Notes under the pieces: generated by a model
The model's input: the letters and a program-made list of their open reading frames with translations, nothing else
What the model was told of the DNA's origin: nothing
Databases searched by the model: none
Program-made: the position numbers and the translations under genes
Shown: positions 1 to 64,000 of the stretch, piece by piece
Position numbering within the stretch: the first letter of the stretch is position 1
Layout of the letters: every line of letters begins with the position of its first letter
DNA from: an uncultured Alphaproteobacteria bacterium
GTDB taxonomy: Bacteria > Pseudomonadota > Alphaproteobacteria > RF32 > CAG-239
Length of the DNA: 64,000 bases
NCBI GenBank assembly: GCA_944391695.1
Contig: CALXUO010000049.1
Span: 127-64,126, forward strand
Reading direction: 5' to 3'

Positions 1-412
1 ATGATTGTATCAATCCTGTCTAAATTACTCATAAAGAATTTATCTAGGTTCCTTATTCATACTTCAGACTTTATTATATCTTTTTTAAGTATCATATAAT
101 ACTGTCTGCGTATCCTTTTATATCTCTTATTTACTCTTTTCTATAACCACTACCGCTTTCCGCGCTAGTGAGCAGATGTATAATCCACACCTCCTTATTT
201 GTCAACACTATTTTTTATTTTTTTTATTTTTTTTGCAAATCATTTTAACTTGTTGAAAAAACAAGCCTTTATTGCGCCAAAAATTTTTTGCATATATGTT
301 TTTTTTGCTTTTATTTAACTTAAACGGCTTTATAATAGGTTTGATTTTGTGCGACTCCGTATTGAAATACGAGTCTTTTGTTGGTTGCTTTTTTATCTAT
401 AAGGCTTTTATA

Positions 413-1255
413 ATGAAAGATGATTTTTATACCATGGGCGGCGGTCATTTTTGGGAAGATGTCTTCTTCTATCAAAAATGGAGAATCCAGAGAAATTATG
501 TAACTAAAAAATGCCGCTTACTTGATAACTGGGATATCAGGCGCCATGAGGGAAGCTTTGAAGAATGCCGCAAAGCTTTTATTGCCTATATTGAGGCATA
601 TCAATTGGCCAGACAAAAAGGTCATATGATTATTATGATCCATTCTCTCGGGCAATCAAAAAATATTTTTAAACCTTTGTGGCGCAGAGCTCTGAAAAAC
701 GGGTTTATGGCGGCCGCCGTTAACTATCCTTCTACCCAAAAGGGATTGGATGCTCATGTTAAGCAGTTCCATTTCTTTTTGGATCATTTGGAAGATGTCG
801 ATACTATCTCTTTTGTTACTTATGGCATCGGAAGTGTTATACTGCAAAAGCTTTTTGCCGATAAAGCTCAATGGCAGAGCAGGCTTAAGCTAGCAAGAAT
901 CGTCGAGGTGGCTCCTTATACCTATGGTAGTGAACTGATGGAGTTTTTGGGCGATAATAAGCTTACAGGTTTCTTTGTCGGACCGATGGCTAAAGATTTG
1001 GCGCCGGATAAAGTGAAAAAGCTGCCGCAAATATCTGAAATGCCTCTCGGAATTATCTTGACCAATAAACCTTGGTGGAAAAAAATTTTGGAAACAATTA
1101 CCCTTTCTCTTATGCCCAAACCGCTTCCAAATGAAGTTAAGGATTTGACCAAAGCAAAAGATGTTGTTTATATCCGCTCGCATAGACTTAATATTTTTAA
1201 TAATAAAGAAATATGCCGAGCAACAGTCGATTTTTTGAAAAAAGGTAAATTTTAA
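413..1255 (+). CDS. hypothetical protein (weak alpha/beta-hydrolase-like pattern)
   Basis: ORF track gives 272..1255. The TTG-initiated first 47 codons are F/L-rich and look non-coding, so ATG at 413 (MKDDFYTMGGG) is the more plausible start. 'HMIIMIHSLGQS' resembles an alpha/beta-hydrolase oxyanion strand, but I see no clean GxSxG elbow. A strong hairpin follows the gene. Confidence 0.35.
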   Translation: MKDDFYTMGGGHFWEDVFFYQKWRIQRNYVTKKCRLLDNWDIRRHEGSFEECRKAFIAYIEAYQLARQKGHMIIMIHSLGQSKNIFKPLWRRALKNGFMAAAVNYPSTQKGLDAHVKQFHFFLDHLEDVDTISFVTYGIGSVILQKLFADKAQWQSRLKLARIVEVAPYTYGSELMEFLGDNKLTGFFVGPMAKDLAPDKVKKLPQISEMPLGIILTNKPWWKKILETITLSLMPKPLPNEVKDLTKAKDVVYIRSHRLNIFNNKEICRATVDFLKKGKF

Positions 1256-1261
1256 ATAATT

Positions 1262-1294
1262 AAAGAGCTAAACCGTTATATGGTTTAGCTCTTT
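1262..1294. terminator. bidirectional rho-independent terminator between convergent genes
   Basis: Perfect 13-bp stem: aaagagctaaacc (1262-1274) pairs with ggtttagctcttt (1282-1294) around a 7-nt loop. It is T-rich on the right and A-rich on the left, and sits between the stops at 1255 (+) and 1299 (-). Confidence 0.65.
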
Positions 1295-1298
1295 TGGT

Positions 1299-2027
1299 TT
1301 ATCTACCATCCAACTTGTCATAAAAATCCTCCCATATTTTGTAGGGAGTACTTTGCGTTGTTCCCATGAAAGAATATGGAGAATATCTTATATTTGCGTA
1401 TTTTTCTCCAAACTCTTCCACCGTTGCTACCGGAATGTTTGCGACCTTCTTAAACCTTTTTCCTTTATACTCGCATACAGAATATGTTTTTCCGTCTTCC
1501 GAAAAAAGATATTTGTCTGTCCAGGTTTTGATGATCGTAATTTTTTTATATTTCGGCGGAACAATGTCATTATACCCAAACAGGCCATCTTTTTCAAAAA
1601 TATATCCGCCAATCGCCGGATATACTTCATCAAACGGCTCATATCCGTTTGTTTTGCCAAAGACGGTTTTTTTACCGTTTTCGTCGGTCACAATTTTGAT
1701 ATAACTGAGACCGGTAAAAGCAAATTCTATCCGAGAACCTGAGGCCATCTCGCGTAACGGCGGGTTTTCTTCACCGCGTAAGTTAAATAACGTTTGCTTG
1801 TCTGGCTTGTAGGCGATGAACCAATTGTCATTGTATGAACCTATGATATTTGAAATAGAATCATACTCTATCGGCAAAGCCTCTCTGTAATTTATCTCTA
1901 CGCCGTAAAGACCTTTCCATTTGTTATGCAGGAGCGTCATGCTCTCGTTTACAGGTATTCGCTCGATTCGCGTACATGACACGCTTGCGATACAACAAAG
2001 CATCGCTAAGAATAAAATTTTTTTCAT
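1299..2027 (-). CDS. putative lipoprotein, function unknown
   Basis: 242-aa ORF. The N-terminus 'MKKILFLAMLCCIASVSC' is a signal peptide with a lipobox-like SVSC. 'EKDGLFGYNDIVPPKY' faintly recalls WG/KWG-type beta repeats. Confidence 0.5.
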   Translation of the reverse strand: MKKILFLAMLCCIASVSCTRIERIPVNESMTLLHNKWKGLYGVEINYREALPIEYDSISNIIGSYNDNWFIAYKPDKQTLFNLRGEENPPLREMASGSRIEFAFTGLSYIKIVTDENGKKTVFGKTNGYEPFDEVYPAIGGYIFEKDGLFGYNDIVPPKYKKITIIKTWTDKYLFSEDGKTYSVCEYKGKRFKKVANIPVATVEEFGEKYANIRYSPYSFMGTTQSTPYKIWEDFYDKLDGR

Positions 2028-2096
2028 ATAATATGTGTTTAATTGGTTTTTCGTTTCGTTATTAACACATTTTGTCTATTAAATCAACAAAAATTA

Positions 2097-4625
2097 TTAG
2101 TGGAAACTCCAACCCATTTCTGCTTTGCCCATCTCATTGCCTTTGCCGACATGGTAGGCATAACAAGCTTCTGCCTCTTCTTTTGAAAACATACCTTGAG
2201 CTATTTCTCTTGGATCTAAACCATGCTCAAGAGCATCGCGATACCATTTGGTATAGCCATAGGCCACCTTGCTCTTCTTTACCTTGCCGTCAGCGTCTTT
2301 TTCGCGTTTTGATGCGATATCAGCAAATTTATTGAGATTTTTAACTTGTTCTCTATCAATACGGAATTTTTCCAGCTTGTTATGAATTCCATCAGATGTA
2401 AAGATCGTAACTTTGCCTTTGGCCGATACGGTGGTTATTGAACCTTTGACAATATTGTTATTGCTATCAACTTCTATCTTTTCAAAAATTACTTCACCTT
2501 TGTTGGTGGTTTTCTTTATCTCGACATAGCCGGCTTCATAATCGCAAGCTATTACTTCTTGCGAGATTATTCGTCCTTTGCGGTTGTTGGCATTGATACG
2601 ATTCTTGTTTATTTTTTGGGCGACAGCGCTAAACGTAGATTCTTTTTGCTTATCCGTCATGCCTTTGGTCATGTTATCCAATTCTTGTTTTCTGAATTCC
2701 CCTGTTGGATTGGTTACCAGCCTATCTGCTGTCAAGGTATTGGCTTTTACTTTTGTCTCACCAACTTGGTTGCCTTTTTCATCATATCTTCGGGTTATGG
2801 TGAAATGTTGAGAACGCTCAACCTCTACTCTTGAGCCGTCTTTGCTGTGTTTTATATTGGTAACAACCCCATTTTCTTGTTTGACTTCGGATACCTTGCG
2901 ACCTTTTTTCATGGTAACAACTGAAGTGGTGTTGCCTTCGACATTGGTGATTACGGTTTTGCGTTTGTTGCTTTGAACGTCTGTTACCTGACCATTCTTA
3001 TTAGCTTTGGTTTGGTCGGCAGTTGACATTACCTGTCCTTGTCTACCCGAATTTGATGCATTATTGTTAATTGCTCTTTCTCGTGCATTATTGACAAATT
3101 CTTCCGCCTTGCTTCTGGTAATGCGTCTTATTCCGCGGGCCGCACCCTTAAAGGTCTCTTTGGTGGCATAACCGACTCCCTTTAAGGCTTTTGTTGCAAG
3201 CGGCTTACTTGCTTTAAGCGCCATACCTTTGGCGGTTGAGGCGGCCATGGTACCTATTGACGAACCAATTGATGTACTGCTCATTGATGATGCAAACTCA
3301 TTGGCAAATTCTTTGGCCATATTCATAACCGACCAGGCCAAAATGAATATAAATACAAGTTTGAGGAATGGAAATGTAAACCAACCAAACTGTTTTAGTA
3401 TTGCATCAAAAGCTGTATCACCTGCCGAACTGGCCAGAAACATGCTATCAAAATTAACCCCTGCCGCTGTTATGTTGCCGGCACCTTCTGTTACAGCGGA
3501 TTTAATTGTTCCCAAAAGAATCAGCACCACTATTGTTATGAACAAAAAGGCAAACATTGAATTGAGGAATGTTTCCCAAACTTTTTTGCAATATTGACGC
3601 GTGGATTTGAAGGCAAAGCAGCCGACTGCAAACGGCAATAATGCGCCGGCAACGCCTAGTTGTAAAACCGCATCAACCATAAGGAATGGAACACCTATGA
3701 TTAAAAGCATTGAAAATGCCCATAATGCCAGGCCGGTGAGCAAATAACTAAACTTGGGGATAAATAGAAAGCCCTCTTTCCACGATTGGCACATAAACGA
3801 GCTTCCTAATGCTTTGAATTTGCGTACATAATTTTCCATCATGGTCATGGTGTTGACTATGCTTATTCCCATCTCAGCGGGCAAACCGTTGGATTCATAT
3901 TTAACACCGCTGGTATCAACTTTGACAACTGCCTCATCTCCTTGAGGACAACTGCCGTTTTCGCAACTGCTAAACATTGTATCGGCCAGAGAAAGCCCCG
4001 TTTGATAGATGGGATTAACAAAAGTATTGAAAAATTTGACCACGCCGGTACTGAGGATGAAAAAGGCCAAAACAACTATAAATCCTTGAGTTATTATGGA
4101 TTGTATTAGGTCTTTGAGATCTCTGGTTTCGATTGAGGCAACAAAAGCCAAAATCTGAATGGCCAGCCATACACCAAACGCAACTATAACCACTTTGGCA
4201 ACCGAGGAAGAAAAAGCGCTGACCGCCGTGGCTGTAATGGTGCTTACGGTATTAAAGACAACAATAAACAACGGACAAAGCAAACATTGATCGGTGCTTT
4301 CATATTTGCAGTAGGGCGCACAAGCGTTGTCTGAATCGGTGCATTTTAATCTTTGGAAATATTTTTCTAAAGATTCGTTGAGAATTTGTTTACTGTTTCC
4401 TCCGGGATTAAGAGCTTCTGTAATTGCAAGATCTCTGTCTTGAATTTGTTGTAGCTGGCTCGGGCTTAAATTATCTCCATATATTTTATTATAATTGTTT
4501 TTTATTTTCATATCTATTCCAAAGTCTTCTAAACCGTCAGCAAAAGAGCATGACGGTGCAAGAACCGCGCAAAAGATTATTACGGCTAAGGCATATATGA
4601 TGTTATGTAAACTCAAATTTCTCAT
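2097..4625 (-). CDS. virB6: VirB6/TrbL-like polytopic membrane protein with a hydrophilic C-terminal extension of about 360 aa
   Basis: 842 aa with a signal peptide. The 'CLLCPL' CxxC motif directly precedes the first of many TM helices ('VVIVAFGVWLAIQILAFVASIE'). The post-TM motif 'IGTMAASTAKGMALKASKP' is shared with the paralogs at 7902 and 53388. It is the last gene of four tandem paralogs. The long K/T/V-rich tail resembles the extended RvhB6 proteins of Rickettsiales. Confidence 0.65.
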   Translation of the reverse strand: MRNLSLHNIIYALAVIIFCAVLAPSCSFADGLEDFGIDMKIKNNYNKIYGDNLSPSQLQQIQDRDLAITEALNPGGNSKQILNESLEKYFQRLKCTDSDNACAPYCKYESTDQCLLCPLFIVVFNTVSTITATAVSAFSSSVAKVVIVAFGVWLAIQILAFVASIETRDLKDLIQSIITQGFIVVLAFFILSTGVVKFFNTFVNPIYQTGLSLADTMFSSCENGSCPQGDEAVVKVDTSGVKYESNGLPAEMGISIVNTMTMMENYVRKFKALGSSFMCQSWKEGFLFIPKFSYLLTGLALWAFSMLLIIGVPFLMVDAVLQLGVAGALLPFAVGCFAFKSTRQYCKKVWETFLNSMFAFLFITIVVLILLGTIKSAVTEGAGNITAAGVNFDSMFLASSAGDTAFDAILKQFGWFTFPFLKLVFIFILAWSVMNMAKEFANEFASSMSSTSIGSSIGTMAASTAKGMALKASKPLATKALKGVGYATKETFKGAARGIRRITRSKAEEFVNNARERAINNNASNSGRQGQVMSTADQTKANKNGQVTDVQSNKRKTVITNVEGNTTSVVTMKKGRKVSEVKQENGVVTNIKHSKDGSRVEVERSQHFTITRRYDEKGNQVGETKVKANTLTADRLVTNPTGEFRKQELDNMTKGMTDKQKESTFSAVAQKINKNRINANNRKGRIISQEVIACDYEAGYVEIKKTTNKGEVIFEKIEVDSNNNIVKGSITTVSAKGKVTIFTSDGIHNKLEKFRIDREQVKNLNKFADIASKREKDADGKVKKSKVAYGYTKWYRDALEHGLDPREIAQGMFSKEEAEACYAYHVGKGNEMGKAEMGWSFH

Positions 4626-4634
4626 CTTGCACCT

Positions 4635-6560
4635 CTACTTTCCGTTGCCAGAACTTTTGCCCTTGAACTTGCTAGCTATATTGCGGGCTGTTTGTTGGGG
4701 GTGTCTTATGGCTCGTCCCGTTCCCTGCATCAATTTTTTTATGCCTATGCCCGCCTGATTGGCAACGATATCTTTGGCCAGATTAGCTCCGGTTATGCTG
4801 GTTACCATCTTACGGGTATAGTCCGTCATCATTGTGGCCGTACTGTGCATCGGCGAAGAATCGCCAAACGCATTGTCGGGGAAGAATTTGTTAACCAGAT
4901 CAGAACTTGTCTGCTGGACTAGCTTATAAAAGTATATCAGCGCAAATACCATTGTTACAAATATCGGAGAGAACAGATAAATTGCATCGTTAATCTCATT
5001 ATTTACTTGTTCTTCCATTTCTTCGGTGGCGGTGCCAAGCGTTATACTGTCAAGCTTTTCGAACAGGGCATCCAGTCCGCCCACAGTTGCACTCTCCCCA
5101 AACAAACTTAGGCCAAAGCCCGTCATTAGGGCCAAGAAGGCAAACAGCGCCGCCGATTTGGCTATAATGCTGATGATGATAAATAATTTTCCTTGCGTCA
5201 TATTAAACGGCCATAGTCCCATCACAATCGGAAAGGCCAAAACCGCAAAGCCAATCTTGAACGAAATGTCCAAAAAGTAGTATCCTACAGCCCAAATCAA
5301 TAAAAACCCCAAACACCAAATAATGCAACCGCTGATCCAAATGAAAAAGTTCGGCATAGACATAAGGGTTACATTAAATGCTTTTATGTTTATGGCTCCG
5401 CCGTTTTCAAGACCGGCATAGCACATTACCGAATTGCCCAAAACCATTATATCCGACATTTTGTACGTTATCGAGGCGATTGCTCCCAGCATTGAATCCA
5501 TGACTGATTTCGGAAAAATTGACGGATAGCCGCTGTCTGAGATTGAGCTCTCAATTTCTTTTGCTATTTCTTCATAGGTGGTATATTTGACGCCGCCTGT
5601 ATCGGTTTCTTCGGTTTCACTATTATAATCCGTGGTGAAAGATTTGGTATCTCCGTGCCAGAACATTTGGCCGATGGTTGATCCGACACTCATTATCGGT
5701 GTAATAAGATATTGGCTTAAGACATTGTTGCTATATATAATAACCCAATAGGCCAGCATTACTTTGAACAAAAATTTGAGAAGTTCGTTTAATATGTTGC
5801 CCAGCTGGATTTGGGTGAATGACGAAACATTTTTTAATCCCCAAAAAACAAGCCAAATACCTGTTCCAACCCATAAAACAACCAAACCTGCCTTTTTGGT
5901 TACGCCCATGCCGTTGTCGGCGGCGCCTAAAAATGCCTCGGTAAGATTTCCTATTACCAAACAGGACCAACACCCTGCTTCATATTTGGCGCGAAGTTGT
6001 TCGGTGGTGGGACAGCCTTGTAACACTTTGGTTATAGCTTTACTAATTTTTCTTTCATAACGATCTGCTTTATTTTCTTTTCCCTGATCAGTATAATATT
6101 CAACATTATAAGCCTTTGCATCTCTGGCTGCTTGCGCCAATGTGTTTTGAAGTTTCGTATATTCTTCTTCGCTTATATAATTGTTCTTTTTCATCCTCTC
6201 AAGATATTTATCAGCATTGTTAATTGCACTAGTAATATCCTTTTTATTATTCGTTTGCGTTTGGGTAAATGCACTTACTTGTCTTAGATAAGATTTAAAA
6301 TTATCAGATGCACTTTTGTACTGTCCTGAATTTTCGGCTTTGTCGGCTTTAGCCAAAATACTTTCTATTCCAGCTAGATAATCTTTTTTAGACTGAGTAT
6401 CAGAATTCTGGGGTGTTGCGGTAGTTGATTCTTCTTTGTTTTGAGTATCTAGAGTTTGAGCAGAAGAAACTTGCACAAACATCAGTATTATGACGGTTGT
6501 GAGCAACCATAAGCAAACATCCTTAAATATTTTTTTATATATATTGATTCGCTTTGTCAT
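4635..6560 (-). CDS. virB6: VirB6/TrbL-like membrane protein with a coiled-coil N-terminal extension of about 190 aa
   Basis: 641 aa with signal peptide 'LLTTVIILMFVQVSSAQ'. The K/E/Q-rich N-terminal domain is followed by the 'CWSCLV' CxxC motif, 'GIWLVFWGLKNVSSFT', and multiple TM helices. It sits in tandem with the other paralogs. Confidence 0.6.
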   Translation of the reverse strand: MTKRINIYKKIFKDVCLWLLTTVIILMFVQVSSAQTLDTQNKEESTTATPQNSDTQSKKDYLAGIESILAKADKAENSGQYKSASDNFKSYLRQVSAFTQTQTNNKKDITSAINNADKYLERMKKNNYISEEEYTKLQNTLAQAARDAKAYNVEYYTDQGKENKADRYERKISKAITKVLQGCPTTEQLRAKYEAGCWSCLVIGNLTEAFLGAADNGMGVTKKAGLVVLWVGTGIWLVFWGLKNVSSFTQIQLGNILNELLKFLFKVMLAYWVIIYSNNVLSQYLITPIMSVGSTIGQMFWHGDTKSFTTDYNSETEETDTGGVKYTTYEEIAKEIESSISDSGYPSIFPKSVMDSMLGAIASITYKMSDIMVLGNSVMCYAGLENGGAINIKAFNVTLMSMPNFFIWISGCIIWCLGFLLIWAVGYYFLDISFKIGFAVLAFPIVMGLWPFNMTQGKLFIIISIIAKSAALFAFLALMTGFGLSLFGESATVGGLDALFEKLDSITLGTATEEMEEQVNNEINDAIYLFSPIFVTMVFALIYFYKLVQQTSSDLVNKFFPDNAFGDSSPMHSTATMMTDYTRKMVTSITGANLAKDIVANQAGIGIKKLMQGTGRAIRHPQQTARNIASKFKGKSSGNGK

Positions 6561-6578
6561 AATCGTTCTCCGCTACCC

Positions 6579-7883
6579 CTACTTTCGGCCAGCCCATTGA
6601 TGCATCTTGGCGCGAATCGCCGAACCCTTTTGCAAGGTTTTTCCTATGCCCTGAATCAATTTAATATTGGAGCTTGCCATGGCCGATGTGCCAAACGTTG
6701 CCAGCATACCCAAACCGTGCAAAATACCCGAGCCAATGCCTTGAACTGCTGCTTTTAGATTCTTTTGGAAGTTGGACGATAGTCCGGTTCCCAAAAGCGC
6801 CGAGGTCAGCTGCTGCGATACCCCCATTGAACCATAGATGAGAAAACCTATTAGCAATAAGCACAAGAAACCTAGGCTTATGTCTCGCATGCTGCCTTCC
6901 AAATCTGGCGGGTTGAATATTGCTTGATTTTGATTAATCAGACTTATCATCGCTACCAAAACCATGGCGACTATAACCGAAAAACACATCATAAACGCCG
7001 ATGAGGCCAAAACATGGGCAAAGCCTTTTTTCGTCCAGGCCCGTGTCGGTCCAAAAGCATAGGATACAACATATATCGGAAGCAATAAAATTATTATCCC
7101 CATCTGAAAAATGGTGTCAACCAAATAAAAACTGAAACCAATTTTTACTACCCAGAAGAATAAAAACAGTATTATGGCCATAATCTTGCTGGTTAGGTTG
7201 TTTTCGGTTTGGCGCATAACCGTGATTGCTATGTCCCCGCCGATAGTAAGATAGGCTGACAACATCTCGACCATGCACCTCATTGCTTCGCCGATTGATA
7301 CCGGAAAGCTTTTGGCGTCAACAAATGGTTTGCCGCTGATTGAGCAGCTCATTTTTACCCCTTCGACTACAACATTAGTGCCAAAAACCTTGAAATCTGT
7401 CTGCTCTGCCGGGGTGAATGACGCATTTAATATCCTTATGCCTAACTCTAAAAAGGCATAGTAAATCGGGAAAATAAACGTGTTTATAACATATATAAGT
7501 CCTTCGGAAGAAGATGCCAACAGCCCGCAGAACAGGCAAAGCGCCGCTTTGCGCAAAATCTCGTTCCAGACTTCTCCGGGGTTGGTCTCGGTGACCGAAC
7601 TTACAAATTTGAGCAACCTTAGCGCCAGCCATATCGAAAAACCAACCATCATTATCGGCATGGCCGCTTGAGTTAGTTGCCCGTGCATCATCATAACGTT
7701 ATCGCCTACGCTGTTATATATCAATACCAATATTTTGCAACTCAAACACTCTTTATCATTGGTGTCGACACCTTCTATAACTATGGAGTCTTTGTTGTCC
7801 GAACAAGCACCAAGCATTAAAACCACTATTGCAATTATAAGTAGTTTTGAAAAAATTCGGGATATGTCGTTCCAATGTTTCAT
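6579..7883 (-). CDS. virB6: VirB6/TrbL-like membrane protein (core-only paralog, possible lipoprotein signal)
   Basis: 434 aa. The N-terminus 'LLIIAIVVLMLGAC' has a lipobox-like LGAC. The 'CLSCKI' CxxC motif is followed by 'FSIWLALRLLKFVSSVT' and at least 6 hydrophobic helices. There are no long extensions. Confidence 0.65.
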   Translation of the reverse strand: MKHWNDISRIFSKLLIIAIVVLMLGACSDNKDSIVIEGVDTNDKECLSCKILVLIYNSVGDNVMMMHGQLTQAAMPIMMVGFSIWLALRLLKFVSSVTETNPGEVWNEILRKAALCLFCGLLASSSEGLIYVINTFIFPIYYAFLELGIRILNASFTPAEQTDFKVFGTNVVVEGVKMSCSISGKPFVDAKSFPVSIGEAMRCMVEMLSAYLTIGGDIAITVMRQTENNLTSKIMAIILFLFFWVVKIGFSFYLVDTIFQMGIIILLLPIYVVSYAFGPTRAWTKKGFAHVLASSAFMMCFSVIVAMVLVAMISLINQNQAIFNPPDLEGSMRDISLGFLCLLLIGFLIYGSMGVSQQLTSALLGTGLSSNFQKNLKAAVQGIGSGILHGLGMLATFGTSAMASSNIKLIQGIGKTLQKGSAIRAKMHQWAGRK

Positions 7884-7901
7884 TGCTATATCCTTATCAT
7901 T

Positions 7902-10253
7902 TTAATCCATCTCATCAAGTTTCTTTCTGTCAATACGCGGACCAGATGGCTTGTTTGTTTTGTCCTTTTGCGGGCTTGTGCCTTGATCTAAAGGTTGTTG
8001 CGGCGAATCGCCCCTTGTTTGTTGCTCCTGATTGGTATCAGGTGTTGTTCTGTCTTGCGGCTTATTATTTTGCTCATCTTGCGGCAAACTGCCCCTTGCT
8101 TGCTGCTCCTGATTGGTATCAGGTGTTGTTCTGTCTTGCGGCTTGTTATTGTTTTGCTCATTTTGCGGCAAAGTTTTGCCGGGTTCTCTAGAGTTTAGGA
8201 CATTGTCTTTACGACCAATGGTTGCTTTTTTGTTTTGCTCCGTATTAAGCGGTTTGCCGGTTTTGTTGCCTTTGCCGACAACGGCTCTGTTGGCAGGATT
8301 TTGAGCCGATGCTTCGTTTCTTGCTACCGCTCCTGCTTTTCTGCCGGAATCTGAAGCCCTGGAAATTGCATCATCTATCTTGTTGTAGGCCCATCTCCTT
8401 ACCGGACGCATAGTAATGATATTGCCAACCATTCTTGTTCCTTTGATTGCTTTGTCTTCTGCCCAATTGCCAACTGCTTCTCTGGTCGGCGCTGTAGCTT
8501 TTTTGGCCACTCCTTTGATGGCCGAGGCTCCCATAGTGGCCAAAGACGGAGCAGAGGCTTTCATACCACCACTGGAGAAGCGATTAACCAACTCAGATAC
8601 TCGGGCAAGCAGCAAAAAGCCTAAGATATTGGCAAACAGAAATACCAAAAATCCTACGCTTAGGACATTTACCATAATCCTTAGCTTTTCGGTATCAATA
8701 TTGTCTATTGCCTGAACCAGCTCATAAAGACCACCACCCGAAATTGTTTGCTGTGAGGTCTCAATCTCGGTATTGAGCTCAACCGCCTTGCTTATAAGGC
8801 TTATGCTGATTTTTACAACCAATCCTATCATCATAAAGGTGAAAATGCTGTTTAGCAATATCTTAAAACCGGTCGAGGTATATTTTGAAGTAATCTTGAA
8901 CGGCCAACTGGCAATAAGAAACGGCAACAATGCGCCAACAACTCCGAGTTGAACCACCGCATCGAGTATGTAAAATATAAACGCCAGACAAGACAAGAAC
9001 CCAAAAAGCGAGAAGAATAGGCCGTAGATAACACAACCAAAACCAAGACCAATTTCCCATCCATTCTCTCCGAATATAAGTAAAATATATCTCCAGCCCA
9101 AACAGTTCAAACCGCTGCCAATGGCTTGCAATAATGAATAGTTAAGATTGATGTTGTAGGCCAAATTTTCTAAGCTGGAATAGGTAAAAATATTGTAATA
9201 GTTGTTGTCTAGGTTGCGCGCATAATCAAGAGGTAAATTCTCGCCCAAACCCTGTAATGATGCTACGCTCAAATTGCCTATCTCAAAACGCTTTTCAACC
9301 GATGTGCCGCTGGCAAAACTTAAACCAAACTCCAATCCCGCATTTAACAGCGGATTTATTATAAAAGTGAAAACATCATCGTAATAAAGCAACAAGAAAA
9401 AGGCGATTATAAATTTGTAGCTTTGTTTAAGCATTTCGGTAATGTATTTGGCCGCATCTTGACTGGTCATTGAGCTTACAAAAACAAAAGTTTTCATCGC
9501 CATCCATATCGCCATGCCCACCGCTATGACAATTGCGAATCCTGAGGCTAATGCGTTTCTTGAAATTGCGGCCACACTGTCGGCTGTTTTGAAGATAACT
9601 CCTATCAGCGAACAGAATCGACATTTGCTGTCGTTATATACCCTGACCGGAATAACATCACATCCACGCTCTTTGTCGTTGCCGCTGCGAATTATTATCT
9701 CGTTACCTACTGTCTTTGCACAATATTGCACCGTTTCACCAGTTGGTTCTTGGGCTGTATAACAGGTTTTATCTAGTTCATAAGATTTGCTTGAGGTGTT
9801 TCCTCCTTCTTTTGCGGTGACTGTACTTATGCTTCCTGATCCTCCTTCAATTTCGGACCAACCTTGAGATGTCATTGTAGCTACTTCATCTTTGGGAACA
9901 CAAATATATTCAATGCGCACGGTGGTGGCTGCTTTGCCGCGGTTAAGTATTGTATTGATGATGGTTCGCCCCGCGGATAAATTACCTTTTGATAAACACT
10001 TTGAGGTGGCAAGATTGCAGATTTCCGTGCCGCACTGGACTATGTTGGTGTTTTTCCACCCTTCCTTTTGCCCATAGTCCGATACAAACTGGCTGTAGCC
10101 TTCGGCTGTGGCGTTTTCTTGCATAAACTCCCAGGGATCTTGATTTAGCCTGACAATTTCGTCAGTTGAAAAAGCGACAGAAACCGGCAGACAAATGCTT
10201 AGTAACAGTCCGAAAAACAAAAAAGCAAATATTTTACTCGTCGCTTTTGTCAT
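7902..10253 (-). CDS. virB6: VirB6/TrbL-like membrane protein with a Cys-rich N-terminal ectodomain and a repeat-bearing P/Q/N-rich C-terminal tail
   Basis: 783 aa with a signal peptide. The N-terminal ectodomain is about 210 aa and Cys-rich ('VQCGTEICNLATSKC...KCRFCSL'), and it is alignable by eye to the N-terminus of the ORF at 53388. This is followed by 'MAIWMAMKTFVFVSSMT', many TM helices, and 'LATMGASAIKGVAKKATAPT'. The tail carries two 'PQDEQNNKPQDRTTPDTNQEQQ' units. Confidence 0.65.
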   Translation of the reverse strand: MTKATSKIFAFLFFGLLLSICLPVSVAFSTDEIVRLNQDPWEFMQENATAEGYSQFVSDYGQKEGWKNTNIVQCGTEICNLATSKCLSKGNLSAGRTIINTILNRGKAATTVRIEYICVPKDEVATMTSQGWSEIEGGSGSISTVTAKEGGNTSSKSYELDKTCYTAQEPTGETVQYCAKTVGNEIIIRSGNDKERGCDVIPVRVYNDSKCRFCSLIGVIFKTADSVAAISRNALASGFAIVIAVGMAIWMAMKTFVFVSSMTSQDAAKYITEMLKQSYKFIIAFFLLLYYDDVFTFIINPLLNAGLEFGLSFASGTSVEKRFEIGNLSVASLQGLGENLPLDYARNLDNNYYNIFTYSSLENLAYNINLNYSLLQAIGSGLNCLGWRYILLIFGENGWEIGLGFGCVIYGLFFSLFGFLSCLAFIFYILDAVVQLGVVGALLPFLIASWPFKITSKYTSTGFKILLNSIFTFMMIGLVVKISISLISKAVELNTEIETSQQTISGGGLYELVQAIDNIDTEKLRIMVNVLSVGFLVFLFANILGFLLLARVSELVNRFSSGGMKASAPSLATMGASAIKGVAKKATAPTREAVGNWAEDKAIKGTRMVGNIITMRPVRRWAYNKIDDAISRASDSGRKAGAVARNEASAQNPANRAVVGKGNKTGKPLNTEQNKKATIGRKDNVLNSREPGKTLPQNEQNNNKPQDRTTPDTNQEQQARGSLPQDEQNNKPQDRTTPDTNQEQQTRGDSPQQPLDQGTSPQKDKTNKPSGPRIDRKKLDEMD
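8010..8174 (-). repeat. in-frame tandem duplication (81/84 bp units) in the VirB6-like C-terminal tail
   Basis: 'gccccttg.ttg.tgctcctgattggtatcaggtgttgttctgtcttgcggctt' occurs at 8010 and again at 8091 with few mismatches. It encodes units of 27-28 aa. Confidence 0.8.
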
Positions 10254-10434
10254 CCTCTCTATCCTTCTTAAAAGGATTGCCTAAAATAATCCCTGCCGCC
10301 GATAATGCCAAAATAAGCAAAACTACTGCTATGTAATATACTGCCTTATCCGCCAAAAACGCAAATAAATCAATGCTGTAGGCTATAATAAGAAGTATTA
10401 ATATTATAAACGTCCCAAGCCATGCTTTTGCCAT
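10234..10434 (-). CDS. small two-TM membrane protein, first gene of the virB6 operon
   Basis: 66 aa: 'WLGTFIILILLIIAYSIDLFAFL' and 'YYIAVVLLILALSAAGIILG' followed by an acidic tail. Its 3' end overlaps the next gene's start by 20 nt. I recognise no family. Confidence 0.45.
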   Translation of the reverse strand: MAKAWLGTFIILILLIIAYSIDLFAFLADKAVYYIAVVLLILALSAAGIILGNPFKKDREDDKSDE

Positions 10435-10467
10435 TTTGAAATTATCCTCCTTTGATACTTATTCTAT

Positions 10468-10565
10468 CATAACATATAAATTACTTATAAAGTGTTACAG
10501 TTTTTTGATTTTTTTATAAAACGCCAAAAAAAATATCGCTTAACCTGTTTTTGTACACAAATTGT
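10468..10565. promoter_or_regulatory. conserved promoter/operator blocks in the divergent region between the virB6 operon and the XRE gene
   Basis: The stretch 10471-10521 (aacatataaattacttataaagtgttacagttttttgatttttttataaaa) recurs at 55393-55442 with 2 substitutions and a 1-nt indel. 'gtacacaaattgt' (10553-10565) matches half of the palindrome at 55486-55503. Confidence 0.55.
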
Positions 10566-10656
10566 CTTTTTTTGTACTATTTTCTTGATTAATCCGCCCC
10601 TTGTATTAATATCATAGGCAAAATATACTTAACTTTAATTTTTGAGGTAAGAAATC

Positions 10657-11628
10657 ATGGAAGAAATTATTTTCCCCAACCAGATACGTATGTACCGCCG
10701 CTTGAGAGGGCGCTCCATGCAAGAGCTGGCCGATCATCTCGGTGTCTCCTTGTCTGCCATATCCAAAATTGAAAAAGGATATCGCCGCGTTGATCAGGAA
10801 CAGTTGGTCAGGGTGGCTGAATTTCTTGATTGCCCTCTACAAGAGTTGTTCGTAAATGAGCAAAACTCCCAACAGGAAATCGTCTTGGCTTGGCGCAGAG
10901 AGCAAGAACGCCGAAATAAAATTAATGAAAAAAGCGGTTTGAAAACTTTGGGTGCCGGGTTGCGGCAAATCCGCAATGAAAAAAACCTTACCTTGATTGA
11001 AGTGGCCGAAAGTGCCGATATGACCTTGTCGGTTTATCACAGAATCGAGATGGGGCAACGCGAGGTTTCCGACAAAGAGATGAAAAATATTGCCAAAGCT
11101 CTTAAATTGCCCGTCGATGAGCTCAAAGCTCAGATTAAAGATTTGGATGAGAAAGGTTTCTTGGAAGAAATTATTCAACGTAATGATGCTAAATATAAAT
11201 TGTTGTCTACTCCCCGAGGTGCTATTGCTTCTTTTGCCGGAATAAATATGGAAAATAATCAGATTTCCGTTTTCGGAACTGCCGGCAAAAACGGCGATGT
11301 AATTATTGATCCGGAAGAGGAAGTTAAGAAAGTTCCTTGCCCTACATCTCTTATAAATAAAAAAGATGCCTATGCGGTTAATCTTTGTACCCGCAGATTA
11401 GGAAATTTGTTGCCGGCCAGAGCTATATTGTTTGTTGATCCTCAGGAGCCTGTCAGCGTAGGAGATATTGCCGTTTACTATTCTTCCGAGGAAGAGGCTA
11501 AGATATTGTCCGTCAGAGAAGATGATATGGGGCAGCTTTATGGTGTTCGTTGGAATCCTGATGAAAAAATAAATTTGAGCGATAATGATTTGCAAAAAGT
11601 TCACCGCGTGGTCTTTATTAGTTTGTAA
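10657..11628 (+). CDS. XRE-family transcriptional regulator with two HTH domains and a LexA/CI-like C-terminal beta domain
   Basis: 323 aa. HTH 1 is 'IRMYRRLRGRSMQELADHLGVSLSAISKIEKGYRRV'. HTH 2 is 'LRQIRNEKNLTLIEVAESADMTLSVYHRIEMGQREV'. The C-terminus 'ARAILFVDPQEPVSVGDIAVYY...VHRVVFI' has the spacing of an S24-like fold but lacks a G-D-S-M type catalytic Ser motif. A GAGGTAA RBS lies upstream and a terminator follows. Confidence 0.7.
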   Translation: MEEIIFPNQIRMYRRLRGRSMQELADHLGVSLSAISKIEKGYRRVDQEQLVRVAEFLDCPLQELFVNEQNSQQEIVLAWRREQERRNKINEKSGLKTLGAGLRQIRNEKNLTLIEVAESADMTLSVYHRIEMGQREVSDKEMKNIAKALKLPVDELKAQIKDLDEKGFLEEIIQRNDAKYKLLSTPRGAIASFAGINMENNQISVFGTAGKNGDVIIDPEEEVKKVPCPTSLINKKDAYAVNLCTRRLGNLLPARAILFVDPQEPVSVGDIAVYYSSEEEAKILSVREDDMGQLYGVRWNPDEKINLSDNDLQKVHRVVFISL

Positions 11629-11640
11629 ATATTTGCTCTT

Positions 11641-11667
11641 AAAAAAACCGCCAATTGGCGGTTTTTT
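11641..11667. terminator. bidirectional rho-independent terminator
   Basis: The sequence is aaaaaaa-ccgcc-aatt-ggcgg-tttttt. It lies between the convergent stops at 11628 (+) and 11669 (-). Confidence 0.7.
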
Positions 11668-11668
11668 A

Positions 11669-12352
11669 TTATAGCGGCGGAATATTAAGCTGGACTATTT
11701 CGCCGGGGCCTATTTTGCTGTTGGCATAACGCATATTGCCGGTTTCAATCATAAAACGCTGGCGGCCAGTCATTTGCGAGGCCAAATCATAAAAATCTTT
11801 GGCGCGCATATCTTGTCTTTGTGGATTCATAATATATAAAACACAGCCTTGCGCCCTTTCGGCAACGCCACAACGCGCGCGACCTCGCGGAACTTCGGCA
11901 TTGACAATAACCCCTTGCAAGCCGTTGCGCACAATCTTCGATTCTCCAAAAATAAATTTGCCGGCTACCATCCCTACAAACAAACTGACACTCAGTATTA
12001 AAAAGAAAACTTTCATCGTTAGCCAGTCAGGAAGACTTGAGACATAGCGGCTGCGACCATAGACTTCCTCTTCATATGCTTCTTCATCTATATATTGCGG
12101 CGATTGCGAGCTATTATCATTGGTGAGCCCTTGCCGTATTTCCGTGGAAGGAAGGTCTGCATCATCAAGATATCTGTCTATATCCGGTTTATCGTTTGCC
12201 GTTGCGGTATGAGACTTTCTCTCAGATTGATTATCAGTTTTAAACGGATTGGAATTTACTTCAACCCGTGATGCACTTTGCGGCGTTGAACGATTTATCG
12301 GACGCTTGATTTTTTTAAGTTGGGGATGTGTATTGCCTGACTGATTATCCAT
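11669..12352 (-). CDS. hypothetical single-pass membrane protein (last gene of the long minus-strand operon)
   Basis: 227 aa. A disordered N-terminal half is followed by the TM helix 'FFLILSVSLFVGMVAGKFIF' and a C-terminal domain of about 90 aa ('GVIVNAEVPRGRARCGVAERAQGCVLYI'). I recognise no family. Confidence 0.45.
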   Translation of the reverse strand: MDNQSGNTHPQLKKIKRPINRSTPQSASRVEVNSNPFKTDNQSERKSHTATANDKPDIDRYLDDADLPSTEIRQGLTNDNSSQSPQYIDEEAYEEEVYGRSRYVSSLPDWLTMKVFFLILSVSLFVGMVAGKFIFGESKIVRNGLQGVIVNAEVPRGRARCGVAERAQGCVLYIMNPQRQDMRAKDFYDLASQMTGRQRFMIETGNMRYANSKIGPGEIVQLNIPPL

Positions 12353-12371
12353 GACTTTATCCTAAACTAAA

Positions 12372-13646
12372 TTACAAATTATTTTCCAACACTTTGTCCG
12401 TCTTGGTGGTTTTTATAACCCGCGGAACCAACATAATAATGGCTTCGGACTGCGGAGATTTGGAAGCAAACGCTGTATTAGGCAAACCAATAATTAAAAA
12501 ATTTTCACCTAAACGATTATAAATTGAAAAGCTTGAAATCTCTCCGCCACGGCCCTCAATCGTAATATCAGAAAATATTTTACTGTTGCCCTCAAATGAT
12601 GCTTGGGTTAATATTGATAAATCTGCAAAAATGGATGAACGCGGTATACATTTACCAATATCAAAACGAGAATACCACAAATTTGGCACTACAAATTTGC
12701 CCTCTCCTGCTATTTCAACCCTGGCTTGTTGACTTAAAAAAGATGCTAGTGAATCAACATTGATATCATTGGAAGTTGTTAAAATCTTCCCTAATACGCC
12801 GTCTTTAGCGCTTTTTACAGAGCCAAAGCCAAACGCTCCTATAATCTGCTGCCATTCAATCCCTGAGGCATTATACGGATAAAGATTAAAAACTTTTACA
12901 TCATAGGCCAAAAGTAGAGGACTCTCTTCAAAATAATTTATCAGATTGACTATCTTGTTCTTGAGCTCAAAATCTGCATCAAACGTTATGGAATAATCAT
13001 CAAAATCCGGCGTAAAGTCTGTAATCCCGGAACCTCGCAAAACATCTAAAACTGCAAGCATAATGGTCTTGGAGCGCGGAATATAAAGACTGAAATTAGC
13101 TTTGCGGGAAATGCGCATCGTTTTGTTGGTCGAATTGTAGGTATAGTATATCTCGGCTGCATCTGTAATCATGGTTACCACTTCGGAAAAATCCCCTCGT
13201 AAGTTGTCCGCCGATATACTTGAATAGGGCGCGTCTTTAGCAACCAGCTTTATGCCGGCCTCTTTGGTCAGTTTTAACAATGCTTTTTCTGCCGGCATAG
13301 TTTCAAACGAAAGCCCATTCACTTCATAGCGCGGCAATGCATCGCTTTTACCGTTTCTTATCAGTTGAAACGCTTTTGTATTGTAGGGAATGGTTGATAT
13401 CATTTGCTGGGTGTCCCAGTTGACAAAACAGCGCAACGGAGTTTCCAAATCCAGCCTATTTGCCCCTTTGGGTGTCCTTATCTCTGGATATGCTTTCTTT
13501 TCAACCTTAGCCGTGTATACAGGGATTTGTGTTGTTGATGAGGATTCTCCTTTAATTTTTGATGTTAATGAATCAAAAATACCGCACGAGCTTAAAAGGC
13601 TTATGCTGGCAACTAGTATTATTTTTAAGCTTTGATGTGGTTTCAT
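12372..13646 (-). CDS. secretin-like outer-membrane lipoprotein (divergent and short)
   Basis: 424 aa with a lipoprotein signal 'ILVASISLLSSC'. 'AEIYYTYNSTNKTMRISRKANFSLYIP' parallels 'GVWWKYENKDIYFYKFITKTFVIYSLP' of the PilN-like secretin at 58042. 'LLAYDVKVFNLY' and the C-terminus 'ISSFSIYNRLGENFLIIGLPN...EAIIMLVPRVI' parallel the secretin motifs 'VSVKIMQVTV' and 'EVALASGESLILTGYEK...NILVIILTPVVL'. Confidence 0.45.
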   Translation of the reverse strand: MKPHQSLKIILVASISLLSSCGIFDSLTSKIKGESSSTTQIPVYTAKVEKKAYPEIRTPKGANRLDLETPLRCFVNWDTQQMISTIPYNTKAFQLIRNGKSDALPRYEVNGLSFETMPAEKALLKLTKEAGIKLVAKDAPYSSISADNLRGDFSEVVTMITDAAEIYYTYNSTNKTMRISRKANFSLYIPRSKTIMLAVLDVLRGSGITDFTPDFDDYSITFDADFELKNKIVNLINYFEESPLLLAYDVKVFNLYPYNASGIEWQQIIGAFGFGSVKSAKDGVLGKILTTSNDINVDSLASFLSQQARVEIAGEGKFVVPNLWYSRFDIGKCIPRSSIFADLSILTQASFEGNSKIFSDITIEGRGGEISSFSIYNRLGENFLIIGLPNTAFASKSPQSEAIIMLVPRVIKTTKTDKVLENNL

Positions 13647-13663
13647 TACCTATCCTTACTCCA

Positions 13664-14272
13664 TTAGTTCCCCGTTTGTGGATGCGGTTTCGGCTGTTGA
13701 CCACCCACTGATTGCGGTTGCGAAGGTTGGCGAGTGTTTGCCGCCGAATTTTGCGGCCGTGGCGGTGTAGTATTATCGGGCTTAAGCACTTGTTGAGGCT
13801 TTGTGTTATTGGCTTTCATCAACTTTTCTACCACTTCATCCATCGACATACCCGCCCCTATCGTGGGATCTTCAGACTTATCTATATCGCCTAATGCTGC
13901 TTTCATCTTGTTTAGCTCGTCTTTGTCTTGCTTTATCATCTCAGGTGAGGCATTATGCTCAAGCTCGGTCTTGAATTCTTGCAAATTTTTCTTCAGAGCA
14001 TTTATGCCGCCGGATACTTTCTTGTCAACATAATCATATAAGTCTGGATGCGAAACTATGTATTCTCCGGTTTCGGATATTTCCTCCAAAACATCTAAAA
14101 TATAGGCATAATGCTTGTATTCTTCCATTGCAATATTGCCACTACGAACACAACGTGCCGCAATACGGGAAATCGTCATATCATAGTATTCTTTAAGCAA
14201 AACATAATTGTCAACATACCAGGTGTCCCCTGCCATATTTTTGCCTGAGCTGAATGTCTTGTTTTGATCCAT
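13664..14272 (-). CDS. hypothetical soluble protein with a P/Q-rich C-terminal tail
   Basis: 202 aa with no signal peptide or TM helix. The C-terminus reads 'PPRPQNSAANTRQPSQPQSVGGQQPKPHPQ'. An AGGGAGAG RBS lies upstream. Confidence 0.45.
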   Translation of the reverse strand: MDQNKTFSSGKNMAGDTWYVDNYVLLKEYYDMTISRIAARCVRSGNIAMEEYKHYAYILDVLEEISETGEYIVSHPDLYDYVDKKVSGGINALKKNLQEFKTELEHNASPEMIKQDKDELNKMKAALGDIDKSEDPTIGAGMSMDEVVEKLMKANNTKPQQVLKPDNTTPPRPQNSAANTRQPSQPQSVGGQQPKPHPQTGN

Positions 14273-14347
14273 ATAATTCTCTCCCTTTCTTGCAAAAACC
14301 GCTTGTTTTTAATCTAGTGTAGCATTACCGCTTTGTAAATTATTATT

Positions 14348-16669
14348 TTAATCTTTTAGAACACTATTTTGATAAGGGTCCACAAAATCATTGTCATCTG
14401 TATTATCAAATATATGAAATCTGTCGGAAATTTCTAACGGCGCCGTTTGATAAATCGGCGGATTGTCATCAACTACCTTTTCTTGACCGTATAAGTCACT
14501 GCTGCAAATATAGCTGTTGTCGCCTATTGCTTCCATATACGGTATCTCTTCTTGTTCATCATTAACATATACCCATTCCCAATCCTCATCCGCATTATCA
14601 TTGCTATTATCCGTAGGTGCCTCAGGTTTTTCTGGAACAGGACTAAAACCCCAATCCTCGCCGCTTGATGATATGGAAGAATCTTGGGCAATATCCGATG
14701 TTTCTTCAGATGTTTCTTCGCCACTCATTGATTGCTCTTCTTGTAAAATATTCTCTGCTTTGTCCTCAGAGGACAAAATATCATCAACTTTATTGGTCTT
14801 AAACGGAGATGGCGAATCCGACTTTGCTTCTTCTTGAGACGATAGCTCAGCAGAAATTGTTTCCTCAACGGGGCTGATTTCTTCTTCTAAAAATTTTGGC
14901 TGCGGCATCTCTGAAATAATATCATCCAGTGGTACAGTATCTTCTTTGCTTTCTGACACCAAATTATTTACAATTTCGTCTGTTTGTTTTTTCTTCTTCT
15001 TTTTTTTCTTTTTCTTTTTGACAGGCGCTTCCGCTTCTGAAAAATTATCTGTCGCAACTATTTCATTTATCTTTGCCGGTGTTGATGTTTCTTCTTCTGT
15101 TTCCCGAGGGATAAAATTATCAACGGTTTCACTTATGTTTTCCTCATTAACAATCTCCGAATTATAATTAGCACTTTCATAACTGTCTTCTGCCACATTA
15201 TTTAACGAGGCCTCATCCGTAATAAATTCTGACCGATTTTGATTATAAACGGGCGGTGCTACATTATAAACCGGTAAGCTTATTTCTTTAAGACTTTGTG
15301 CAAATATTTCTGCCAATTCTTTGGTTTGACGAGCACTTATCCTATCATAGAGCTTGCTTTGCTCTTTTATGGCTTTGGATATGGCTTTCTCAAGATTTTG
15401 ATCATTGGCTGCTTGCAAAGCTGATATTTTGTCAACCAATAACAATATCTGCGCTGAATTATCCGTTGTATTGATTTGAATATTGTTGGCATTATTGTTG
15501 GCTTGCGATGTGTTGTTTTGTTGAATGTTGGCTGATAATACCGCTTGTACCAATTTTTCTTGCGAATCGCCTATCAGTTTTAGTAATTTTTCGTCATTGG
15601 CCTCAAATCTTGAAACATTTGATGTGCCGATATTGATATTGCTTAAGCTTTTTATTACCTCTGTTTGTGATTTTTCAAACGCGGCAATAAGCTCTTTATT
15701 ATCGTTGGCCCTGCTTAATGATGTTGCTTCAACTTTATCAAGGCGTAAGTTTAGCTGCTTTTGCCCCTCTAAAACAACTTCTATCAGTTTTTGTGCAACG
15801 GTATCATTTGACGCTACATTATCAGAAGAGAGGGATTTTGATGGAAATGCTTGCGCAAAAGCTGCCAACGAAGCATTTATGGAATTTTGGCTTTGAGCAA
15901 TGGTTTGACATAATGCGCTGATTTCTTGATGCTGCTCTTCGCGCTCAATGCGATAATTTTCGGTTATGGTTTGGCATATATTTTTTAGCTCTCTGCTTTG
16001 CAAAACTGCTCCTATTTTGCTGCTGTCAGCTATTGTCTTACACAACGTGTTAATTTCTTGCCGTTGATCTTCGCGATTTTTTTCCATGCTTTGAGCCAGA
16101 TAAAGCTGAACTTTGCTTAAATCGGCCGTTAGTTTATCTAATCCTTCTTTTTGTGTGTTTGTTTGCTCTTCGATTAATCCGCCTATAATTTTGGCAAATT
16201 CGGCAGCAAAATCTTTATCTAAGCTAAGTTTGGACGGAGCTGCAACAACACCTACTCCATTGGCTCCGGAAAAAGCTTGCGGCTGGGGTTGTACCTGTAC
16301 TTGCGGCTGTGCCTGCGCTTGCGCTTTGGCCAATGCTGTTGCTAATATTTGAGCCTGTTGATGCGCCTCTTCGCTCATCTTGGGAGATGTTGTCGTGGTA
16401 TGAACAGATCTTTGGACACCACTTTTTTCAGCTAACTCATCGGCATAATCTTGAAGCATTGCCCCACCAGGAAGCGAGGAAAAAAGCCCCCTTATCTCTG
16501 GCGACAACTCCAATAGCATCTTATTGAAGCCTTCTTTGCGCTCCGGACTTAGGATGTGCATTTGGCGATAGATATTTAAAAACCTTTGCGCCACAACGAC
16601 TGGATCTTCTTCGCCGTTGCGCAAGGCTTTTCTGCGTGCTTCTGTTGTTTTATCCGATTCTAACGCCAT
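14348..16669 (-). CDS. hypothetical large acidic coiled-coil protein (no signal peptide)
   Basis: 773 aa. It contains an internal duplicated segment ('REDQRQEINTLCKTIADS' and 'REEQHQEISALCQTIAQS'), an 11-Lys run, and a very acidic D/E/S-rich C-terminal third. I see no Walker A motif. It lies immediately downstream of virB11. Confidence 0.5.
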   Translation of the reverse strand: MALESDKTTEARRKALRNGEEDPVVVAQRFLNIYRQMHILSPERKEGFNKMLLELSPEIRGLFSSLPGGAMLQDYADELAEKSGVQRSVHTTTTSPKMSEEAHQQAQILATALAKAQAQAQPQVQVQPQPQAFSGANGVGVVAAPSKLSLDKDFAAEFAKIIGGLIEEQTNTQKEGLDKLTADLSKVQLYLAQSMEKNREDQRQEINTLCKTIADSSKIGAVLQSRELKNICQTITENYRIEREEQHQEISALCQTIAQSQNSINASLAAFAQAFPSKSLSSDNVASNDTVAQKLIEVVLEGQKQLNLRLDKVEATSLSRANDNKELIAAFEKSQTEVIKSLSNINIGTSNVSRFEANDEKLLKLIGDSQEKLVQAVLSANIQQNNTSQANNNANNIQINTTDNSAQILLLVDKISALQAANDQNLEKAISKAIKEQSKLYDRISARQTKELAEIFAQSLKEISLPVYNVAPPVYNQNRSEFITDEASLNNVAEDSYESANYNSEIVNEENISETVDNFIPRETEEETSTPAKINEIVATDNFSEAEAPVKKKKKKKKKKKQTDEIVNNLVSESKEDTVPLDDIISEMPQPKFLEEEISPVEETISAELSSQEEAKSDSPSPFKTNKVDDILSSEDKAENILQEEQSMSGEETSEETSDIAQDSSISSSGEDWGFSPVPEKPEAPTDNSNDNADEDWEWVYVNDEQEEIPYMEAIGDNSYICSSDLYGQEKVVDDNPPIYQTAPLEISDRFHIFDNTDDNDFVDPYQNSVLKD
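14987..15019 (-). repeat. poly-lysine tract (11 K) encoded by a pure pyrimidine run on the + strand
   Basis: The + strand reads ttttcttcttcttttttttctttttcttttt and includes a T8 homopolymer at 15000-15007. It encodes 'KKKKKKKKKKK'. Confidence 0.85.
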
Positions 16670-16759
16670 TTTTTACCAAAAGGTTATAATTTATCCATGC
16701 TAGCCTATGGTAAAACAATCTTGTAAATTTAGGGTTAATAAATATAAAAAAACCTTAAC

Positions 16760-17728
16760 TTAGGTGATTTCAGTAACCGCACGGAGGTTGCCGTCTCGAT
16801 TAATTTGGACAACTCTTAATTTTTGACGCATTTCTTCAATAGTTTTTTTGCGGTCAATAGTCGGATATGTATGCAAAATACGGTCCGTAAAGGCTTGATA
16901 GGCTGCCTCTGAGCTTTCGGCATGGATGGTGGCTAAACAGTTATCGTGACCTGATCCCATAAGCTCCCATATCGCTCCGGCATTGCTCGTGGATATTTCG
17001 CCTCCGATAATTGCATCGGGGGTAAAACGCACAACCAAGTCAATAACTTTGGCATAGGTTAAGGCGTTTGTTTGTTCGGTACGTGAAAGAGTAATATGAA
17101 CCCTGTTCTTATGCGGAACTATCAGCTCTCTGGTATCTTCTATAGTTAAAATACGTTTGTTGATATCAAGTATCTTCAATAAATTGTTTAAAAAAGTGGT
17201 CTTGCCGGTTGATGTAGCCCCTGATACTAAAATGTGATCCCCGCGCTTGATGCTTAGCAATAAGCGCTCGTATGGATCTTCGGGCTCTTTAATATCTTTA
17301 AGCGGGTTAATTTTATGCAATTTTTCACCCTGCAACAATCCATAATCTCCAAGACCAAAGGCTACGTCATCGGCATGGACACGAATCGTTAACGCTATGC
17401 CTCCGGTTAGGTCTTTATTGTCATACATTACATTCTTTCCGCAAATTGCCGAAAAGCGATGCTCGCCAGGAATAGTAGCATAAACAACCGGATTGCCTTG
17501 TATCGGGTCAAATGGAAGCTCATAGGTGTTGGCTATGATATACAGCAAATCAGTAAGGTATTCTTTACTTAGTTTTTCATCTTTATAAGCCATCCACGGA
17601 TAAGCTCTCTTGCCTCGCAATCTTAGCCATACCTCTCCGGCGTGATTAATTGCTACTTCTTCTATTCCCTCTTGTCCATACCAATAAGCAAGCGGCCTTA
17701 AAATTGATTCCAAAACGGTAAAACTCAT
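16760..17728 (-). CDS. virB11: VirB11-family secretion ATPase
   Basis: 322 aa. The Walker A is 'VSGATSTGKTTFLNNLL'. 'ILTIEDTRELI' is also present. The His-box region reads 'GSGHDNCLATIHAES'. The gene sits directly after virB10. Confidence 0.9.
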   Translation of the reverse strand: MSFTVLESILRPLAYWYGQEGIEEVAINHAGEVWLRLRGKRAYPWMAYKDEKLSKEYLTDLLYIIANTYELPFDPIQGNPVVYATIPGEHRFSAICGKNVMYDNKDLTGGIALTIRVHADDVAFGLGDYGLLQGEKLHKINPLKDIKEPEDPYERLLLSIKRGDHILVSGATSTGKTTFLNNLLKILDINKRILTIEDTRELIVPHKNRVHITLSRTEQTNALTYAKVIDLVVRFTPDAIIGGEISTSNAGAIWELMGSGHDNCLATIHAESSEAAYQAFTDRILHTYPTIDRKKTIEEMRQKLRVVQINRDGNLRAVTEIT

Positions 17729-17740
17729 TTGCTTAACTCC

Positions 17741-20700
17741 TTAAAATAATGCCGGTATGCTGCTATCTGCATTGTTTGATGCTGAAGATTCCGATGAAGT
17801 GCTGCCTGCGGCCGGAATACTACCCGATGCCGGAGGAGGCGGGGGAACTATAGTATTGGTTGTCTTTTTTGGCGCCGTATCAACAATTAAAGGCGTTGTG
17901 CCAGAACTTGCTGCCTCTACTTTTACTTCATCCGGATCATATACGACTTGGCCTCCTGATGCTTTGGCTACATCTTCTCGTTTACGCTTATCAATCTCTT
18001 GTCCCGTTTTAACATCGTCTATAAATACCTCAGGTTTTTGGAATTTTTGAGATTCTTCACTATCCCGTTCAACGCTTCTTAACCACAAATCAACATTGGG
18101 ATAAACTATAATTCTAGTTCCGGCCGGAACATAGGTCATCGCCTTGACATCCGTCTTATCGGCTAAAATATCATCAAATAAACTTTCCATATCATCTAGG
18201 AAATTTTGTCGGGCGTCACTTGCCGCTTGTTGCTTTGATGTTTCAACTTCGCCGGCAGCATCATCGGCTGAAGCTATAAAATATGACGCCCCAGACGTTA
18301 ATACGGTTGTTACAACTGGCAAAGTATATTTCTTAAACAACTGCTGATCTACATAACCCAACGCTCCGGCTCTGCCTTGCGCATCTGCTGTTTGTCCGCT
18401 AAAGACAAAAATTGATCCATCTGGACGAATTAAACGCTCCCAAGTGATTTGAACGCGCGCCGATTCCGATGTCGCTTCCGCCGCTGCCGTAATACTGCCA
18501 AAAGTCCCTATCATTCGCGAACCTGCCGGAATAATCACATTACGCCCTTCTTCGGCATAAACATTTCGCTCGACGTAGGCAGTAATAGGTGCTGGATTAT
18601 TGGTATCTATTGCGCGGGCTATAACTGCAGGTATAGGTTTATCAGAGAAAATCATCTCGCTCATATCTACTCGCCATGATGAAATTGACTTCGGTATCCC
18701 TTGCTCCGACCAATCCTTTTGATAACCGTCAAACGCTTCTTTACGATAACCTGAGCTAATCTTTCCGACACTAATATTTTGCCGGCGCTCAAGCATGGCT
18801 GCATTTAAGGCGGCTTGACGTGTCGGATCATATCTTTCTCCAGGTCCATATCCGCCGCCGGGTCCCAAATTACCCGCCGGTCCGTTACCTACTCCATAAG
18901 CTCCACCGGGACCAAATGTTCCTGCCGGAATAAATACATCCTTCCCTTTTGAACCATCTGCTCTTTTTGACTTTCCTGAGTCTCCATAACTAAAATCTTC
19001 TGTGCCAATTACGTTGCCGTCATCATCTATAATCATGCCATCAGACATGCGATATCCTACTATATTGCCGTCTTTATCTATAACCACGTCATTTTCTAAA
19101 ATATCACCCAAATATTCTCCATCCGGTGTCAATGCTATACCTAAAGATTTATAATACTTTGAGCCTTCTAATAACTTTAGCGATGATGAAGCACCATCTT
19201 TTGTGCTGGGCCGGCTTTTGGTTGTTGACATAACTGAGCTTTTGGCAAACCAATTTTTATCTCTGCCCCCAATTATGTTGCCCTTGGAATCTACTAGCTC
19301 TCCTTTTTCGTTAAGACTACCAATAATTTTTCCCTGAGCATCAACAACATTACCTTCCCTATCAACATAGCCTATAATGTTACCATCTTTGTCATATATA
19401 TTGTCTTTGCCGCTGGTAGCACCATCCACCCGACCTATTATGTTACCATTGGCATCAATAAAATTCCCATTCTCATCTATACGCCCAATTATATTTCCGT
19501 TGGCGTCTATAATATTACCGTTTTCATCTACTCGGCCTATAATATTGCCATTGGCGTCAAGAAAGTTTCCATTTTCATCTATATAGCCTATGAGATTGCC
19601 GTTAGCATCATAGATGGCTTTTAAATTTTTATCCAATAGCGGAGAACCTTTGGGCGCAACACGCCCTATGATATTGCCATTAGCATCAATAAAATTCCCA
19701 TTCTCATCTATGCGGCCTATTATATTTCCGTTGGCGTCTATAATATTACCGTTTTCATCTACCCTACCTATGATGTTGCCATTGAGATCAAGAAAATTTC
19801 CGTCTTCATCTATATAGCCTATGAGATTGCCATTGGCATCATAGACTGCCCTTAAGTTTTTATCCGCCAAAGGAGAGCCTTTCTTGGCTACTCTCCCTAT
19901 TATGTTGCCGTTAAGATCGACTATGTTACCATTTTCGTCGATACGCCCGATTATATTACCGTTAGCGTCTACAATATTGCCGTTTTCATCCAAAAACCCT
20001 ATAAAATTGCCATTTTCATCAAAAATCATTTGACGCTTTAGCTGTGGTGACGATAAAGAACTGTAATATTGCAACGGTGTAGCCGTTGCTATAACTTCAG
20101 AATTGGCATTGAGTATCCTACCGGTAGCGCTGTCTAATGTCCCTACAACATTATTAAGATTGTCTAAAACTTTGCCGTCCAGTTTAAGTTGCCCTATCAC
20201 TAGTTTTGAGGCATCTCTTATGTTATAATCTCGATTGCCTCGGGCAACTACCTTCCCGCCTTTTATAACAAAACCTCTTTCAAAATCACCTAAATTTTGA
20301 TTGGTAAAACTTGAAACCTCTCCGTTACGATTTATGATACCGACAACTTTGCCGTCGTTGTCATAAACATAAAAATCATACAAAGCATATCCAATCTTTT
20401 GTTTGGATGATACAACATACCCATCAAAGTCAACTTGACCAATTTCTTTATGTTGACTATCTAAAACGCGCCCTTCTTTTGAAACATAGCCCATAAATTT
20501 GTTTTCAAGATCAAACGCTACTTTGTATTTCAACAAACTCCCCAGCGGTATACCGGAATTTGAATTTATATTGTCATTGGGTTGTTGATAGCCAATCAGC
20601 TTAGAGTTGATATCAACAACCAACCCGTTAACCACACTATAACCTATTATATTGCCATCGAAATCTATTGCCGCCTCGTATTCTATCGCTTTACCAATAA

Positions 20701-22786
20701 GTGCTTTATCTGCATTGCGCAATTGACCTTGTTTGTCTATACAACCTATTGTTTCTCCTCGTTCATTGCTTACTTTTCCGCTGTAATCTATGAAACCTAT
20801 TATCCTGCCGTTAAAATCTATTACCGGCGTCTTTTTTGCTTTATAGCCTAATAAAGACCCGCTGTCGCTGATGACATTTCCGTTTGCAAGAACTTTGCCG
20901 ATATATACACCGCGATAATTGTAAACCCCTCCGTTTGACGCTACCACTCCGACATTTTCACATTTGTCGTCTATAACACCCCCGTAGCTTGCCAGATATC
21001 CCATGATAATGCCTGAATTATCAAAAACATAACCTCTTTCCGCAACTTGACCGATTTTGGCTCCGCTTGAGTTGTTGACATTTCCTAATACATCGGCATA
21101 GCCTAAAAAATTACCTGAAAAATCCAATGCAATTATCTCTGAATAGGCCTCTCCTACTTTGGGAACATAATTTAAATTGCCAGAACTTATCTCGCTGACG
21201 CTGCCATCCGGCAAAATTTTGGCTACAGCATTAAATGACTTATTTAGCAATATGTTTTCTTCACTTACGCTCCCGATTTGCTCCCCTTTGGCATTAACTG
21301 CAAAAAATTCCGAAATATTTTTAGAAACCATTTGATTTTGGGAATTAAGAACATACCCCTCACCAACAACTCTTCCAAATTCCTCCCCTTTGGATGTTAC
21401 GGCTGAACCATTAAGACCTTGATATGCCGCCACACTACCAAATGGTGTATAGAAAGTGCTTAAATTGAGAGCTCGCCCTTCTATAGTACCTGATTGCCCA
21501 AAAACATACCCTTGTGGTGAAACAGATAACTTATTGCCCTTGTTATCTATGCTCGTATTTATACCGCTAACACCTAAAAATGCGCCGTCATTAGAAAAAA
21601 TAACCTTGGTATCCAATATCTTCCCTATTGAAATCCCTGAAAGATTATAGGCTATCTCTCCTATCATATAGCCAATCGTAGTGCCGCTTAAAGATATTAC
21701 CGATCCATTACTTAAGGCGTGACCTTTAAGCTCTCCTTTGTAGTCAAAAACAGGCCCGGTTTTTATCAAGTTGCCTATTATTTCTCCTGAGGCGTTGCTC
21801 ACTTGTCCTCGCGCACCCAAAATGCCGTTAGAACTGGTCCCTTTGGCTATTTCTCCTTCCGGAAGAAGACGCCCAAAATACCGTCCGGTTAAATCCGTTG
21901 CCGTCGAAGAGAAGTCTACTGTATAGCCTATTATGGCGTCGCTTATGTCAATTACTCTCCCATCGGCCCTTATCTTGCCAACGACTTTATTATTATTGAT
22001 GACCTCTCCGTTATAGCTGACAACGCCAAGATAAAATCCTTTATTATCAAACGCATAACCACTAACAACTATTTTGCCAATAATCGCTCCATTGCCATCA
22101 TAAACAAATCCGTTGGCTTTGATTTGACCTATGACTTTAGAATCAAAGTCCGTAACCTGGCCACCGGGAACAACACTACCTATAAATTCGCCGCTTAATG
22201 ATACAACCATCTTGGAAGAAATCAGACGTCCATCCAACAAATAATCACTGCCTATTTTCCTGTAGGCATAGCCATCCGGCGTTACAATTCCTATCTCTTG
22301 TCCACCCAAATTGGTGTACAAACCATCGCCGGTAACACGTCCAGCGATTTTTCCTTCATCATTATAGACTAGCCCCGGAAATATTACCTGCCCTAAAACA
22401 TCAAAATATTCATTAACAACTAACCCATTAGGCAAAGCCCGCCCTAAAACTTGCCCCGCAGCACTTAAAATAGAACCATCGCTGCTGACTTTACCCAAAA
22501 GACGCGCATCATTGCCTATGGCAACGCCCTGCGGCACAACGCCTCCAATAATTTCACCATCTGTATTAATTATAAGACTGTCTGCTGTAACGTTGCCTAA
22601 CAATTTATTATCAAAGCTTACGACCTTGCCGTCAGGTATTACTTTACCCAACGGCTCTCCATTGAAATTAATTGCCGTAATTTCTTGGGCATTGGCAAAA
22701 ACACTTGTAAACAACAACGCCAAAATAACCAGCATAATGTTGTTTAATAAAGAAAAATATTTTTTACAAGCCCTATATAAGCCCAT
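17741..22786 (-). CDS. virB10: giant VirB10 homolog: N-terminal TM anchor, a repeat array of about 1150 aa, a G/P-rich linker, and a VirB10 C-terminal barrel domain
   Basis: 1681 aa. The C-terminus 'ARVQITWERLIRPDGSIFVFSGQTADAQGRAGALGYVDQQLFKKY' and 'VIIPAGSRMIGTFGS' are VirB10/TrbI-like. The N-terminal anchor is 'MLVILALLFTSVFANA'. The body is a degenerate module of about 10 aa (for example 'DANGNIIGRIDENGNIVDLNGNIIGRV'). The linker reads 'GPGGAYGVGNGPAGNLGPGGGYGPG'. The gene lies between virB9 and virB11. Confidence 0.85.
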   Translation of the reverse strand: MGLYRACKKYFSLLNNIMLVILALLFTSVFANAQEITAINFNGEPLGKVIPDGKVVSFDNKLLGNVTADSLIINTDGEIIGGVVPQGVAIGNDARLLGKVSSDGSILSAAGQVLGRALPNGLVVNEYFDVLGQVIFPGLVYNDEGKIAGRVTGDGLYTNLGGQEIGIVTPDGYAYRKIGSDYLLDGRLISSKMVVSLSGEFIGSVVPGGQVTDFDSKVIGQIKANGFVYDGNGAIIGKIVVSGYAFDNKGFYLGVVSYNGEVINNNKVVGKIRADGRVIDISDAIIGYTVDFSSTATDLTGRYFGRLLPEGEIAKGTSSNGILGARGQVSNASGEIIGNLIKTGPVFDYKGELKGHALSNGSVISLSGTTIGYMIGEIAYNLSGISIGKILDTKVIFSNDGAFLGVSGINTSIDNKGNKLSVSPQGYVFGQSGTIEGRALNLSTFYTPFGSVAAYQGLNGSAVTSKGEEFGRVVGEGYVLNSQNQMVSKNISEFFAVNAKGEQIGSVSEENILLNKSFNAVAKILPDGSVSEISSGNLNYVPKVGEAYSEIIALDFSGNFLGYADVLGNVNNSSGAKIGQVAERGYVFDNSGIIMGYLASYGGVIDDKCENVGVVASNGGVYNYRGVYIGKVLANGNVISDSGSLLGYKAKKTPVIDFNGRIIGFIDYSGKVSNERGETIGCIDKQGQLRNADKALIGKAIEYEAAIDFDGNIIGYSVVNGLVVDINSKLIGYQQPNDNINSNSGIPLGSLLKYKVAFDLENKFMGYVSKEGRVLDSQHKEIGQVDFDGYVVSSKQKIGYALYDFYVYDNDGKVVGIINRNGEVSSFTNQNLGDFERGFVIKGGKVVARGNRDYNIRDASKLVIGQLKLDGKVLDNLNNVVGTLDSATGRILNANSEVIATATPLQYYSSLSSPQLKRQMIFDENGNFIGFLDENGNIVDANGNIIGRIDENGNIVDLNGNIIGRVAKKGSPLADKNLRAVYDANGNLIGYIDEDGNFLDLNGNIIGRVDENGNIIDANGNIIGRIDENGNFIDANGNIIGRVAPKGSPLLDKNLKAIYDANGNLIGYIDENGNFLDANGNIIGRVDENGNIIDANGNIIGRIDENGNFIDANGNIIGRVDGATSGKDNIYDKDGNIIGYVDREGNVVDAQGKIIGSLNEKGELVDSKGNIIGGRDKNWFAKSSVMSTTKSRPSTKDGASSSLKLLEGSKYYKSLGIALTPDGEYLGDILENDVVIDKDGNIVGYRMSDGMIIDDDGNVIGTEDFSYGDSGKSKRADGSKGKDVFIPAGTFGPGGAYGVGNGPAGNLGPGGGYGPGERYDPTRQAALNAAMLERRQNISVGKISSGYRKEAFDGYQKDWSEQGIPKSISSWRVDMSEMIFSDKPIPAVIARAIDTNNPAPITAYVERNVYAEEGRNVIIPAGSRMIGTFGSITAAAEATSESARVQITWERLIRPDGSIFVFSGQTADAQGRAGALGYVDQQLFKKYTLPVVTTVLTSGASYFIASADDAAGEVETSKQQAASDARQNFLDDMESLFDDILADKTDVKAMTYVPAGTRIIVYPNVDLWLRSVERDSEESQKFQKPEVFIDDVKTGQEIDKRKREDVAKASGGQVVYDPDEVKVEAASSGTTPLIVDTAPKKTTNTIVPPPPPASGSIPAAGSTSSESSASNNADSSIPALF
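19400..20030 (-). repeat. in-frame tandem repeat of about 231 bp (77 aa), about 2.7 copies, inside virB10
   Basis: 'atatagcctatgagattgcc' occurs at 19581 and 19812, an offset of 231. The flanking sequence aligns with few mismatches (not tallied). The protein units read 'YDANGNLIGYIDE[DN]GNFLD...GRVAPKGSPLLDKNLKAI'. Confidence 0.8.
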
Positions 22787-22788
22787 CT

Positions 22789-25700
22789 CTAATTCCTTTT
22801 GTTTTTGGCTACTTCGCCCAAAACATAACCTGAAACATTCTTATCCAAATCAATAAATGACCCATTGTTCTTAATGTAGCCAATATTCTCTCCTTGGGAA
22901 TTAATAACCGTTCCGTCTTGAGACAGCCTTCCTAAATACTGCCCGTCATTGCCCAAAACAGTAGCCCCTATTTTATAGACCTTGCCTAAAATACGGTTGT
23001 TTAAGTCTATTGCCAAGCCTCCGGATAATGTCTTGCCTATTATACTAGCATCTTTGCCTATAATTTTACCATCAAAATCTACATAACCCACAACTTTATC
23101 ATCGTTGGATATAATTATATCCCCAAAGACAACCTCTCCTATAAGCTTACCACTTATGCTCATCACATTGCCGTCTGATAAAACTTTGCCTAATGCTACA
23201 CCTGACATATCAGAAACAATACCGTCCGGAGCTACCGCCCCTATAACATTGCCTCCAAAATCTATAACAAACCCAGGATATAGTAAACTTAAATTCTTAT
23301 CACTGCTGCCGCCGGGAAGAACCGCTGTAATAATGTTGCCGTTTAGATCTATAACATCTCCCAATGAGTTCAAAAGCCCTTTATAGTTTCCCATGGCATC
23401 TACCATTATGCCCTCGGGGATTACTTCACCTATAATTTCGTCATCGCTGTTGACAACTTTTTTATCATGCGTTACCGAACCGATATTTTGTCCATCCAGA
23501 TTAATAACCCGACCATCAGATACCGCATATCCTAAGTATGATCCGTCATAACCTATGGCCGCTCCTCTGGCCACTATTCCGCCTTGATACTCACCCTTGA
23601 AATTAAAAAATTCACCTTTGGCATTGACCTTTCCCAACGTATCACCATAGCGACTAAATACCATGCCGTCTTCAACCGCCACTCCGACAACATCTCCTTT
23701 AAGGTTTATCACTTCTCCTACCGGAGAAAGAGCTCCATATATGTTGTTATATGCGCCAAATCCGCCATTCTTGATTAGTCCTTGAGATACGCCTTTATTA
23801 TCATAAATCTGACCATCGGGGAATAAACGCCCAATTAAATTACCTGATGAGCCTACAATTGCGGTTTTTGCCGGTACAGCGCTTCCGAGTATTCGATTTT
23901 TCTCGCCTAAAACCAAGTTGCTAGCAGAAAGTGTGGCTGACGGTTTTCCATAAATCCTAACTTGTGCTTTGTTATCAACCCGATTAATATATTCTCCAAC
24001 AGAAGTATAAGCATATCGCTCACCCAATACTCTGCCAATGTATGCTCCTTTGCTGTTAAATACATCGCCTAACAAACCAACACATCCAACCGGAAGCTTG
24101 GCGTCATTTACCACAACATTGTTAGCATTAACTTCTCCGAGATATTCGCCAGAAAGTCCCACCGCTGCTCCGGTTTTGCCTACAGCTCCTATAAAATTCC
24201 CTTTTTCATCTAAGACACTTCCGTCTGGGTTAACACAACCGATGTAACGGTTGTTTATATCTTTTACAATACCTGAATTGTCAACAATTCCTAAAAAATT
24301 ACAATCATTATCAAATACTCGTCCGACTTTTAGGGTTTCTCCCAAATATGTACCTTCAGAATTTATAACCGTACCCTCTGGAGTTATTTTATAGTTGGTT
24401 TCCTCATTGCCTTTTTTTATCTTTCCGTCTTTGTCAAGATAGCCTATTTGATTGCAGCCGTATCCTATAATGCTGCCAGCTCTTACCATCTTGGCAATCA
24501 CTTTTGATCCGTTGGCATCTTTAACCAATCCGTTGGGCAAAGCTCGGCCGACCACCTGTTTCTTATCATTTTCTATTGAGCCATCATTTTGCAACTCGCC
24601 TAAAAGCGTGCCTTGCGGAGTGATTGCTATTTTTTCAAAACTAACTAATTTACCGATGATGTTTCCGTCCTCATCAAAAAGTACTTCCTCCCCGACATAA
24701 CCTATAACATTTCCATTCAAATCAACCACTGTGCCATCAGGCAACATTTTGCCTATAATGTTACCGTTGGCATCTAACAGGTTGCCGTTTTCATCAACAT
24801 ACCCTATGATATTGCCGTATTTATCGTAAGCTACTCTGAGTTTCTTACCTTCAAGCGGAGAGTTTTTGGTTATAACGTTGCCGTTTTCATCAACATGGCC
24901 TATGATATTACCATCAGCATCAACAACACTGCCGTCCGGCAATACCACACCTAAAACTTTGCCGTTCTCATCCACCGCTACACGCCCCGGCTTGGTTACC
25001 GATCCAATAACGTTACCATTTAAATCTACAACTGTGCCATCAGGCAAAACTCTACCTATAACATTTCCATTTAAATCTACAACTGTGCCATCGGGTAAAA
25101 CACGCCCAATAATATTGCCGTTTTCATCATAAACAAATCCGGTTTCAACTGCCCGCCCAATAGGCTTTCCGTCCAAATCTACAACCGTGCCGTCAGGTAA
25201 CATTCGTCCAATGATATTGCCATCTAAATCTACAACCGTACCATCAGGATTAACATATCCTATCAAGTTTCCAAATTCATCATAAACCGCACGGCGATTC
25301 TCGGCAACCCCCATCACATTTCCGTCTTTATCCAAAATTAGGCCATCAGGACTTACTCGGCCTATGATGTTTCCATTGGCATCTCTTGCATATCCATCCT
25401 CATCTATAATTCCTATAGTCTTCCCATCAGGACCTATAGCATAACGTGTTGCTTTGTGTTGCCCTCCGGAATCGCCGGGTGAAACAGGTTCGCAGTAATT
25501 ACAATCTTCTTTGGTTACTGCCGAACCTGTAACCGGAACCTTGGCCGCCTTAACACTTTCTTTGCCCAAATTAAGTTCATGCCAAGATACTATGAAGTTA
25601 TTTTGCACATTGCCCGCAACAACCGGAGTCCAACTCATTGTAATATGGCAGGTTTCATCTCCGGTTAGTGTCCTACTTGTGCAATTATCATTATATGTAA

Positions 25701-26088
25701 ATCCTGCCGCAGGAGGATCTGCCAACTCAACCGAAACTATTTTGATAGACGCTTTGCCGTTGGTTCCCAATGTTAAAACATTTTTTGCCTCTGTACCTAA
25801 AACAACCTCTCCCATCGGAACAGGATCCGGTGTGGTCGTAAGCGGTATTTCACCCTCTACGGTAGAAAATTCTATACTTTGCGTTGTTGTCGTTGTCGGA
25901 ATATCGCCAAAAACATCCGCATTATCGGTAAATATCGGCTCTTCATATTCCTCAACATCATTTCCACTTTTGATAAGCAAAATTAAACCGAAAATAAAAA
26001 TAAACAACGAGGAAAGACCAATCATCAAAATGATGTTATTGGTCTTTTTTACGTATTTTTCGGAATGTGTTAACGGCTCTTTGCTCAT
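22789..26088 (-). CDS. membrane-anchored repeat protein that shares the VirB10 repeat module but has no VirB10 barrel
   Basis: 1099 aa with TM helix 'IILMIGLSSLFIFIFGLILLI'. A beta-rich segment 'KASIKIVSVELADPPAAGFTYNDNCTSRTLTGDETCHITMSWTP' looks Ig/PapD-like. About 850 aa of 'PDGTVVDLNGNVIGRVL'-type repeats follow. It is inserted between virB9 and virB10, with a stop-to-start gap of 2 nt. Confidence 0.7.
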   Translation of the reverse strand: MSKEPLTHSEKYVKKTNNIILMIGLSSLFIFIFGLILLIKSGNDVEEYEEPIFTDNADVFGDIPTTTTTQSIEFSTVEGEIPLTTTPDPVPMGEVVLGTEAKNVLTLGTNGKASIKIVSVELADPPAAGFTYNDNCTSRTLTGDETCHITMSWTPVVAGNVQNNFIVSWHELNLGKESVKAAKVPVTGSAVTKEDCNYCEPVSPGDSGGQHKATRYAIGPDGKTIGIIDEDGYARDANGNIIGRVSPDGLILDKDGNVMGVAENRRAVYDEFGNLIGYVNPDGTVVDLDGNIIGRMLPDGTVVDLDGKPIGRAVETGFVYDENGNIIGRVLPDGTVVDLNGNVIGRVLPDGTVVDLNGNVIGSVTKPGRVAVDENGKVLGVVLPDGSVVDADGNIIGHVDENGNVITKNSPLEGKKLRVAYDKYGNIIGYVDENGNLLDANGNIIGKMLPDGTVVDLNGNVIGYVGEEVLFDEDGNIIGKLVSFEKIAITPQGTLLGELQNDGSIENDKKQVVGRALPNGLVKDANGSKVIAKMVRAGSIIGYGCNQIGYLDKDGKIKKGNEETNYKITPEGTVINSEGTYLGETLKVGRVFDNDCNFLGIVDNSGIVKDINNRYIGCVNPDGSVLDEKGNFIGAVGKTGAAVGLSGEYLGEVNANNVVVNDAKLPVGCVGLLGDVFNSKGAYIGRVLGERYAYTSVGEYINRVDNKAQVRIYGKPSATLSASNLVLGEKNRILGSAVPAKTAIVGSSGNLIGRLFPDGQIYDNKGVSQGLIKNGGFGAYNNIYGALSPVGEVINLKGDVVGVAVEDGMVFSRYGDTLGKVNAKGEFFNFKGEYQGGIVARGAAIGYDGSYLGYAVSDGRVINLDGQNIGSVTHDKKVVNSDDEIIGEVIPEGIMVDAMGNYKGLLNSLGDVIDLNGNIITAVLPGGSSDKNLSLLYPGFVIDFGGNVIGAVAPDGIVSDMSGVALGKVLSDGNVMSISGKLIGEVVFGDIIISNDDKVVGYVDFDGKIIGKDASIIGKTLSGGLAIDLNNRILGKVYKIGATVLGNDGQYLGRLSQDGTVINSQGENIGYIKNNGSFIDLDKNVSGYVLGEVAKNKRN

Positions 26089-26096
26089 CTTGATTT

Positions 26097-27743
26097 TTAT
26101 TGTGTCCTTACTACGCTGCAGAATATACCGTTACGTCCAAGTCTACTGCATATCCTATCCCCTTCGCTAAGATTTTTAATCGGCCCTACACGTAAATGAA
26201 AAAGCTCTTTACCTTTGCCGTCAGCTGGTGCGTCCACCGAGAAAAACGGCGTAAGTCCATTTAATTCTCCGCTATAGGTTGATGATAAGCGGCTCCACAG
26301 AGATTCCAGATTGCTCACATCTCCATCTGCGCCAAGCTCTATTGAAATAGTCGAATTATCTCCATCGCTAAATCCTTTGCCATAGCCATATTGCGACAAG
26401 CCTGAATTTTTATACTGCGATTGGTCAAAGCTTTGTTGCTGGTTTGCCGTTGTATTACTGATACGCTGCATCTTAGAATAGTCAAAACTATCTGCAATAT
26501 TGCCATTTTGCGGATAATTATCGTTGGTGTATTCTGGAACAATAATCTGGCTTTGCCCCATCTGGATATCAACCTGGCCGGGCATAGCACTCATCCCTTG
26601 ACCGCCACCTAAGGATGCACCGCCCCCCATCATTTGAGCTCCGAAAGCGGACGAGTTTATCCCCATCGTCTGCTGATTGGGAATTGTCGGACCAACTTGC
26701 CATGTCGGCGGCATATAATCGCTTGAGTCAATAGCAAATTCCAAACCGCTCTCATTAGAACGGCGCATCTTAATACAAATTATGCGTTTACCGTTACGAA
26801 GCACCATATCACCCACGCCCTCAACTATAATCAATCTGTTATCCGGACCTTTGGTTCTAAATCCTACCGGCACTTCAACCCTCTCAACAATCATGCTAAC
26901 AACAGGCCTTTGGGTCATGTTAAGCGCTTTTTTGCCTAAATCAATATAGGTAAAGATATTATCGCGCCATACTCTTTCAGGGGCAATTACCACATCATCA
27001 GGATTGGGAACATATACCTCCAAATCAAACCTAAACTCACTCGGATCAACAGGTATTGTCTTGAGCCAATCTGATTTTTGCAAGCGCCTAGTATAGGTTG
27101 CATCAACTGACTTATTACCACTTGAAGAACCTCCGCTTGAGCCACCAGCAAACGGTGTTGACCCACCGGAGCCTGATGGCGCATATTCGTCAACGACATC
27201 TATATCAATGATGGCGTTAGTTAGACGCTCGGTATTTACAGCCTCTGATTTAACATAAAACACATAACGATTACCTGAGCGCCCAAAAACGATAACATTA
27301 GTATCAACCCCTACATTGGCTCCTCTTTTAGGGTATAATAACAAAGTGCTGGGACCTGATATCTGTCCGTCAAATGTAGCACTATCTCCAATAAAAATAT
27401 CCTCTATCAGCTCCCATTCAGGGAAGTTTACCATGGTGATCATCCCCTCGCGCACACGAATCGGCAAAACCAAATCAGGCGTCCAGTAATACCTCGAATA
27501 TGCAGGCTTGCTTTGTCCCTCGCCCAGATTTTGCAACGGATCAAGCCAGGCCGCCTGTGTCATACCCAAAGAATTGAAACCAGCGTACCCCATATTCATC
27601 GGCGTATAGTTACCCTGCGCTTGCTCAGCGCTGGCGTCCATCATTTGCTGATCCACTTGCGCTAAAACCGACTGCGTTAATACCAAAAGAACCGTCGCCA
27701 CCAATAATAAAATTTTTATTTTTACTCTATCTCTCACGTTCAA
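26097..27743 (-). CDS. virB9: VirB9 homolog fused to a low-complexity linker and a C-terminal SPOR-like domain
   Basis: 548 aa with signal peptide 'LLLVATVLLVLTQSVLAQ'. The N-domain 'LPIRVREGMITMVNFPEWELIEDIFIGDS...NRYVFYVKS' and the C-domain 'PERVWRDNIFTYIDLGKK...PVVSMIV' are VirB9-like. The G/Q/M/S-rich linker is about 170 aa. The last 85 aa, 'LFHLRVGPIKNLSEGDRICSRLGRNGIFCSVVR', match the SPOR consensus pattern. Confidence 0.8.
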   Translation of the reverse strand: MNVRDRVKIKILLLVATVLLVLTQSVLAQVDQQMMDASAEQAQGNYTPMNMGYAGFNSLGMTQAAWLDPLQNLGEGQSKPAYSRYYWTPDLVLPIRVREGMITMVNFPEWELIEDIFIGDSATFDGQISGPSTLLLYPKRGANVGVDTNVIVFGRSGNRYVFYVKSEAVNTERLTNAIIDIDVVDEYAPSGSGGSTPFAGGSSGGSSSGNKSVDATYTRRLQKSDWLKTIPVDPSEFRFDLEVYVPNPDDVVIAPERVWRDNIFTYIDLGKKALNMTQRPVVSMIVERVEVPVGFRTKGPDNRLIIVEGVGDMVLRNGKRIICIKMRRSNESGLEFAIDSSDYMPPTWQVGPTIPNQQTMGINSSAFGAQMMGGGASLGGGQGMSAMPGQVDIQMGQSQIIVPEYTNDNYPQNGNIADSFDYSKMQRISNTTANQQQSFDQSQYKNSGLSQYGYGKGFSDGDNSTISIELGADGDVSNLESLWSRLSSTYSGELNGLTPFFSVDAPADGKGKELFHLRVGPIKNLSEGDRICSRLGRNGIFCSVVRTQ

Positions 27744-28484
27744 CTACTCCACCTTGTTGCGGCTTAACGCATATCTTAACACCGTAAATCCGACCGGATT
27801 TTTTAACCTGTCGTCATACTTAACCTTTTTGCGACGATAGCCGACATTCAATGATGCCGTCCAATAACCTATCTCCGGCTCAGTAGAATCCGGATACATA
27901 TCCCTTGTTTCATATTCAACCTGCCAAATACCGTCTGTCAACTCATTAACTGACAAAATCTTTACCGTGCGTTCAAAACCTTTATTCTTGATAAGACTAA
28001 TCGCTTTGGTCGCAACATTATCCAAAAAATCCTGATAAACACGATTATCCGACATCTCTTGTATAGGGCCGCCCGGCATCCATCTGGCCTCAACCTCAGA
28101 AACATCGCTACTGAAAGTACTGCGCAAGAGAACATACTCCCTTACAAACACCTCGGTAATCGCTTTACGATTGCGCAATTCCGTCGTGAGTGGCTGAATA
28201 TTATAAACTTGTTCGGAACGATTTTGAAACGTAAGCAAAAACGGCTCAACCCTATATAGCGGAACAACTTGGAAAATAGCCAGAATCAACACGATATTGC
28301 AACACAAACTAACCGCCGTAATTACTGCAAACGCTCTAGCTGTCCACAAATAGCGTTTTTCAGCAATGTTGGCAACAAAAATATCCTCACCTGCGCTTTT
28401 TGATGAAGAGCCACGCCCAGGTATGCGGCGACGCCCCTCCAAAAGCCTTGACTGCGGTTTATCCTGTCCGATTTCTTCCACCAT
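27744..28484 (-). CDS. virB8: VirB8 homolog (paralog 2)
   Basis: 246 aa. An N-terminal cytoplasmic stretch is followed by the TM helix 'AFAVITAVSLCCNIVLILAIFQVVPL', then 'VEPFLLTFQNRSEQVYNIQPL' and 'ITEVFVREYVLLRSTF', which are typical VirB8 periplasmic-domain motifs. Confidence 0.8.
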   Translation of the reverse strand: MVEEIGQDKPQSRLLEGRRRIPGRGSSSKSAGEDIFVANIAEKRYLWTARAFAVITAVSLCCNIVLILAIFQVVPLYRVEPFLLTFQNRSEQVYNIQPLTTELRNRKAITEVFVREYVLLRSTFSSDVSEVEARWMPGGPIQEMSDNRVYQDFLDNVATKAISLIKNKGFERTVKILSVNELTDGIWQVEYETRDMYPDSTEPEIGYWTASLNVGYRRKKVKYDDRLKNPVGFTVLRYALSRNKVE

Positions 28485-28505
28485 AACAGCCTTTCTTATA
28501 AAAAA

Positions 28506-28694
28506 CTATATCGTTGCGACAAACCAATCAGGCAGAGTCTTCGGCAACTCTACCTCCATACAGGCGCACGGCGATAATTTAAGCTCATCGTTGCCGGAAC
28601 CTATACCTATAGGCTCAGGCTCGTAATAAGAACCATAGCAGCCCGATAACACAAATAAAACAAACAGAATCAATATTTTACATCTTGTTTTCAT
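28506..28694 (-). CDS. virB7: VirB7-like small lipoprotein
   Basis: I trimmed the ORF to the ATG at 28694 (AGGAGG upstream). It is 62 aa, with 'MKTRCKILILFVLFVLSGC' carrying an LSGC lipobox. It sits between two virB8 paralogs and upstream of virB9, as rvhB7 does in Rickettsiales. Confidence 0.6.
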   Translation of the reverse strand: MKTRCKILILFVLFVLSGCYGSYYEPEPIGIGSGNDELKLSPCACMEVELPKTLPDWFVATI

Positions 28695-28799
28695 GAGAAA
28701 CAACCCTCCTTAAGGGGTTAATATATAGCACTATAGATAGTATGAAATTATACCGTTTTATTTTAAATGTCTAACAGCTTAGATATACTTATCAACAAA

Positions 28800-29555
28800 T
28801 TAGAACACTTCTACTTCGGTTTGAGAATAACGTGTAACCGTAAAACCCAGTGGATTAATCAACCGCGGGACAACAAATGATCTTTCAGGTATAAAATACG
28901 CCGTTATAGATGATGTCCAATATCTGACGCGCAAGGTAGATTCTTGTTGCGCTTGATTCTTGCCTTGCTCGTTATATAAATCATAAGTTTTAAAATCAAC
29001 TTTCCATACCGCTGAACGATTGCCCCCTTGGCGAGTAACCGAAATAATCTCTACCTCACGAACTAAAACTTGTTTGAATATTGTTTCCCATATTGTTTTG
29101 GTGGTTCGACCAAATTCATTATATGTATCGGGTGAAGAAAGATAATCAACCATACCTCCGCCCATCCAACGCGTGCGCATCTCTACCGGGTCATTGATGA
29201 TGGTATTGCGAATGATAACATATTGCCGAATAAACATTTCCAATAATTTGTCTTTTGAGGCCATATCCTGGGCTATGGCCTCATTACGAACAATATTGTC
29301 GGATTCACTTTGATTTATCAGTAAAAATGGCTCAACCGTAACTAATGGCGCCAGCCTAAACAATGATAATGACGCCAAAACTAGGAAAATCATTGATATC
29401 GTCGCGGTTAGGATAAAAAAACGCGAAACCCATAAATAATAAATCTGCTTAAAGGTGGTGCGCTCTTTCTCCAAATATTCTATATATTGTGGAGCGTCAA
29501 CCGCCCCAGAAATAGCCAATCTTTGAGTTCCGCCAGATATTTGTTTTGCCTCCAT
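28800..29555 (-). CDS. virB8: VirB8 homolog (paralog 1)
   Basis: 251 aa with TM helix 'FFILTATISMIFLVLASLSLFRLAPL', then 'VEPFLLINQSESDNIV' and 'LEMFIRQYVIIRNTI'. It is colinear with the paralog at 27744. Confidence 0.8.
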   Translation of the reverse strand: MEAKQISGGTQRLAISGAVDAPQYIEYLEKERTTFKQIYYLWVSRFFILTATISMIFLVLASLSLFRLAPLVTVEPFLLINQSESDNIVRNEAIAQDMASKDKLLEMFIRQYVIIRNTIINDPVEMRTRWMGGGMVDYLSSPDTYNEFGRTTKTIWETIFKQVLVREVEIISVTRQGGNRSAVWKVDFKTYDLYNEQGKNQAQQESTLRVRYWTSSITAYFIPERSFVVPRLINPLGFTVTRYSQTEVEVF

Positions 29556-29573
29556 CTTTTATGCCCCGGATAA

Positions 29574-32500
29574 TTAATAGTTTGCACAGTAGGGATCTTC
29601 TGAGTCATTATAATCTTTAGAATCTTCTTTTAAACTATTTTTATATTTATCTACAACGGCGCTGTCGGCTTCAGCCTTTTTTAGATCTGCATCAATATCG
29701 TTGCTGTCGGCCGTGGTGGGTGATATACGCATCAAACCTTCGGTGTCTTTTTTCATGGTGGAGATAAGCTTATCTAGTATCTCTACTTTCTCTTTAGCCG
29801 GCTCATTATCTGTTTGATCTACCCCCGACAAATCTTTTGAAGCTTTGTCTATTTGCTTATTTTTAATTTCTTTTATCTTTTTTACTGCCAATTGATAATC
29901 GGAATCATTGCGCAAATCAAAATCATCCGACGGTGTAAAGCCATAGCTTATAAGCGTTTCTTTTAGCTCGTCTAGGCTCTCGTTATATTTTTTTCTGTAT
30001 TCTTCCAGATTTTCCCGTTGCAGCTTCTCATTCTCGACAAAGTACAAGAAATCTCCTATCTGATTGCGCGACAATGCCGCAAAATTTGCCGAGGCAACTT
30101 CGTCTTTCTTGTTATCGTTAAGATCTTCTCCTTCATCTTCGCCCAAATGTCTATATGCCTCAAAAGCCCTTTTCCTAAATTGCAAATTGTTATTATCATC
30201 AGCTTCAAGCAACATCCCGAGTTCGCTGTAAGTGCACTCCGGATCTGCTGCTTCTTCATTTGAAAAAAATGTTGATCCGAATTTCACCGGAGAATCAAAT
30301 ATCGTATGATATGGTTTGCCGTTTTCCATCTTTATCAGCATACAATCAGATAATTCTGATACATTTAAATCCGTGCGATACAAAAATTCACCCTTACTGT
30401 TTACATCCAAAACTTTTGACGTGCCTTTAATCTTACACGGCATTATGCCTCCACGAGAAAAAGCAACATCCACACAGCCGTTATCCAGCGCTTCTTTCAG
30501 GTTATACTCTGCCTCAATAAAAGCATGATCTTTTAGCATATACTGCCAAATAAGCGGTATGTCGCCACCATAGTTCAAAAAGTCGGAAGCGGTTATATTG
30601 CGGTCTTTTTTATTTTTGATAACCGGTTTGACGTTGGCAAAATCGGTGGCGTCAAAGTGAAAAACCTCTCGAACATGCGGAAGATTAAAGTTTGGAATGG
30701 CAAACGGCGCTTTCAAATCTCTTTCTTTGGCCGTGGCTCCGATAAAGAAACCTTCCGTTTCGGCTTTAGTGTCTGCAGATAGTAATGCCGCATAAACTGC
30801 TATATTACTCAACCTGGCAAAGCCTGCAACATTGTAGCTGATGGTTAAAGCCTTAATCCTGTCAATCATCTGCTGATGTATTCTTACAACCTCTGAATGT
30901 GTTGCCGGATTGTATAACTTGTCTTTAAGCCCCAGTATTTCGTTATAGCCTTCATCAACAACAACATCTACCATTTCATAAAGATTAACCAAGGCTCTGT
31001 CGGCCTCTTCTCTGGCCTTTTTTATTAATGCATCGGGATCTATTAAAGGATTGTCTTCAACCATTTCGGCAATTATGGCTCGCAAATTTTTTGAAACATC
31101 CTCCGAATATTGCTGAGAACTTTTTTGTATGCTCTCGTTCCATTCTGCCTGAAGCGAGAGGACGTTTGACAAACCTGCTGCCATACTTGAGGTGGCTGCA
31201 TCTTGAGCTGCCAATTTTGCCAGGGCTATTTCTTCATCAATTGCATCAAGCTGAGCCTGATACCCGTCAAGTTGGGCTTTGTTTGATGTTATTGTCGCTT
31301 CCAGTCCGGAAATCTTACTCTCATCAGTTTCATCTTTTTTTGCCTCGGAAACAGCTGTGTTTAGCTCCTCAACTCCCAAAATCTTGTCTTCAACCGTATC
31401 CGTAGTGTTTTCACTATCAGAGTATACAACCTTGGCGGTTACTTTAGCTTCTATTGCCTGTGTTGCTTTGTTTTCGGCAACGGATCTGATATCGGCAATT
31501 TCATTACTGCTGTCGCTTATAACTTTATTAACAGCATCCATTTGGGCAATTATTTGTGAACGTTGGGCTTCCAGCCCGGAAACTGCTTCTTGCCCCGAAC
31601 TGCTGCTTTGCGCGTTAGATATAACTTCGCCTCTGGCTTGAACTATTTCGGCCGATGCTTTATCCCTGGCCTCTTGGAGCTGTTGTTGATATTTGGTTTT
31701 TGATATATCTTGACTTTCACCCTTGAGTTTGGCCACAACAAGAGCTAAAACATCATCGCTGGTATAGCCTTTGAGATAGGATTTAATATTTTCATATTTG
31801 CGCCGCAAATATTGCTGATAAAAATTTTTGGTGTCCGTCCAAACAAGTGATTTTTTGCCTTGTTCTCCCCATTGAGAAGCATTTTCTCCAAGTGTTTTGG
31901 CGGCCTCAGCTCCGATTTGCCAAGCAAGTAACGCTGATTCTCTCCCCTCTTTTTGGGATTCTTCCTGTTTGCTTGCATCTACCGAAACCTTAACTGCTTG
32001 GCCTTCTTTCTCTGCTTTGCTCATGTCTGGATCATCCAAAAGATCTGCTTTCTTTTCATCATCAATTGAGGTTTGTGCTATATCTTCTGCCGTTATGGTT
32101 GATGTCTCGGCGGCTTTGGCTGTTTCGTATGCTTCTATCGCCCAAGCCGAAATCCCGCTTCGTAAATCATGATTGTTTACATTTTCTCCCAAATTGCCTC
32201 CGGACCATACATCCGCCGAATTATTAAAATATTCTCCGATATAGTTAGCGGCACATTGATCGGAAATAGATAATTTTTGTAGTACCGTTTCATGGTCTCT
32301 TTCCATCTCGGCAAGTTGATCTGCCACTTGTTTATAGCCTTTTAGGGAGCTGAGAATATTGTGTATTTGCATTGCTACATTAACTTCATCTTCAATTTCT
32401 TTAAGATTATCAAGTGTTTCCAGCTTGCTCTCAGCCTTTATAAGCGGATGTTCATTATCGGGCTCTTCGGGAGAGACGAATTCTACCGTTTGTTTAACAA

Positions 32501-33500
32501 TTGTTGCTCCGGAGCTTGAACCTGCGGAAACCGAACTTGTCGTCGCAGCCGATGCGGCCTGAGCCGAGGCCTTTTGGACAATTCTCATCGCTTCTGATTT
32601 ATTACCGGAAACCGCAGCTTCCATATTGGATAATGATGAAGCAACATCTTTATAAGCAACTTGCGCAAATGCCAATTGTTCTGATTGATGCTTAAAAATC
32701 GGCGGAAGCCTCAAATAGGCCTCGGTTGCACTATCCGAACCCTCTGATGCTTCTTCGGTATCAAGCTGCGGGGTTATCCTTTGCATACTTTTAACTGCTT
32801 TAAGCTGAGCCTTAAGGGCTACAACATTCTCCCATAACCTTATGACACTATCAAACGCTTTTAATGTTTGGCCATAGGCAAATAAGACTTCATTATTGCC
32901 TCCGGATTCTTCATCTTCCTCTGAATCGGTGCTTGGGATATTACACAATGATCCGTCGCCTTCGGCACAATCTTTGGCTAGTTCTATCTTGGCTCTGATG
33001 TCATTGCTTACTTTTTCTTGAAGAATTCTTGCGGCCTGATAAATGGCATAAACGTTTTCAATATAAAACTTGTTGCGTTGGTCTATTGAATAATTTACAT
33101 CGGCTATTTTGTTGGATTTGTAGGTAAAAAAGACTTTGCGCATTTTTTTGGCAATTTTTTTGACCTTTACATTTTTGAGGTCTTGGCCGCAAAAAGTTGC
33201 ACCAATATCATCGGGACCGACGTCTTCATCAAATATCGCACCGCTTTTAATATTGTTAAAAGTTGCCGTTAACGCCGATTGGAGGCTGGTTATATCTGAT
33301 TTGGCTTGTAAAACAATCTCGTTTCCCTGTTGAATACCACTTTGAATATTAGCCGCAAATTGCGGAATTTCTTCTGGAATATCAAATGTTATAGATGGAC
33401 CTAGACCATGATATATCAAATCCCACGGCATTTGAGCATATGCCAGAGACGACAACGCCAACATAATACTTATTAAGACTATAAATATCTGCTTTCTCAT
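29574..33500 (-). CDS. secreted 1308-aa coiled-coil protein, unknown family
   Basis: Signal peptide 'IVLISIMLALSSLAYAQ'. The N-terminus 'ITFDIPEEIPQFAANIQSGIQQGNEIV' follows, then very long A/E/K/Q/S-rich predicted helices. The C-terminal globular part contains Cys residues and the protein ends 'DPYCANY'. Confidence 0.6.
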   Translation of the reverse strand: MRKQIFIVLISIMLALSSLAYAQMPWDLIYHGLGPSITFDIPEEIPQFAANIQSGIQQGNEIVLQAKSDITSLQSALTATFNNIKSGAIFDEDVGPDDIGATFCGQDLKNVKVKKIAKKMRKVFFTYKSNKIADVNYSIDQRNKFYIENVYAIYQAARILQEKVSNDIRAKIELAKDCAEGDGSLCNIPSTDSEEDEESGGNNEVLFAYGQTLKAFDSVIRLWENVVALKAQLKAVKSMQRITPQLDTEEASEGSDSATEAYLRLPPIFKHQSEQLAFAQVAYKDVASSLSNMEAAVSGNKSEAMRIVQKASAQAASAATTSSVSAGSSSGATIVKQTVEFVSPEEPDNEHPLIKAESKLETLDNLKEIEDEVNVAMQIHNILSSLKGYKQVADQLAEMERDHETVLQKLSISDQCAANYIGEYFNNSADVWSGGNLGENVNNHDLRSGISAWAIEAYETAKAAETSTITAEDIAQTSIDDEKKADLLDDPDMSKAEKEGQAVKVSVDASKQEESQKEGRESALLAWQIGAEAAKTLGENASQWGEQGKKSLVWTDTKNFYQQYLRRKYENIKSYLKGYTSDDVLALVVAKLKGESQDISKTKYQQQLQEARDKASAEIVQARGEVISNAQSSSSGQEAVSGLEAQRSQIIAQMDAVNKVISDSSNEIADIRSVAENKATQAIEAKVTAKVVYSDSENTTDTVEDKILGVEELNTAVSEAKKDETDESKISGLEATITSNKAQLDGYQAQLDAIDEEIALAKLAAQDAATSSMAAGLSNVLSLQAEWNESIQKSSQQYSEDVSKNLRAIIAEMVEDNPLIDPDALIKKAREEADRALVNLYEMVDVVVDEGYNEILGLKDKLYNPATHSEVVRIHQQMIDRIKALTISYNVAGFARLSNIAVYAALLSADTKAETEGFFIGATAKERDLKAPFAIPNFNLPHVREVFHFDATDFANVKPVIKNKKDRNITASDFLNYGGDIPLIWQYMLKDHAFIEAEYNLKEALDNGCVDVAFSRGGIMPCKIKGTSKVLDVNSKGEFLYRTDLNVSELSDCMLIKMENGKPYHTIFDSPVKFGSTFFSNEEAADPECTYSELGMLLEADDNNNLQFRKRAFEAYRHLGEDEGEDLNDNKKDEVASANFAALSRNQIGDFLYFVENEKLQRENLEEYRKKYNESLDELKETLISYGFTPSDDFDLRNDSDYQLAVKKIKEIKNKQIDKASKDLSGVDQTDNEPAKEKVEILDKLISTMKKDTEGLMRISPTTADSNDIDADLKKAEADSAVVDKYKNSLKEDSKDYNDSEDPYCANY

Positions 33501-33512
33501 CTCTTGCCCTCC

Positions 33513-35462
33513 TTAAAACATTCCGCCAAGGAAATTAGATATTGCCGAAGATGAATCTTCGTCTTCTGTTGCGCTTTCTTCATCTGACGATAATTCCTTA
33601 TCCTGCTTTTCAGCTTCTGTTGCAAGTGTTGGCGATTTATTCTTTGTCGCTTCTTGCATCTCTTCATCCGCCAAAGGAGTTTTTGCCCCCTCTTCTTGAG
33701 AAGACAACAAACTTTCTGCTTCGGACTTTTTATCTGTCACGGCTGATTTTGCTTCATCATCAGTCTCTTTTATGTCTTTAGCTTCCGCGGCTGAAGTAGC
33801 TAAACTTTCTTTGGATGCGGCAACATCGGTTGTTTCGGGATATAAAATGTCATATATGGAAGAAGCCATCGTTTCCGCAGCTGACGGCGAGCTGCTTGTT
33901 GCAGCCACGCTCGGAGTTATTGCCTGCTTTGTCTGGGTGCTTGCCTTTGATGACGAGCTATTGCTTGTTGCTCCGCTTAAAGTTTTGCTTTTACTTGCTC
34001 CTTGAGAGCCGGATGAGGTTGATGCCGATCCATCATTTGAAGAGCCGCTTGTTTTACTGTCTGTATTGTCGGCATCTTCATCGCTTGATGATGAGCCTGT
34101 TGTTCCACCGGATGAACCGCTACCAGATAAGCTTCCACCGGATGAACCGCCAAAGCCGGCGCCGATGCCACCCAGACTATCGCCCAATTCACCGATATCC
34201 CCCATAATGTCTTTAACATCATCTACTTTGTCTTGCAGGTTGTTGATTCCGTCCTTGGCATCATTTATCATGTCTGATATATTCATTCCGTCATCGTCAT
34301 CTCCCGTGTAACTGCAAATATCAATTACCGTTTTGGCATCAGTTACCGGTATTTGACTGTTGGCAATAATATTAATCGTTTCGGTCTCTATTGCTAAAAG
34401 TTCCATTGTCAGATACTTTTGCAAGGCCTCCATTTGATAAATAATGTTATTGATGGCAAACTGCGCGGCCTCGGATTTTCCGTTTACGGTTTCGGAAGTA
34501 TCGGAAACTGTTTCCTGCTCATCTTTGGTGTCTTCTGTTAAGGCTAGTACCATAACGGCACCCGACGAAGCATCTATGGCCGATTTTCTGGATTTTGCTC
34601 TTCTGCTTTCGGAACGTTTTTTCTTATCTTTTAGTGAAATACTTTCCCCTTCTTTAACCGCCATTTCTTCCATCATTTCTTCTATTCCCTGCTCAGGACT
34701 AACCTCGGAAACCGAAGAATTTTCTTTCTTTTGCGTTATTTCGCTCAACTCTTTGGTCAGCTCGGCAATCTTTTTGGTTTGGTTAACAATGCTTTCTGCA
34801 AACTCTTGATTTGTCGCATTTACCTGATCACTAAGCTTGCTTTCTACAGAATCTATTTCTGATTGAATTGCTGCTAAGTCTTTCTCGCTGGTGGTTTCAA
34901 AATCAGCTATCTTTTTTTCTATGGACGCCTTTTCCTCATCAGAAGAAGCGGCGGCAAGCTCTTCTTCATAGATGGAGTACCTGGCATCCAAATTGCTTTT
35001 GACCTGTTTGAGTTTTTCTTCCAATGTGGTACGTTCAACCTCAGATGCAGATTGAATTTCACTTAGTTTTGTCTCTTTTTGGCTTTGTAAATCTTGCAAA
35101 ACTTTGGTTTCTTGAGCTATCTCCTTGGATTTGAGTGCAATCTTATAGGTGTCAGAATCTTTGACCGTATCCTGAACATCGTTGTAAATTTCAACTATTT
35201 CGGCATATTTTTCTTTGGCAAATTCCATACCTTCTTTGGCCGCCTTTATCCCATCTCCGATAAAAGTGGCAAACTGCGATTCACTGATTTGCTCCATCAC
35301 ATTCTGATAATTCTCTTGTTGTTTTTGAATCCAATCAGCAAATTTGCCGCCTGTTTTGCCGGGGTCAATCTTAAAAATATCTTGCGCCAAAACATCGGTG
35401 CTGATAAAAGACATCGCCAAAAAAACAATCAGAAAATAATTTAATTTAGATGGCTTATTCAT
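33513..35462 (-). CDS. secreted 649-aa coiled-coil and S/T/G-rich low-complexity protein
   Basis: Signal peptide 'FLIVFLAMSFISTDVLAQ'. The N-terminal half is coiled coil. The C-terminal half is low complexity ('GGSSGGSLSGSGSSGGTTGSSSSDEDADN'). Its start overlaps the upstream gene's stop by 1 nt (TAATG). Confidence 0.6.
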   Translation of the reverse strand: MNKPSKLNYFLIVFLAMSFISTDVLAQDIFKIDPGKTGGKFADWIQKQQENYQNVMEQISESQFATFIGDGIKAAKEGMEFAKEKYAEIVEIYNDVQDTVKDSDTYKIALKSKEIAQETKVLQDLQSQKETKLSEIQSASEVERTTLEEKLKQVKSNLDARYSIYEEELAAASSDEEKASIEKKIADFETTSEKDLAAIQSEIDSVESKLSDQVNATNQEFAESIVNQTKKIAELTKELSEITQKKENSSVSEVSPEQGIEEMMEEMAVKEGESISLKDKKKRSESRRAKSRKSAIDASSGAVMVLALTEDTKDEQETVSDTSETVNGKSEAAQFAINNIIYQMEALQKYLTMELLAIETETINIIANSQIPVTDAKTVIDICSYTGDDDDGMNISDMINDAKDGINNLQDKVDDVKDIMGDIGELGDSLGGIGAGFGGSSGGSLSGSGSSGGTTGSSSSDEDADNTDSKTSGSSNDGSASTSSGSQGASKSKTLSGATSNSSSSKASTQTKQAITPSVAATSSSPSAAETMASSIYDILYPETTDVAASKESLATSAAEAKDIKETDDEAKSAVTDKKSEAESLLSSQEEGAKTPLADEEMQEATKNKSPTLATEAEKQDKELSSDEESATEDEDSSSAISNFLGGMF

Positions 35463-36025
35463 TATTTTCCTCCTGCCTTATTTAGATATTCACAATCGCT
35501 GACATAGTCATAATTACCATTATCCAACGCAAGAAACTCGGAATAAATACCGGGGGCCATATTATCAAGCTCTTCCAAAGCATCAAGCATGGCTATACCC
35601 GCCTCAAACGAATTAATGATATTAATGCGCCTGGCTATGTCAGCCGTGCTTTGAATAATGCCCTCTTCAATAATGGCTATTTCGTTTGATATATCGGCCG
35701 ATAAAGAATCGTCTTCCTCATCTTCTTCCTCTTCGGCAATGTATGCTGATATCTTAATCGACTGAGCATATAAATTAGATATATAATTTGAAAAAATATC
35801 ATAAAGATTCTTGGTGGTAGTTGAAGTTTGACCTACCCCGGGCTTAATCGATTTAATAATGCGACACATATTGTAGGGGGTCTCCTCTATATCTTCGTCT
35901 CCTAACGGTGAAAGCCACAAGAGCTCAGGATCGCCCTTGACTTTGGCATAGGCATCGGTCAGCATTATAAAAAAGCTGCAGATAAAACACATAACCAATA
36001 CAAAATATTTACTATTTTGCAGCAT
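35462..36025 (-). CDS. secreted 187-aa protein, unknown family
   Basis: I trimmed the ORF to the ATG at 36025 (AAGGAG RBS). The product begins 'MLQNSKYFVLVMCFICSFFIMLTDAYA'. The annotated upstream 47 codons are the K/R-rich out-of-frame 3' end of the preceding gene. Confidence 0.55.
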   Translation of the reverse strand: MLQNSKYFVLVMCFICSFFIMLTDAYAKVKGDPELLWLSPLGDEDIEETPYNMCRIIKSIKPGVGQTSTTTKNLYDIFSNYISNLYAQSIKISAYIAEEEEDEEDDSLSADISNEIAIIEEGIIQSTADIARRINIINSFEAGIAMLDALEELDNMAPGIYSEFLALDNGNYDYVSDCEYLNKAGGK

Positions 36026-37544
36026 TGATTCTCTCCTTAATTGTTTGCGATGATGTGGCATCCGTTGCTGTTGCCGATGAAATGCCTTTTTTCGCCGTAT
36101 CTGAAAGTTTGCCTTTTTCCTCATCATCAACAACCTTTTCTTTGGCCTTTGAGGCTGCCTGCTCATCAGCTGTGGCTACCGCTTCTTTTGCCTGGTTTTC
36201 AGCCTCTTTGGCCTTTGAGCCTGCCTGCTCATCAGCTGTGGCTACCCCGTCTTTTGCCTGGTTTTCAGCCTCTTTGGCCTTTGAGCCTGCCTGCATATCA
36301 GCTGTGGCGGATATAATACCTGCCGATGTTACTTGAGGCATAGCCACCGCTGAGGCAGATTGTAAACCCAAAGATGTTTGCGCCGAAGTTGCTTGTTGGT
36401 TTGAAGGTACTGTTTGTTGAACAACGGCCGAGGTCTGAGCTGCGCTTGCGGTATTTGAGGTTATGGTTCTGATTGTTGAATTTTGAACATTAAAATCAAC
36501 CAACCTCTCTGCCGACGTGCTACTTACTCGATTATCTGAATTATGAGAACGATTTGATACCTCGGCAAGTTGTTGACTGATATTGAGTTGGCTTACAACC
36601 GGTGTTTGGGTTACGCTTGCTTCTTTTGAAGTATTGGAAATTGCCGTCATAACGTCGGAGACACTAACCTCTTGTTTCTTTTCTACCGTAGGAAGCGAAA
36701 CAACAGAAGCAACTTTATCGGCCGAAACGGCGCTTGAAGAGGCTAATGCCGATGCCGACATAATTGCCGAGGCTTTGTTTAATGCTTCTTTATTCGTTGT
36801 CGATGCTACAGCAGATGTTGCTGTTTTCAAACTTTTATCAGCAGATGTTGATGTTGCTGTTGTCAATTGCTTGGACGCACTTGTTTCTTTATTGCTGCTG
36901 CCTGAGGAAACATCTTTACTGCTACTAGAGGAAACTCCTTTATTGCTGCTGCCGGAGGAAGCATCTTTACTGCTACTAGAGGAAACTCCTTTATTGCTGC
37001 TGCCGGAGGAAGCATTATCATTTGTGCCTTCTGCAGATGTAGAATCTGATGTCTCTTTATTATCGCCGATTAAATCCGAAACAGTACCATCAATATCTTC
37101 TTTAATTTCTTGTGCCTGTTCATAATATGACATCATCTCTTCTTTGATGGATTGGCCTTGGGCAATGGCTTCTTGCGCTTTATCCCTATATTCTTGTGCC
37201 TTGGCATTAAGCTCTTGATATTTGGCCATTAGTTCTTCTTTGCGTTCTTGAGCTGTTTCAATACGTTCCTTAAGATTCTCTGCTTTTTCTTTGAGATTCT
37301 CAGCCTTTTCTTTTAATTTTTCTAGTTTTCCTAAGTTTAGTTTTTCAGGGTCTAGACTAACCTTGGTGGTTACCAGTTTTCGTGCAACGCCAGAATATTT
37401 TTTTTGAACCAAACTTGCTTGTTTTAAAAAACTATTGCTTTGGGTTAGGACATTTGACAATAAGTCGGTGCCACCATAAGCTAAATTGATATTTAGATTT
37501 ATGGTCACTAAGATAACTAAAAATATTTGCACCATCTTAGTCAT
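36012..37544 (-). CDS. secreted 510-aa coiled-coil and S/A/T-rich repeat protein
   Basis: I trimmed the ORF to the ATG at 37544 (AAGGAAA RBS). The product begins 'MTKMVQIFLVILVTINLNINLAYG'. It contains 'KEKAENLKEKAENLKERIE', 17-aa 'SSGSSNKGVSSSSSKD[AV]' repeats, and 22-aa 'ADEQAGSKAKEAENQAKEAVAT' repeats. Confidence 0.6.
   Translation of the reverse strand: MTKMVQIFLVILVTINLNINLAYGGTDLLSNVLTQSNSFLKQASLVQKKYSGVARKLVTTKVSLDPEKLNLGKLEKLKEKAENLKEKAENLKERIETAQERKEELMAKYQELNAKAQEYRDKAQEAIAQGQSIKEEMMSYYEQAQEIKEDIDGTVSDLIGDNKETSDSTSAEGTNDNASSGSSNKGVSSSSSKDASSGSSNKGVSSSSSKDVSSGSSNKETSASKQLTTATSTSADKSLKTATSAVASTTNKEALNKASAIMSASALASSSAVSADKVASVVSLPTVEKKQEVSVSDVMTAISNTSKEASVTQTPVVSQLNISQQLAEVSNRSHNSDNRVSSTSAERLVDFNVQNSTIRTITSNTASAAQTSAVVQQTVPSNQQATSAQTSLGLQSASAVAMPQVTSAGIISATADMQAGSKAKEAENQAKDGVATADEQAGSKAKEAENQAKEAVATADEQAASKAKEKVVDDEEKGKLSDTAKKGISSATATDATSSQTIKERINAAK
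36135..36310 (-). repeat. in-frame tandem repeat, 66-bp unit, about 2.7 copies
   Basis: 'tttggcctttgag.ctgcctgc' recurs at 36141, 36207 and 36273. Confidence 0.8.
36880..37020 (-). repeat. in-frame tandem repeat, 51-bp unit, about 2.7 copies
   Basis: 'attgctgctgcc' recurs at 36891, 36942 and 36993. Confidence 0.8.
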
Positions 37545-37560
37545 AATTGTTTCCTTTCCG

Positions 37561-38133
37561 CTACGATGGAGGCATTCCCCACGAAGTATCTTCTGTATCA
37601 ACATCTGTTTCTTTAACTATGTTGTTTAAGATGTTGTTTATGTTGTCAAAATTAATAATAGACGATCTCATGTCTATTGCTTGCAAAAATACGCTTGAAT
37701 TATCTGAAGACAGCTTGTTATTAAACTCCATTTTTTCGCGGCTATCATTATCAAGCTCAACCGAAACGGTAGGATCTTGCTTGATAAGTTCGTCAATCCT
37801 GTCTTCATAGCCTCCGGATAAAACTTTTTGATTTATGGCCTTAAATAAATAGGCTCTTGCATAGTCATTAATAATCGCTTTCTTTTCCGATTCATAATTT
37901 TCATATCCGGGAGGTAAGTCGGTTTTATAATCATAGGCTAAGCGCCTTATGCAATCTTCCGTTATACCGGGATCGCTGGAATCCAAGCCGCAACGTAACG
38001 CCAAAATCTCGGAAACAATTAATGTATTGTTGGCGTCTCTTCCGTTGTCTTTATTTTCTGCCAGGGAAATCTGACAAAATAAAACATTTGCCAATAAAAC
38101 AATTAAAAGATATTTTAGCGTTCTTTTCATCAT
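37561..38133 (-). CDS. secreted 190-aa protein that appears homologous to the C-terminal domain of the 721-aa protein upstream
   Basis: I trimmed the ORF to the ATG at 38133, immediately after the upstream stop. The product begins 'MMKRTLKYLLIVLLANVLFCQISLA'. 'CGLDSSDPGITEDCIRRL...INDYARAYLFKAINQK' aligns by eye with 'CDLDYEKAIEDEENFDECLKK...HAEYIAMAYLKAFNIY' of the 38135..40300 product. Confidence 0.55.
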   Translation of the reverse strand: MMKRTLKYLLIVLLANVLFCQISLAENKDNGRDANNTLIVSEILALRCGLDSSDPGITEDCIRRLAYDYKTDLPPGYENYESEKKAIINDYARAYLFKAINQKVLSGGYEDRIDELIKQDPTVSVELDNDSREKMEFNNKLSSDNSSVFLQAIDMRSSIINFDNINNILNNIVKETDVDTEDTSWGMPPS

Positions 38134-38134
38134 T

Positions 38135-40300
38135 TTATTCTCCCAAAACGTTTTCATTGTCCTCGTCAGTTTCCTTAATCGCTTCCGTAACATAAGCCCT
38201 GAAAGCTTTTATACTTAAGGTATCGGCCCATATATTGTTTAGTGCATTATAGCGGGTTCCCAAAATACGTGTCACCTCTTTGGCATAGCTCCAAGCATCG
38301 TCAACCGTGCTAATGTTTGAAGTAAGAATCGGGTCAATCATGTTGTTTTTGAATGTCATACTATCGTTATAGATGTTAAAAGCTTTCAAATATGCCATTG
38401 CAATGTATTCTGCATGACTGTTATTTATGTTTCTTTTGGAATTAGAGATGTCTTGCTTGCTTATATCTTCGGTTACTTCGCTTGCAGCGACGGTGTTAGT
38501 TTTTTTTAAGCACTCGTCAAAATTTTCTTCATCTTCAATAGCCTTTTCATAGTCTAAGTCGCAACTTATGGCCAAACTGTCAGGAATGATTAAAGCTTTG
38601 TCTTGCGTATAACCGCTTTTGCTGCCGGTTATCTCTGATAATAAACTAGCAAATGCCAACGGATAGCTTTGATGTATGCTTCCAAAGCCATAAGAAGTCT
38701 TAAAGGCTCTGCGTGTAGGCTTATTTGAGGAGGTAGATTGGGGGACCTGTGCTGAAGACGAGGTTTCATTTTTTTCATAAGCAGACGTCGTTGCTTTGGA
38801 CGTTGCTGCTTTGGTATTACTTACGGTGGTTGCTCTTGTTCCTACACTTGCACCCTCTTTTGCGGCAGAAACAGCGGTTTGAGCGGTTGCCGCTTTGGCA
38901 TTACTTACGGCGGTTGCTCTTGTTCCTACACTTGCGCCCTCTTTTGCGGCAGAAACAGCTGTTTGAGCGGTTGCTTCTTTGGCATCGCTTACGGCGGCAT
39001 CACCTGGTTTGTCTGCCCCCTCACCCTCTTTTGCGGCAGAATCGGCGGTTTGAGATGTTGCCGCTTTGGCATCGCTTACGGCGGCATCACCTGGTTTGTC
39101 TGCTCCCTCACCCTCTTTTGCGGCAGAATCGGCGGTTTGAGACGTTGCCATGGCAGTGTCGGCAGGTGTTGTAATTTGACTTGACATCGCGGGAGAAACC
39201 TCTGTCGAAGCCATATTACCTGTCATAGTAGGAACTGTTTCAACAGCTGTTGCCATTTGGGCAGATGAAGTAGCCGTAGTATTAGCAGCTGAACTTTGAT
39301 TATCAACCGTAACAAAAGCCGTTCTGGTGGGACTTGCTGCTTGGACTGACGGAATTGCCGCCACCACTTGAGAAACGCTGTTATTGGCAACTGCAGAAAC
39401 TGCTTTGGTTGCGGCGGTCGCTTGGATTGCCGGAGTTGCAGAAACTGCTTTGGTTGCGGCGGTCGCTTGGACTGCCGGAGGTGCAGAAACTGCTTTGGTT
39501 GCGGCGGTTGCTTGGACTGCCGGAGGTGCAGAAACTGCTTTGGTCGAGGCGGTTGCTTGGATTGCCGGAGTTGCAGAAACTGCTTTGGTTGCGGCGGTCG
39601 TTTTTTCTGCCGAGGTTGCAGCAGTTGCCTTAGAAACCTTACTATTAGCACTGGCAGAAACTGCTTTGGTTGAGGCTGTCGTTTTTTCTGCCGAGGTTGT
39701 TGCTTTACTAGCCGAAATTTTTGCCTTGGATGTTCCTTTTGCTGTATTCTCCGCTGTTTCTTGTGAACTTTCTTTATATTGAGAACTTCCGGTTGTTACG
39801 TTTCCGTCAGCCGCGCTATATGCTTCGCCATTGTTATCATTTCCACCGGTAAAATCATCAACATAGCCTTTGGCATCGTCAATATAGCCTTTGGCTTCGT
39901 CAATATAGCCTTTGGCTTCGTCAACATACCCTTTGGCATCATCAATATAGCCTTTGGCCTGTTCTATTTTGGCTTCGGCTTCCGCCTTATAGGCCATGGC
40001 TTTGGCTTTGAATTCTTCAACATCTTCTTTATACTGATTAAATTTATCAATTTTTTTTTGCAACTTTTCTTTTTGATCGGTAATAAATTCCGTCACACTC
40101 TTTTTGGCCGTACCAATAGCTGCCATCGTTTTTTGATATTGTGTAACCTGCGTTACACTTTCCTTAAAATTATTTATGGTGTTTTGAACCTCGGTTCCGG
40201 CTTGAAGAGTTCCCGGAATGTCAAATGTGGGGACAAACGCAAGGCTAAGTGAAGGAAATAACATAATTCCAAATAATGCTGATAAAAAATGCTTTTTCAT
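38135..40300 (-). CDS. secreted 721-aa protein with a VirB5/TrbJ-like N-terminus, a large A/T/S-rich repeat core, and a conserved C-terminal domain
   Basis: Signal peptide 'LSALFGIMLFPSLSLA'. The mature N-terminus 'FVPTFDIPGTLQAGTEVQNTINNFKESVTQVTQYQ' resembles the xVPVxD...Q start of VirB5/TrbJ proteins. The gene lies directly downstream of virB4. It contains 7-aa 'KGY[IV]D[DE]A' repeats, 15-aa 'KAVSAPPAVQATAAT' repeats, and 28/29-aa repeats. Confidence 0.55.
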   Translation of the reverse strand: MKKHFLSALFGIMLFPSLSLAFVPTFDIPGTLQAGTEVQNTINNFKESVTQVTQYQKTMAAIGTAKKSVTEFITDQKEKLQKKIDKFNQYKEDVEEFKAKAMAYKAEAEAKIEQAKGYIDDAKGYVDEAKGYIDEAKGYIDDAKGYVDDFTGGNDNNGEAYSAADGNVTTGSSQYKESSQETAENTAKGTSKAKISASKATTSAEKTTASTKAVSASANSKVSKATAATSAEKTTAATKAVSATPAIQATASTKAVSAPPAVQATAATKAVSAPPAVQATAATKAVSATPAIQATAATKAVSAVANNSVSQVVAAIPSVQAASPTRTAFVTVDNQSSAANTTATSSAQMATAVETVPTMTGNMASTEVSPAMSSQITTPADTAMATSQTADSAAKEGEGADKPGDAAVSDAKAATSQTADSAAKEGEGADKPGDAAVSDAKEATAQTAVSAAKEGASVGTRATAVSNAKAATAQTAVSAAKEGASVGTRATTVSNTKAATSKATTSAYEKNETSSSAQVPQSTSSNKPTRRAFKTSYGFGSIHQSYPLAFASLLSEITGSKSGYTQDKALIIPDSLAISCDLDYEKAIEDEENFDECLKKTNTVAASEVTEDISKQDISNSKRNINNSHAEYIAMAYLKAFNIYNDSMTFKNNMIDPILTSNISTVDDAWSYAKEVTRILGTRYNALNNIWADTLSIKAFRAYVTEAIKETDEDNENVLGE
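38806..39150 (-). repeat. in-frame tandem repeats, 2 x 84 bp followed by 2 x 87 bp
   Basis: The anchor 'ctttgg' occurs at 38809, 38893, 38977 and 39064, with long near-identical flanks. The encoded units are 'ATAQTAVSAAKEGASVGTRATAVSNAKA' and 'ATSQTADSAAKEGEGADKPGDAAVSDAKA'. Confidence 0.85.
39393..39620 (-). repeat. in-frame tandem repeat, 45-bp unit, about 5 copies
   Basis: 'gcagaaactgctttgg' occurs at 39393, 39438, 39483, 39528 and 39573, with a degenerate copy near 39654. Confidence 0.9.
39857..39962 (-). repeat. in-frame tandem repeat, 21-bp unit, 5 copies
   Basis: 'ata[gc]cctttggc' occurs at 39863, 39884, 39905, 39926 and 39947. It encodes 'KGY[IV]D[DE]A' heptads. Confidence 0.85.
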
Positions 40301-40378
40301 GGCTCTTCTCCCAATCGCCTTACCTTATTCTATAATATCACAAATTCGCCCTCTGATAAACGAATTAAAGCTTTTATT

Positions 40379-42862
40379 TTAAATATTTAAATATTTTGTA
40401 ACAAAATTATTCTCACCATATTCTTTTATAAGCTCTTCAACCAATAATACATTTTTACGGCCGGAATTATACAGCTTAAGATATGGCCCTAATCCGCTTA
40501 AATCTACATCCAAAATAACCGATTCTCCCGTGGCCGGCCTTGATAATAGAATGGCATACGGAAAATCACGGTATGATTTACCAAAAATGAAATCCGTTTC
40601 CGCCTCGGTCAAATTCCAGTTAACATAGTCTTCCGGCATTGCCTGTGGATTGCGGAAGAAAATAACCGTTTGACATTGCCCCCTGATAACCTCGCCAACA
40701 CCAAGTTTATCAATGATATTGGGCTGTTGAAACGCACAAAGATACGCCTGGCGCTTTTTTCGTCCTTCTTGCAGACCAATTGCAAAATAGTCTCTAAACA
40801 TCGGGTGCTTAAGCATTGGCGCAGTTTCATCAATCATAATCAATGAGGGAACACCCGTCTCGCCGGTTTCTGACTGAATGCGGTGCATAATATAACTGAT
40901 TACCGCCGGGGCCAAAGTTTCGTCTTCAAAAATATGCGTAAAATCAAACGCCATAAATCGCTTGCTCTTTAAATCAAGATTGTCATCCTGCGCGTTGAAA
41001 ATATTTCCGTATTGGTCGGGGTTAACCCACTTAAAAAGCTCGCGGCGCATATTGCCTGTTGGAGAAAAACAGCTCTTGTAAAGATTTTTCATCATTCGCT
41101 CTTCCGGACGAAGGTAATCAAATGCCGTGGTAACTGCTCGGGCTATCTCTTTTTCCGATACAGCATCGTCAACTAATGTAATCGCTCTCATCCAACGTCT
41201 TAAAAAGGCTCGGTTGTTTGGAGTGTTTTCACAATCAAACGGATTTAACGATACATTTTTTTCATCACCTTCAAAGCCAACATATGCCCCGCCAATAGCG
41301 CGAGTGAAAATTTCTGCGCCTCGATGGCGGTCAAAGAAGAACACTTTTAAGTCTGCATGACGCATGGCTTGGCCGGCCAAAAATGTTAATAATGTGGTTT
41401 TACCTTGTCCGGTTGGACCTATAATACAACAGTGCGCCACCGCTGAATCTTCAGACGAAACGTGAAATTGAAAGCGATATGCCGAACCTGCCGTGGTACG
41501 GAAAACAGATATTGCTCCCGGACCCCAATCTGATTTGGAAAAACCTTCCGACGGTTTGTCAAAGGATATCGCCGTAGCTACAACTCTTGAAAGATAACGA
41601 TAGGTCCTGGGAAGAGTTTCATATGTGGGAAACTGATTAAAAAATGTCGCTTGCGCAACCCAACCTTCGCGAACCGGTGTTACACCAAACAAACGACATA
41701 TTCGCTGAACCTCTCCCTCAGCAAAGTCTATCTCTTCTTTGCTTTCTCCTCTCAGTAATATCGCCATGGCATATTCGGTCAAGGCCTGATGATTGCTATC
41801 GCTTTCTTCTATCGCGGCCAAAACTTCACCATACTGATCTATAACATCTCCGGAAAAACTCGTCATCGACGCCATGCGCTGTTGTTGCATCAGCAAAGCT
41901 CTTGCTTGAGGCTTAAATATCGGTCGAATATTATGCAGCAAAACTAATTCGCAATCTATTGCCAATAACGATGAGACCATCGCCTCATCCATATAATCAC
42001 CGGAAGAACGTATGCCCATAACAATTTCATACAGTTCTTTATCGCCGGAGAAAAATTTTATAAGACCATCCTCTCCGGTAAAGTGAATATGATCCGAGGT
42101 CAACAACTGATTTAATTGTGCTCCCGTCGCACCATGTACTTTCGGCATGGGGCGAGATATAGGCGAGCAAAGTTTTGAATACACACTAAAAGGACTGTCT
42201 TCGGCTGAGCTTCCCTCTTCCTCTATTAATGTCTTTATGCCATAATCATTTAATGTGGCTATTAACGACTGGGAAGCATAGTTTAAGTCTTTGAGATTGT
42301 TATCGCGATCCGCAACTGATAAAACTATGTAATGCGTATTAAAGAAAACTCGGTTAATGTTCTCTTGCCATATATCCGATATTTTCTCTAATAACGGATT
42401 GTTGAAATTATGCACGTTTTCTTCCAACGGCACTTTTTCTCTTATTGTAATGACCCGACAGACAACTTGCAAATCTGACATACCGTCGATCCAAGATTTG
42501 CGAGCCTCTAGCATTGATGCTACTTTTTCCTCTGTAGCAAATGCCAAATCTACACCTTCAACCTTAAAAACCCTTGCCAATGAGCCATTATAACAACTTA
42601 TGGTCATGCCGTCTGATAAGAGCTTTTCAAACGGCATAAAATCAGAAACCCTAGACTCCCTTGGATGCGGTAAAACCAAATGTCCAAATTTGGTAGCCCA
42701 AAATCCGGCAAATGCCGCTGCCGATATAAAACCAATCGCCGCAACAATTACTTCAAAACTGGACAGACCTTCTACGAAGATCGAAAAAAAATCATAATCA
42801 GGGTGCAAATTTGTTCCCCTTTGCTTTATAAAGATTGTTTGTCTTTTTAGCCGATTGGCCAT
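40379..42862 (-). CDS. virB4: VirB4-family T4SS ATPase
   Basis: The Walker A is 'IIGPTGQGKTTLLTFLAG' and the Walker B is 'PSLIMIDETAPML'. 'AYLCAFQQP' and the overall length are also consistent. The gene follows virB3. The start is uncertain: the ORF track begins at 42910, I chose the ATG at 42862 (MANRLKRQ), and either choice overlaps the virB3 3' end. Confidence 0.9.
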   Translation of the reverse strand: MANRLKRQTIFIKQRGTNLHPDYDFFSIFVEGLSSFEVIVAAIGFISAAAFAGFWATKFGHLVLPHPRESRVSDFMPFEKLLSDGMTISCYNGSLARVFKVEGVDLAFATEEKVASMLEARKSWIDGMSDLQVVCRVITIREKVPLEENVHNFNNPLLEKISDIWQENINRVFFNTHYIVLSVADRDNNLKDLNYASQSLIATLNDYGIKTLIEEEGSSAEDSPFSVYSKLCSPISRPMPKVHGATGAQLNQLLTSDHIHFTGEDGLIKFFSGDKELYEIVMGIRSSGDYMDEAMVSSLLAIDCELVLLHNIRPIFKPQARALLMQQQRMASMTSFSGDVIDQYGEVLAAIEESDSNHQALTEYAMAILLRGESKEEIDFAEGEVQRICRLFGVTPVREGWVAQATFFNQFPTYETLPRTYRYLSRVVATAISFDKPSEGFSKSDWGPGAISVFRTTAGSAYRFQFHVSSEDSAVAHCCIIGPTGQGKTTLLTFLAGQAMRHADLKVFFFDRHRGAEIFTRAIGGAYVGFEGDEKNVSLNPFDCENTPNNRAFLRRWMRAITLVDDAVSEKEIARAVTTAFDYLRPEERMMKNLYKSCFSPTGNMRRELFKWVNPDQYGNIFNAQDDNLDLKSKRFMAFDFTHIFEDETLAPAVISYIMHRIQSETGETGVPSLIMIDETAPMLKHPMFRDYFAIGLQEGRKKRQAYLCAFQQPNIIDKLGVGEVIRGQCQTVIFFRNPQAMPEDYVNWNLTEAETDFIFGKSYRDFPYAILLSRPATGESVILDVDLSGLGPYLKLYNSGRKNVLLVEELIKEYGENNFVTKYLNI

Positions 42863-43088
42863 AAGCCTGAACCATTGCCGAAATATGCGGCTCTCTTGCC
42901 CCCATCGCAATACAGACTATATGCCCTAAAATAATTGACGCCATAAACCAAAGAGGATTAATTTCTAATGTCCCTAAAAACATGAACATCATCGGAAATT
43001 GTATTCCCATGTTAACCATCACCGGCAAAAACGGCCCCCATAAAATCTTTGGGGGATTGGCTACGGCTTTCAAAATAACTTCCCTCAT
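42798..43088 (-). CDS. virB3: VirB3-like small inner-membrane protein
   Basis: 96 aa. 'LKAVANPPKILWGPFLPVMVNMGIQFPMMFMF' fits the VirB3 pattern (xxRPxxxxGVP followed by two hydrophobic helices). The gene is immediately upstream of, and overlaps, virB4. Confidence 0.7.
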   Translation of the reverse strand: MREVILKAVANPPKILWGPFLPVMVNMGIQFPMMFMFLGTLEINPLWFMASIILGHIVCIAMGAREPHISAMVQAYGQSAKKTNNLYKAKGNKFAP

Positions 43089-43183
43089 CTATTTCCTCTT
43101 TGCTATTTTACGGTGTTATGATAGCCTAAATCTTTTTTTTCGCAACATTGCTTGTTATTTTATCCTATACCATTTGTTTTTAT

Positions 43184-43220
43184 AAAAAAACAGAGATATA
43201 CTTTTTATTTCAAGTATATC
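43184..43220 (-). terminator. hairpin plus T-run after the giant pilin-domain gene (putative intra-operon attenuator)
   Basis: On the minus strand, GATATACTT-gaaataaa-AAGTATATC is followed by TCTGTTTTTTT. The 9-bp stem is perfect but AT-rich. It sits between the stop at 43247 and the virB3 start at 43088. Confidence 0.4.
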
Positions 43221-43246
43221 CCGTTTTTATGAATAATGAGTTAATT

Positions 43247-51069: not shown

Positions 51070-51736
51070 ATGAAAATCGGTCTGATTGTGGCTATGGACA
51101 AAGAATTTGAGCTGATTTGCAAAACTTTGAAAAATATGCTAACCTAAAAAATCGAACATCTAACTTTTGCAGAAGGAAGGCTTGGGCAAAATCAGATAAT
51201 TTTGGTGCAATCAGGTATCGGGAAAGTGTGTTCAGCCGTGGCTACAATGGAAATGATTAAGAATTTTGCACCAGAATATATAATAAGCACCGGAGTTGCC
51301 GGCGGGTTTGCGAAAAAAATTAAAATTGCAGATATTGTGGCCGCAAAACAGATATCTTATCATGACGTGTGGTGCGGAAACGGTAATGAGCTTGGCCAAA
51401 TACAAGGTTTTCCGGCAAAATTTGACGGAGATAAAACCTTGTTGAAGAAACTATCCAATATCAAACTTGGCAACAAAATACATTGCGGACTAATCGTCAG
51501 CGGCGACAGATTTATTGATTGTAAAGACGAACTTAAAAAAATTAAAAAATGTTTTCCGACAGCGTTGGCGGTCGATATGGAATCGGCTTCTATTGCCCAA
51601 GTATGCCATTTGTATAACATACCATTTATGGCGCTTCGTATTATAAGTGATGCTCCAGATAGTTTATCAATATAAAAAATTTTGGCAAACCGCTCCCGCA
51701 GAGTCCCTGGAGATTATAAAAAAATTGCTTAATTAG
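51070..51736 (+). pseudogene. mtnN: 5'-methylthioadenosine/S-adenosylhomocysteine nucleosidase (mtnN/pfs) disrupted by an in-frame TAA and a 3' frameshift
   Basis: The ATG at 51070 gives 'MKIGLIVAMDKEFELICKTLKNMLT', then TAA at 51145-51147. The same frame continues 'KIEHLTFAEGRLGQNQIILVQSGIGKVCSA...MESASIAQVCH...LRIISDAPD'. The expected C-terminus 'VYQYKKFWQTAPAESLEIIKKLLN' is readable only in the +1 frame after about 51655. Confidence 0.75.
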
Positions 51737-52271
51737 TATTGCTCAAGAAAACTTTTAAGGCGGCAAAAACCCGGTTTACCGTGTCGTTTACGCTTTCTTC
51801 TTTGCTTTCAACCACAATATCGGCCTCCGAATAATAGGGGTACTCCTCTTTTATATATGATTCTAATTTGTTTTTGAGCTCAGCATCATCCCCGTTTAGA
51901 AACGGACGACGCTGACGCCCGGCCGTGCGATTATATAATATGTCAACATCTGCTTTGAGCCAAATGGTTATGGCTCTTTCATGCGCAAAATGCCTGGTTT
52001 GCTCGCTGACAAAAGACCCACCGCCAGAGGCTAAAACGCAAGGTGTGCCGCAAAGTAATCTTTTCATAACCCTGGCCTCTCCCGAACGATATTCTTCAAG
52101 GCCAAAACACTTAAATATGTCTATAAGGCTTAGACCTGCCGCCTTTTCGACCTCTTGATCGCCGTCAACAAACGGCAAATCAAGCTTTTGCGCCAGCCTT
52201 TTGCCCACAGAAGTTTTGCCACTGCCCATAAGGCCGACAAGTAAGATTATTTTATCTGTTTGTATGTTCAT
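51729..52271 (-). CDS. aroK: shikimate kinase
   Basis: I trimmed the ORF to the ATG at 52271 (MNIQTDKIILLVGLMGSGKTSVGKRLA). The P-loop is followed by 'FVDGD', and the size is about 180 aa. Confidence 0.8.
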   Translation of the reverse strand: MNIQTDKIILLVGLMGSGKTSVGKRLAQKLDLPFVDGDQEVEKAAGLSLIDIFKCFGLEEYRSGEARVMKRLLCGTPCVLASGGGSFVSEQTRHFAHERAITIWLKADVDILYNRTAGRQRRPFLNGDDAELKNKLESYIKEEYPYYSEADIVVESKEESVNDTVNRVFAALKVFLSNTN

Positions 52272-52359
52272 TTTTAATTTATCTTTCAATTTTGTTGTGC
52301 TAAATATATAAATAACATCTGTTTTTAGCAACATATTTTTTTAAGAAAGGTTTTGAAAA

Positions 52360-52491
52360 ATGCGACGCGAAAAATCAAATTTGATTTACTATGTGGTTGC
52401 CGTTGTGATTGTTGCTGCCTTGGGATTGGTTATGTTTCATGAAATTCCGCTGCATCAAGAACATGTTGAAGAAGTTGTAAAACAGCTATGA
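52360..52491 (+). CDS. possible 43-aa single-TM micro-protein translationally coupled to xerD
   Basis: Not in the ORF track because it is under 60 aa. The product is 'MRREKSNLIYYVVAVVIVAALGLVMFHEIPLHQEHVEEVVKQL'. Its TGA overlaps the xerD ATG as ATGA (52488-52491). Confidence 0.35.
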   Translation: MRREKSNLIYYVVAVVIVAALGLVMFHEIPLHQEHVEEVVKQL

Positions 52492-53387
52492 CGCGCGATT
52501 TTGTTGCCGATTTTTTGAATATGATGGCGGCCGAACGCGGGGCGGCAACAAACACTATTGCGTCATATGATACCGATTTGCAACAATTTGTTGAGTTTTA
52601 TGGCAATGATTTGACCAAAGTTACAGAAACTGATGTGCAAAATTTTGTTCGACATCTTAGTTCTTGTGGATATGCCTCAAAGTCAATTGCCAGGAAAATT
52701 TCGACACTAAAAGATTTTTTTAAGTTTTTACTTACGGAAAAAGAAATTGCTCAGAATCCGATGATTAATATATCGGCCCCAAAACAAGGACGCTCTTTGC
52801 CTAAATTTTTGACCAGAGAGGATGTTAAGCTTTTGATTGAGGCGGCCGAACACAACCCTGATTTGCGGCACAAACGCACTGCCATTATGCTTAGGCTTAT
52901 GTATGCTTGCGGTCTAAGGGTGTCTGAATTGGTTTCTTTGCCGCTTAATTGTATCAATTTTGACCGCAGGCATATTCTGGTTAAAGGTAAAGGTGCCAAA
53001 GAGCGCTTAATTCCTGTTGCCGAGAGCGTAATAAAAAGCGTGATTGAATATTTGCCCATAAGAGAAAAGCTGCTTGGCAGTTCGGAAAAACCTTTTTTGT
53101 TTCCATCGACTTTGGGCAAATGCGGTCATTTGGGACGTGACGGTTTCTTTAAAAATCTAAAAAATCTGGCGGTATTGGCCGGCATAGACCCTCAAAAAGT
53201 ATCCCCTCATGTTTTAAGGCACTCGTTTGCCACTCATTTATTAAACGGAAAGGCCGATTTGCGTTCGGTTCAGATGATGCTGGGGCATGAGGATATCACC
53301 ACAACCGAAATCTATACCCATATCTTATCCCAAGAGTTGCTGGAAGAAGTTAAAACTAAACATCCTTTGGCCAAGTTTAAGATATAA
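52488..53387 (+). CDS. xerD: tyrosine recombinase XerD
   Basis: 299 aa. 'FLNMMAAERGAATNTIASYDTDL', 'ACGLRVSELVSL', 'GKGAKERLIPV', 'SPHVLRHSFATHLL' and 'LGHEDITTTEIYTHI' together give the R..HxxR..Y catalytic set. Confidence 0.85.
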   Translation: MTRDFVADFLNMMAAERGAATNTIASYDTDLQQFVEFYGNDLTKVTETDVQNFVRHLSSCGYASKSIARKISTLKDFFKFLLTEKEIAQNPMINISAPKQGRSLPKFLTREDVKLLIEAAEHNPDLRHKRTAIMLRLMYACGLRVSELVSLPLNCINFDRRHILVKGKGAKERLIPVAESVIKSVIEYLPIREKLLGSSEKPFLFPSTLGKCGHLGRDGFFKNLKNLAVLAGIDPQKVSPHVLRHSFATHLLNGKADLRSVQMMLGHEDITTTEIYTHILSQELLEEVKTKHPLAKFKI

Positions 53388-55340
53388 TTATCCTTTTGGC
53401 TTGCGATAGACACTATGTACTTTTTTGGCGGCCGCCCGCGGTGCGCCGGTAACTCTTTTGACAGCCGCCCCAACTTTGCCGCGAAATGATTTGTCTCGCC
53501 AGGCCTTGTTTTCTTGATCGGCACCACCGATTGCTTTGCCGGCAAGCTGACCCAAACCGGCAACCGGAGCAGATACAATACCAACAATTCCTCCGGCGGC
53601 GTGATATTGATCGGCCAACGCTTTGCCGGTAGGAGCCGAGGCCTTTTTGGCCAGACCTTTGATTGTTGATGCCCCCATGGTACCAATTCTGCCGGCAAGA
53701 CCTCCTTTGAAACCACCCGATGATAGGTTTGAGGCCAAAGGTGATACTTGGGCAACAAATTTAAATCCTAATAAACAAGAGAAAATCAGCAGCATAAATC
53801 CCATGCCTCCGATATCAGACGCCTCTTTCAGCTCGGCAACATTTTGGTTGTTAATGGCTTCTTCTATGCCGCTTAAACCTGCATTTACAGCTGCTCTTAA
53901 TCCGCCCCCGTCTTGAGAGGATTGCTGGTTTTGTGAATAGGCAAGCGATTCATTAACCAGATTGATGCAAACGCTGACAACAAATCCGGTGAAAAATAGG
54001 ACAAAAAACGTATTAAGCAACATTTTGAAACCGGTAGAGGCATATTGCGCCGTGGCTTTTAGCGGCCAGCCGGCTATCATAAATGGCAACATGGCGCCGA
54101 TAACCGCCAGTTGGAGCAGACCGTCCACAAAGTAAAAAGCAAACGAAATTGTCAACAAAAAGCCAAAGACTGCCAAAATACCCCCTAAAAGCATCATTGA
54201 CATTCCGTCTTTCATTTGCGTTTTATCAATTGTTATTATTTCGTGCCCCCCGACACAGAACAGCGTTGTACCGATGGCCTGCATTCGGGCAAGCTGCATT
54301 TGCAACGATGCCAAATATATTTCTATGTGTGTGTATAAAGATGTGCTGCTTTTGCTGCCATCGCTTTTGATTGTGGATGAGACAGGCAAGTTAAAATATT
54401 GATTGGGAGTGTTTATCTCGGTAGGCGTCCAATTTTGAGGCTGAGGCGTAGGCGTGCTTTGAATATAGGTTCCCATTTGCAAGCCGCCCTCTAACAACGG
54501 AATTATGAAATATCTGAAAATATCGTTGGAATATGATAACAGCAGAAAAGCAACCATAACCTTAAAACCTTGTTTTATGATTGCTGACAAAAATTTGGGG
54601 GCATCTTGTTTGGTCATGGGGAAAACCTGTTGCAGAGCAAGAACGGCCAGCCATACGGCAAAAACCACCACCATTACAATCTGAAAACTCTTGGAAAAAG
54701 CACTAAAAGATGTTGTGGTAACATCATTGGCGGCTCCAAAAATCAGCGCGGCCAACGGACAGAAAAAGCAGCTTTGCATATTATATAATTTTACCGGCAA
54801 AACCTCACAGCCTGCAAAACTTTCATTTTCCTTACCGTTGTTACCATATTGAATGGTAGGTTGTTCACCCAGAAATAAAATATATTTTTTTCCATCTGTG
54901 CCTGTCAGTTCACCCCTATTAACGGTTACATTTCCTTTGGTATCCATAGCGGTTGTATCAACGTTATGTTCTACTTTCCAGCAATTGATTCCTGATACGT
55001 TCCTTCTTTCTGTGCCTTTAGGATAACATCTGCCGACAGTTTTTGAGGCGGCTCCCCCAGAATAGCCTGTTCCGGCATCAATTATTTGACCACTTTCTCT
55101 GCACATCCAACATTCCTGCGTTTGTTTATCACAAAACTCATCGCCGCATTTCATAAGTGAGCTACCTTCATAATCTTTTTGAAGTATGCTCTCCCATTCA
55201 CTTAGCCCTTTTTCTCTAGCAAATTCGGCGGCTGACATGGGATTATAAAAGTTTTGGGCGGCGGCAATATTAAGACTGCATGCCCAAAATAGGCCTGTTA
55301 TTAAAAATAGAATTGATATGTTCTTTGCCTGCTTAAACAT
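53388..55340 (-). CDS. virB6: fifth VirB6/TrbL-like membrane protein (orphan paralog with a Cys-rich N-terminal ectodomain)
   Basis: 650 aa with a signal peptide. The N-terminal domain 'MKCGDEFCDKQTQECWMC...SCFFCPL' is colinear with that of the 7902..10253 product. 'FAVWLAVLALQQVFPMT', many TM helices, and 'IGTMGASTIKGLAKKASAPT' follow. Its stop abuts the xerD stop with 0 nt between them. Confidence 0.65.
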   Translation of the reverse strand: MFKQAKNISILFLITGLFWACSLNIAAAQNFYNPMSAAEFAREKGLSEWESILQKDYEGSSLMKCGDEFCDKQTQECWMCRESGQIIDAGTGYSGGAASKTVGRCYPKGTERRNVSGINCWKVEHNVDTTAMDTKGNVTVNRGELTGTDGKKYILFLGEQPTIQYGNNGKENESFAGCEVLPVKLYNMQSCFFCPLAALIFGAANDVTTTSFSAFSKSFQIVMVVVFAVWLAVLALQQVFPMTKQDAPKFLSAIIKQGFKVMVAFLLLSYSNDIFRYFIIPLLEGGLQMGTYIQSTPTPQPQNWTPTEINTPNQYFNLPVSSTIKSDGSKSSTSLYTHIEIYLASLQMQLARMQAIGTTLFCVGGHEIITIDKTQMKDGMSMMLLGGILAVFGFLLTISFAFYFVDGLLQLAVIGAMLPFMIAGWPLKATAQYASTGFKMLLNTFFVLFFTGFVVSVCINLVNESLAYSQNQQSSQDGGGLRAAVNAGLSGIEEAINNQNVAELKEASDIGGMGFMLLIFSCLLGFKFVAQVSPLASNLSSGGFKGGLAGRIGTMGASTIKGLAKKASAPTGKALADQYHAAGGIVGIVSAPVAGLGQLAGKAIGGADQENKAWRDKSFRGKVGAAVKRVTGAPRAAAKKVHSVYRKPKG

Positions 55341-55389
55341 GATGTTGGGCGCCTTACATGTTGGTCTTATGATTAATCAATAAAATTAT

Positions 55390-55503
55390 TGTAACACATA
55401 AATTACTTAAAAAGTGTTACAGTTTTTTGATTTTTTATAAAAAGACGGATTATGACGCATATTTAATCATAAAAATTTAAAAATCATACACAAATTTGTG
55501 TAT
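55390..55503. promoter_or_regulatory. conserved promoter/operator blocks in the divergent region between the orphan virB6 gene and the pilus cluster
   Basis: A perfect 8-bp inverted repeat TGTAACAC-N16-GTGTTACA spans 55390-55421. It lies inside the block of about 50 nt shared with 10471-10521. A perfect 18-bp palindrome ATACACAAATTTGTGTAT lies at 55486-55503. Confidence 0.55.
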
Positions 55504-55568
55504 ATTTTTTCGCGAGTCTTGCCAAGAGTCGCATTTTGATTTATCTAGGGTTTAGAGGGGTTTAATTT

Positions 55569-57260
55569 ATGCATAAAACAGTTATCAAAGCTTTTGTATG
55601 CAGTTTTTCGGTATCTTTGCTTGCCATTTTGACGGCAAACAGAGCTTTTTATCATACTCCTCAAAATGATCAAGAACCCCTTGAAATAAGCAAAAAAAAT
55701 ATTGTTTTATTCTTAAAAAATAGCGGAGCAGCAAAATTTCCGATTAAAAAAATCGCTTTGAATACTTTGCCCGAAATACAAAAGCAAAACAAAGACGTTG
55801 TCAATCCCGAGCCTGAGGTTATTTTGGCTGGAGTTGATGATAATTTGATTTTTCCGCTTGAAGTTGATGATTATGCAAACGAAACCGCCCCGATTCAAGA
55901 TTTGGTCTTAACTGATGTATTATATGCCCCAGATAAGCCTTTGCCTCTGCCAGAAATTGAGGCAGAAGCCGTTTATGAACCCAAAGATGAAATAAAAATC
56001 GCCGAAAGCTCAGGCGATAAAGATATCGGAGAACAGAAAATCGTTTATTCCGCCGCGGCTGATAAAAAGATTACCCCTCCTTTAATCGCCGAGGTCGCAG
56101 CTGAGAGCAGTCAAGAAGAACAAGCCTTGATACTGTCCAGGCAAGAACAGGTCGGAATTATTCCTTTGCAAAAATCTGCAAATCAGGCTCCGAAAAATGT
56201 TACCATCGGCAATCCGGAAAATTTGAACCATATTGCCATGGATAAGCCGGATGTTCCCATCCAAAGTTTGGAAAAAGAAATTGCTCAAACAATTGATAGC
56301 GAAGATGCGGAACAACAATGGCAGAAAATGAGCGACAATCCTTGGGTTATTGCTCAAAGCAAGGGCGCAAAAAACAAGATGCTTAATAAGGATTTGACCG
56401 GTAAACCGACCAAAGAAATAGATGCTACTTTTAACCCCCAACCAGCGCGCGCAGGAATTGAGGTTGCTTCAGAGACGGTTAAAAATCTTATTATCCCAAT
56501 TCCCGGAGATATTATGGATGATGATGATTTGACACCAAAACTGGCCTACCCCCCATCATCTGAAGATGCAATTAAAGAAAAAATTATTGATGCTGAGATA
56601 AAAAGACAGGAAAAATTGTCGGCTCAAGAAGAGACAAACAAAGAACTGCTCACTCCGATAGAAGAAGAGATTGTGCTTGATGTTGAAAAAAATCCTCTTG
56701 AAGAAGATATTGCCACCCAAAAAGACTCAGAGCAGCAGAAAAAAGCTGAGAGCAAAGGCGGGACTATTGTTAAGGCTTTAACATCTATTTTTTCAAAACC
56801 CCAAGATGACAAAGGTAGTACAGACACTTCTGATGCCATAAACAAGGCTAAAGAACGGGCTATTGCCAAAGCCAAAGCCAAACGTGCGGCATTAAAAGAT
56901 TATGAGATGTCAAAACCTGTTTCTATAATGCCTACGGAAATACGCTTATCTTTTCAACCCAACAGGGCAGAAATATCCGGACAGACGTTGCGCTGGGTTC
57001 AAGCTTTTGCTTCAAAAGCCGCCGAAACCCCCGAAACAGCCTTGGAAATAAGAATAGACGGAACAAGCTCGACAGCACTCCAACAAAAAAGATTAAATTT
57101 GCTGCATAACATTTTAACCAACAAAGGTGTCGAATACTCGAAAATAAACATAGTATTTACGGCAAGAGAGCCAAACAGCTTTGTTTTGCGGACCATTAAT
57201 ACAAAAAGAGAGACGGATAAAATAAATGAAACTTACCAGACGCAGTACATACAATGGTAA
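55569..57260 (+). CDS. hypothetical membrane-anchored acidic protein, first gene of the pilus-side operon
   Basis: 563 aa with a GAGGGG RBS and TM helix 'FVCSFSVSLLAILTANRAF'. A long E/K/P-rich region follows. The C-terminal segment of about 100 aa, 'IRLSFQPNRAEISGQTLRWVQAF...LEIRIDGTSS...RLNLLHNILTNKGV', has the spacing of an OmpA-C/MotB-like fold, but I cannot confirm the family. Confidence 0.45.
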   Translation: MHKTVIKAFVCSFSVSLLAILTANRAFYHTPQNDQEPLEISKKNIVLFLKNSGAAKFPIKKIALNTLPEIQKQNKDVVNPEPEVILAGVDDNLIFPLEVDDYANETAPIQDLVLTDVLYAPDKPLPLPEIEAEAVYEPKDEIKIAESSGDKDIGEQKIVYSAAADKKITPPLIAEVAAESSQEEQALILSRQEQVGIIPLQKSANQAPKNVTIGNPENLNHIAMDKPDVPIQSLEKEIAQTIDSEDAEQQWQKMSDNPWVIAQSKGAKNKMLNKDLTGKPTKEIDATFNPQPARAGIEVASETVKNLIIPIPGDIMDDDDLTPKLAYPPSSEDAIKEKIIDAEIKRQEKLSAQEETNKELLTPIEEEIVLDVEKNPLEEDIATQKDSEQQKKAESKGGTIVKALTSIFSKPQDDKGSTDTSDAINKAKERAIAKAKAKRAALKDYEMSKPVSIMPTEIRLSFQPNRAEISGQTLRWVQAFASKAAETPETALEIRIDGTSSTALQQKRLNLLHNILTNKGVEYSKINIVFTAREPNSFVLRTINTKRETDKINETYQTQYIQW

Positions 57261-57314
57261 TAACTGTTTTACGGTGCTTGATTATTTATTTTTCAATAGT
57301 ATGATAGGGAAAAT

Positions 57315-58061
57315 ATGATGAAAAATTCTATTCAAAGGATTGCAAAAATGAACTTAAGAAAAATATACGGAGTATCTTTGCTGTGTTTTCTACTTGTTGG
57401 ATGCGGCAAACATTATACTTTGTGGGGTACGTCGGATGATACAAATGCAACAGGAGCGGAAGAAATTTCTTATGTTCAAGAAACTCAGGTAGTGCCGGTA
57501 ATTGTTCCACCGGAGCAGATGGCTCAGTCTTATGACAATTTTGTTCAATACCGCACAGGCGCGGCGGATTATCGCGAGTTTGGCGAAAGGACACCTCAGG
57601 ATCAATATATAATTACCAACGGTGCCGGGAGCAATATGTCGGCGGCAATTCCACCAACGATAGATGAAGAGGTTACAGATTATGAAATTGCTGTGAGCGA
57701 AGCTTTCAGCGAAGCTGTTGCGGAAAGCGGCAATGGTGAAGGCGCCAGCACTAGCAGCAATAGTAATGAAACCATAGATTCAGAAGATGATGCCGTGGAA
57801 GATTGGTTGGCCGAAGAAGGAAACACCTTAAAAGGGCTTTTGTCTGAGTGGAGCGATAGGGCTGGCTGGAGATTGGTTTGGAACTCGAACCGGAATTATA
57901 CTTTGGGCGCTGGAGCTATGTTCAGAGGAAGATTTGCTGATGTTGCTTCAGCTTTGATACGTAATTTTGCCAGAGCGCAGCCTGCGCCGATGGCCACATT
58001 TTATAAAGGCAACCGAGTATTAGTTGTTGAAACGAGGGAGGATGAGAATGCGTATAACTAA
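57315..58061 (+). CDS. pilL: PilL-like type IVb pilus lipoprotein (TcpQ-like C-terminal domain)
   Basis: Lipoprotein signal 'VSLLCFLLVGC'. The C-terminus 'GNTLKGLLSEWSDRAGWRLVWNSNRNYTLGAGAMFRGRFADVASALIRNF' fits the PilL/TcpQ domain pattern. The gene lies directly upstream of the secretin gene. The start could instead be 57348. Confidence 0.55.
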   Translation: MMKNSIQRIAKMNLRKIYGVSLLCFLLVGCGKHYTLWGTSDDTNATGAEEISYVQETQVVPVIVPPEQMAQSYDNFVQYRTGAADYREFGERTPQDQYIITNGAGSNMSAAIPPTIDEEVTDYEIAVSEAFSEAVAESGNGEGASTSSNSNETIDSEDDAVEDWLAEEGNTLKGLLSEWSDRAGWRLVWNSNRNYTLGAGAMFRGRFADVASALIRNFARAQPAPMATFYKGNRVLVVETREDENAYN

Positions 58062-59646
58062 CTGGAAAAAAATCGGATTTGGCTTTTGCGCTCTTGCTTT
58101 TGCCGCTTCTTGCTCTATTTCAACAACGATGGACGCCTCGTTGGAAAAGGATGTCGACGCAGCGACAAAGCTACGCGAGGATGCAAAAATTCCGACCAAG
58201 GTGGCTAATCAAGATTTGGTAAAAGTTAAAGATGATATTTGGCTTGGAGATACCAGCAAAATAGAATATGAGGGAGAGCCTTTGCCGTCTTATCTGGAAG
58301 CAACCGACGGCATAACCTTGGTATCTAATCGCCCAATATCGCTTTATGAAATCGGCGACATGATTAACCGTACGACTGGATTGGGGGTTCGTTATGCCTC
58401 GGATTTGGAGGCAGATATCAGAGCCAAAGGTGAAAGCAACCGCCCGGGGGTTACGGCTCAAGTCGGCGATTGGGCTTCTCCGGATACGATGATGGTTTCT
58501 TATCAAGGGCCTTTGAGTAGCTTTTTGGATGAGGTATCTTCGCGTTTTGGTGTTTGGTGGAAATATGAAAATAAAGATATTTATTTTTATAAATTCATAA
58601 CTAAAACTTTTGTAATATATTCGCTGCCGACAAAGCCAAGTATGAATGTAAATATCGGTGGAAGCGCATCAGGTGGCGGAGCTTCGTCGGCTATTAGCTT
58701 GACTTCTTCGATTGATGTTGAGATGTGGGCGCAATTTGAGGCAACTATTACATCAATGATAAGCGAGGGAGCAAAGCTTACGGTATCTCCTGCGGACGGC
58801 ACGATTACACTAACGGCTACACCTAATGATATTAAATTGGTGGCTAAATATATTAATGAGCAAAACGTTCGTCTTTCAAGACAGGTTGCCATTTCGGTTA
58901 AGATTATGCAGGTTACCGTGGGGGATAGTGACAAATATGGCTTAGATCTTAAAGCGACGTTTAATGATGGCGTAAGCTCTATCGGTATTACCGGAACACA
59001 AGGTATTTCATCGGAAGATTTATCAAGCTCTTTAACTTGGGGAATTATAAAAAACAACTGGTCAGCCGATGCAATTATGCAGGCTATTTCTGAAAAGAAT
59101 CGCTCTTCATTGATAACCAGCGGCACGATTACCACTTTGAACAACAAACCGGCGCCGATTCAAGTTACTCAGAAGCAGAACTATATTTCTGAGATGACTA
59201 AGACCAATAACGGTACCGATGGTACAAACTACGATATATCGGTTACGACAGAAGAAATTGAGACCGGATTTACGCTTGATGTTTTGCCCCGTATTTTGGA
59301 GCATGGTAGAATGTTGGTAATGTTTAACATGACTTTATCTGATCTGTTGTCTTTGGAAAAAGTTTCTTTTGGTAACGATGATGAGAATCAATATATTCAA
59401 AATCCGATTATTGAATCCAGAGCCTTTACGCAAGAAGTTGCCTTGGCATCTGGGGAATCGTTAATTCTTACTGGTTATGAAAAAGTTTCATCGGAAACAG
59501 ACAAAACTGGTACGGGATCTGCAGATAATTCTTTGCTGGGCGGATCGGCCTCGGCCAGCAAAGATCGTAACATTTTGGTTATTATATTGACACCGGTTGT
59601 CTTGGAAACTCCTTTGTCGCCTGAAACCAGAATGAGTATGAATTAA
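58042..59646 (+). CDS. pilN: PilN-like type IVb pilus secretin lipoprotein
   Basis: ATG at 58042 follows GAGGGAGG. The lipobox is 'ALAFAASC'. The N0-like region reads 'GVWWKYENKDIYFYKFITKTFVIYSLP'. The secretin domain includes 'VAISVKIMQVTVGDSDKYGLDL', 'LNNKPAPIQVTQ', 'TGFTLDVLPRIL', 'GESLILTGYEK' and 'ILVIILTPVVLE'. Confidence 0.8.
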   Translation: MRMRITNWKKIGFGFCALAFAASCSISTTMDASLEKDVDAATKLREDAKIPTKVANQDLVKVKDDIWLGDTSKIEYEGEPLPSYLEATDGITLVSNRPISLYEIGDMINRTTGLGVRYASDLEADIRAKGESNRPGVTAQVGDWASPDTMMVSYQGPLSSFLDEVSSRFGVWWKYENKDIYFYKFITKTFVIYSLPTKPSMNVNIGGSASGGGASSAISLTSSIDVEMWAQFEATITSMISEGAKLTVSPADGTITLTATPNDIKLVAKYINEQNVRLSRQVAISVKIMQVTVGDSDKYGLDLKATFNDGVSSIGITGTQGISSEDLSSSLTWGIIKNNWSADAIMQAISEKNRSSLITSGTITTLNNKPAPIQVTQKQNYISEMTKTNNGTDGTNYDISVTTEEIETGFTLDVLPRILEHGRMLVMFNMTLSDLLSLEKVSFGNDDENQYIQNPIIESRAFTQEVALASGESLILTGYEKVSSETDKTGTGSADNSLLGGSASASKDRNILVIILTPVVLETPLSPETRMSMN

Positions 59647-59670
59647 TAAGTTTTACGGGAGATACCGGAG

Positions 59671-61002
59671 GTGCTGGAAGAAGCAAAACTTTTAGATGAT
59701 GATTATGATGACGGGGCAGGAAAAAGGTCTTGGGGTACCTCTATAAGTATTAGTGGTATTTCCTATGCTACCAGTTTGTTCTGGCAACCGCTACAAAACA
59801 CCAGCGATTATCTGCAAGAAGTTGAAGAGGCTTCTAACAGTATTTTGGAGGGGGCTGATTTATTTTGTATTAAGGGCGGAAAAGCTCCTCAATTTGGTAT
59901 TTGCGTTTCTCATGAAGGATATAGGAGCGGCGAGCTTGTTGCAGCGGTTTCTTTAGCGACTGCTTTGTCAAACGTGTCGTCTTTTGTTGCCGTATTTAAG
60001 ACCAGAGAAGGCTGGTGGTACACTTGCGTACGTAATGATATCATCTTGTCTGACGGTGATATGCTGTTTTTGACCGAAGAAGAGGCTAAAAACCAATTCT
60101 TGTCGATGATGGCCGTGCCTGATTGGGGCAAAAAAATTGCCCCGAAAGAATGGGGAATCGAAGATACCGAAGAAATAGACGTAGAAGATCTTTTGTCCCG
60201 AGGTGCAAAAGTTAAGCTACAAAAAATAAAAGGGCTGCGCGGATCTAAATTGATTTTGGTTATTGTCATTTCGGCGATTGTTGGTTTATGGTTGGTTTCG
60301 AGCTTAATTGATAAGCTGTTTTTTACTCCGGTAAAAAGACCAGTGGTGGTTCCAGTAAGGCCTAAGGTTGTTCAGCAGGTTGAAGTTAAAGAGGTGCCTA
60401 AACCTTGGGAAAAAGTTAAGAATCCGCAACAATTTATGCAAAACTGTTTCCAAGGAATAACCCAGCTGGTTACTATTATGCCTCCGGGATGGAATATAGG
60501 CTCGGTCAGTTGTGCGAATAATTCCGTGGCAACTTCTTGGCAAAGACAAGTCGGGCAAATGTCTTGGATGGAGACAGCTTTGAAAAATTCCGGATTACAA
60601 TTCAGCGGATATTCATTTGATGTTACGGGCAATACTTTGACGGCGTCTTTACCTTTGAATCCGGTGGAGGTGCTTTCTTCGCCTCCGGACAGGCAAATGA
60701 TTGATTTGAGAAACACCATCAATGATCAGTTTCAATCTTTGGGGTTGCCGATTACTTTGACGGAGAGTTCAATTACAACTCAAGTTCAGGCTCCGCAAAC
60801 TGTTGCTAAGGGGCCGGCAGCACGGAGAGCAGCCAGCGCACCTATAACTTTTAGAATGTTGAAATTCACATTTGACTCACCACACAATCCATTAGTTTGG
60901 TTGCCGTTGTTAACAAAATATTCAGGTCTTGATTTTAATATGATTACATATTCTCCAAGCGGAGACGTTTGGCATTATGAGGGAGTTATCTATGTTCTAT
61001 GA
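59671..61002 (+). CDS. pilO: PilO-like type IVb pilus biogenesis protein
   Basis: 443 aa with a GTG start after GGAG and one central TM helix 'LILVIVISAIVGLWLVSSLI'. The size and the position between the secretin and pilP/pilQ match R64 PilO and PAPI-1 PilO2. The family call rests mainly on synteny. Confidence 0.5.
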   Translation: MLEEAKLLDDDYDDGAGKRSWGTSISISGISYATSLFWQPLQNTSDYLQEVEEASNSILEGADLFCIKGGKAPQFGICVSHEGYRSGELVAAVSLATALSNVSSFVAVFKTREGWWYTCVRNDIILSDGDMLFLTEEEAKNQFLSMMAVPDWGKKIAPKEWGIEDTEEIDVEDLLSRGAKVKLQKIKGLRGSKLILVIVISAIVGLWLVSSLIDKLFFTPVKRPVVVPVRPKVVQQVEVKEVPKPWEKVKNPQQFMQNCFQGITQLVTIMPPGWNIGSVSCANNSVATSWQRQVGQMSWMETALKNSGLQFSGYSFDVTGNTLTASLPLNPVEVLSSPPDRQMIDLRNTINDQFQSLGLPITLTESSITTQVQAPQTVAKGPAARRAASAPITFRMLKFTFDSPHNPLVWLPLLTKYSGLDFNMITYSPSGDVWHYEGVIYVL

Positions 61003-62320
61003 TAAGAAAAATATTTTATTAATTATGTCATCTTGCATTTTAGCTTTTGCAGCTAATCCTGTGAACGCACAAGGATTGGTTTCTTTGTCGGAAGAGGCAA
61101 TGTTTGATGACGGATTGGAAACGTCTCCGGAAGTGCCTGATATTGAGGCTAAAAAATCTACTGAGGCAGACGCTTCGGTGCCAATTGCCGCAGCATCGGC
61201 ATCCGCTGGCGCTGACGCTAAATCCGAGACTTCGGTTATTACTACGCCTAAAACGGCTCCTAAAGCAAATGTTTTCGAAAGTCAATCTCTTTCCTCGGAT
61301 ATTGAAGACACCTCCGCAATTAATTTGTTCGGAAATTCCGGTGATGATGAAGCTTTGATAGATAAAGATTTGTTTACTCAGATGTCGGAATTAGAAAAAC
61401 GCACGGCTTTGCTTAACTTGGAGTTGCGCAGGGAAAAACTGCAAAATGATATTGAAGCCGTTAAGAATCAGAGACGACAAGCTATACAGCAAGAACAAGA
61501 AAGGATTGAAGCGCAGCGGTTGAAGAATCTTAAATTGGAAAAAGAGCAAGAGCAGAAGGTGTTGGTTGAACAACAGAAACTACGTGATTTGGATATCCAG
61601 TTTGAGAAATTACGTCAAGAGAAGGTGCTGACCGCTTATAAAAATCAGATGTTGGAAGAAAATCAGAGATGGATTGAGCATAATGCCAGTTTTTATAAAC
61701 AAATTGCCGCTTTGCAGCAATCTAAAAAAGACCTAATTTCAGAAAATAAGAAAAAAATGGAAACCTTGCAAAAAGAAGCCTTGGAAGCAAGTAAAGCTTA
61801 TAATAAGACCATCGAAAATCACAAACGCGAGGTTAGAGATTTGCAATCTCAGATTTCGGTCTTGAGAAATCGTATCAAGACTGTGGAACAGGAAAATGAA
61901 GAGATGAAAAAGAATCCGTTTGCCAATGCCGAAGGTGCTGTTTCGACAAGGGTTGATGAGATGGTTTCGGAAAAAAGCGGTAAATTTGATGATGAACCAG
62001 TGGAGACTGATTTGTCTAAATTGTATGCAGTTACAGAAATCAGAGGTCAAGGCAATGAGTTGATTGCTAAATTGATAAACAAAAATGGTACAACTTTCTA
62101 TGTAAAGAAAGGGACGGCTTTGCAATCAGGGCATATTATCGGAGATATTACTACAACTTATGTTACAGCTGAAAAAGATGGTGCCCCGACTTATTTATAC
62201 TTTGCTGCGGGCGGTATTGTTCCGGTTGAAACTACCGGATTTGAACTTGAGTCACAAACGCAAGATACAGTAAGTAAAAAAGAGCAAGCTATTGCTGCTC
62301 CGGTAGCTGGATCGTTGTAA
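60992..62320 (+). CDS. pilP: PilP-like type IVb pilus protein with an inserted coiled coil
   Basis: ATG at 60992 follows GAGGGAG. The signal peptide is 'ILLIMSSCILAFAANPVNAQ'. A long E/K/Q coiled coil follows. The C-terminus 'LYAVTEIRGQGNELIAKLINKNGTTFYVKKGTALQSGHIIGDIT' fits the PilP beta-domain pattern. Confidence 0.55.
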   Translation: MFYDKKNILLIMSSCILAFAANPVNAQGLVSLSEEAMFDDGLETSPEVPDIEAKKSTEADASVPIAAASASAGADAKSETSVITTPKTAPKANVFESQSLSSDIEDTSAINLFGNSGDDEALIDKDLFTQMSELEKRTALLNLELRREKLQNDIEAVKNQRRQAIQQEQERIEAQRLKNLKLEKEQEQKVLVEQQKLRDLDIQFEKLRQEKVLTAYKNQMLEENQRWIEHNASFYKQIAALQQSKKDLISENKKKMETLQKEALEASKAYNKTIENHKREVRDLQSQISVLRNRIKTVEQENEEMKKNPFANAEGAVSTRVDEMVSEKSGKFDDEPVETDLSKLYAVTEIRGQGNELIAKLINKNGTTFYVKKGTALQSGHIIGDITTTYVTAEKDGAPTYLYFAAGGIVPVETTGFELESQTQDTVSKKEQAIAAPVAGSL

Positions 62321-62331
62321 TGGATTAGTTG

Positions 62332-64000
62332 ATGGCAGATGAAAATGAAAAAGCCGAGGATACTCAAGCGGCAGCATCCGGTGCGGATGTGGATGCCGAA
62401 AGTGGGGCTGTGTCTTCGGCTCAGCTAGTTGCGGCAGCAAAAAAGGAAAGTGAAACCGAGGATAATCCATCAGAAAAACAATCTATTACCGAAGTTTATT
62501 TTTCTAATGGAAATAGATTATTGACTTTGCCGGGGTCTTCGTTGGCAGTAAATGATGATACCAGGCGTTTGTTGGCTTTGTTTTCCGACGGTCGCTTTTT
62601 GGTGGTTGAAACTCACAAATTTGACGGACGTGTTTTAAGTTTTGAAGTTTTGGCCAGAAAGAAAAAACTGGCAATTGCCAAACCGATTTATGTTTCGCAA
62701 AACGAATTAAACGCCATATATTCTATTGGTGAACGCGCACAAGCTGCCGAAGAAGTTTCGGCCGATACAGAGCTTGATCAACTACAGATGCAGAAAGACT
62801 TTGTTAACGTGGTAGCGCGTGCCGCGAGCCGCAAAGTTTCTGATATTCATGTTGTGGTTGCAGGCAGTACAACAATTATGTTCCGTGTTAACGGCATGAT
62901 GCAGGTTGAGATGGAATACAATAAAGAGTGGGGTGAATCTTTTGTGCGTGCGGCTTTTGCCTCGGCTGATATTTCGGATTCAAACTATGCCCAAAATGAA
63001 TTCCAAGGAGCACAAAAACTTGGTTCTACACCTTTGCGCGGCTCTAAAGGAAAGCTGATGTTACCGCATAATGTGTTGGCTATTCGTCTACAATTTAATC
63101 CGATTGCTTTTGGTTCGCAATATTTGGTTATGCGATTGTTGTATGCCGATGATAATCCTGATGGCTCGGGTGATTTGACAGCTTTAGGCTTTGGCGAATT
63201 TGAGGAGGATTTATTTTATCGCTTAAGAGCTGTACCGGTAGGTTTGAGTATTATTGCCGGACCTACGGGGTCGGGAAAATCTACTACTTTGCAGAGAAAC
63301 ATGATTAAATTGCTGCAAGAGAAGAATTATGAGCTAAACCTTTTGACGGTGGAAGATCCGCCGGAGTATCCTATCCCTGGGGCGAGACAGATGCCAGTTA
63401 CCAATGCCAACACCGAAGAAGAAAGAGCCGAACAATTTACCAAAGCTCTATCGGCGGCATTGCGATCTGACCCTGATGTGATTATGGTGGGCGAGATCAG
63501 GGCTTTGGCGGCGGCGCAATTGACTTTCCAGGGGGCGCTGTCCGGACACGGAATGTGGTCAACTTTGCATGCTAACTCTGCGCCGGCAATTATTAACCGT
63601 TTTCGTGATATGGGGGTTGAGACATTTAAACTGCTTGACCCTGAGCTTATTAAGGGATTGATATCTCAACGTCTTTTTCGTAAGATTTGTCCGCATTGCC
63701 GCATCTCGGTTAAAGAACGACAAAATGACCCGTCGTTTCAACGTTTGCAAACTGCTTTGGGAGATTTTGGTGTGGAAAACACCTATGTTCGCGGCCCGGG
63801 GTGTAAATTTTGCAATAACACCGGTATTAAAGGGCGTATGTGTGTGCCGGAAATTATTTTGCCGGACGCAACATTTTTGGAATTGATGATTAAAGGCGAG
63901 ACCAGAAAAGCAATTGATTATTGGACATCTGATCTGAACGGACGCACATTAAAAGAAGCGGCCATGGAGCGAATGCTTAAGGGCTTTATTGATTTGGACG
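62332..64000 (+). CDS. pilQ: PilQ/GspE-family type IVb pilus assembly ATPase (3' end beyond the window)
   Basis: Not in the ORF track because there is no stop within the window. My own translation from the ATG at 62332 stays open to 64000. It gives the Walker A 'IIAGPTGSGKSTTLQ', the Asp box 'RSDPDVIMVGEIR', the His box 'SGHGMWSTLHAN', and the tetra-Cys motif 'CPHC...CKFCNNTGIKGR'. Confidence 0.85.
   Translation, partial: MADENEKAEDTQAAASGADVDAESGAVSSAQLVAAAKKESETEDNPSEKQSITEVYFSNGNRLLTLPGSSLAVNDDTRRLLALFSDGRFLVVETHKFDGRVLSFEVLARKKKLAIAKPIYVSQNELNAIYSIGERAQAAEEVSADTELDQLQMQKDFVNVVARAASRKVSDIHVVVAGSTTIMFRVNGMMQVEMEYNKEWGESFVRAAFASADISDSNYAQNEFQGAQKLGSTPLRGSKGKLMLPHNVLAIRLQFNPIAFGSQYLVMRLLYADDNPDGSGDLTALGFGEFEEDLFYRLRAVPVGLSIIAGPTGSGKSTTLQRNMIKLLQEKNYELNLLTVEDPPEYPIPGARQMPVTNANTEEERAEQFTKALSAALRSDPDVIMVGEIRALAAAQLTFQGALSGHGMWSTLHANSAPAIINRFRDMGVETFKLLDPELIKGLISQRLFRKICPHCRISVKERQNDPSFQRLQTALGDFGVENTYVRGPGCKFCNNTGIKGRMCVPEIILPDATFLELMIKGETRKAIDYWTSDLNGRTLKEAAMERMLKGFIDLD

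Follow-up and report, generated by a model that had tools for sequence, protein, structure and literature searches.

Six genes for exported proteins between virB4 and virB8 in a type IV secretion locus of uncultured gut Alphaproteobacteria

VirB5 is the pilus-tip protein of type IV secretion systems (T4SS). In the 64-kb window analysed here (64,000 nucleotides, the whole stretch of DNA studied, from an uncultured alphaproteobacterium), the slot that normally encodes it is held by six genes lying between virB4 and virB8. The question is what six proteins, which have neither name nor family, do in this position. In this study, we describe the six genes, named O1 to O6 in order of transcription, and report that they form a conserved, vertically inherited, lineage-specific accessory module tied to the T4SS. 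The module was previously undescribed, and no publication on it was found in the literature on the T4SS of RF32, CAG-239 and CAG-495. To the further reading that the block is a lineage-specific distal or surface subassembly standing in for VirB5, we assign a probability of about one half.

Organisation of the block and export of its products

All genes of the block and both of its neighbours lie on the minus strand. The block is bounded upstream by the VirB4 ATPase gene (40379..42910; Pfam CagE_TrbE_VirB, E 5e-15) and downstream by virB8a (28800..29555; Pfam VirB8, E 1e-15). O1 (38135..40300, 721 aa) was delimited by its open reading frame and a ribosome-binding site, O2 (37561..38133, 190 aa) by these and a public gene call, O3 (36012..37544, 510 aa) by its open reading frame and a public gene call, and O4 (35462..36025, 187 aa) by its open reading frame, an AAGGAG ribosome-binding site and a public gene call. 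O5 (33513..35462, 649 aa) and O6 (29574..33500, 1308 aa) were delimited by their open reading frames. The starts adopted for O2, O3 and O4 are the shorter ones, which have GGAG-type ribosome-binding sites upstream and match the public calls of 190, 510 and 187 aa; an identical O4 protein was present on six metagenome contigs. From O1 to O6 the genes are separated by a 1-nt gap, a 16-nt gap, a 14-nt overlap, a 1-nt overlap and a 12-nt gap. Both the six consecutive reading frames and their tight packing, as described in an earlier sequence-only reading of this DNA, were thus confirmed. There was no excess of terminator-like sites within the block (16 against 14.9 expected), which, together with the tight spacing and the Shine-Dalgarno sites, indicates that the block belongs to an operon.

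Each of the six products carries one N-terminal hydrophobic segment with an AxA-like site, resembling a signal peptide, and no later transmembrane helix was detected in any of them using a 19-residue window at a Kyte-Doolittle hydropathy of at least 1.6. The hydrophobic segment was found in 339 of 374 block orthologues, and a later transmembrane-like window in just four, so that the signal peptides and the lack of further membrane helices originally read from this one sequence hold across relatives. No lipobox and no beta-barrel signature was found in O1 to O6.

The S/T/A/G-rich repeat tracts ascribed to most of the proteins were borne out in part. They are confined to O1 (aa 151-538), O3 (aa 151-287 and 354-445), O5 (aa 412-562) and a short segment of O6 (aa 284-351), O6 being 95% non-low-complexity, and are lacking in the small proteins O2 and O4. 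At the DNA level, tandem repeats occur among the six genes only in O1 (21, 45 and 84/87 nt) and O3, whose tail has 51-nt and 66-nt repeats. No Pfam or NCBIfam family was assigned to any of the six.

Shared modules and conservation among related loci

All-against-all comparison of the six proteins, a check proposed in the sequence-only reading, gave a clear answer, namely two shared domains: an N domain (an N-terminal coiled coil) common to O1, O3 and O5, and a C domain (about 140 aa with two long helices) common to O1, O2 and O4. Only O1 has both. Its signal peptide (aa 1-21, from hydropathy) is followed by the N domain (aa 24-146, DNA 39863-40231), an S/T/A-rich repeat spacer (aa 151-538, DNA 38687-39850, from low complexity and tandem repeats) and the C domain (aa 563-703, DNA 38192-38614) with Cys580 and Cys597, all on the minus strand; both domains were delimited by iterated HMM searches. 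O2 is a stand-alone C domain (aa 30-167) after a signal peptide, paralogous to the O1 C-terminus; it matched the O1 C-domain family with profile E-values of 1e-34 to 3e-34, whereas pairwise BLAST alone was weak (E 0.15). O3 has an N domain (aa 38-155) after its signal peptide and then a long S/T/A-rich tail, and its N-terminus matched that of O1 by BLASTP (E 4e-6) and by HMM (E 4e-17). O4 has its own signal peptide and an O4-type C domain (aa 47-152), the O4 family aligning with the O1 C domain at an hhalign probability of 98.9 (E 1.4e-17).

The two largest downstream proteins are built differently. After its signal peptide, O5 has an N-type coiled-coil domain (aa 31-242; hhalign probability 97 and E 8e-11 against the O1 N domain), then an M domain (aa 323-410) that is unique among the six, and an S/G/T-rich acidic tail (low-complexity from aa 412-562 and beyond). 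O6 is the unique giant of the set. Its signal peptide precedes an N region (aa 38-285), which one subclade encodes as a gene of its own (about 230 aa), a conserved helical M region (aa 341-600, from conserved columns) and an alpha/beta C region (about aa 880-1120) with the invariant Cys1022 and Cys1053; it also has long coiled-coil hairpins and a conserved C-terminal PYCANY motif. The conserved cysteines fit an oxidising compartment. All 31 homologues of O6 were unnamed and without Pfam domains. An AlphaFold2 model of O6 (aa 23-1222; pLDDT 70.9, pTM 0.59) was confident from about model residue 340, and in Foldseek searches against the PDB and BFVD it gave no match at E≤0.001, returning only SMC, dynein and tape-measure-like coiled coils; the match to enterococcal PrgA (E 0.82) was not significant. 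The family alignments of O6, N+C and O5, searched against PDB sequence profiles, returned only coiled-coil or designed-protein noise.

In distant relatives, compact orthologues of 219-296 aa that combine the N and C modules stand at the position of O3 and O4, and this N+C family aligned with the O4 family at an hhalign probability of 100. The older form of the block had four genes, among them a single VirB5-sized N+C protein. O3 is the N-terminal and O4 the C-terminal half of this split gene, and O2 is a further C copy. In the window, the N+C unit is either split (O3 and O4) or expanded (O1). Another subclade has split versions of O1 and O6. The split pieces are adjacent in every case, as expected if the subunits interact.

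Relatives of the VirB4 protein (78-95% identity) are present in at least 174 species-level genomes from uncultured Alphaproteobacteria of the gut. Using VirB4, 80 related loci were retrieved, all from MAGs, and the 72 that extended 5 kb or more downstream were scored for the block. The N and C domains and the O5 N and M domains were found between virB4 and virB8 in 72/72, which gives a positive outcome to the co-occurrence check with this VirB4 clade and upholds the earlier suggestion of an undescribed T4SS accessory module. In 61 loci virB8 followed the O6 orthologue, 7.3-9.8 kb past virB4. A more distant MAG (L088) showed the same arrangement, with VirB4, four products of 311, 229, 647 and 1267 aa, VirB8, a 62-aa product, VirB8 and VirB9. 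The GC content of the block equals that of its flanks, and none of the related loci examined lacks the block; the term insertion, under which it was first described, was accordingly wrong, and horizontal insertion is ruled out. Homologues of the block were found at no position other than the T4SS operon, the members of the O6 and N+C families recovered from billions of proteins were all unnamed and from the same MAG group, and synteny was kept down to 78% VirB4 identity.

Conservation of sequence is another matter. O1 to O6 were only 31-62% identical, with large length variation, where VirB4 was 90-92%, VirB3 77-81% and VirB8a about 80% identical (77-92% for the core machine as a whole). The length of the S/T/A spacers varied strongly between loci.

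The secretion locus and the question of VirB5

The block had been placed in the slot of virB5, virB6 and virB7, of which the part concerning VirB5 stands. A gene for a VirB7-like lipoprotein of 65 aa (28506..28703, minus strand, an open reading frame with the lipobox LSGC) lies between two virB8 genes; both gene and lipobox are conserved in about 40 loci, and the 62-aa gene of L088 has the same place, so that the block does not take the role of VirB7. Five polytopic VirB6-like membrane proteins are encoded elsewhere in the window. Three of them have weak TrbL/VirB6 matches (E 6e-4 to 7.5e-6), one of which reaches the Pfam cut-off, and two are assigned on topology alone. Since the block has no transmembrane helices or lipoboxes and both genes are found elsewhere, it contains neither VirB6 nor VirB7, which leaves VirB5 alone unaccounted for.

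The remainder of the locus describes an enlarged machine. VirB10 has 1681 aa, a protein of 1099 aa has beta-flower repeats, and VirB9 has a SPOR domain; the same operon encodes a 1486-aa protein in which a VirB2 core is embedded, which suggests an elaborate external fibre. The order virB8-virB7-virB8-virB9-virB10-virB11 is present. No VirD4 coupling protein, no relaxase and no second VirB4 or VirB9 was found within the 64-kb window, and the 773-aa reading frame after virB11 lacked a Walker A motif and gave no match in Pfam. In the PDB, the VirB8 proteins were most similar to 4kz1, 4mei and 4lso (each titled VirB8 protein), which we take to be Bartonella VirB8, and no Rickettsia VirB8 structure was among their PDB matches. 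The T4SS is chromosomal and VirB-type, with several hallmarks of the Rickettsiales rvh system.

No significant hit to the six reading frames was obtained with the VirB5 families of Pfam (PF07996, PF13605) or the VirB5/TrbJ families of NCBIfam at E≤1, the match of O5 to PF13605 (E 0.069) being non-colinear. When 29 compact orthologues and 126 family representatives were scanned with Pfam and NCBIfam, only coiled-coil noise was seen among the families listed, with no VirB5 family among the 25 most-matched of 53 and of 36 families for the former or among the 25 listed of 55 for the latter. Many genuine Agrobacterium VirB5 proteins likewise have no precomputed Pfam hit. The block families were also aligned with 63 VirB5 homologues, including the divergent Acetobacter VirB5 (reference query 96.8% identical to the annotated Ti-plasmid VirB5). 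The hhalign probabilities were 11.7-26.6% (E 7e-4 to 2.5e-3), the alignment was colinear over the signal peptide and first helix only, and none of the domain families of the block was convincingly related to VirB5. The VirB5/TrbJ-like N-terminus formerly seen in O1 was not sustained, its 19-27% probability arising from that same segment. No homology to VirB5, TrbJ, TraC, CagL or adhesins was found with Pfam, NCBIfam and PDB sequence profiles. The statement that the proteins belong to no recognised family was thus supported by Pfam, NCBIfam, PDB profiles, hhalign and Foldseek searches with the O6 and compact N+C models.

The compact N+C orthologues are proteins of the 220-aa class (219-296 aa) that are predicted to be Sec-exported and soluble and are encoded in the block downstream of virB4. 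An AlphaFold2 model of one of them, P0059, was of low confidence (pLDDT 64, pTM 0.44), had helices at residues 23-58, 83-87, 93-103, 113-151 and 165-205, and found no match in the PDB better than E 0.7 using Foldseek. The helix order in this low-confidence model appears compatible with the TraC fold, TraC/VirB5 being a three-helix bundle plus appendage (PMC2653234).

Proposed role and comparison with known systems

We infer the location, assembly and adhesive role of the block as follows. Once exported by Sec, the six products would use their helical modules to assemble on the VirB6/VirB2 platform, forming the distal, outward-facing part of the machine, a stalk-to-tip or fibre-and-adhesin complex that would take the place of the missing VirB5. 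O1 to O4 are built from N and C modules, which together make up the VirB5-sized N+C protein of the four-gene form; O5 joins an N module to its unique domain, and O6 is a 1300-aa bundle of long coiled-coil hairpins with the Cys-containing alpha/beta domain. The variable S/T/A-rich spacers would project the C modules and O6 towards the target surface. Strict co-conservation, fixed order and gene fission and fusion favour a structural role over cargo, while fast divergence, typical of exposed components, favours exposure at the surface. Precedents are the CagH/CagI/CagL proteins (PMC3164655) and, in Bartonella Trw, the variant copies of TrwJ (PMC2610397). A bolder and tentative version, possible in our view, is that the block is a multi-subunit T4SS distal complex, with a heteromeric fibre and tip, modular N/C units and a 1300-aa coiled-coil head, and serves in an rvh-like system as the functional equivalent of VirB5, to which it may even be very distantly related by descent. 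It would have been kept by extracellular gut relatives and be absent in Rickettsiales.

The proteins might instead be periplasmic structural or assembly parts, such as a stalk, cage or spacer, added in this lineage to the enlarged T4SS core and not exposed. Co-conservation and fixed order fit this equally well, as do Sec signals without lipobox or beta-barrel signature. The enlarged VirB10, beta-flower-repeat protein and VirB9 show that the core itself has grown, and long coiled coils would be able to bridge a widened periplasm. Tracts of low complexity, rich in Ala/Lys/Glu or in S/T, are known in periplasm-spanning proteins too, and the Cag and Dot/Icm systems have species-specific core proteins. 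However, the block diverges much faster than VirB3, VirB4 and VirB8, it resembles no solved T4SS core component, and spacers with tandem repeats of varying length would be unusual in a buried scaffold of fixed geometry; this explanation is in our judgement rather doubtful.

An improbable explanation is that the six proteins are Sec-dependent cargo, a multi-subunit complex assembled in the periplasm that the T4SS would then expel, in the way that Ptl exports pertussis toxin. The Ptl system also lacks VirD4. Sec signals on all six proteins and paralogous subunits able to form a hetero-oligomer would agree with cargo, as would the lack of VirD4 and relaxase, although this holds for the 64-kb window only, and Ptl is without VirB5 too (PMC2653234). 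Against this, genes for effectors or cargo tend to be variable and to lie at the periphery, whereas the block occurs in 72/72 loci, always in the same order and between core genes. Pfam, NCBIfam and PDB profiles, and Foldseek with the O6 model, detected no domain of a toxin or enzyme in the six proteins. That the proteins are unrelated surface or envelope proteins, generic adhesins or an S-layer-like coat merely co-transcribed with T4SS genes, seems very improbable: their composition is like that of many surface fibrils and no T4SS family signature was found, but their exclusive occurrence inside the T4SS operon, the restriction of O6 and N+C relatives to unnamed proteins of one MAG group and the depth of the synteny speak against a chance association.

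A distal subassembly in place of VirB5 would have several consequences. The machine joins hallmarks regarded in the literature as a signature of Rickettsiales (a VirB8 pair around VirB7, five VirB6 proteins, no recognisable VirB5) with an exported set in the VirB5 position. On the bolder version, the block would reveal how an rvh-type machine looks at its distal end prior to adaptation to an intracellular lifestyle, and uncultured gut Alphaproteobacteria would have a contact-dependent organelle for host or microbial targets. Since the T4SS and the block are conserved, in fixed order, in at least 174 species-level genomes from the guts of humans and animals, the system is likely to be central to the lifestyle of these bacteria. 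If outward-facing, the proteins would be new families for T4SS tips or adhesins, would provide a handle on the target of the T4SS (host epithelium, mucus, protists or other bacteria) and would bear on how an rvh-type system can do without VirB5. Because they diverge rapidly, they are also candidates for strain markers or antigens.

Compared with VirB5/TraC/TrwJ, the block shares its place directly after virB4, a Sec signal without transmembrane helix, an F/V-x-D-type motif past the signal peptide in several members and the 219-296 aa size of the ancestral N+C member. For VirB5/TraC, the order predicted in the low-confidence N+C model, in which one long helix at the N-terminus is followed by short helices and then by two long ones at the C-terminus, also appears alike. 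The block differs in having no detectable sequence or profile similarity, four to six genes instead of one, modules split into genes or parted by hundreds of S/T/A-rich residues, and the large O5 and O6, which have no VirB5 counterpart. The Ptl/pertussis-toxin system differs in that the block has no recognisable toxin or enzyme subunits. With rvh (PMC2653234, PMC11077975), the locus shares the virB8-virB7-virB8-virB9-virB10-virB11 order (that of Rickettsia islet C, PMC2653234), five VirB6-like paralogues, virB3-virB4 heading its first part and no recognisable VirB5. In Rickettsia, however, virB4a is followed by virB6a-e, whereas here virB4 is followed by six secreted proteins, and the duplicated VirB4/VirB9 and the VirD4 after virB11 were not seen in the 64-kb window.

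In Bartonella Trw, a T4SS without coupling protein, trwJ (VirB5) and trwL (VirB2) are tandemly amplified (PMC2610397). The present locus resembles it in having paralogous, diversifying and possibly pilus-associated genes in a T4SS locus without a coupling protein (here within the 64-kb window), and its VirB6-like and VirB2-like genes are also multiplied. The Trw copies are recognisable VirB5 homologues from recent tandem duplication, whereas the paralogues of the block are ancient, modular and unrecognisable as VirB5. The CagH/CagI/CagL proteins of the Helicobacter pylori Cag T4SS (PMC3164655) belong to another host organism and another T4SS lineage, the C-termini of the block proteins differ and share no C-terminal hexapeptide motif, and no Cag protein was matched when the family alignments of O6, N+C and O5 were searched against PDB profiles. 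Like the block, they are weakly similar exported proteins encoded by contiguous genes, and by analogy the CagH/CagI/CagL subassembly would be its closest functional parallel.

Composition and gene structure of the block

The block between virB4 and virB8 consists of six adjacent genes numbered in transcription order, O1 (38135-40300, 721 aa), O2 (37561-38133, 190 aa), O3 (36012-37544, 510 aa), O4 (35462-36025, 187 aa), O5 (33513-35462, 649 aa) and O6 (29574-33500, 1308 aa), all on the minus strand, as is every gene in the region around it. In this order they are separated by a 1-nt gap, a 16-nt gap, a 14-nt overlap, a 1-nt overlap and a 12-nt gap, and terminator-like sites were not enriched within the block (16 observed, 14.9 expected). 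The mechanical ORFs of O2, O3 and O4 are longer than the versions chosen in the sequence-only reading; the internal starts picked there have GGAG-type ribosome-binding sites just upstream and are also the ones used where identical metagenome contigs have been annotated publicly. The gene sizes and tight packing given in that reading are confirmed.

As that reading had proposed signal peptides without further TM helices, each product was found to have a single hydrophobic segment at its N-terminus and an AxA-like site after it, with no TM-like window further on in O1-O6. Among the orthologues the N-terminal segment was present in 339/374 and any later TM-like window in 4/374. The proposed low-complexity composition applied to O1, O3, O5 and little of O6 (S/T/A/G-rich tracts 54%, 45%, 23% and 5%, respectively) but not to O2 or O4, which have no such tracts; DNA tandem repeats were restricted to O1 (21, 45, 84/87 nt) and O3 (21, 51, 66 nt).

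Conservation and domain architecture

Scanning one genome per species with VirB4 as query identified at least 174 relatives; 80 loci were retained. Their VirB4 proteins are 78-95% identical to that of the window, and all come from gut MAGs (human and animal) of uncultured Alphaproteobacteria, which bear the labels 'Proteobacteria bacterium CAG:495', 'Azospirillum sp. CAG/51_20' or Candidatus Scatocola and belong to a group that GTDB assigns to order RF32. The block domains were linked to this VirB4 clade in 72/72 loci with 5 kb or more of sequence following virB4. The virB4-to-virB8 distance ranged from 7.3 to 9.8 kb (median 8.5 kb, 61 loci) and was 10.8 kb in the window. A more distant MAG has the order VirB2 x3-VirB3-VirB4-[311][229][647][1267]-VirB8-62aa-VirB8-VirB9. 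Since the block occurs in all these loci and in the distant MAG, and has the same GC content as its flanks, it is ancestral to this T4SS lineage and not an insertion, as it had been called. In genomes with VirB4, VirB3 and VirB8a (the VirB8 bordering the block) 90-92%, 77-81% and ~80% identical to the window, identities of O1-O6 were 31-62%, calculated over alignable parts only, and orthologue lengths ranged from 301 to 843 aa (O1-type) and 1210 to 1654 aa (O6-type).

All-against-all comparison, a check suggested earlier, revealed two recurring helical domains, N and C, defined by iterated HMM searches among the block proteins and then checked by hhalign. N is a coiled coil after the signal peptide (O1 aa 24-146, O3 38-155, O5 31-242; O1N versus O5N, probability 97, E 8e-11; O1 versus O3, BLASTP E 4e-6), and C spans ~140 aa (O1 aa 563-703, O2 30-167, O4 47-152; O1C versus O4, hhalign probability 98.9, E 1.4e-17). 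O5 has an additional domain, M, unique to it; O6 is a unique protein, with a weak hint (hhalign probability 39%) of its N region as a further N+C unit. More distant relatives have a four-gene block, namely a long N+spacer+C gene, a compact N+C gene (219-296 aa), an O5-type and an O6-type. In the subclade of the window the compact gene is divided in two: O3 encodes N and a spacer, whereas O4 encodes C and has a signal peptide and an RBS of its own. O2 is an extra C copy here; another subclade has O1 and O6 split instead. The pieces are adjacent in all cases, which argues that they act together.

Family searches and T4SS neighbourhood

A search of 5.8 billion clustered proteins gave 31 homologues of O6, none of them with a name or a Pfam domain. 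For the N+C family, a word-indexed search yielded 64 matches and exhaustive searching with HMMER yielded 174 clusters at 50% identity; no VirB5 or other informative Pfam family was among the matches listed, and the few named members are all 'hypothetical protein [Alphaproteobacteria bacterium]'. PDB sequence-profile searches with the block families returned coiled-coil noise only. The AlphaFold2 model of a compact N+C orthologue (pLDDT 64) begins with a long helix, continues with two short ones and ends with two long ones, a predicted layout compatible with TraC/VirB5, which is described as a three-helix bundle plus appendage; Foldseek with this low-confidence model gave nothing better than E 0.7. 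The model of O6 aa 23-1222 (pLDDT 70.9, pTM 0.59, confident from about residue 340 on) combines an alpha/beta region with long coiled-coil hairpins, and nothing in PDB or BFVD matched it at E<=0.001. The absence of a recognised family was upheld across Pfam, PDB profiles and Foldseek. The VirB5/TrbJ-like N-terminus ascribed to O1 was not: against an alignment built from genuine VirB5 sequences, the block families reached hhalign probabilities of 19-27%, aligned only over the signal peptide and first helix. The resemblance to VirB5 is positional and architectural, and does not establish family membership.

Pfam identified, on the minus strand, VirB2 (47766-48269), VirB3 (42798-43088), VirB4 (40379-42910), two VirB8 (28800-29555 and 27744-28484), VirB9 with a C-terminal SPOR domain (26097-27743), a 1099-aa beta-flower/YD-repeat protein between virB9 and virB10, and a 1681-aa VirB10 with 14 beta-flower repeat matches ahead of its TrbI domain; the outer-membrane core genes are enlarged (17741-27743, minus). 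VirB11 follows (16760-17728, minus). Between the virB8 genes lies an unlisted gene (28506-28703, minus) for a 65-aa VirB7-like lipoprotein (lipobox LSGC), strongly conserved in ~40 related loci (GSYYEPEPVG...LSPCAC...LPDWF). Five polytopic VirB6/TrbL-like proteins of 783, 434, 641, 842 and 650 aa are encoded at 7902-10253, 6579-7883, 4635-6560, 2097-4625 and 53388-55340 (minus); three gave weak TrbL/VirB6 matches, only one of which reached the Pfam cut-off. The first four form a tandem array downstream of the virB11 region, and the fifth adjoins a XerC/D-type integrase gene (52488-53387). The block had been placed in the virB5/virB6/virB7 slot; as VirB6 and VirB7 are accounted for elsewhere, only VirB5 is missing.

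Neither a VirD4 coupling protein nor a relaxase was found within the 64-kb window. None of the four ORFs after virB11 (11669-16669, minus; 773, 202, 424 and 227 aa) belongs to a Pfam family; the largest product lacks a Walker A motif and so is no recognisable VirD4, and the 424-aa protein has a lipoprotein-like start (LLSSC). A candidate local regulator of 323 aa, containing two XRE-type HTH domains, is encoded amid the T4SS cluster but in the opposite orientation (10657-11628, plus). Within a few kb of the T4SS, genes for TcpQ-like, secretin and PilO-like proteins (57315-62320, plus) indicate a type IVb pilus cluster; secretin and TcpQ neighbours likewise flank the T4SS of the distant MAG. 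Between virB2 and virB3 lies the gene for a giant pilin-domain protein of 1486 aa (43247-47707, minus). It carries a signal peptide and encloses a VirB2 pilin core (aa 708-768, 41% identity to the VirB2 at 47766-48269, E 7e-12) between extensions of ~700 aa on either side. Relatives have several VirB2/TrbC genes at this position, three in the distant MAG.

Proposed role and comparison with known systems

We propose as the most strongly supported model, at a probability of about one half, that the block is a lineage-specific distal subassembly standing in for VirB5. Its strict co-inheritance, its fixed operon order and the fission/fusion of neighbouring pieces favour structural subunits over cargo. 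An exposed location is favoured by Sec export, by the conserved cysteines and variable spacers, and by rapid divergence, and the 1486-aa protein in the same operon would fit an elaborate external fibre. Less likely, the six proteins form a scaffold in the periplasm that serves the enlarged core. Sec-dependent cargo, expelled as in the pertussis toxin system (Ptl), is unlikely; that the six are simply unrelated surface proteins is very improbable. The earlier suggestion of an undescribed T4SS accessory module is supported by strict synteny and the lack of a known family; a fibre, tip or adhesin role is a proposal.

The order virB8-virB7-virB8-virB9-virB10-virB11 is that of the Rickettsiales vir homolog (rvh) T4SS of Rickettsia (islet C: virB8-virB7-virB8), and the five VirB6 copies recall rvhB6a-e in number and size. 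However, no second VirB4 or VirB9 was seen in the window, and the best PDB matches of its VirB8 proteins are VirB8 chains 4kz1, 4mei and 4lso, presumably of Bartonella; the context is therefore named rvh-like, not rvh, the resemblance being in gene order and copy number. These rvh-like hallmarks, with VirB7 enclosed by two VirB8, VirB6 in five copies and VirB5 not recognisable, occur in gut alphaproteobacterial MAGs (the window locus and loci L007-L088). The Rickettsia rvh T4SS, called a 'bona fide rickettsial signature' (PMC11077975), has been described as lacking only VirB5 (PMC2653234), and the window T4SS also has no recognisable VirB5.

Accessory proteins that are peculiar to one T4SS lineage and encoded in the VirB5 region are a familiar type of feature. 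The families of the block, with their construction from N and C modules, appear to be undescribed, as does their link to an rvh-like T4SS of gut Alphaproteobacteria; no published description of these families or this T4SS was found in the literature searched. Analogues of the block are CagH/CagI/CagL, which are contiguous, weakly similar, surface-detectable and needed for pilus formation (PMC3164655), and the Bartonella Trw system, which has variant TrwJ/TrwL pilus components and no coupling protein (PMC2610397).

Follow-up and report, generated by a model that had tools for sequence, protein, structure and literature searches.

A probable VirB5 counterpart built from separable modules is encoded after virB4 in uncultured gut Alphaproteobacteria

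VirB5 proteins determine what the type IV secretion pilus touches, and to our knowledge only few, compact forms of them have been studied so far. CagL of the Helicobacter pylori cag system is compact (~26 kDa), with neither a spacer nor a duplicated free domain. In the Trw system of Bartonella, trwL/virB2 and trwJ/virB5 have been amplified: small genes were duplicated whole, recently and in tandem, along with virB6 and virB7. The VirB5 pentamer rests on VirB6, and layers of VirB2 push it outward (PMC9259494). The abstract of PMC13721428 describes CagL as a VirB5 ortholog that is a pilus-surface protein and binds host cells. The rvh systems, whose defining features are duplicated RvhB4, RvhB8 and RvhB9, several copies of RvhB6 and the absence of a VirB5 analog (PMC11077975), are reported to be without VirB5 (PMC2653234, PMC11077975).

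We analyzed a window of 64,000 nucleotides from an uncultured alphaproteobacterium of the RF32 lineage (assembly GCA_944391695.1, contig CALXUO010000049.1, positions 127 to 64,126). It encodes VirB2 paralogs (three VirB2-domain genes), VirB3, two copies of VirB8, VirB9, a giant two-piece VirB10 (ORFs of 1099 and 1681 aa), VirB11 and VirB6 paralogs; this type IV secretion system (T4SS) is encoded chromosomally. The VirB6-type polytopic proteins, four in tandem and one more, are found at 2097–10253 and 53388–55340 (TrbL/VirB6 PF04610 at 26.3, 23.4 and 20.2 bits), and a 773-aa ORF read as VirD4 had no Pfam match. A literature search found no paper naming both RF32 and type IV secretion. The virB4 gene and the putative virB8 genes are located as follows.

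40379–42910, minus strand: virB4 (TIGR00929 at E 1.4e-115, and PF03135), the upstream neighbour of the gene described below, defining the virB5 slot
27744–29555: two VirB8-like ORFs (251 and 246 aa), recognized only by eye and from synteny

Each of the 81 genomes sampled across the order, which comprises uncultured human and animal gut Alphaproteobacteria, has a VirB4, with one match in the source genome and one in nearly every relative. The locus shares with rvh systems a duplicated VirB8, multiple large VirB6 paralogs and a position on an alphaproteobacterial chromosome. However, the duplicated VirB4 (RvhB4-I and RvhB4-II) is absent, and since the genome has a single VirB4, a full rvh system is ruled out; the host, too, is an uncultured gut alphaproteobacterium and not a member of Rickettsiales. 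The premise of the original prediction, that rvh systems lack VirB5, agrees with the literature, but this locus is not a full rvh system. If the best explanation of the gene after virB4, given below, is right, the locus also differs from rvh systems in having a VirB5-like gene.

The virB5 slot holds the gene of a 721-aa protein (P0001), which is followed by the gene of a 190-aa protein (P0002) and not by virB6; P0001 orthologs occupy the same position after virB4 in 19 loci of the same genus. The two genes have the following parts.

38135–40300, minus strand: P0001, a 721-aa secreted VirB5-like protein with an N-module and a C-module, read from the ORF and its translation, directly downstream of virB4
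40238–40300, minus strand: Sec signal peptide of P0001, residues 1–21 (MKKHFLSALFGIMLFPSLSLA), assigned by sequence reading and a hydrophobic stretch
40220–40237, minus strand: motif FVPTFD after the signal peptide, counterpart of the [GQ][IV]P[VT]xD mature start of VirB5/TrbJ
39851–40237, minus strand: N-module, residues 22–150, supported by ortholog alignment, hhalign against VirB5, a sub-threshold PF07996 match and tandem repeats
38681–39850, minus strand: low-complexity spacer, residues ~151–540 (Ala 26%, Thr 16%, Ser 14%)
38156–38680, minus strand: helical C-module, residues ~541–715, supported by hhalign against the P0002 family
38128–38144, minus strand: P0001/P0002 junction, read from the sequence as GGGAGAA-TAA-a-ATG-ATG
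37561–38133, minus strand: P0002, secreted, 190 aa, with a signal peptide of its own and, directly behind it, a free C-module copy

The cleavage site of P0001 was placed from the pattern SLA followed by F and from the ortholog alignment; the signal peptide ends in SLSLA, and therefore the mature protein would begin with FVPTFDIPGTLQAGTEVQ. The N-module consists of the motif, a helix, a conserved AIGxAKK turn and a coiled coil; 21-bp repeats at 39854–39958 encode the five AKGY[IV]D[DE] heptads at its end. The spacer carries in-frame tandem repeats of 45, 84 and 87 bp, and it accounts for the length difference among orthologs (301 to 743 aa), ranging from almost none to ~400 residues. The only cysteines of P0001, C580 and C597, lie in the C-module. 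At the junction, the end of P0001 contains the ribosome-binding site of P0002, whose start codon is one nucleotide past the P0001 stop, an arrangement that suggests translational coupling. It also places the true start of P0002 at 38133, which supports the predicted product of 190 aa; a 210-aa ORF is merely an upstream extension. P0002 orthologs adjoin P0001 orthologs in most genomes of the genus.

The last ~175 residues of P0001 are homologous to P0002. When the last 195 aa of 20 P0001-family proteins were compared with a separate alignment of 17 P0002-family proteins, hhalign gave a probability of 99.2% and E 1e-19 over 145 columns, and the predicted recurrence of the C-terminal domain in the next ORF, proposed from an alignment by eye, is thereby confirmed at the family level. 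Both copies share the pattern D-[ND]-G-T-x-x-[ND]-G-x-h-h-h-P-x-x-h-A-x-x-C-G-L-x-S...C-L, in which the two cysteines (at 48 and 61 in the 190-aa form of P0002) are more than 90% conserved, and an exhaustive search put the family at 761 cluster representatives. By pairwise BLASTP, P0001 and P0002 did not match significantly (best E 0.15 over 22 aa); among P0002, P0003 and P0004, only P0003 reached E 0.004, largely through the signal peptide.

The mature N-terminus of P0001 was compared with a reference set of 30 true VirB5 proteins with Pfam matches over threshold, which start with [GQ]-[IV]-P-[VT]-x-D straight after their signal peptides. The N-domain profile of the genus matched the alignment of these proteins from column 1 of both (hhalign 78%, E 1.8e-5, with 76–78% across the genus-level comparisons), the family-wide profile of 32 sequences did so at 91% and E 1.1e-6, and its first 50 columns at 94% and E 9.5e-8. 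The matches span 39–53 columns, and the signal comes from the first ~40 residues, mostly from the motif: when its eight columns were deleted, the match was lost (E 0.033). The reversed alignment gave E 0.031, the best of 30 column shuffles E 0.42, and the N-domains of the other five cassette families E 0.015 to 0.42. A VirB5-like mature N-terminus, as originally proposed, is supported over its first ~40 residues by in-register profile matches of 76–94% (E 2e-5 to 1e-7), with all controls at E of at least 0.015. Beyond this stretch no profile match was significant: the remainder of P0001, C-module included, reached E 0.15–0.5 against VirB5; a second, co-linear match to the VirB5 C-terminus had E 0.02.

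PF07996 aligned in register with the N-terminal 135 aa of P0001 (residues 23–108 on profile positions 2–88), at 14.2 bits (E 0.057) against a gathering threshold of 24.7; full-length P0001 had no match at E ≤1, and the best ortholog reached E 0.0014. In a scan of the whole genome, the N-terminus of P0001 was the sole PF07996 match, at 10.2 bits and below threshold, leaving no other VirB5 candidate. Pfam and NCBIfam identified no VirB5 or TrbJ match in any of the six cassette proteins. The NCBIfam TrbJ/VirB5 matches on orthologs (best E 3.7e-6) were rejected: they lie in the coiled coil, ~40 residues out of register, and Rad50/SMC coiled-coil matches are equally strong. Of the HMMs proposed for the VirB5/TrbJ assignment, PF07996 agrees in register but under threshold and TrbJ falls out of register. 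PDB profile searches with the N-domain alignment and with the full alignment returned only coiled-coil noise.

Could these resemblances be chance or compositional artefacts of helical, Lys/Glu-rich sequences? The non-significant pairwise BLASTP and the many coiled-coil families found at similar E-values in single-sequence HMM scans would fit such a view. However, shuffled, reversed and neighbouring-gene controls do not match VirB5, the exhaustive search found a family of 761 cluster representatives, and the view is already contradicted for the C-module by E 1e-19 over 145 columns with a common non-helical motif and two conserved cysteines, which makes it highly improbable as a whole.

Structure models did not add a link to VirB5. 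An initial AlphaFold model from 31 sequences was unusable (pLDDT 50.7), and the CagL hit obtained with that low-confidence model in Foldseek (rank 19, E 3) is meaningless. With 88 sequences, the 301-aa ortholog was modelled as all-helical, with pLDDT 90–96 in the C-module and below 55 in the motif region. For this confident model, the best Foldseek hit in PDB was a designed helical bundle at E 0.2, Foldseek being weak on helical bundles, and the top 50 contained no VirB5, TraC or CagL chain. The expected structural likeness to VirB5/TraC was accordingly not seen for the C-module.

The N-module recurs, in part, in neighbouring proteins of the cassette, several of which are long coiled coils.

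33513–35462, minus strand: P0005, 649 aa, whose N-terminal ~80 residues (AQDIFKIDPGKTGGKF...IGDG) are a paralog of the P0001 N-module
36012–37604, minus strand: P0006, 530 aa, with an N-terminal coiled coil similar to the P0001 N-module
29574–33500, minus strand: P0003, 1308 aa, with SITFDIPEEI ~14 residues after the signal peptide

The family at the P0005 position matched the VirB5-like N-domain family with the motif in register (hhalign 94.9%, E 4.2e-8, 80 columns). P0006 matched the P0001 N-module at 92% (E 6.6e-7, 92 columns), but this similarity may reflect coiled-coil bias because the PxxD motif is absent. For P0003, which had also been thought to carry a VirB5-like N-terminus, the matches are not significant (against VirB5, E 0.015 and 0.004; against the P0001 family, E 0.021 and 0.003; probability ≤10%), and we do not retain that assignment.

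Across the lineage, the two modules are found in different arrangements: N-C, N-C with a free C, N-C-C in one chain, and, in one sister group, N and C as separate genes. In the N-C-C proteins, the P0001 model gives the best score for the first C copy, and the P0002 model for the second. In most of the genera sampled, the first full-length gene behind virB4 encodes the C-module, and a neighbouring family has, after virB4, a 260-aa protein of VirB5 size with the C-module (DUF4141, PF13605, at 28.8 bits, near the threshold of 30). We considered the idea that the N- and C-modules could be the halves of a single VirB5 fold interrupted by an insert, on which the co-linear match to the VirB5 C-terminus (E 0.02) bears. 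They are separable as genes and therefore need not form one VirB5 fold together; the genomes with separate genes argue for independent modules. In all 20 genomes examined from other genera, the signal peptide encoded by the first full-length gene after virB4 is followed by a motif of the [FWIL]P[VTS]x[DN] type, for example AQWPTFD and ALIPTLD, and AQFAVFD in the most distant genome.

This conservation bears on the possibility that P0001 and P0002, as surface or secreted proteins specific to the lineage or as substrates of the machine, merely reside in the operon, their PxxD start being a convergent feature or a common signal for export, processing or sorting instead of a sign of descent from VirB5. 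Several observations fit this possibility: no curated VirB5 or TrbJ model exceeds its threshold, the similarity does not extend past ~40 residues and is lost without the motif, the structure search returned no VirB5, and the proteins are low-complexity, repeat-rich and fast-evolving, as are many surface antigens. Yet the motif stands exactly at the first mature residues, as it does in 30 true VirB5 proteins, and each of the 20 other-genus genomes examined retains it in the first full-length gene after virB4; neighbouring genes encode N-domains of like composition that do not match VirB5; the genome has no other VirB5 candidate; and T4SS substrates normally lack Sec signal peptides. We therefore consider this possibility unlikely.

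Nor do the divergence patterns favour a view of P0001, P0002 and their neighbours as periplasmic structural parts, a long helical scaffold matching the giant VirB10/VirB9 and not displayed at the tip. The giant two-piece VirB10, the long coiled coils in several cassette proteins and the strict synteny of the cassette in relatives, which is like that of core parts, are consistent with a scaffold. Between the source genome and its nearest relatives, however, identity is 37–57% for the cassette proteins but 91–94% for VirB4, 80–87% for VirB8 and 75–77% for VirB9 (75–87% for the two core parts in the same genome pairs), a spacer varying from almost none to ~400 residues is hard to fit with a fixed scaffold, and tandem repeats rich in Ala, Thr and Ser would be typical of exposed spacers. 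This makes the scaffold a quite improbable alternative.

Taken together, the data suggest that P0001 is probably the VirB5 counterpart of this lineage, a stalk-cap or pilus-tip protein made from separable modules, and most likely a stretched, fast-evolving version of VirB5. It may act at the pilus tip or as an adhesin. The N-module would dock P0001 on the VirB6/VirB2 assembly site, like VirB5 in the R388 structure, and pilin polymerisation would push the docked protein outward to the pilus tip, where the spacer could keep the C-module off the tip as a target-binding head. Proteins that are fused in some genomes usually bind one another when separate, and P0002 may for this reason pair with the fused C-module of P0001. 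The fast divergence of both proteins might reflect exposure at the cell surface in the gut. It is possible, though tentative, that the C-module is a previously undescribed receptor-binding head whose fused and free copies pair as a two-lobed, disulfide-stabilised tip on a mucin-like spacer, attaching gut Alphaproteobacteria to host mucus, epithelium or other microbes, with the head being tuned or disguised through fusion, fission and rapid divergence. The modular VirB5-like family of the original prediction thus stands as regards a domain encoded both fused and free and, at the profile level, a VirB5-like N-terminus, but only its first ~40 residues can be matched to VirB5.

These proteins form a natural VirB5-like set in which a docking module, a spacer and a head have been repeatedly fused and split by evolution, so that it can be tested directly which of the parts docks and which one binds. 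Since the standard models (Pfam, NCBIfam) miss them, reports that a T4SS "lacks VirB5" need caution.

Among known systems, P0001 resembles the family of VirB5, TraC (pKM101), TrwJ (R388) and TrbJ (PF07996) in its Sec signal peptide followed by [IV]P[VT]xD and a long amphipathic helix, in the position of its gene directly after virB4 as the sole such candidate in the genome, and in its expected role of capping the stalk and the pilus (role from PMC9259494). In contrast to that family, it is three times longer (721 aa versus ~220–250 aa), is alignable only over the first ~40 residues and falls under the Pfam threshold, has a repeat spacer and a C-domain without detectable relation to the VirB5 bundle, and has this C-domain duplicated as a separate gene. 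CagL, going by the abstract cited above, is likewise a VirB5 ortholog so diverged that conventional searches hardly find it, but no sequence or fold match to CagL was found here. The co-occurrence of several VirB2 paralogs and several VirB5-like paralogs in one locus, the N-module recurring in P0001, P0005 and possibly P0006, is reminiscent of Bartonella Trw and suggests, by analogy, variant surface structures for host contact. In contrast to the Trw copies, the paralogs described here are ancient and differ in architecture, with modules exchanged by fusion and fission.

The whole region is coded on the minus strand and runs from three VirB2-domain genes, virB3 and virB4 (40379-42910) through a cassette of six genes into two virB8 genes, virB9, a two-piece giant virB10, virB11, a 773-aa ORF and four tandem polytopic VirB6-like genes. 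Each of the six cassette products (in order 721, 210 (really 190), 530, 234, 649 and 1308 aa) has an N-terminal hydrophobic signal sequence and is free of other membrane segments. The 773-aa ORF, for which a Pfam search gave no match, is read as virD4 by position only. The features discussed here are:

38135-40300, minus strand: P0001, 721-aa secreted protein encoded right after virB4, with an N-module (residues 22-150), a spacer (about 151-540) and a C-module (about 541-715)
37561-38133, minus strand: P0002, 190-aa secreted protein, a free copy of the P0001 C-module
33513-35462, minus strand: P0005, 649 aa, starting with a VirB5-like N-module paralog (IFKIDPGK...IGDG)
2097-10253 and 53388-55340: VirB6-like polytopic membrane proteins, four in tandem (842, 641, 434 and 783 aa) and a fifth (650 aa)

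On the coding strand the P0001/P0002 junction reads GGGAGAA-TAA-a-ATG-ATG, so P0002 starts at 38133, 1 nt past the P0001 stop, and its product has 190 aa, as originally predicted. The 234-aa ORF (35462-36166) carries a very basic 47-residue leader that overlaps the preceding gene, and orthologs start near its Met48; the VirB4 ORF (40379-42910) overlaps virB3, and the alignment of its relatives begins only at about residue 35. The longest ORFs probably overstate these two genes. Pfam TrbL/VirB6 scores 26.3 (threshold 25.9), 23.4 and 20.2 bits on three of the VirB6-like proteins; all five look like VirB6 paralogs, which gives the machine multicopy VirB6 outside the virB4-virB8 slot, with paralogs a few kilobases downstream.

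The C-terminal domain of P0001 does recur as the 190-aa gene, as had been claimed, and this is visible by profiles only. Pairwise BLASTP of the two proteins was not significant (E 0.15), whereas profile-profile comparison of two separate alignments, one of 20 P0001-family proteins (final 195 residues) and one of 17 P0002-family proteins, gave a probability of 99.2% and E 1e-19 over 145 columns. Both families open with D-[ND]-G-T-x-x-[ND]-G and continue through a hydrophobic strand and P-x-x-h-A-x-x-C-G-L-x-S to a second cysteine in C-L, after which long helices follow. The module's two cysteines, which in P0001 are C580 and C597 and its sole cysteines, are more than 90% conserved over 88 sequences. 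An HMM of the C-module found matches in the first full-length gene past virB4 in most genera sampled; one divergent genus (loci L063-L065 and L144-L147) gave no match. An exhaustive HMMER search returned 761 cluster representatives of 179 to 951 aa at E <=0.001, and the VirB5 Pfam domain was absent from every homolog that came back with annotation.

Four arrangements of the modules are seen. Some loci have N-C by itself; the window, like most of its genus, has N-C with a free C gene behind it; others carry N-C-C as a single chain (proteins of 659, 843, 927 and 492 aa are examples); and in the fourth arrangement an N gene of about 309 aa precedes a C gene of about 340 aa. Within the genus, the P0001-type model gives the higher score on the first C copy of N-C-C proteins (159-186 bits vs 46-63) and the P0002-type model on the second (107-126 bits vs 43-103), showing that these proteins are P0001 joined to P0002. 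Proteins fused in this way usually bind each other where they occur separately, suggesting that P0001 and P0002 may do so. The split layout occupies the first two genes past virB4 in sister-genus loci L117-L133, where the N gene has the motif and lacks the C-module, and the C gene has its own signal peptide and coiled coil. A neighbouring family includes a VirB5-sized protein past virB4 (locus L062, 9703-10485, 260 aa) that starts AQFAVFD, scores 28.8 bits with Pfam DUF4141 (threshold 30) over the signal peptide and motif, and has a weak C-module match at its C-end (E 2e-5). Deeper comparisons could use it as a bridge form.

The reference set for the N-module was drawn from 401 genomes of the phylum and comprised 30 proteins that score above the Pfam threshold for VirB5. 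Past their signal peptides these start with GIPVID, QIPVTD, GVPTFD and similar; mature P0001 starts with FVPTFD and its orthologs with QIPVID, QVPTTD or AIIPTAD. The first full-length gene past virB4 was also inspected in 20 genomes of other genera, and in each it opens with a motif of the [FWIL]P[VTS]x[DN] type (for example AQWPTFD, ALIPTLD). By hhalign, the genus N-domain alignment matched VirB5 from column 1 of each (78%, E 1.8e-5), the family-wide alignment of 32 sequences at 91% (E 1.1e-6), and its first 50 columns alone at 94% (E 9.5e-8). Controls gave E 0.031 for the reversed alignment, 0.42 at best for thirty column shuffles, 0.033 with the first eight columns removed and 0.015 to 0.42 for the N-domains of five other cassette families; that the resemblance arose by chance is very improbable. 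These matches and controls argue that, at the sequence level, the similarity is real and in register but short, and carried by the motif and its helical setting. PF07996 touches the genome at the P0001 N-terminus only, placing residues 23-108 on profile positions 2-88 with 14.2 bits (threshold 24.7). NCBIfam TrbJ and VirB5 matches on orthologs were discounted because they are out of register and amid coiled-coil noise. The proposed VirB5-like N-terminus is supported at profile level. Five 21-bp repeats (39854-39958) encode AKGY[IV]D[DE] heptads at P0001 residues 115-149, which prolong the coiled coil with perfect periodicity; their number could change by slippage.

The 649-aa family N-terminus matches the P0001-type N-module (94.9%, E 4.2e-8, 80 columns, motif in register), which makes the P0005 N-terminus an N-module paralog, so that two or more VirB5-type N-modules are present in the locus. 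The gene at the P0005 position starts GWPVFD, AGIPTVD or ALIVDV in other genera. P0003, the 1308-aa protein, has SITFDIPEEI about 14 residues past the likely cleavage site; the similar VirB5-like start once ascribed to it did not hold up in profile comparisons (E 0.003-0.02, probability <=10%).

We modelled a natural short ortholog of 301 aa that has no spacer. An alignment of 31 sequences gave a poor model (pLDDT 50.7); with 88, from loci fetched through VirB4, mean pLDDT reached 78.6 (C-module 90-96, coiled coil about 87, motif region below 55). The modelled C-module has two long helices, along with a small hairpin and short helices. A Foldseek search of the PDB found no VirB5-type structure (best E 0.2, a designed bundle), and profile searches of PDB sequences gave coiled-coil noise only; the C-module is thus a domain without recognisable relative, and a VirB5 fold is not demonstrated. 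That P0001 and P0002 are unrelated surface proteins encoded in the operon, with a VirB5-like start acquired by convergence, is unlikely.

All 81 genomes sampled from the order, across 18 genera, gave a match for this system's VirB4. Nineteen loci of the same genus retain the arrangement virB4, six genes, virB8; in other genera the slot holds four to six genes. The assembly is 1.37 Mb; the related loci derive from uncultured Alphaproteobacteria of the human, deer and rabbit gut and are filed under names including 'Proteobacteria bacterium CAG:495' and 'Azospirillum sp. 51_20'. A 2.6-kb contig labelled 'uncultured Lachnospiraceae bacterium' (L157, CAYVUJ010000281.1), probably mis-binned, holds the final part of this VirB4 (98% identity) and then a P0001-type gene.

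Identity to the nearest genomes is 91-94% for VirB4, 80-87% for VirB8, 75-77% for VirB9 and 37-57% for the six cassette proteins. The cassette (29574-40300) and its flanks (26097-29555 and 40379-42910) thus show a sharp rate contrast inside one operon. The P0001 spacer is Ala/Thr/Ser-rich with in-frame 45-, 84- and 87-bp repeats, and ranges between species from almost none to about 400 residues. That the cassette proteins are periplasmic scaffold parts is less probable still than convergence.

The most likely account, which we favour with some reserve, is a diverged, elongated VirB5 with a docking N-module, a spacer and a C-module head pairing with P0002. Gene position, the motif and the profile match speak for descent of P0001 from VirB5; its place at the tip, the pairing and the binding we infer. 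The N-module would dock on the stalk, VirB2 polymerisation would move P0001 to the pilus tip, a mechanism taken from the R388 structure (PMC9259494), and the spacer would project the C-module, which may pair with P0002 and contact the target. The premise that Rickettsiales vir homolog (rvh) systems lack VirB5 does agree with the literature (PMC2653234, PMC11077975). These systems share with this locus a duplicated VirB8 and multicopy VirB6; however, the locus has a single VirB4 and lies outside Rickettsiales, and therefore should not be called rvh.

Follow-up and report, generated by a model that had tools for sequence, protein, structure and literature searches.

Type IVb pilus clusters of the R64 class are encoded beside ICE type IV secretion systems (T4SSs), beside MPF_I in IncI plasmids, and beside MPF_T in Comamonadaceae plasmids. 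ICE-borne pil2 clusters (PAPI-1/pKLC102 and the SPI-7 family) carry a PilL-N-O-P-Q-R-S core beside a T4SS, and the elements bearing them are integrated at tRNA genes and encode an integrase, a relaxase, and an MPF_G T4SS. The thin pilus of IncI1/IncI2 plasmids (R64 pilI-pilV; TP114) has the gene order PilL, PilN, PilO, PilP, PilQ, PilR, PilS, a lipoprotein secretin, and pilins of the PilS type (long hydrophobic N-terminus, Glu5), and it is also encoded beside a T4SS, which in R64 is a conjugative type IVB (MPF_I) system. The IncI1/IncI2 thin pilus is used in cell-cell attachment, and the TP114 and R64 pili have a role in mating-pair stabilisation (PMC9045228).

Here we report that the window (the whole stretch of DNA analysed, 64 kb from an uncultured alphaproteobacterium) contains, at 55569-64000, the initial two-thirds of a genuine chromosomal type IVb pilus operon of the R64-like PilN/PilO/PilP class. 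The cluster shares with the IncI1/IncI2 thin pilus this gene order, a lipoprotein secretin, the pilin type (PilR and PilS being read in relatives), and a place beside a T4SS, but that T4SS is VirB-type, the cluster is chromosomal and vertically inherited, and no PilI/J/K, PilM, PilT transglycosylase, PilU peptidase, PilV, or Rci shufflon was found around it. It also has features beyond the IncI1/IncI2 set, namely a putative OmpA-like anchor, a PilP with a predicted helical extension, and tandem pilin paralogues (read in relatives). The toxin-coregulated and bundle-forming pili likewise partner a TcpQ domain with the secretin, and the bundle-forming pilus, like the window clade, has pilins matching the Bundlin profile; however, the window secretin is of the PilN family, its PilO and PilP belong to the R64 class, and the cluster has no TcpB/CofB-type minor pilin and no virulence-island link.

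The initial annotation regarded the combination of such a pilus with a VirB-like T4SS as undescribed, but annotated conjugative plasmids of Comamonadaceae, namely Polaromonas sp. JS666 plasmid 1 (NC_007949) and Hydrogenophaga pPBL-H3_B2-1 (NZ_CP044976), carry a VirB-type (MPF_T) T4SS with an R64-class pilus cluster immediately next to it. These plasmids give the best plasmid matches to the window PilN (30-32% identity) and have a matching order of OmpA-containing protein, TcpQ protein, PilN, PilO, PilP, PilQ, PilR, pilin, and small ATPase, the last being 33% identical (E 6e-42) to the post-pilin ATPase of 34 relatives of the window. They differ in carrying MOBP/MOBH relaxases, in having T4SS and pilus collinear in a single operon (divergent in the window clade), in an anchor protein that fuses VirB9-like, OmpA, and TcpQ domains, and in having PilM, a second ATPase, and a PilV adhesin. 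Furthermore, their PilP is short (158-194 aa) and their T4SS compact, whereas both are enlarged in the window. Since the window VirB4 is distant from that of Comamonadaceae and has its nearest plasmid relatives in alphaproteobacteria, the two pairings probably arose separately. The cluster is a chromosomal, apparently non-conjugative version of an already known pairing.

Gene content of the pilus operon

The initial annotation listed a TcpQ-like lipoprotein, a lipoprotein secretin, a 443-aa bitopic protein, a PilP-like protein, and a GspE-family ATPase. All five lie where it placed them, on the plus strand in a single tight operon with the order p563, PilL, PilN, PilO, PilP, PilQ (Table 1), and Pfam, NCBIfam, and fold matches bear out both these identities and the R64/PAPI-1-type (PilLNOPQ) assignment. 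The parts are thus identified from sequence, profiles, and folds.

Table 1. Features of the pilus operon and of the associated T4SS regions in the window
Feature	Position	Strand	Remarks
Predicted 54-nt promoter module, copy 1	10463-10518	-	5' of 62-codon membrane ORF and virB6 array
Putative T4SS-head (virB2) promoter region	48808-48975	-	Aligns with VirB2a-proximal intergenic part of relatives L016, L018, L030
Orphan VirB6 paralogue	53388-55340	-	650 aa
Predicted 54-nt promoter module, copy 2	55385-55438	-	Minus strand: AAAAAATCAAAAAACTGTAACAC-N-TAAGTAATTTATGTGTTACAAT
Pilus-operon control region and leader	55475-55568	+
p563, bitopic inner-membrane protein	55569-57260	+	563 aa
PilL-like lipoprotein, C-terminal TcpQ domain	57315-58061	+	248 aa; lipobox LLVGC
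PilN-family type IVb secretin	58024-59646	+	Alternative start 58048 per other gene callers
PilO, bitopic assembly protein of type IVb pili	59671-61002	+	443 aa; one TM segment
Enlarged PilP	60992-62320	+	Alternative start 60977; conserved Met6 gives 442 aa
PilQ assembly ATPase (GspE/PilB family)	62329-64000	+	3' end open at window edge

Of the families proposed for checking, PilL and PilO gave Pfam matches (TcpQ and PAP_PilO), and PilN and PilP scored under the NCBIfam cut-offs. PilL, probably a secretin partner or pilotin, matches Pfam PF10671 TcpQ at residues 163-239 (E 4.5e-16), and the IncI PilL C-terminus matches the PilL gene of 19 relatives. PilN, a lipoprotein candidate (FAASC), matches Pfam Secretin (E 7e-15) and the NCBIfam PilN family TIGR02520 (E 2.4e-83; 280.4 bits, cut-off 287.65), and is 25-32% identical to plasmid PilN proteins (2951 plasmid records). 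Pfam PF06864 PAP_PilO spans residues 36-442 of the 443 in PilO (E 7.4e-20), whose family comprises 726 representative clusters. PilQ matches Pfam T2SSE (E 2.6e-62) and, among NCBIfam families, best GspE and PilB; its final ~14 codons lie outside the window, the complete length being 559-571 aa in L002 and L142.

The GspE score is the best for this ATPase, the type IV filament superfamily takes in competence pili and T2SSs, and VirB-like systems without VirD4, such as H. pylori ComB, are able to take up DNA. A machine chiefly for DNA uptake or for T2SS-like periplasmic protein secretion, rather than attachment, is nevertheless the most improbable of the readings weighed here: the families matched by the secretin, PilO, PilP, and pilins are those of type IVb pili rather than T2SS or Com families, the pseudopilin set (GspG-K) is absent, and no ComEA or ComEC gene is in view.

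Two products depart from the R64 pattern. PilP, which scores 27.9 bits against NCBIfam pilP_fam (cut-off 34.65), has an N-terminal signal/anchor helix, an acidic linker, a single continuous helix at residues 138-311 (~170 residues, ~26 nm if extended), and a C-terminal beta domain at 350-409. In the AF2 model the helix has pLDDT > 95 and the beta domain 86-90, and Foldseek matches the latter to PilP (3jc8_Pa, E 4.7e-4; 2lc4 and 2y4y) and to GspC-HR (3oss_C, TM 0.79). The model thus indicates a PilP/GspC-HR-like, presumably secretin-binding, domain carried on a helix of periplasm length; PilP is 427-549 aa long in all 25 aligned orthologues. The 563-aa protein p563, first noted as being of unknown family, has no match in Pfam or NCBIfam, and its 669 homologues are all hypothetical proteins of alphaproteobacterial MAGs. 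It consists of a TM helix (residues 2-28), an acidic, mostly disordered periplasmic linker of ~420 aa, and a C-terminal domain (455-548; pLDDT 85-92 in the AF2 model) with invariant D497 and R508. Foldseek ranks OmpA-like, OprF, Pal, and MotB domains highest for this domain (E 2e-5 to 1e-3), from which we confidently predict an OmpA/Pal/MotB-like fold, and we propose p563 as the peptidoglycan anchor of the pilus machine.

Because the window stops within pilQ, the rest of the operon, including pilR and pilS, was accessible in relatives only. There it is completed by PilR (the platform protein), a pilin-like protein, and 1-6 PilS pilins in tandem (leader ...G|RSMVE). These pilins match both the Bundlin and the PilS profile. 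A small PilT-like ATPase gene comes next after the pilins in 34/60 loci, although not in the window's subclade; the gene 3' of the operon varies, being most commonly this ATPase (28/50 loci) and then assorted housekeeping genes. Thus, of the genes that the initial annotation suggested looking for, pilR and pilS were found, but pilU, pilV, and a shufflon were not found nearby in about 100 species. Neither a PilV-type tip adhesin nor a prepilin peptidase was found within 10 kb of the cluster in these species, and pilin processing must therefore depend on a gene elsewhere.

Chromosomal setting and linkage to the T4SS

All 60 PilO loci and 174 VirB4 loci come from gut or rumen alphaproteobacterial MAGs (labelled CAG:495, Candidatus Scatocola, or 'Azospirillum sp. 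51_20'), and genome comparison shows the pilus operon, flanked by housekeeping genes, to be vertically inherited in these uncultured bacteria. PilN has its closest annotated relatives on conjugative plasmids, and VirB4 has its closest plasmid relatives in compact VirB/VirD4 operons that include a MobA relaxase, as might be expected if the cluster were part of an integrated conjugative element or of what remains of a plasmid, with a pilus that stabilises mating pairs as in R64, PAPI-1, and the Comamonadaceae plasmids. This origin is, however, highly unlikely. As the initial annotation had it, no conjugation genes are in view: the 64-kb window contains no relaxase, coupling protein (T4CP), tRNA, ICE-type integrase, or MPF_G T4SS. 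Its sole recombinase scores as housekeeping XerD/XerC and has aroK, luxS, and apt as neighbours, its GC content is even (0.37-0.46), no shufflon or PilV was found, and cluster divergence behaves like that of core genes over about 100 species.

The co-occurrence of pilus and T4SS that the initial annotation proposed to look for was found across genomes. In 64 of the 84 informative species-level assemblies (76%), the pilus operon and the T4SS head (virB2) diverge directly from one another, and this layout is retained down to 38-43% PilO identity (L055-L057; L151, PilO 38%). In 14 of the 84 a housekeeping block splits the two, and in two the T4SS head is relocated just 3' of the pilins with adjacency retained. 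Identity to the window co-varies between PilN and VirB4 (Spearman 0.85) and between PilO and VirB4 (0.84; n=71). These comparisons indicate an ancestral layout in which the pilus operon stood head-to-head with virB2, which opens an expanded, 47-kb T4SS of the VirB type, so that one ~300-nt divergent control region was common to both. Adjacency is lost in the window's subclade, where six housekeeping genes, a virB6 paralogue, and the paralogue's own promoter intervene, and in at least four other assemblies. The window layout is a derived rearrangement confined to its subclade, and the tie between pilus and T4SS is far stronger than is visible from the window alone.

It is conceivable, albeit unlikely, that the pilus functions independently in colonisation or aggregation (like TCP, BFP, CFA/III, or Longus), binding host mucus, epithelium, or sister cells, and that it lies beside the T4SS through an inherited accident, with no functional coupling. 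The match of the pilins to the Bundlin as well as the PilS profile, the tandem pilin copies with variable C-termini, suggestive of surface or antigenic variation, the broken linkage in several lineages including the window's, and a leader with its own conserved control elements, not common to T4SS promoters, would agree with this. Against it are the exact head-to-head junction in most informative species, the return of a relocated T4SS head to the pilus in two assemblies, and the adjacency to a T4SS of all known PilN/PilO-class clusters examined.

Control regions and the orphan virB6 gene

The window still shows both halves of the intergenic region of the ancestral layout. The block upstream of p563 aligns to the p563-proximal half of the relatives' VirB2-p563 intergenic region and contains a promoter-like TTAAAA-18-TATATT (55477-55506) whose spacer holds the palindrome TACACAAATTTGTGTA (55487-55502), a dyad GCGAGTCTTGCCAAGAGTCGC (55512-55532), an invariant CATTTTGATTTATC, and the SD AGAGGGG; the 11-mer TCTTGCCAAGA with conserved flanks precedes p563 in at least 43 assemblies. 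The T4SS-head region appears by alignment to be the second half, now 6.5 kb from the pilus half.

In the orphan VirB6, a signal peptide and a Cys-rich periplasmic domain are combined with a multi-TM core and a basic tail. Albeit only a weak match to Pfam TrbL/VirB6 (E 5.6e-4), it is judged a true paralogue from BLASTP similarity to the gene that opens the virB6 array (7902-10253; 32% identity, E 1e-84) and to the remaining three paralogues (E 1e-12 to 1e-32). It was initially taken as a link between the two systems, but it adjoins the pilus operon solely in the window's subclade and reflects the rearrangement there. The cis-element thought to be shared by pilus and T4SS proved real and conserved, with 18 copies (nhmmer, E 1e-9 to 1e-15), all 30-50 nt 5' of minus-strand T4SS genes, including the giant VirB2-domain gene in L016 and L018; it is present also in L142 and L145. 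Copy 1 sits opposite a tandem-HTH XRE regulator gene (10657-11628), and copy 2 has an extended -10 TGnTACAAT (55396-55388) ~40 nt ahead of the virB6 ATG. Dyad symmetry is not a conserved feature of the element, as its perfect 8-nt arms are confined to the species of the window. Since its extended -10 faces virB6-type and other T4SS genes, and since the pilus control region of the ancestral layout lacks the element, we rejected it as a common pilus/T4SS operator; it reads as a predicted T4SS (virB6/giant-pilin) promoter module.

Proposed role of the pilus

None of the RNA runs searched for the window sequence contained it. As a counterpoint to coupling, the adjacency of pilus and T4SS may merely be inherited.

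We infer an attachment role and consider it fairly probable that this R64-like chromosomal pilus operon, ancestrally beside the T4SS, encodes an attachment organelle for a contact-dependent T4SS. The pilus would act at long range, capturing a target cell and drawing it toward the secretion channel, and the small PilT-like ATPase beside the operon in many relatives suggests that retraction may occur in many species. It would thus correspond in role to the pili of R64, TP114, and PAPI-1, which serve conjugative T4SSs; for the machine here, neither a relaxase nor a coupling protein is in view.

The pilus operon and its class

The pilus genes of the window form a tight operon of six plus-strand genes, running from the gene for p563, a 563-aa membrane-anchored protein, to the window end with gaps or overlaps of -38 to +54 nt. 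The initial annotation had listed the five genes after p563 in order, and all five are present with identities backed by profile searches (Table). The secretin scores 280.4 bits against TIGR02520, which is 7 bits below the curated cut-off of about 288, and plasmid PilN genes are 25-32% identical to it by tblastn. The pilO gene adjoins the secretin gene, and PilO had no match among PDB sequences. Exact-protein look-up returned no record for the 447-aa reading of PilP, and PilL matched only contigs of 1.8-5.4 kb.

Table. Features of the window, with the matches that identify them.
Feature	Position	Strand	Match or property
T4SS genes	about 2.1-48.8 kb	-	
First gene of virB6 array	7902-10253	-	
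Unlisted 62-codon ORF	10254-10440	-	two-TM membrane peptide (MAKAWLGTFIILILL...), strong SD
54-nt module, virB6-array copy	10463-10518		
virB2-proximal part of ancestral intergenic region (~170 nt)	48808-48975		alignment
MtnN/Pfs-like ORF	51202-51675		157 aa; covers Pfam PNP_UDP_1 positions 47-199 of 233
Recombinase	52488-53387		scores as XerD/XerC
Orphan VirB6 paralogue	53388-55340	-	32% identical (E 1e-84) to first virB6-array gene
54-nt module, orphan virB6 copy	55385-55438		
p563-proximal part of ancestral intergenic region (~95 nt)	55475-55568		alignment
Leader stretch TCTTGCCAAGAGTCGCATTTTGATTTATC	55512-55545		29 nt, 8+8 dyad
p563	55569-57260	+	
PilL	57315-58061	+	Pfam PF10671 TcpQ, E 4.5e-16, 59.1 bits (cut-off 27); lipobox LLVGC
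PilN secretin	58024-59646	+	Pfam Secretin; NCBIfam TIGR02520, E 2.4e-83; candidate lipobox FAASC
PilO	59671-61002	+	Pfam PF06864 PAP_PilO, full-length, E 7e-20, 71.6 bits (cut-off 26.7)
PilP	60977-62320	+	between pilO and pilQ; NCBIfam match below threshold, residues 284-397, 27.9 bits (cut-off 34.65)
PilQ ATPase, GspE/PilB-type	62329-end	+	E 2.6e-62; open at window end

A PilO scan yielded 60 species-level loci at 42-78% identity, every one of them from uncultured Alphaproteobacteria of gut or rumen. For the sequence past the window end, the nearest longer relative (L142, p563 91% identical) served as a stand-in. In the relatives, pilQ is followed by genes for PilR (T2SSF), a pilin-like protein without the Gly/Glu5 processing motif, and PilS-type prepilins (PF08805) whose leader ends in ...EQSG before RSMVEML. 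PilR and PilS were read only in the relatives L002, L142, L047 and L033, as the window stops before both. The PilS genes are one to six tandem paralogues with near-identical N-terminal halves and differing, disulfide-bearing C-terminal halves (e.g. L033:16197-18256 and L047:16106-18249). This tandem arrangement mirrors that of the VirB2 paralogues at the T4SS head. A conserved ATPase of 320-339 aa follows the pilins in 34 of the 60 loci. Its top family is PilT/PilU, far under the cut-off, and a Polaromonas plasmid encodes a counterpart with 33% identity (E 6e-42) just after its pilin gene; in the window's subclade, the small ATPase does not adjoin the operon.

While PilR and PilS are thus found in relatives, the other parts looked for, PilU, PilV and a shufflon, are not. 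IncI PilU (prepilin peptidase) gave no tblastn matches in about 140 loci with 10 kb on either side, plus the window, and the same search detected no homologue of the PilV tip adhesin; as for an Rci shufflon, the only recombinase of the window is XerD-like. IncI PilM, PilK and PilT (lytic transglycosylase), as well as Polaromonas PilM and PilV, were likewise matchless as tblastn queries in the roughly 140 loci, and the ORFs 3' of the pilins in relatives are the ATPase or housekeeping genes. Since the core is present in the window and its relatives and the accessory queries found nothing, the cluster is, as judged from sequence, placed in the R64 class by its core genes, with peptidase, transglycosylase, PilV adhesin and shufflon absent near the loci searched.

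Envelope-spanning components

The initial annotation had assigned p563 to no known family. Sequence profiles, including Pfam OmpA, are indeed silent on its C-terminal domain, and the p563 profile had no match among PDB sequences, but the predicted structure is informative. In an AlphaFold model built on 38 orthologues, a TM helix at the N-terminus leads into a long acidic linker of low confidence, and the C-terminal domain, of beta-alpha-beta-alpha-beta-beta topology, is predicted with confidence (pLDDT 85-92). All 43 PDB matches to this domain at E<=1e-3 are OmpA-like, OprF, Pal or MotB peptidoglycan-binding domains. In OmpA/MotB-like domains, a conserved Asp and Arg contact peptidoglycan; in p563, D497 and R508 are invariant and are candidate equivalents of this DAP-binding pair. 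On the basis of the model, we read p563 as a putative inner-membrane-tethered cell-wall anchor for the pilus machine. A sequence relationship between p563 and the plasmids' large TcpQ-domain proteins was also considered, but neither BLASTP nor hhalign reached significance, hhalign against the Polaromonas fusion protein included; p563 is without a CagX or TcpQ domain, and only the OmpA-like fold and gene position agree.

PilP had been described as enlarged to 442 aa by a coiled coil, a length that corresponds to a conserved Met6 start at 60992. Its size and PilP fold are borne out, and the helical part is modelled as one continuous helix: a signal/anchor helix and a disordered linker precede an unbroken 174-residue helix (residues 138-311, pLDDT >95; about 26 nm if extended) and a C-terminal beta domain. 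All 25 aligned orthologues are 427-549 aa long, so the large size of PilP is fixed across the clade. Comparison with plasmid PilP by BLASTP and hhalign was not significant, and identity was settled by the predicted fold, in which the beta domain matches PilP (3jc8_Pa, 2lc4, 2y4y) and the GspC HR domain (3oss_C, TM 0.79). HR-type domains of PilP and GspC bind the N0 domains of secretins in T4aP and T2SS systems.

The genes and models together show that a type IVb pilus machine, predicted to span the envelope, is encoded. In this machine, the PilQ motor and PilR platform would act with PilO and with PilP, which would reach the PilN secretin on its long helix; PilL would be the lipoprotein partner of the secretin, p563 would contribute its OmpA-like domain, and the PilS paralogues would be polymerised. 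That such a secretin-bearing assembly instead has a role in uptake or secretion is scarcely credible to us. Across the clade, median identity is high for cytoplasmic and inner-membrane parts (VirB4, 81%; PilQ and PilR, 87% and 83% against L002), and the periplasmic and surface parts are fast-evolving (PilP, 44%; p563, 36%; VirB2, 60%).

Linkage to the T4SS and control regions

The neighbouring T4SS comprises two VirB2, a 1486-aa VirB2-domain protein, VirB4, two VirB8, VirB11, four VirB6 paralogues, a VirB9 with a SPOR domain, and a 1681-aa VirB10 with beta-flower repeats. A 424-aa lipoprotein of the T4SS operon was considered as a relative of PilN and showed no BLASTP similarity to it (E 0.76). 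A VirB4 scan gave loci in 174 species; 80 of these were kept, and the window proteins were mapped onto 140 loci from the PilO and VirB4 scans, which collapsed to 102 assemblies. The pilus operon is directly divergent from virB2 across an intergenic region of about 300 nt in 64 assemblies; the window type, with a housekeeping block and usually an orphan virB6 in between, occurs in 14. The T4SS head lies just 3' of the pilins in two, the partner falls outside the flank in four, and contig ends make 18 uninformative. The head-to-head layout is kept even at PilO identities of 38-43% (L055-L057 and L151). Furthermore, the identities of PilN and PilO to the window co-vary with that of VirB4 (rho 0.85 and 0.84, n=71), which indicates that the two systems diverged together and were not swapped separately. 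Pilus and T4SS thus lie together in most of the informative assemblies. A pilus of gut bacteria could also act in colonisation independently of the T4SS; set beside this shared layout, we regard that alternative as rather unlikely. At L151 (L151:1476-15724, GCA_050175015.1; PilO 38% identical), virB3-virB4 and the gene for a 978-aa p563 counterpart are directly divergent, the latter being followed by TcpQ, secretin, PilO, a 478-aa PilP-like protein, PilQ and PilR, with no pilin genes 3' of pilR.

In the window, alignment shows the ancestral intergenic region split into a virB2-proximal and a p563-proximal part, and the housekeeping block and orphan virB6 between them are therefore a secondary insertion or rearrangement. 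The orphan gene noted beside the pilus is a genuine virB6 paralogue, of which the closest longer relative keeps only the first 117 codons. In a rumen MAG (L095; JAFUEX010000023, about 4.8-12.5 kb), a ROK/aroK/xerD block and an orphan virB6 with the 54-nt element directly abut virB4; neither virB2 nor giant pilin genes were detected in between, so the T4SS head seems missing or moved.

The initial annotation took this 54-nt block, near-identical at its two places in the window, as an operator shared by pilus and T4SS. It is indeed duplicated and conserved, and must be under strong constraint because the proteins downstream of the two copies are just 32% identical, but it faces virB6-type T4SS genes and is absent from the pilus control region of the ancestral layout. 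By nhmmer it was found in 18 places, plus L142 and L145, and every examined copy sits 30-50 nt 5' of a minus-strand T4SS gene, namely the virB6 array, the orphan virB6 or the giant VirB2-domain gene (the latter in L016 and L018). Read toward these genes, it ends in TGnTA(C/T)(A/G)AT, an extended -10; the perfect TGTAACAC-N16-GTGTTACA symmetry is limited to the window's own species. From these sequence features, we conclude that the block is a putative promoter module of T4SS transcription units, apparently carried along with the virB6 duplicate, rather than an element common to pilus and T4SS, although in this genome, where the pilus promoter is about 40 nt away, it might also act on that promoter. 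The unlisted 62-codon ORF sits between the module and the first virB6 gene. A common TGTAACA operator of T4SS head, virB6 and pilus was also considered: the 5 occurrences of TTGTAACA do not significantly exceed the 2.4 expected, and a single operator was rejected because the motif lies in the -35 at the T4SS head and in the -10 at the virB6 module.

The pilus leader has conserved elements of its own, an ATCCACA...TGTG dyad within a promoter-like site and the invariant TCTTGCCAAGAGTCGCATTTTGATTTATC, present in at least 43 assemblies. The latter is essentially invariant among species in which p563 is merely about 36% identical, and could serve either as an operator or as an RNA element of the 5'-UTR; an Rfam scan of 48200-55700, pilus leader included, returned no family.

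Relation to conjugative systems and possible role

The ORFs of the 64-kb window include no relaxase, coupling protein or phage/ICE-type integrase, and no tRNA was found, in agreement with the earlier statement that no conjugation genes are in view. The recombinase scores as XerD/XerC and neighbours aroK, luxS, apt and a ROK kinase, and GC is even over the whole window. The ICE or plasmid reading, which the initial annotation had named as a refuting outcome, was thus rejected, given the lack of mobility genes and tRNA in 64 kb, the XerD-type recombinase, the even GC and the clade-wide co-divergence. A conjugative remnant would account for an R64-class pilus beside a VirB-type machine; in view of the same observations, we consider it highly unlikely. 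The MtnN/Pfs-like gene, whose L002 orthologue is 226 aa, looks truncated or broken in this genome, with the adjacent luxS intact. The DNA runs that carry this sequence are chicken-gut metagenomes; a search for RNA runs returned none.

The best plasmid matches of the window PilN are on conjugative MPF_T plasmids of Hydrogenophaga and Polaromonas. In these, virB2-virB10 is followed at once by a large TcpQ-domain protein, a small TcpQ protein, PilN, PilO2, PilP, PilQ, PilR, pilin, ATPase, PilM, a second ATPase and PilV. Since a VirB-type machine and this pilus class already stand together in annotated plasmid records, the claim of a combination not previously described was too strong. The pilus cluster beside a VirB-type T4SS stands, but neither its novelty as a combination nor the operator as the link does; what is new is a chromosomal variant of a known T4SS-pilus partnership. 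The Comamonadaceae-type operon is collinear, T4SS and pilus being joined through a VirB9-like/OmpA/TcpQ fusion, whereas the two loci of the window are divergent. Between virB10 and the pilus genes, the Polaromonas plasmid (L143:11798-13111) encodes a VirB9/CagX-like, OmpA and TcpQ fusion, and the Hydrogenophaga plasmid (L141:9948-11585) encodes, at the same position, CagX with two TcpQ stretches, which suggests a physical bridge from the T4SS outer-membrane complex to the pilus secretin in these plasmids. The window VirB4 has its closest plasmid matches on alphaproteobacterial plasmids that carry a compact VirB/VirD4 set and no pil genes (Microvirga at 39%; next Erythrobacter and Paracaedimonas), and for this reason the pairing in the gut clade probably arose independently.

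To our knowledge, R64-class type IVb pili are known almost solely from plasmids and ICEs in Gamma- and Betaproteobacteria, where they help conjugation. In the literature that could be searched, no paper was found that describes a secretion or pilus system in this clade. A broad survey of type IV filaments reported Acidithiobacillia and Nitrospirae as the only groups beyond Gammaproteobacteria with T4bP (PMC6668835).

We consider it probable that the pilus is an attachment pilus serving a contact-dependent T4SS. It would capture target cells, and in species with the small ATPase it may retract and draw them to the T4SS; this proposed capture parallels the stabilisation of mating pairs by R64 and TP114 pili. 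Ancestrally, both operons could have been co-regulated from one divergent region. A wider and more doubtful proposal is that the pilus and the expanded VirB machine have evolved together as a single organelle, a grappling hook (retractile in many species) with a relaxase-less T4SS as injector or adhesion platform, for attachment to or exploitation of other cells, be they bacteria, protists or host epithelium. Such an organelle would be a domesticated, non-conjugative descendant of a conjugation-pilus partnership, and would define the lifestyle of the whole clade.

In summary, an R64-class machine is a vertically inherited core trait in more than 100 species of abundant uncultured gut Alphaproteobacteria, tied to a giant T4SS without DNA-transfer genes in view. 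Its conservation over a large uncultured gut lineage raises the interest of this finding, and the plasmid precedents lower it. If the two systems act together, they would provide a concrete hypothesis, open to testing, on the way these organisms make contact with other cells, along with conserved promoter and leader elements through which regulation could be studied, and would represent a conjugation accessory kept after the T4SS changed its job.
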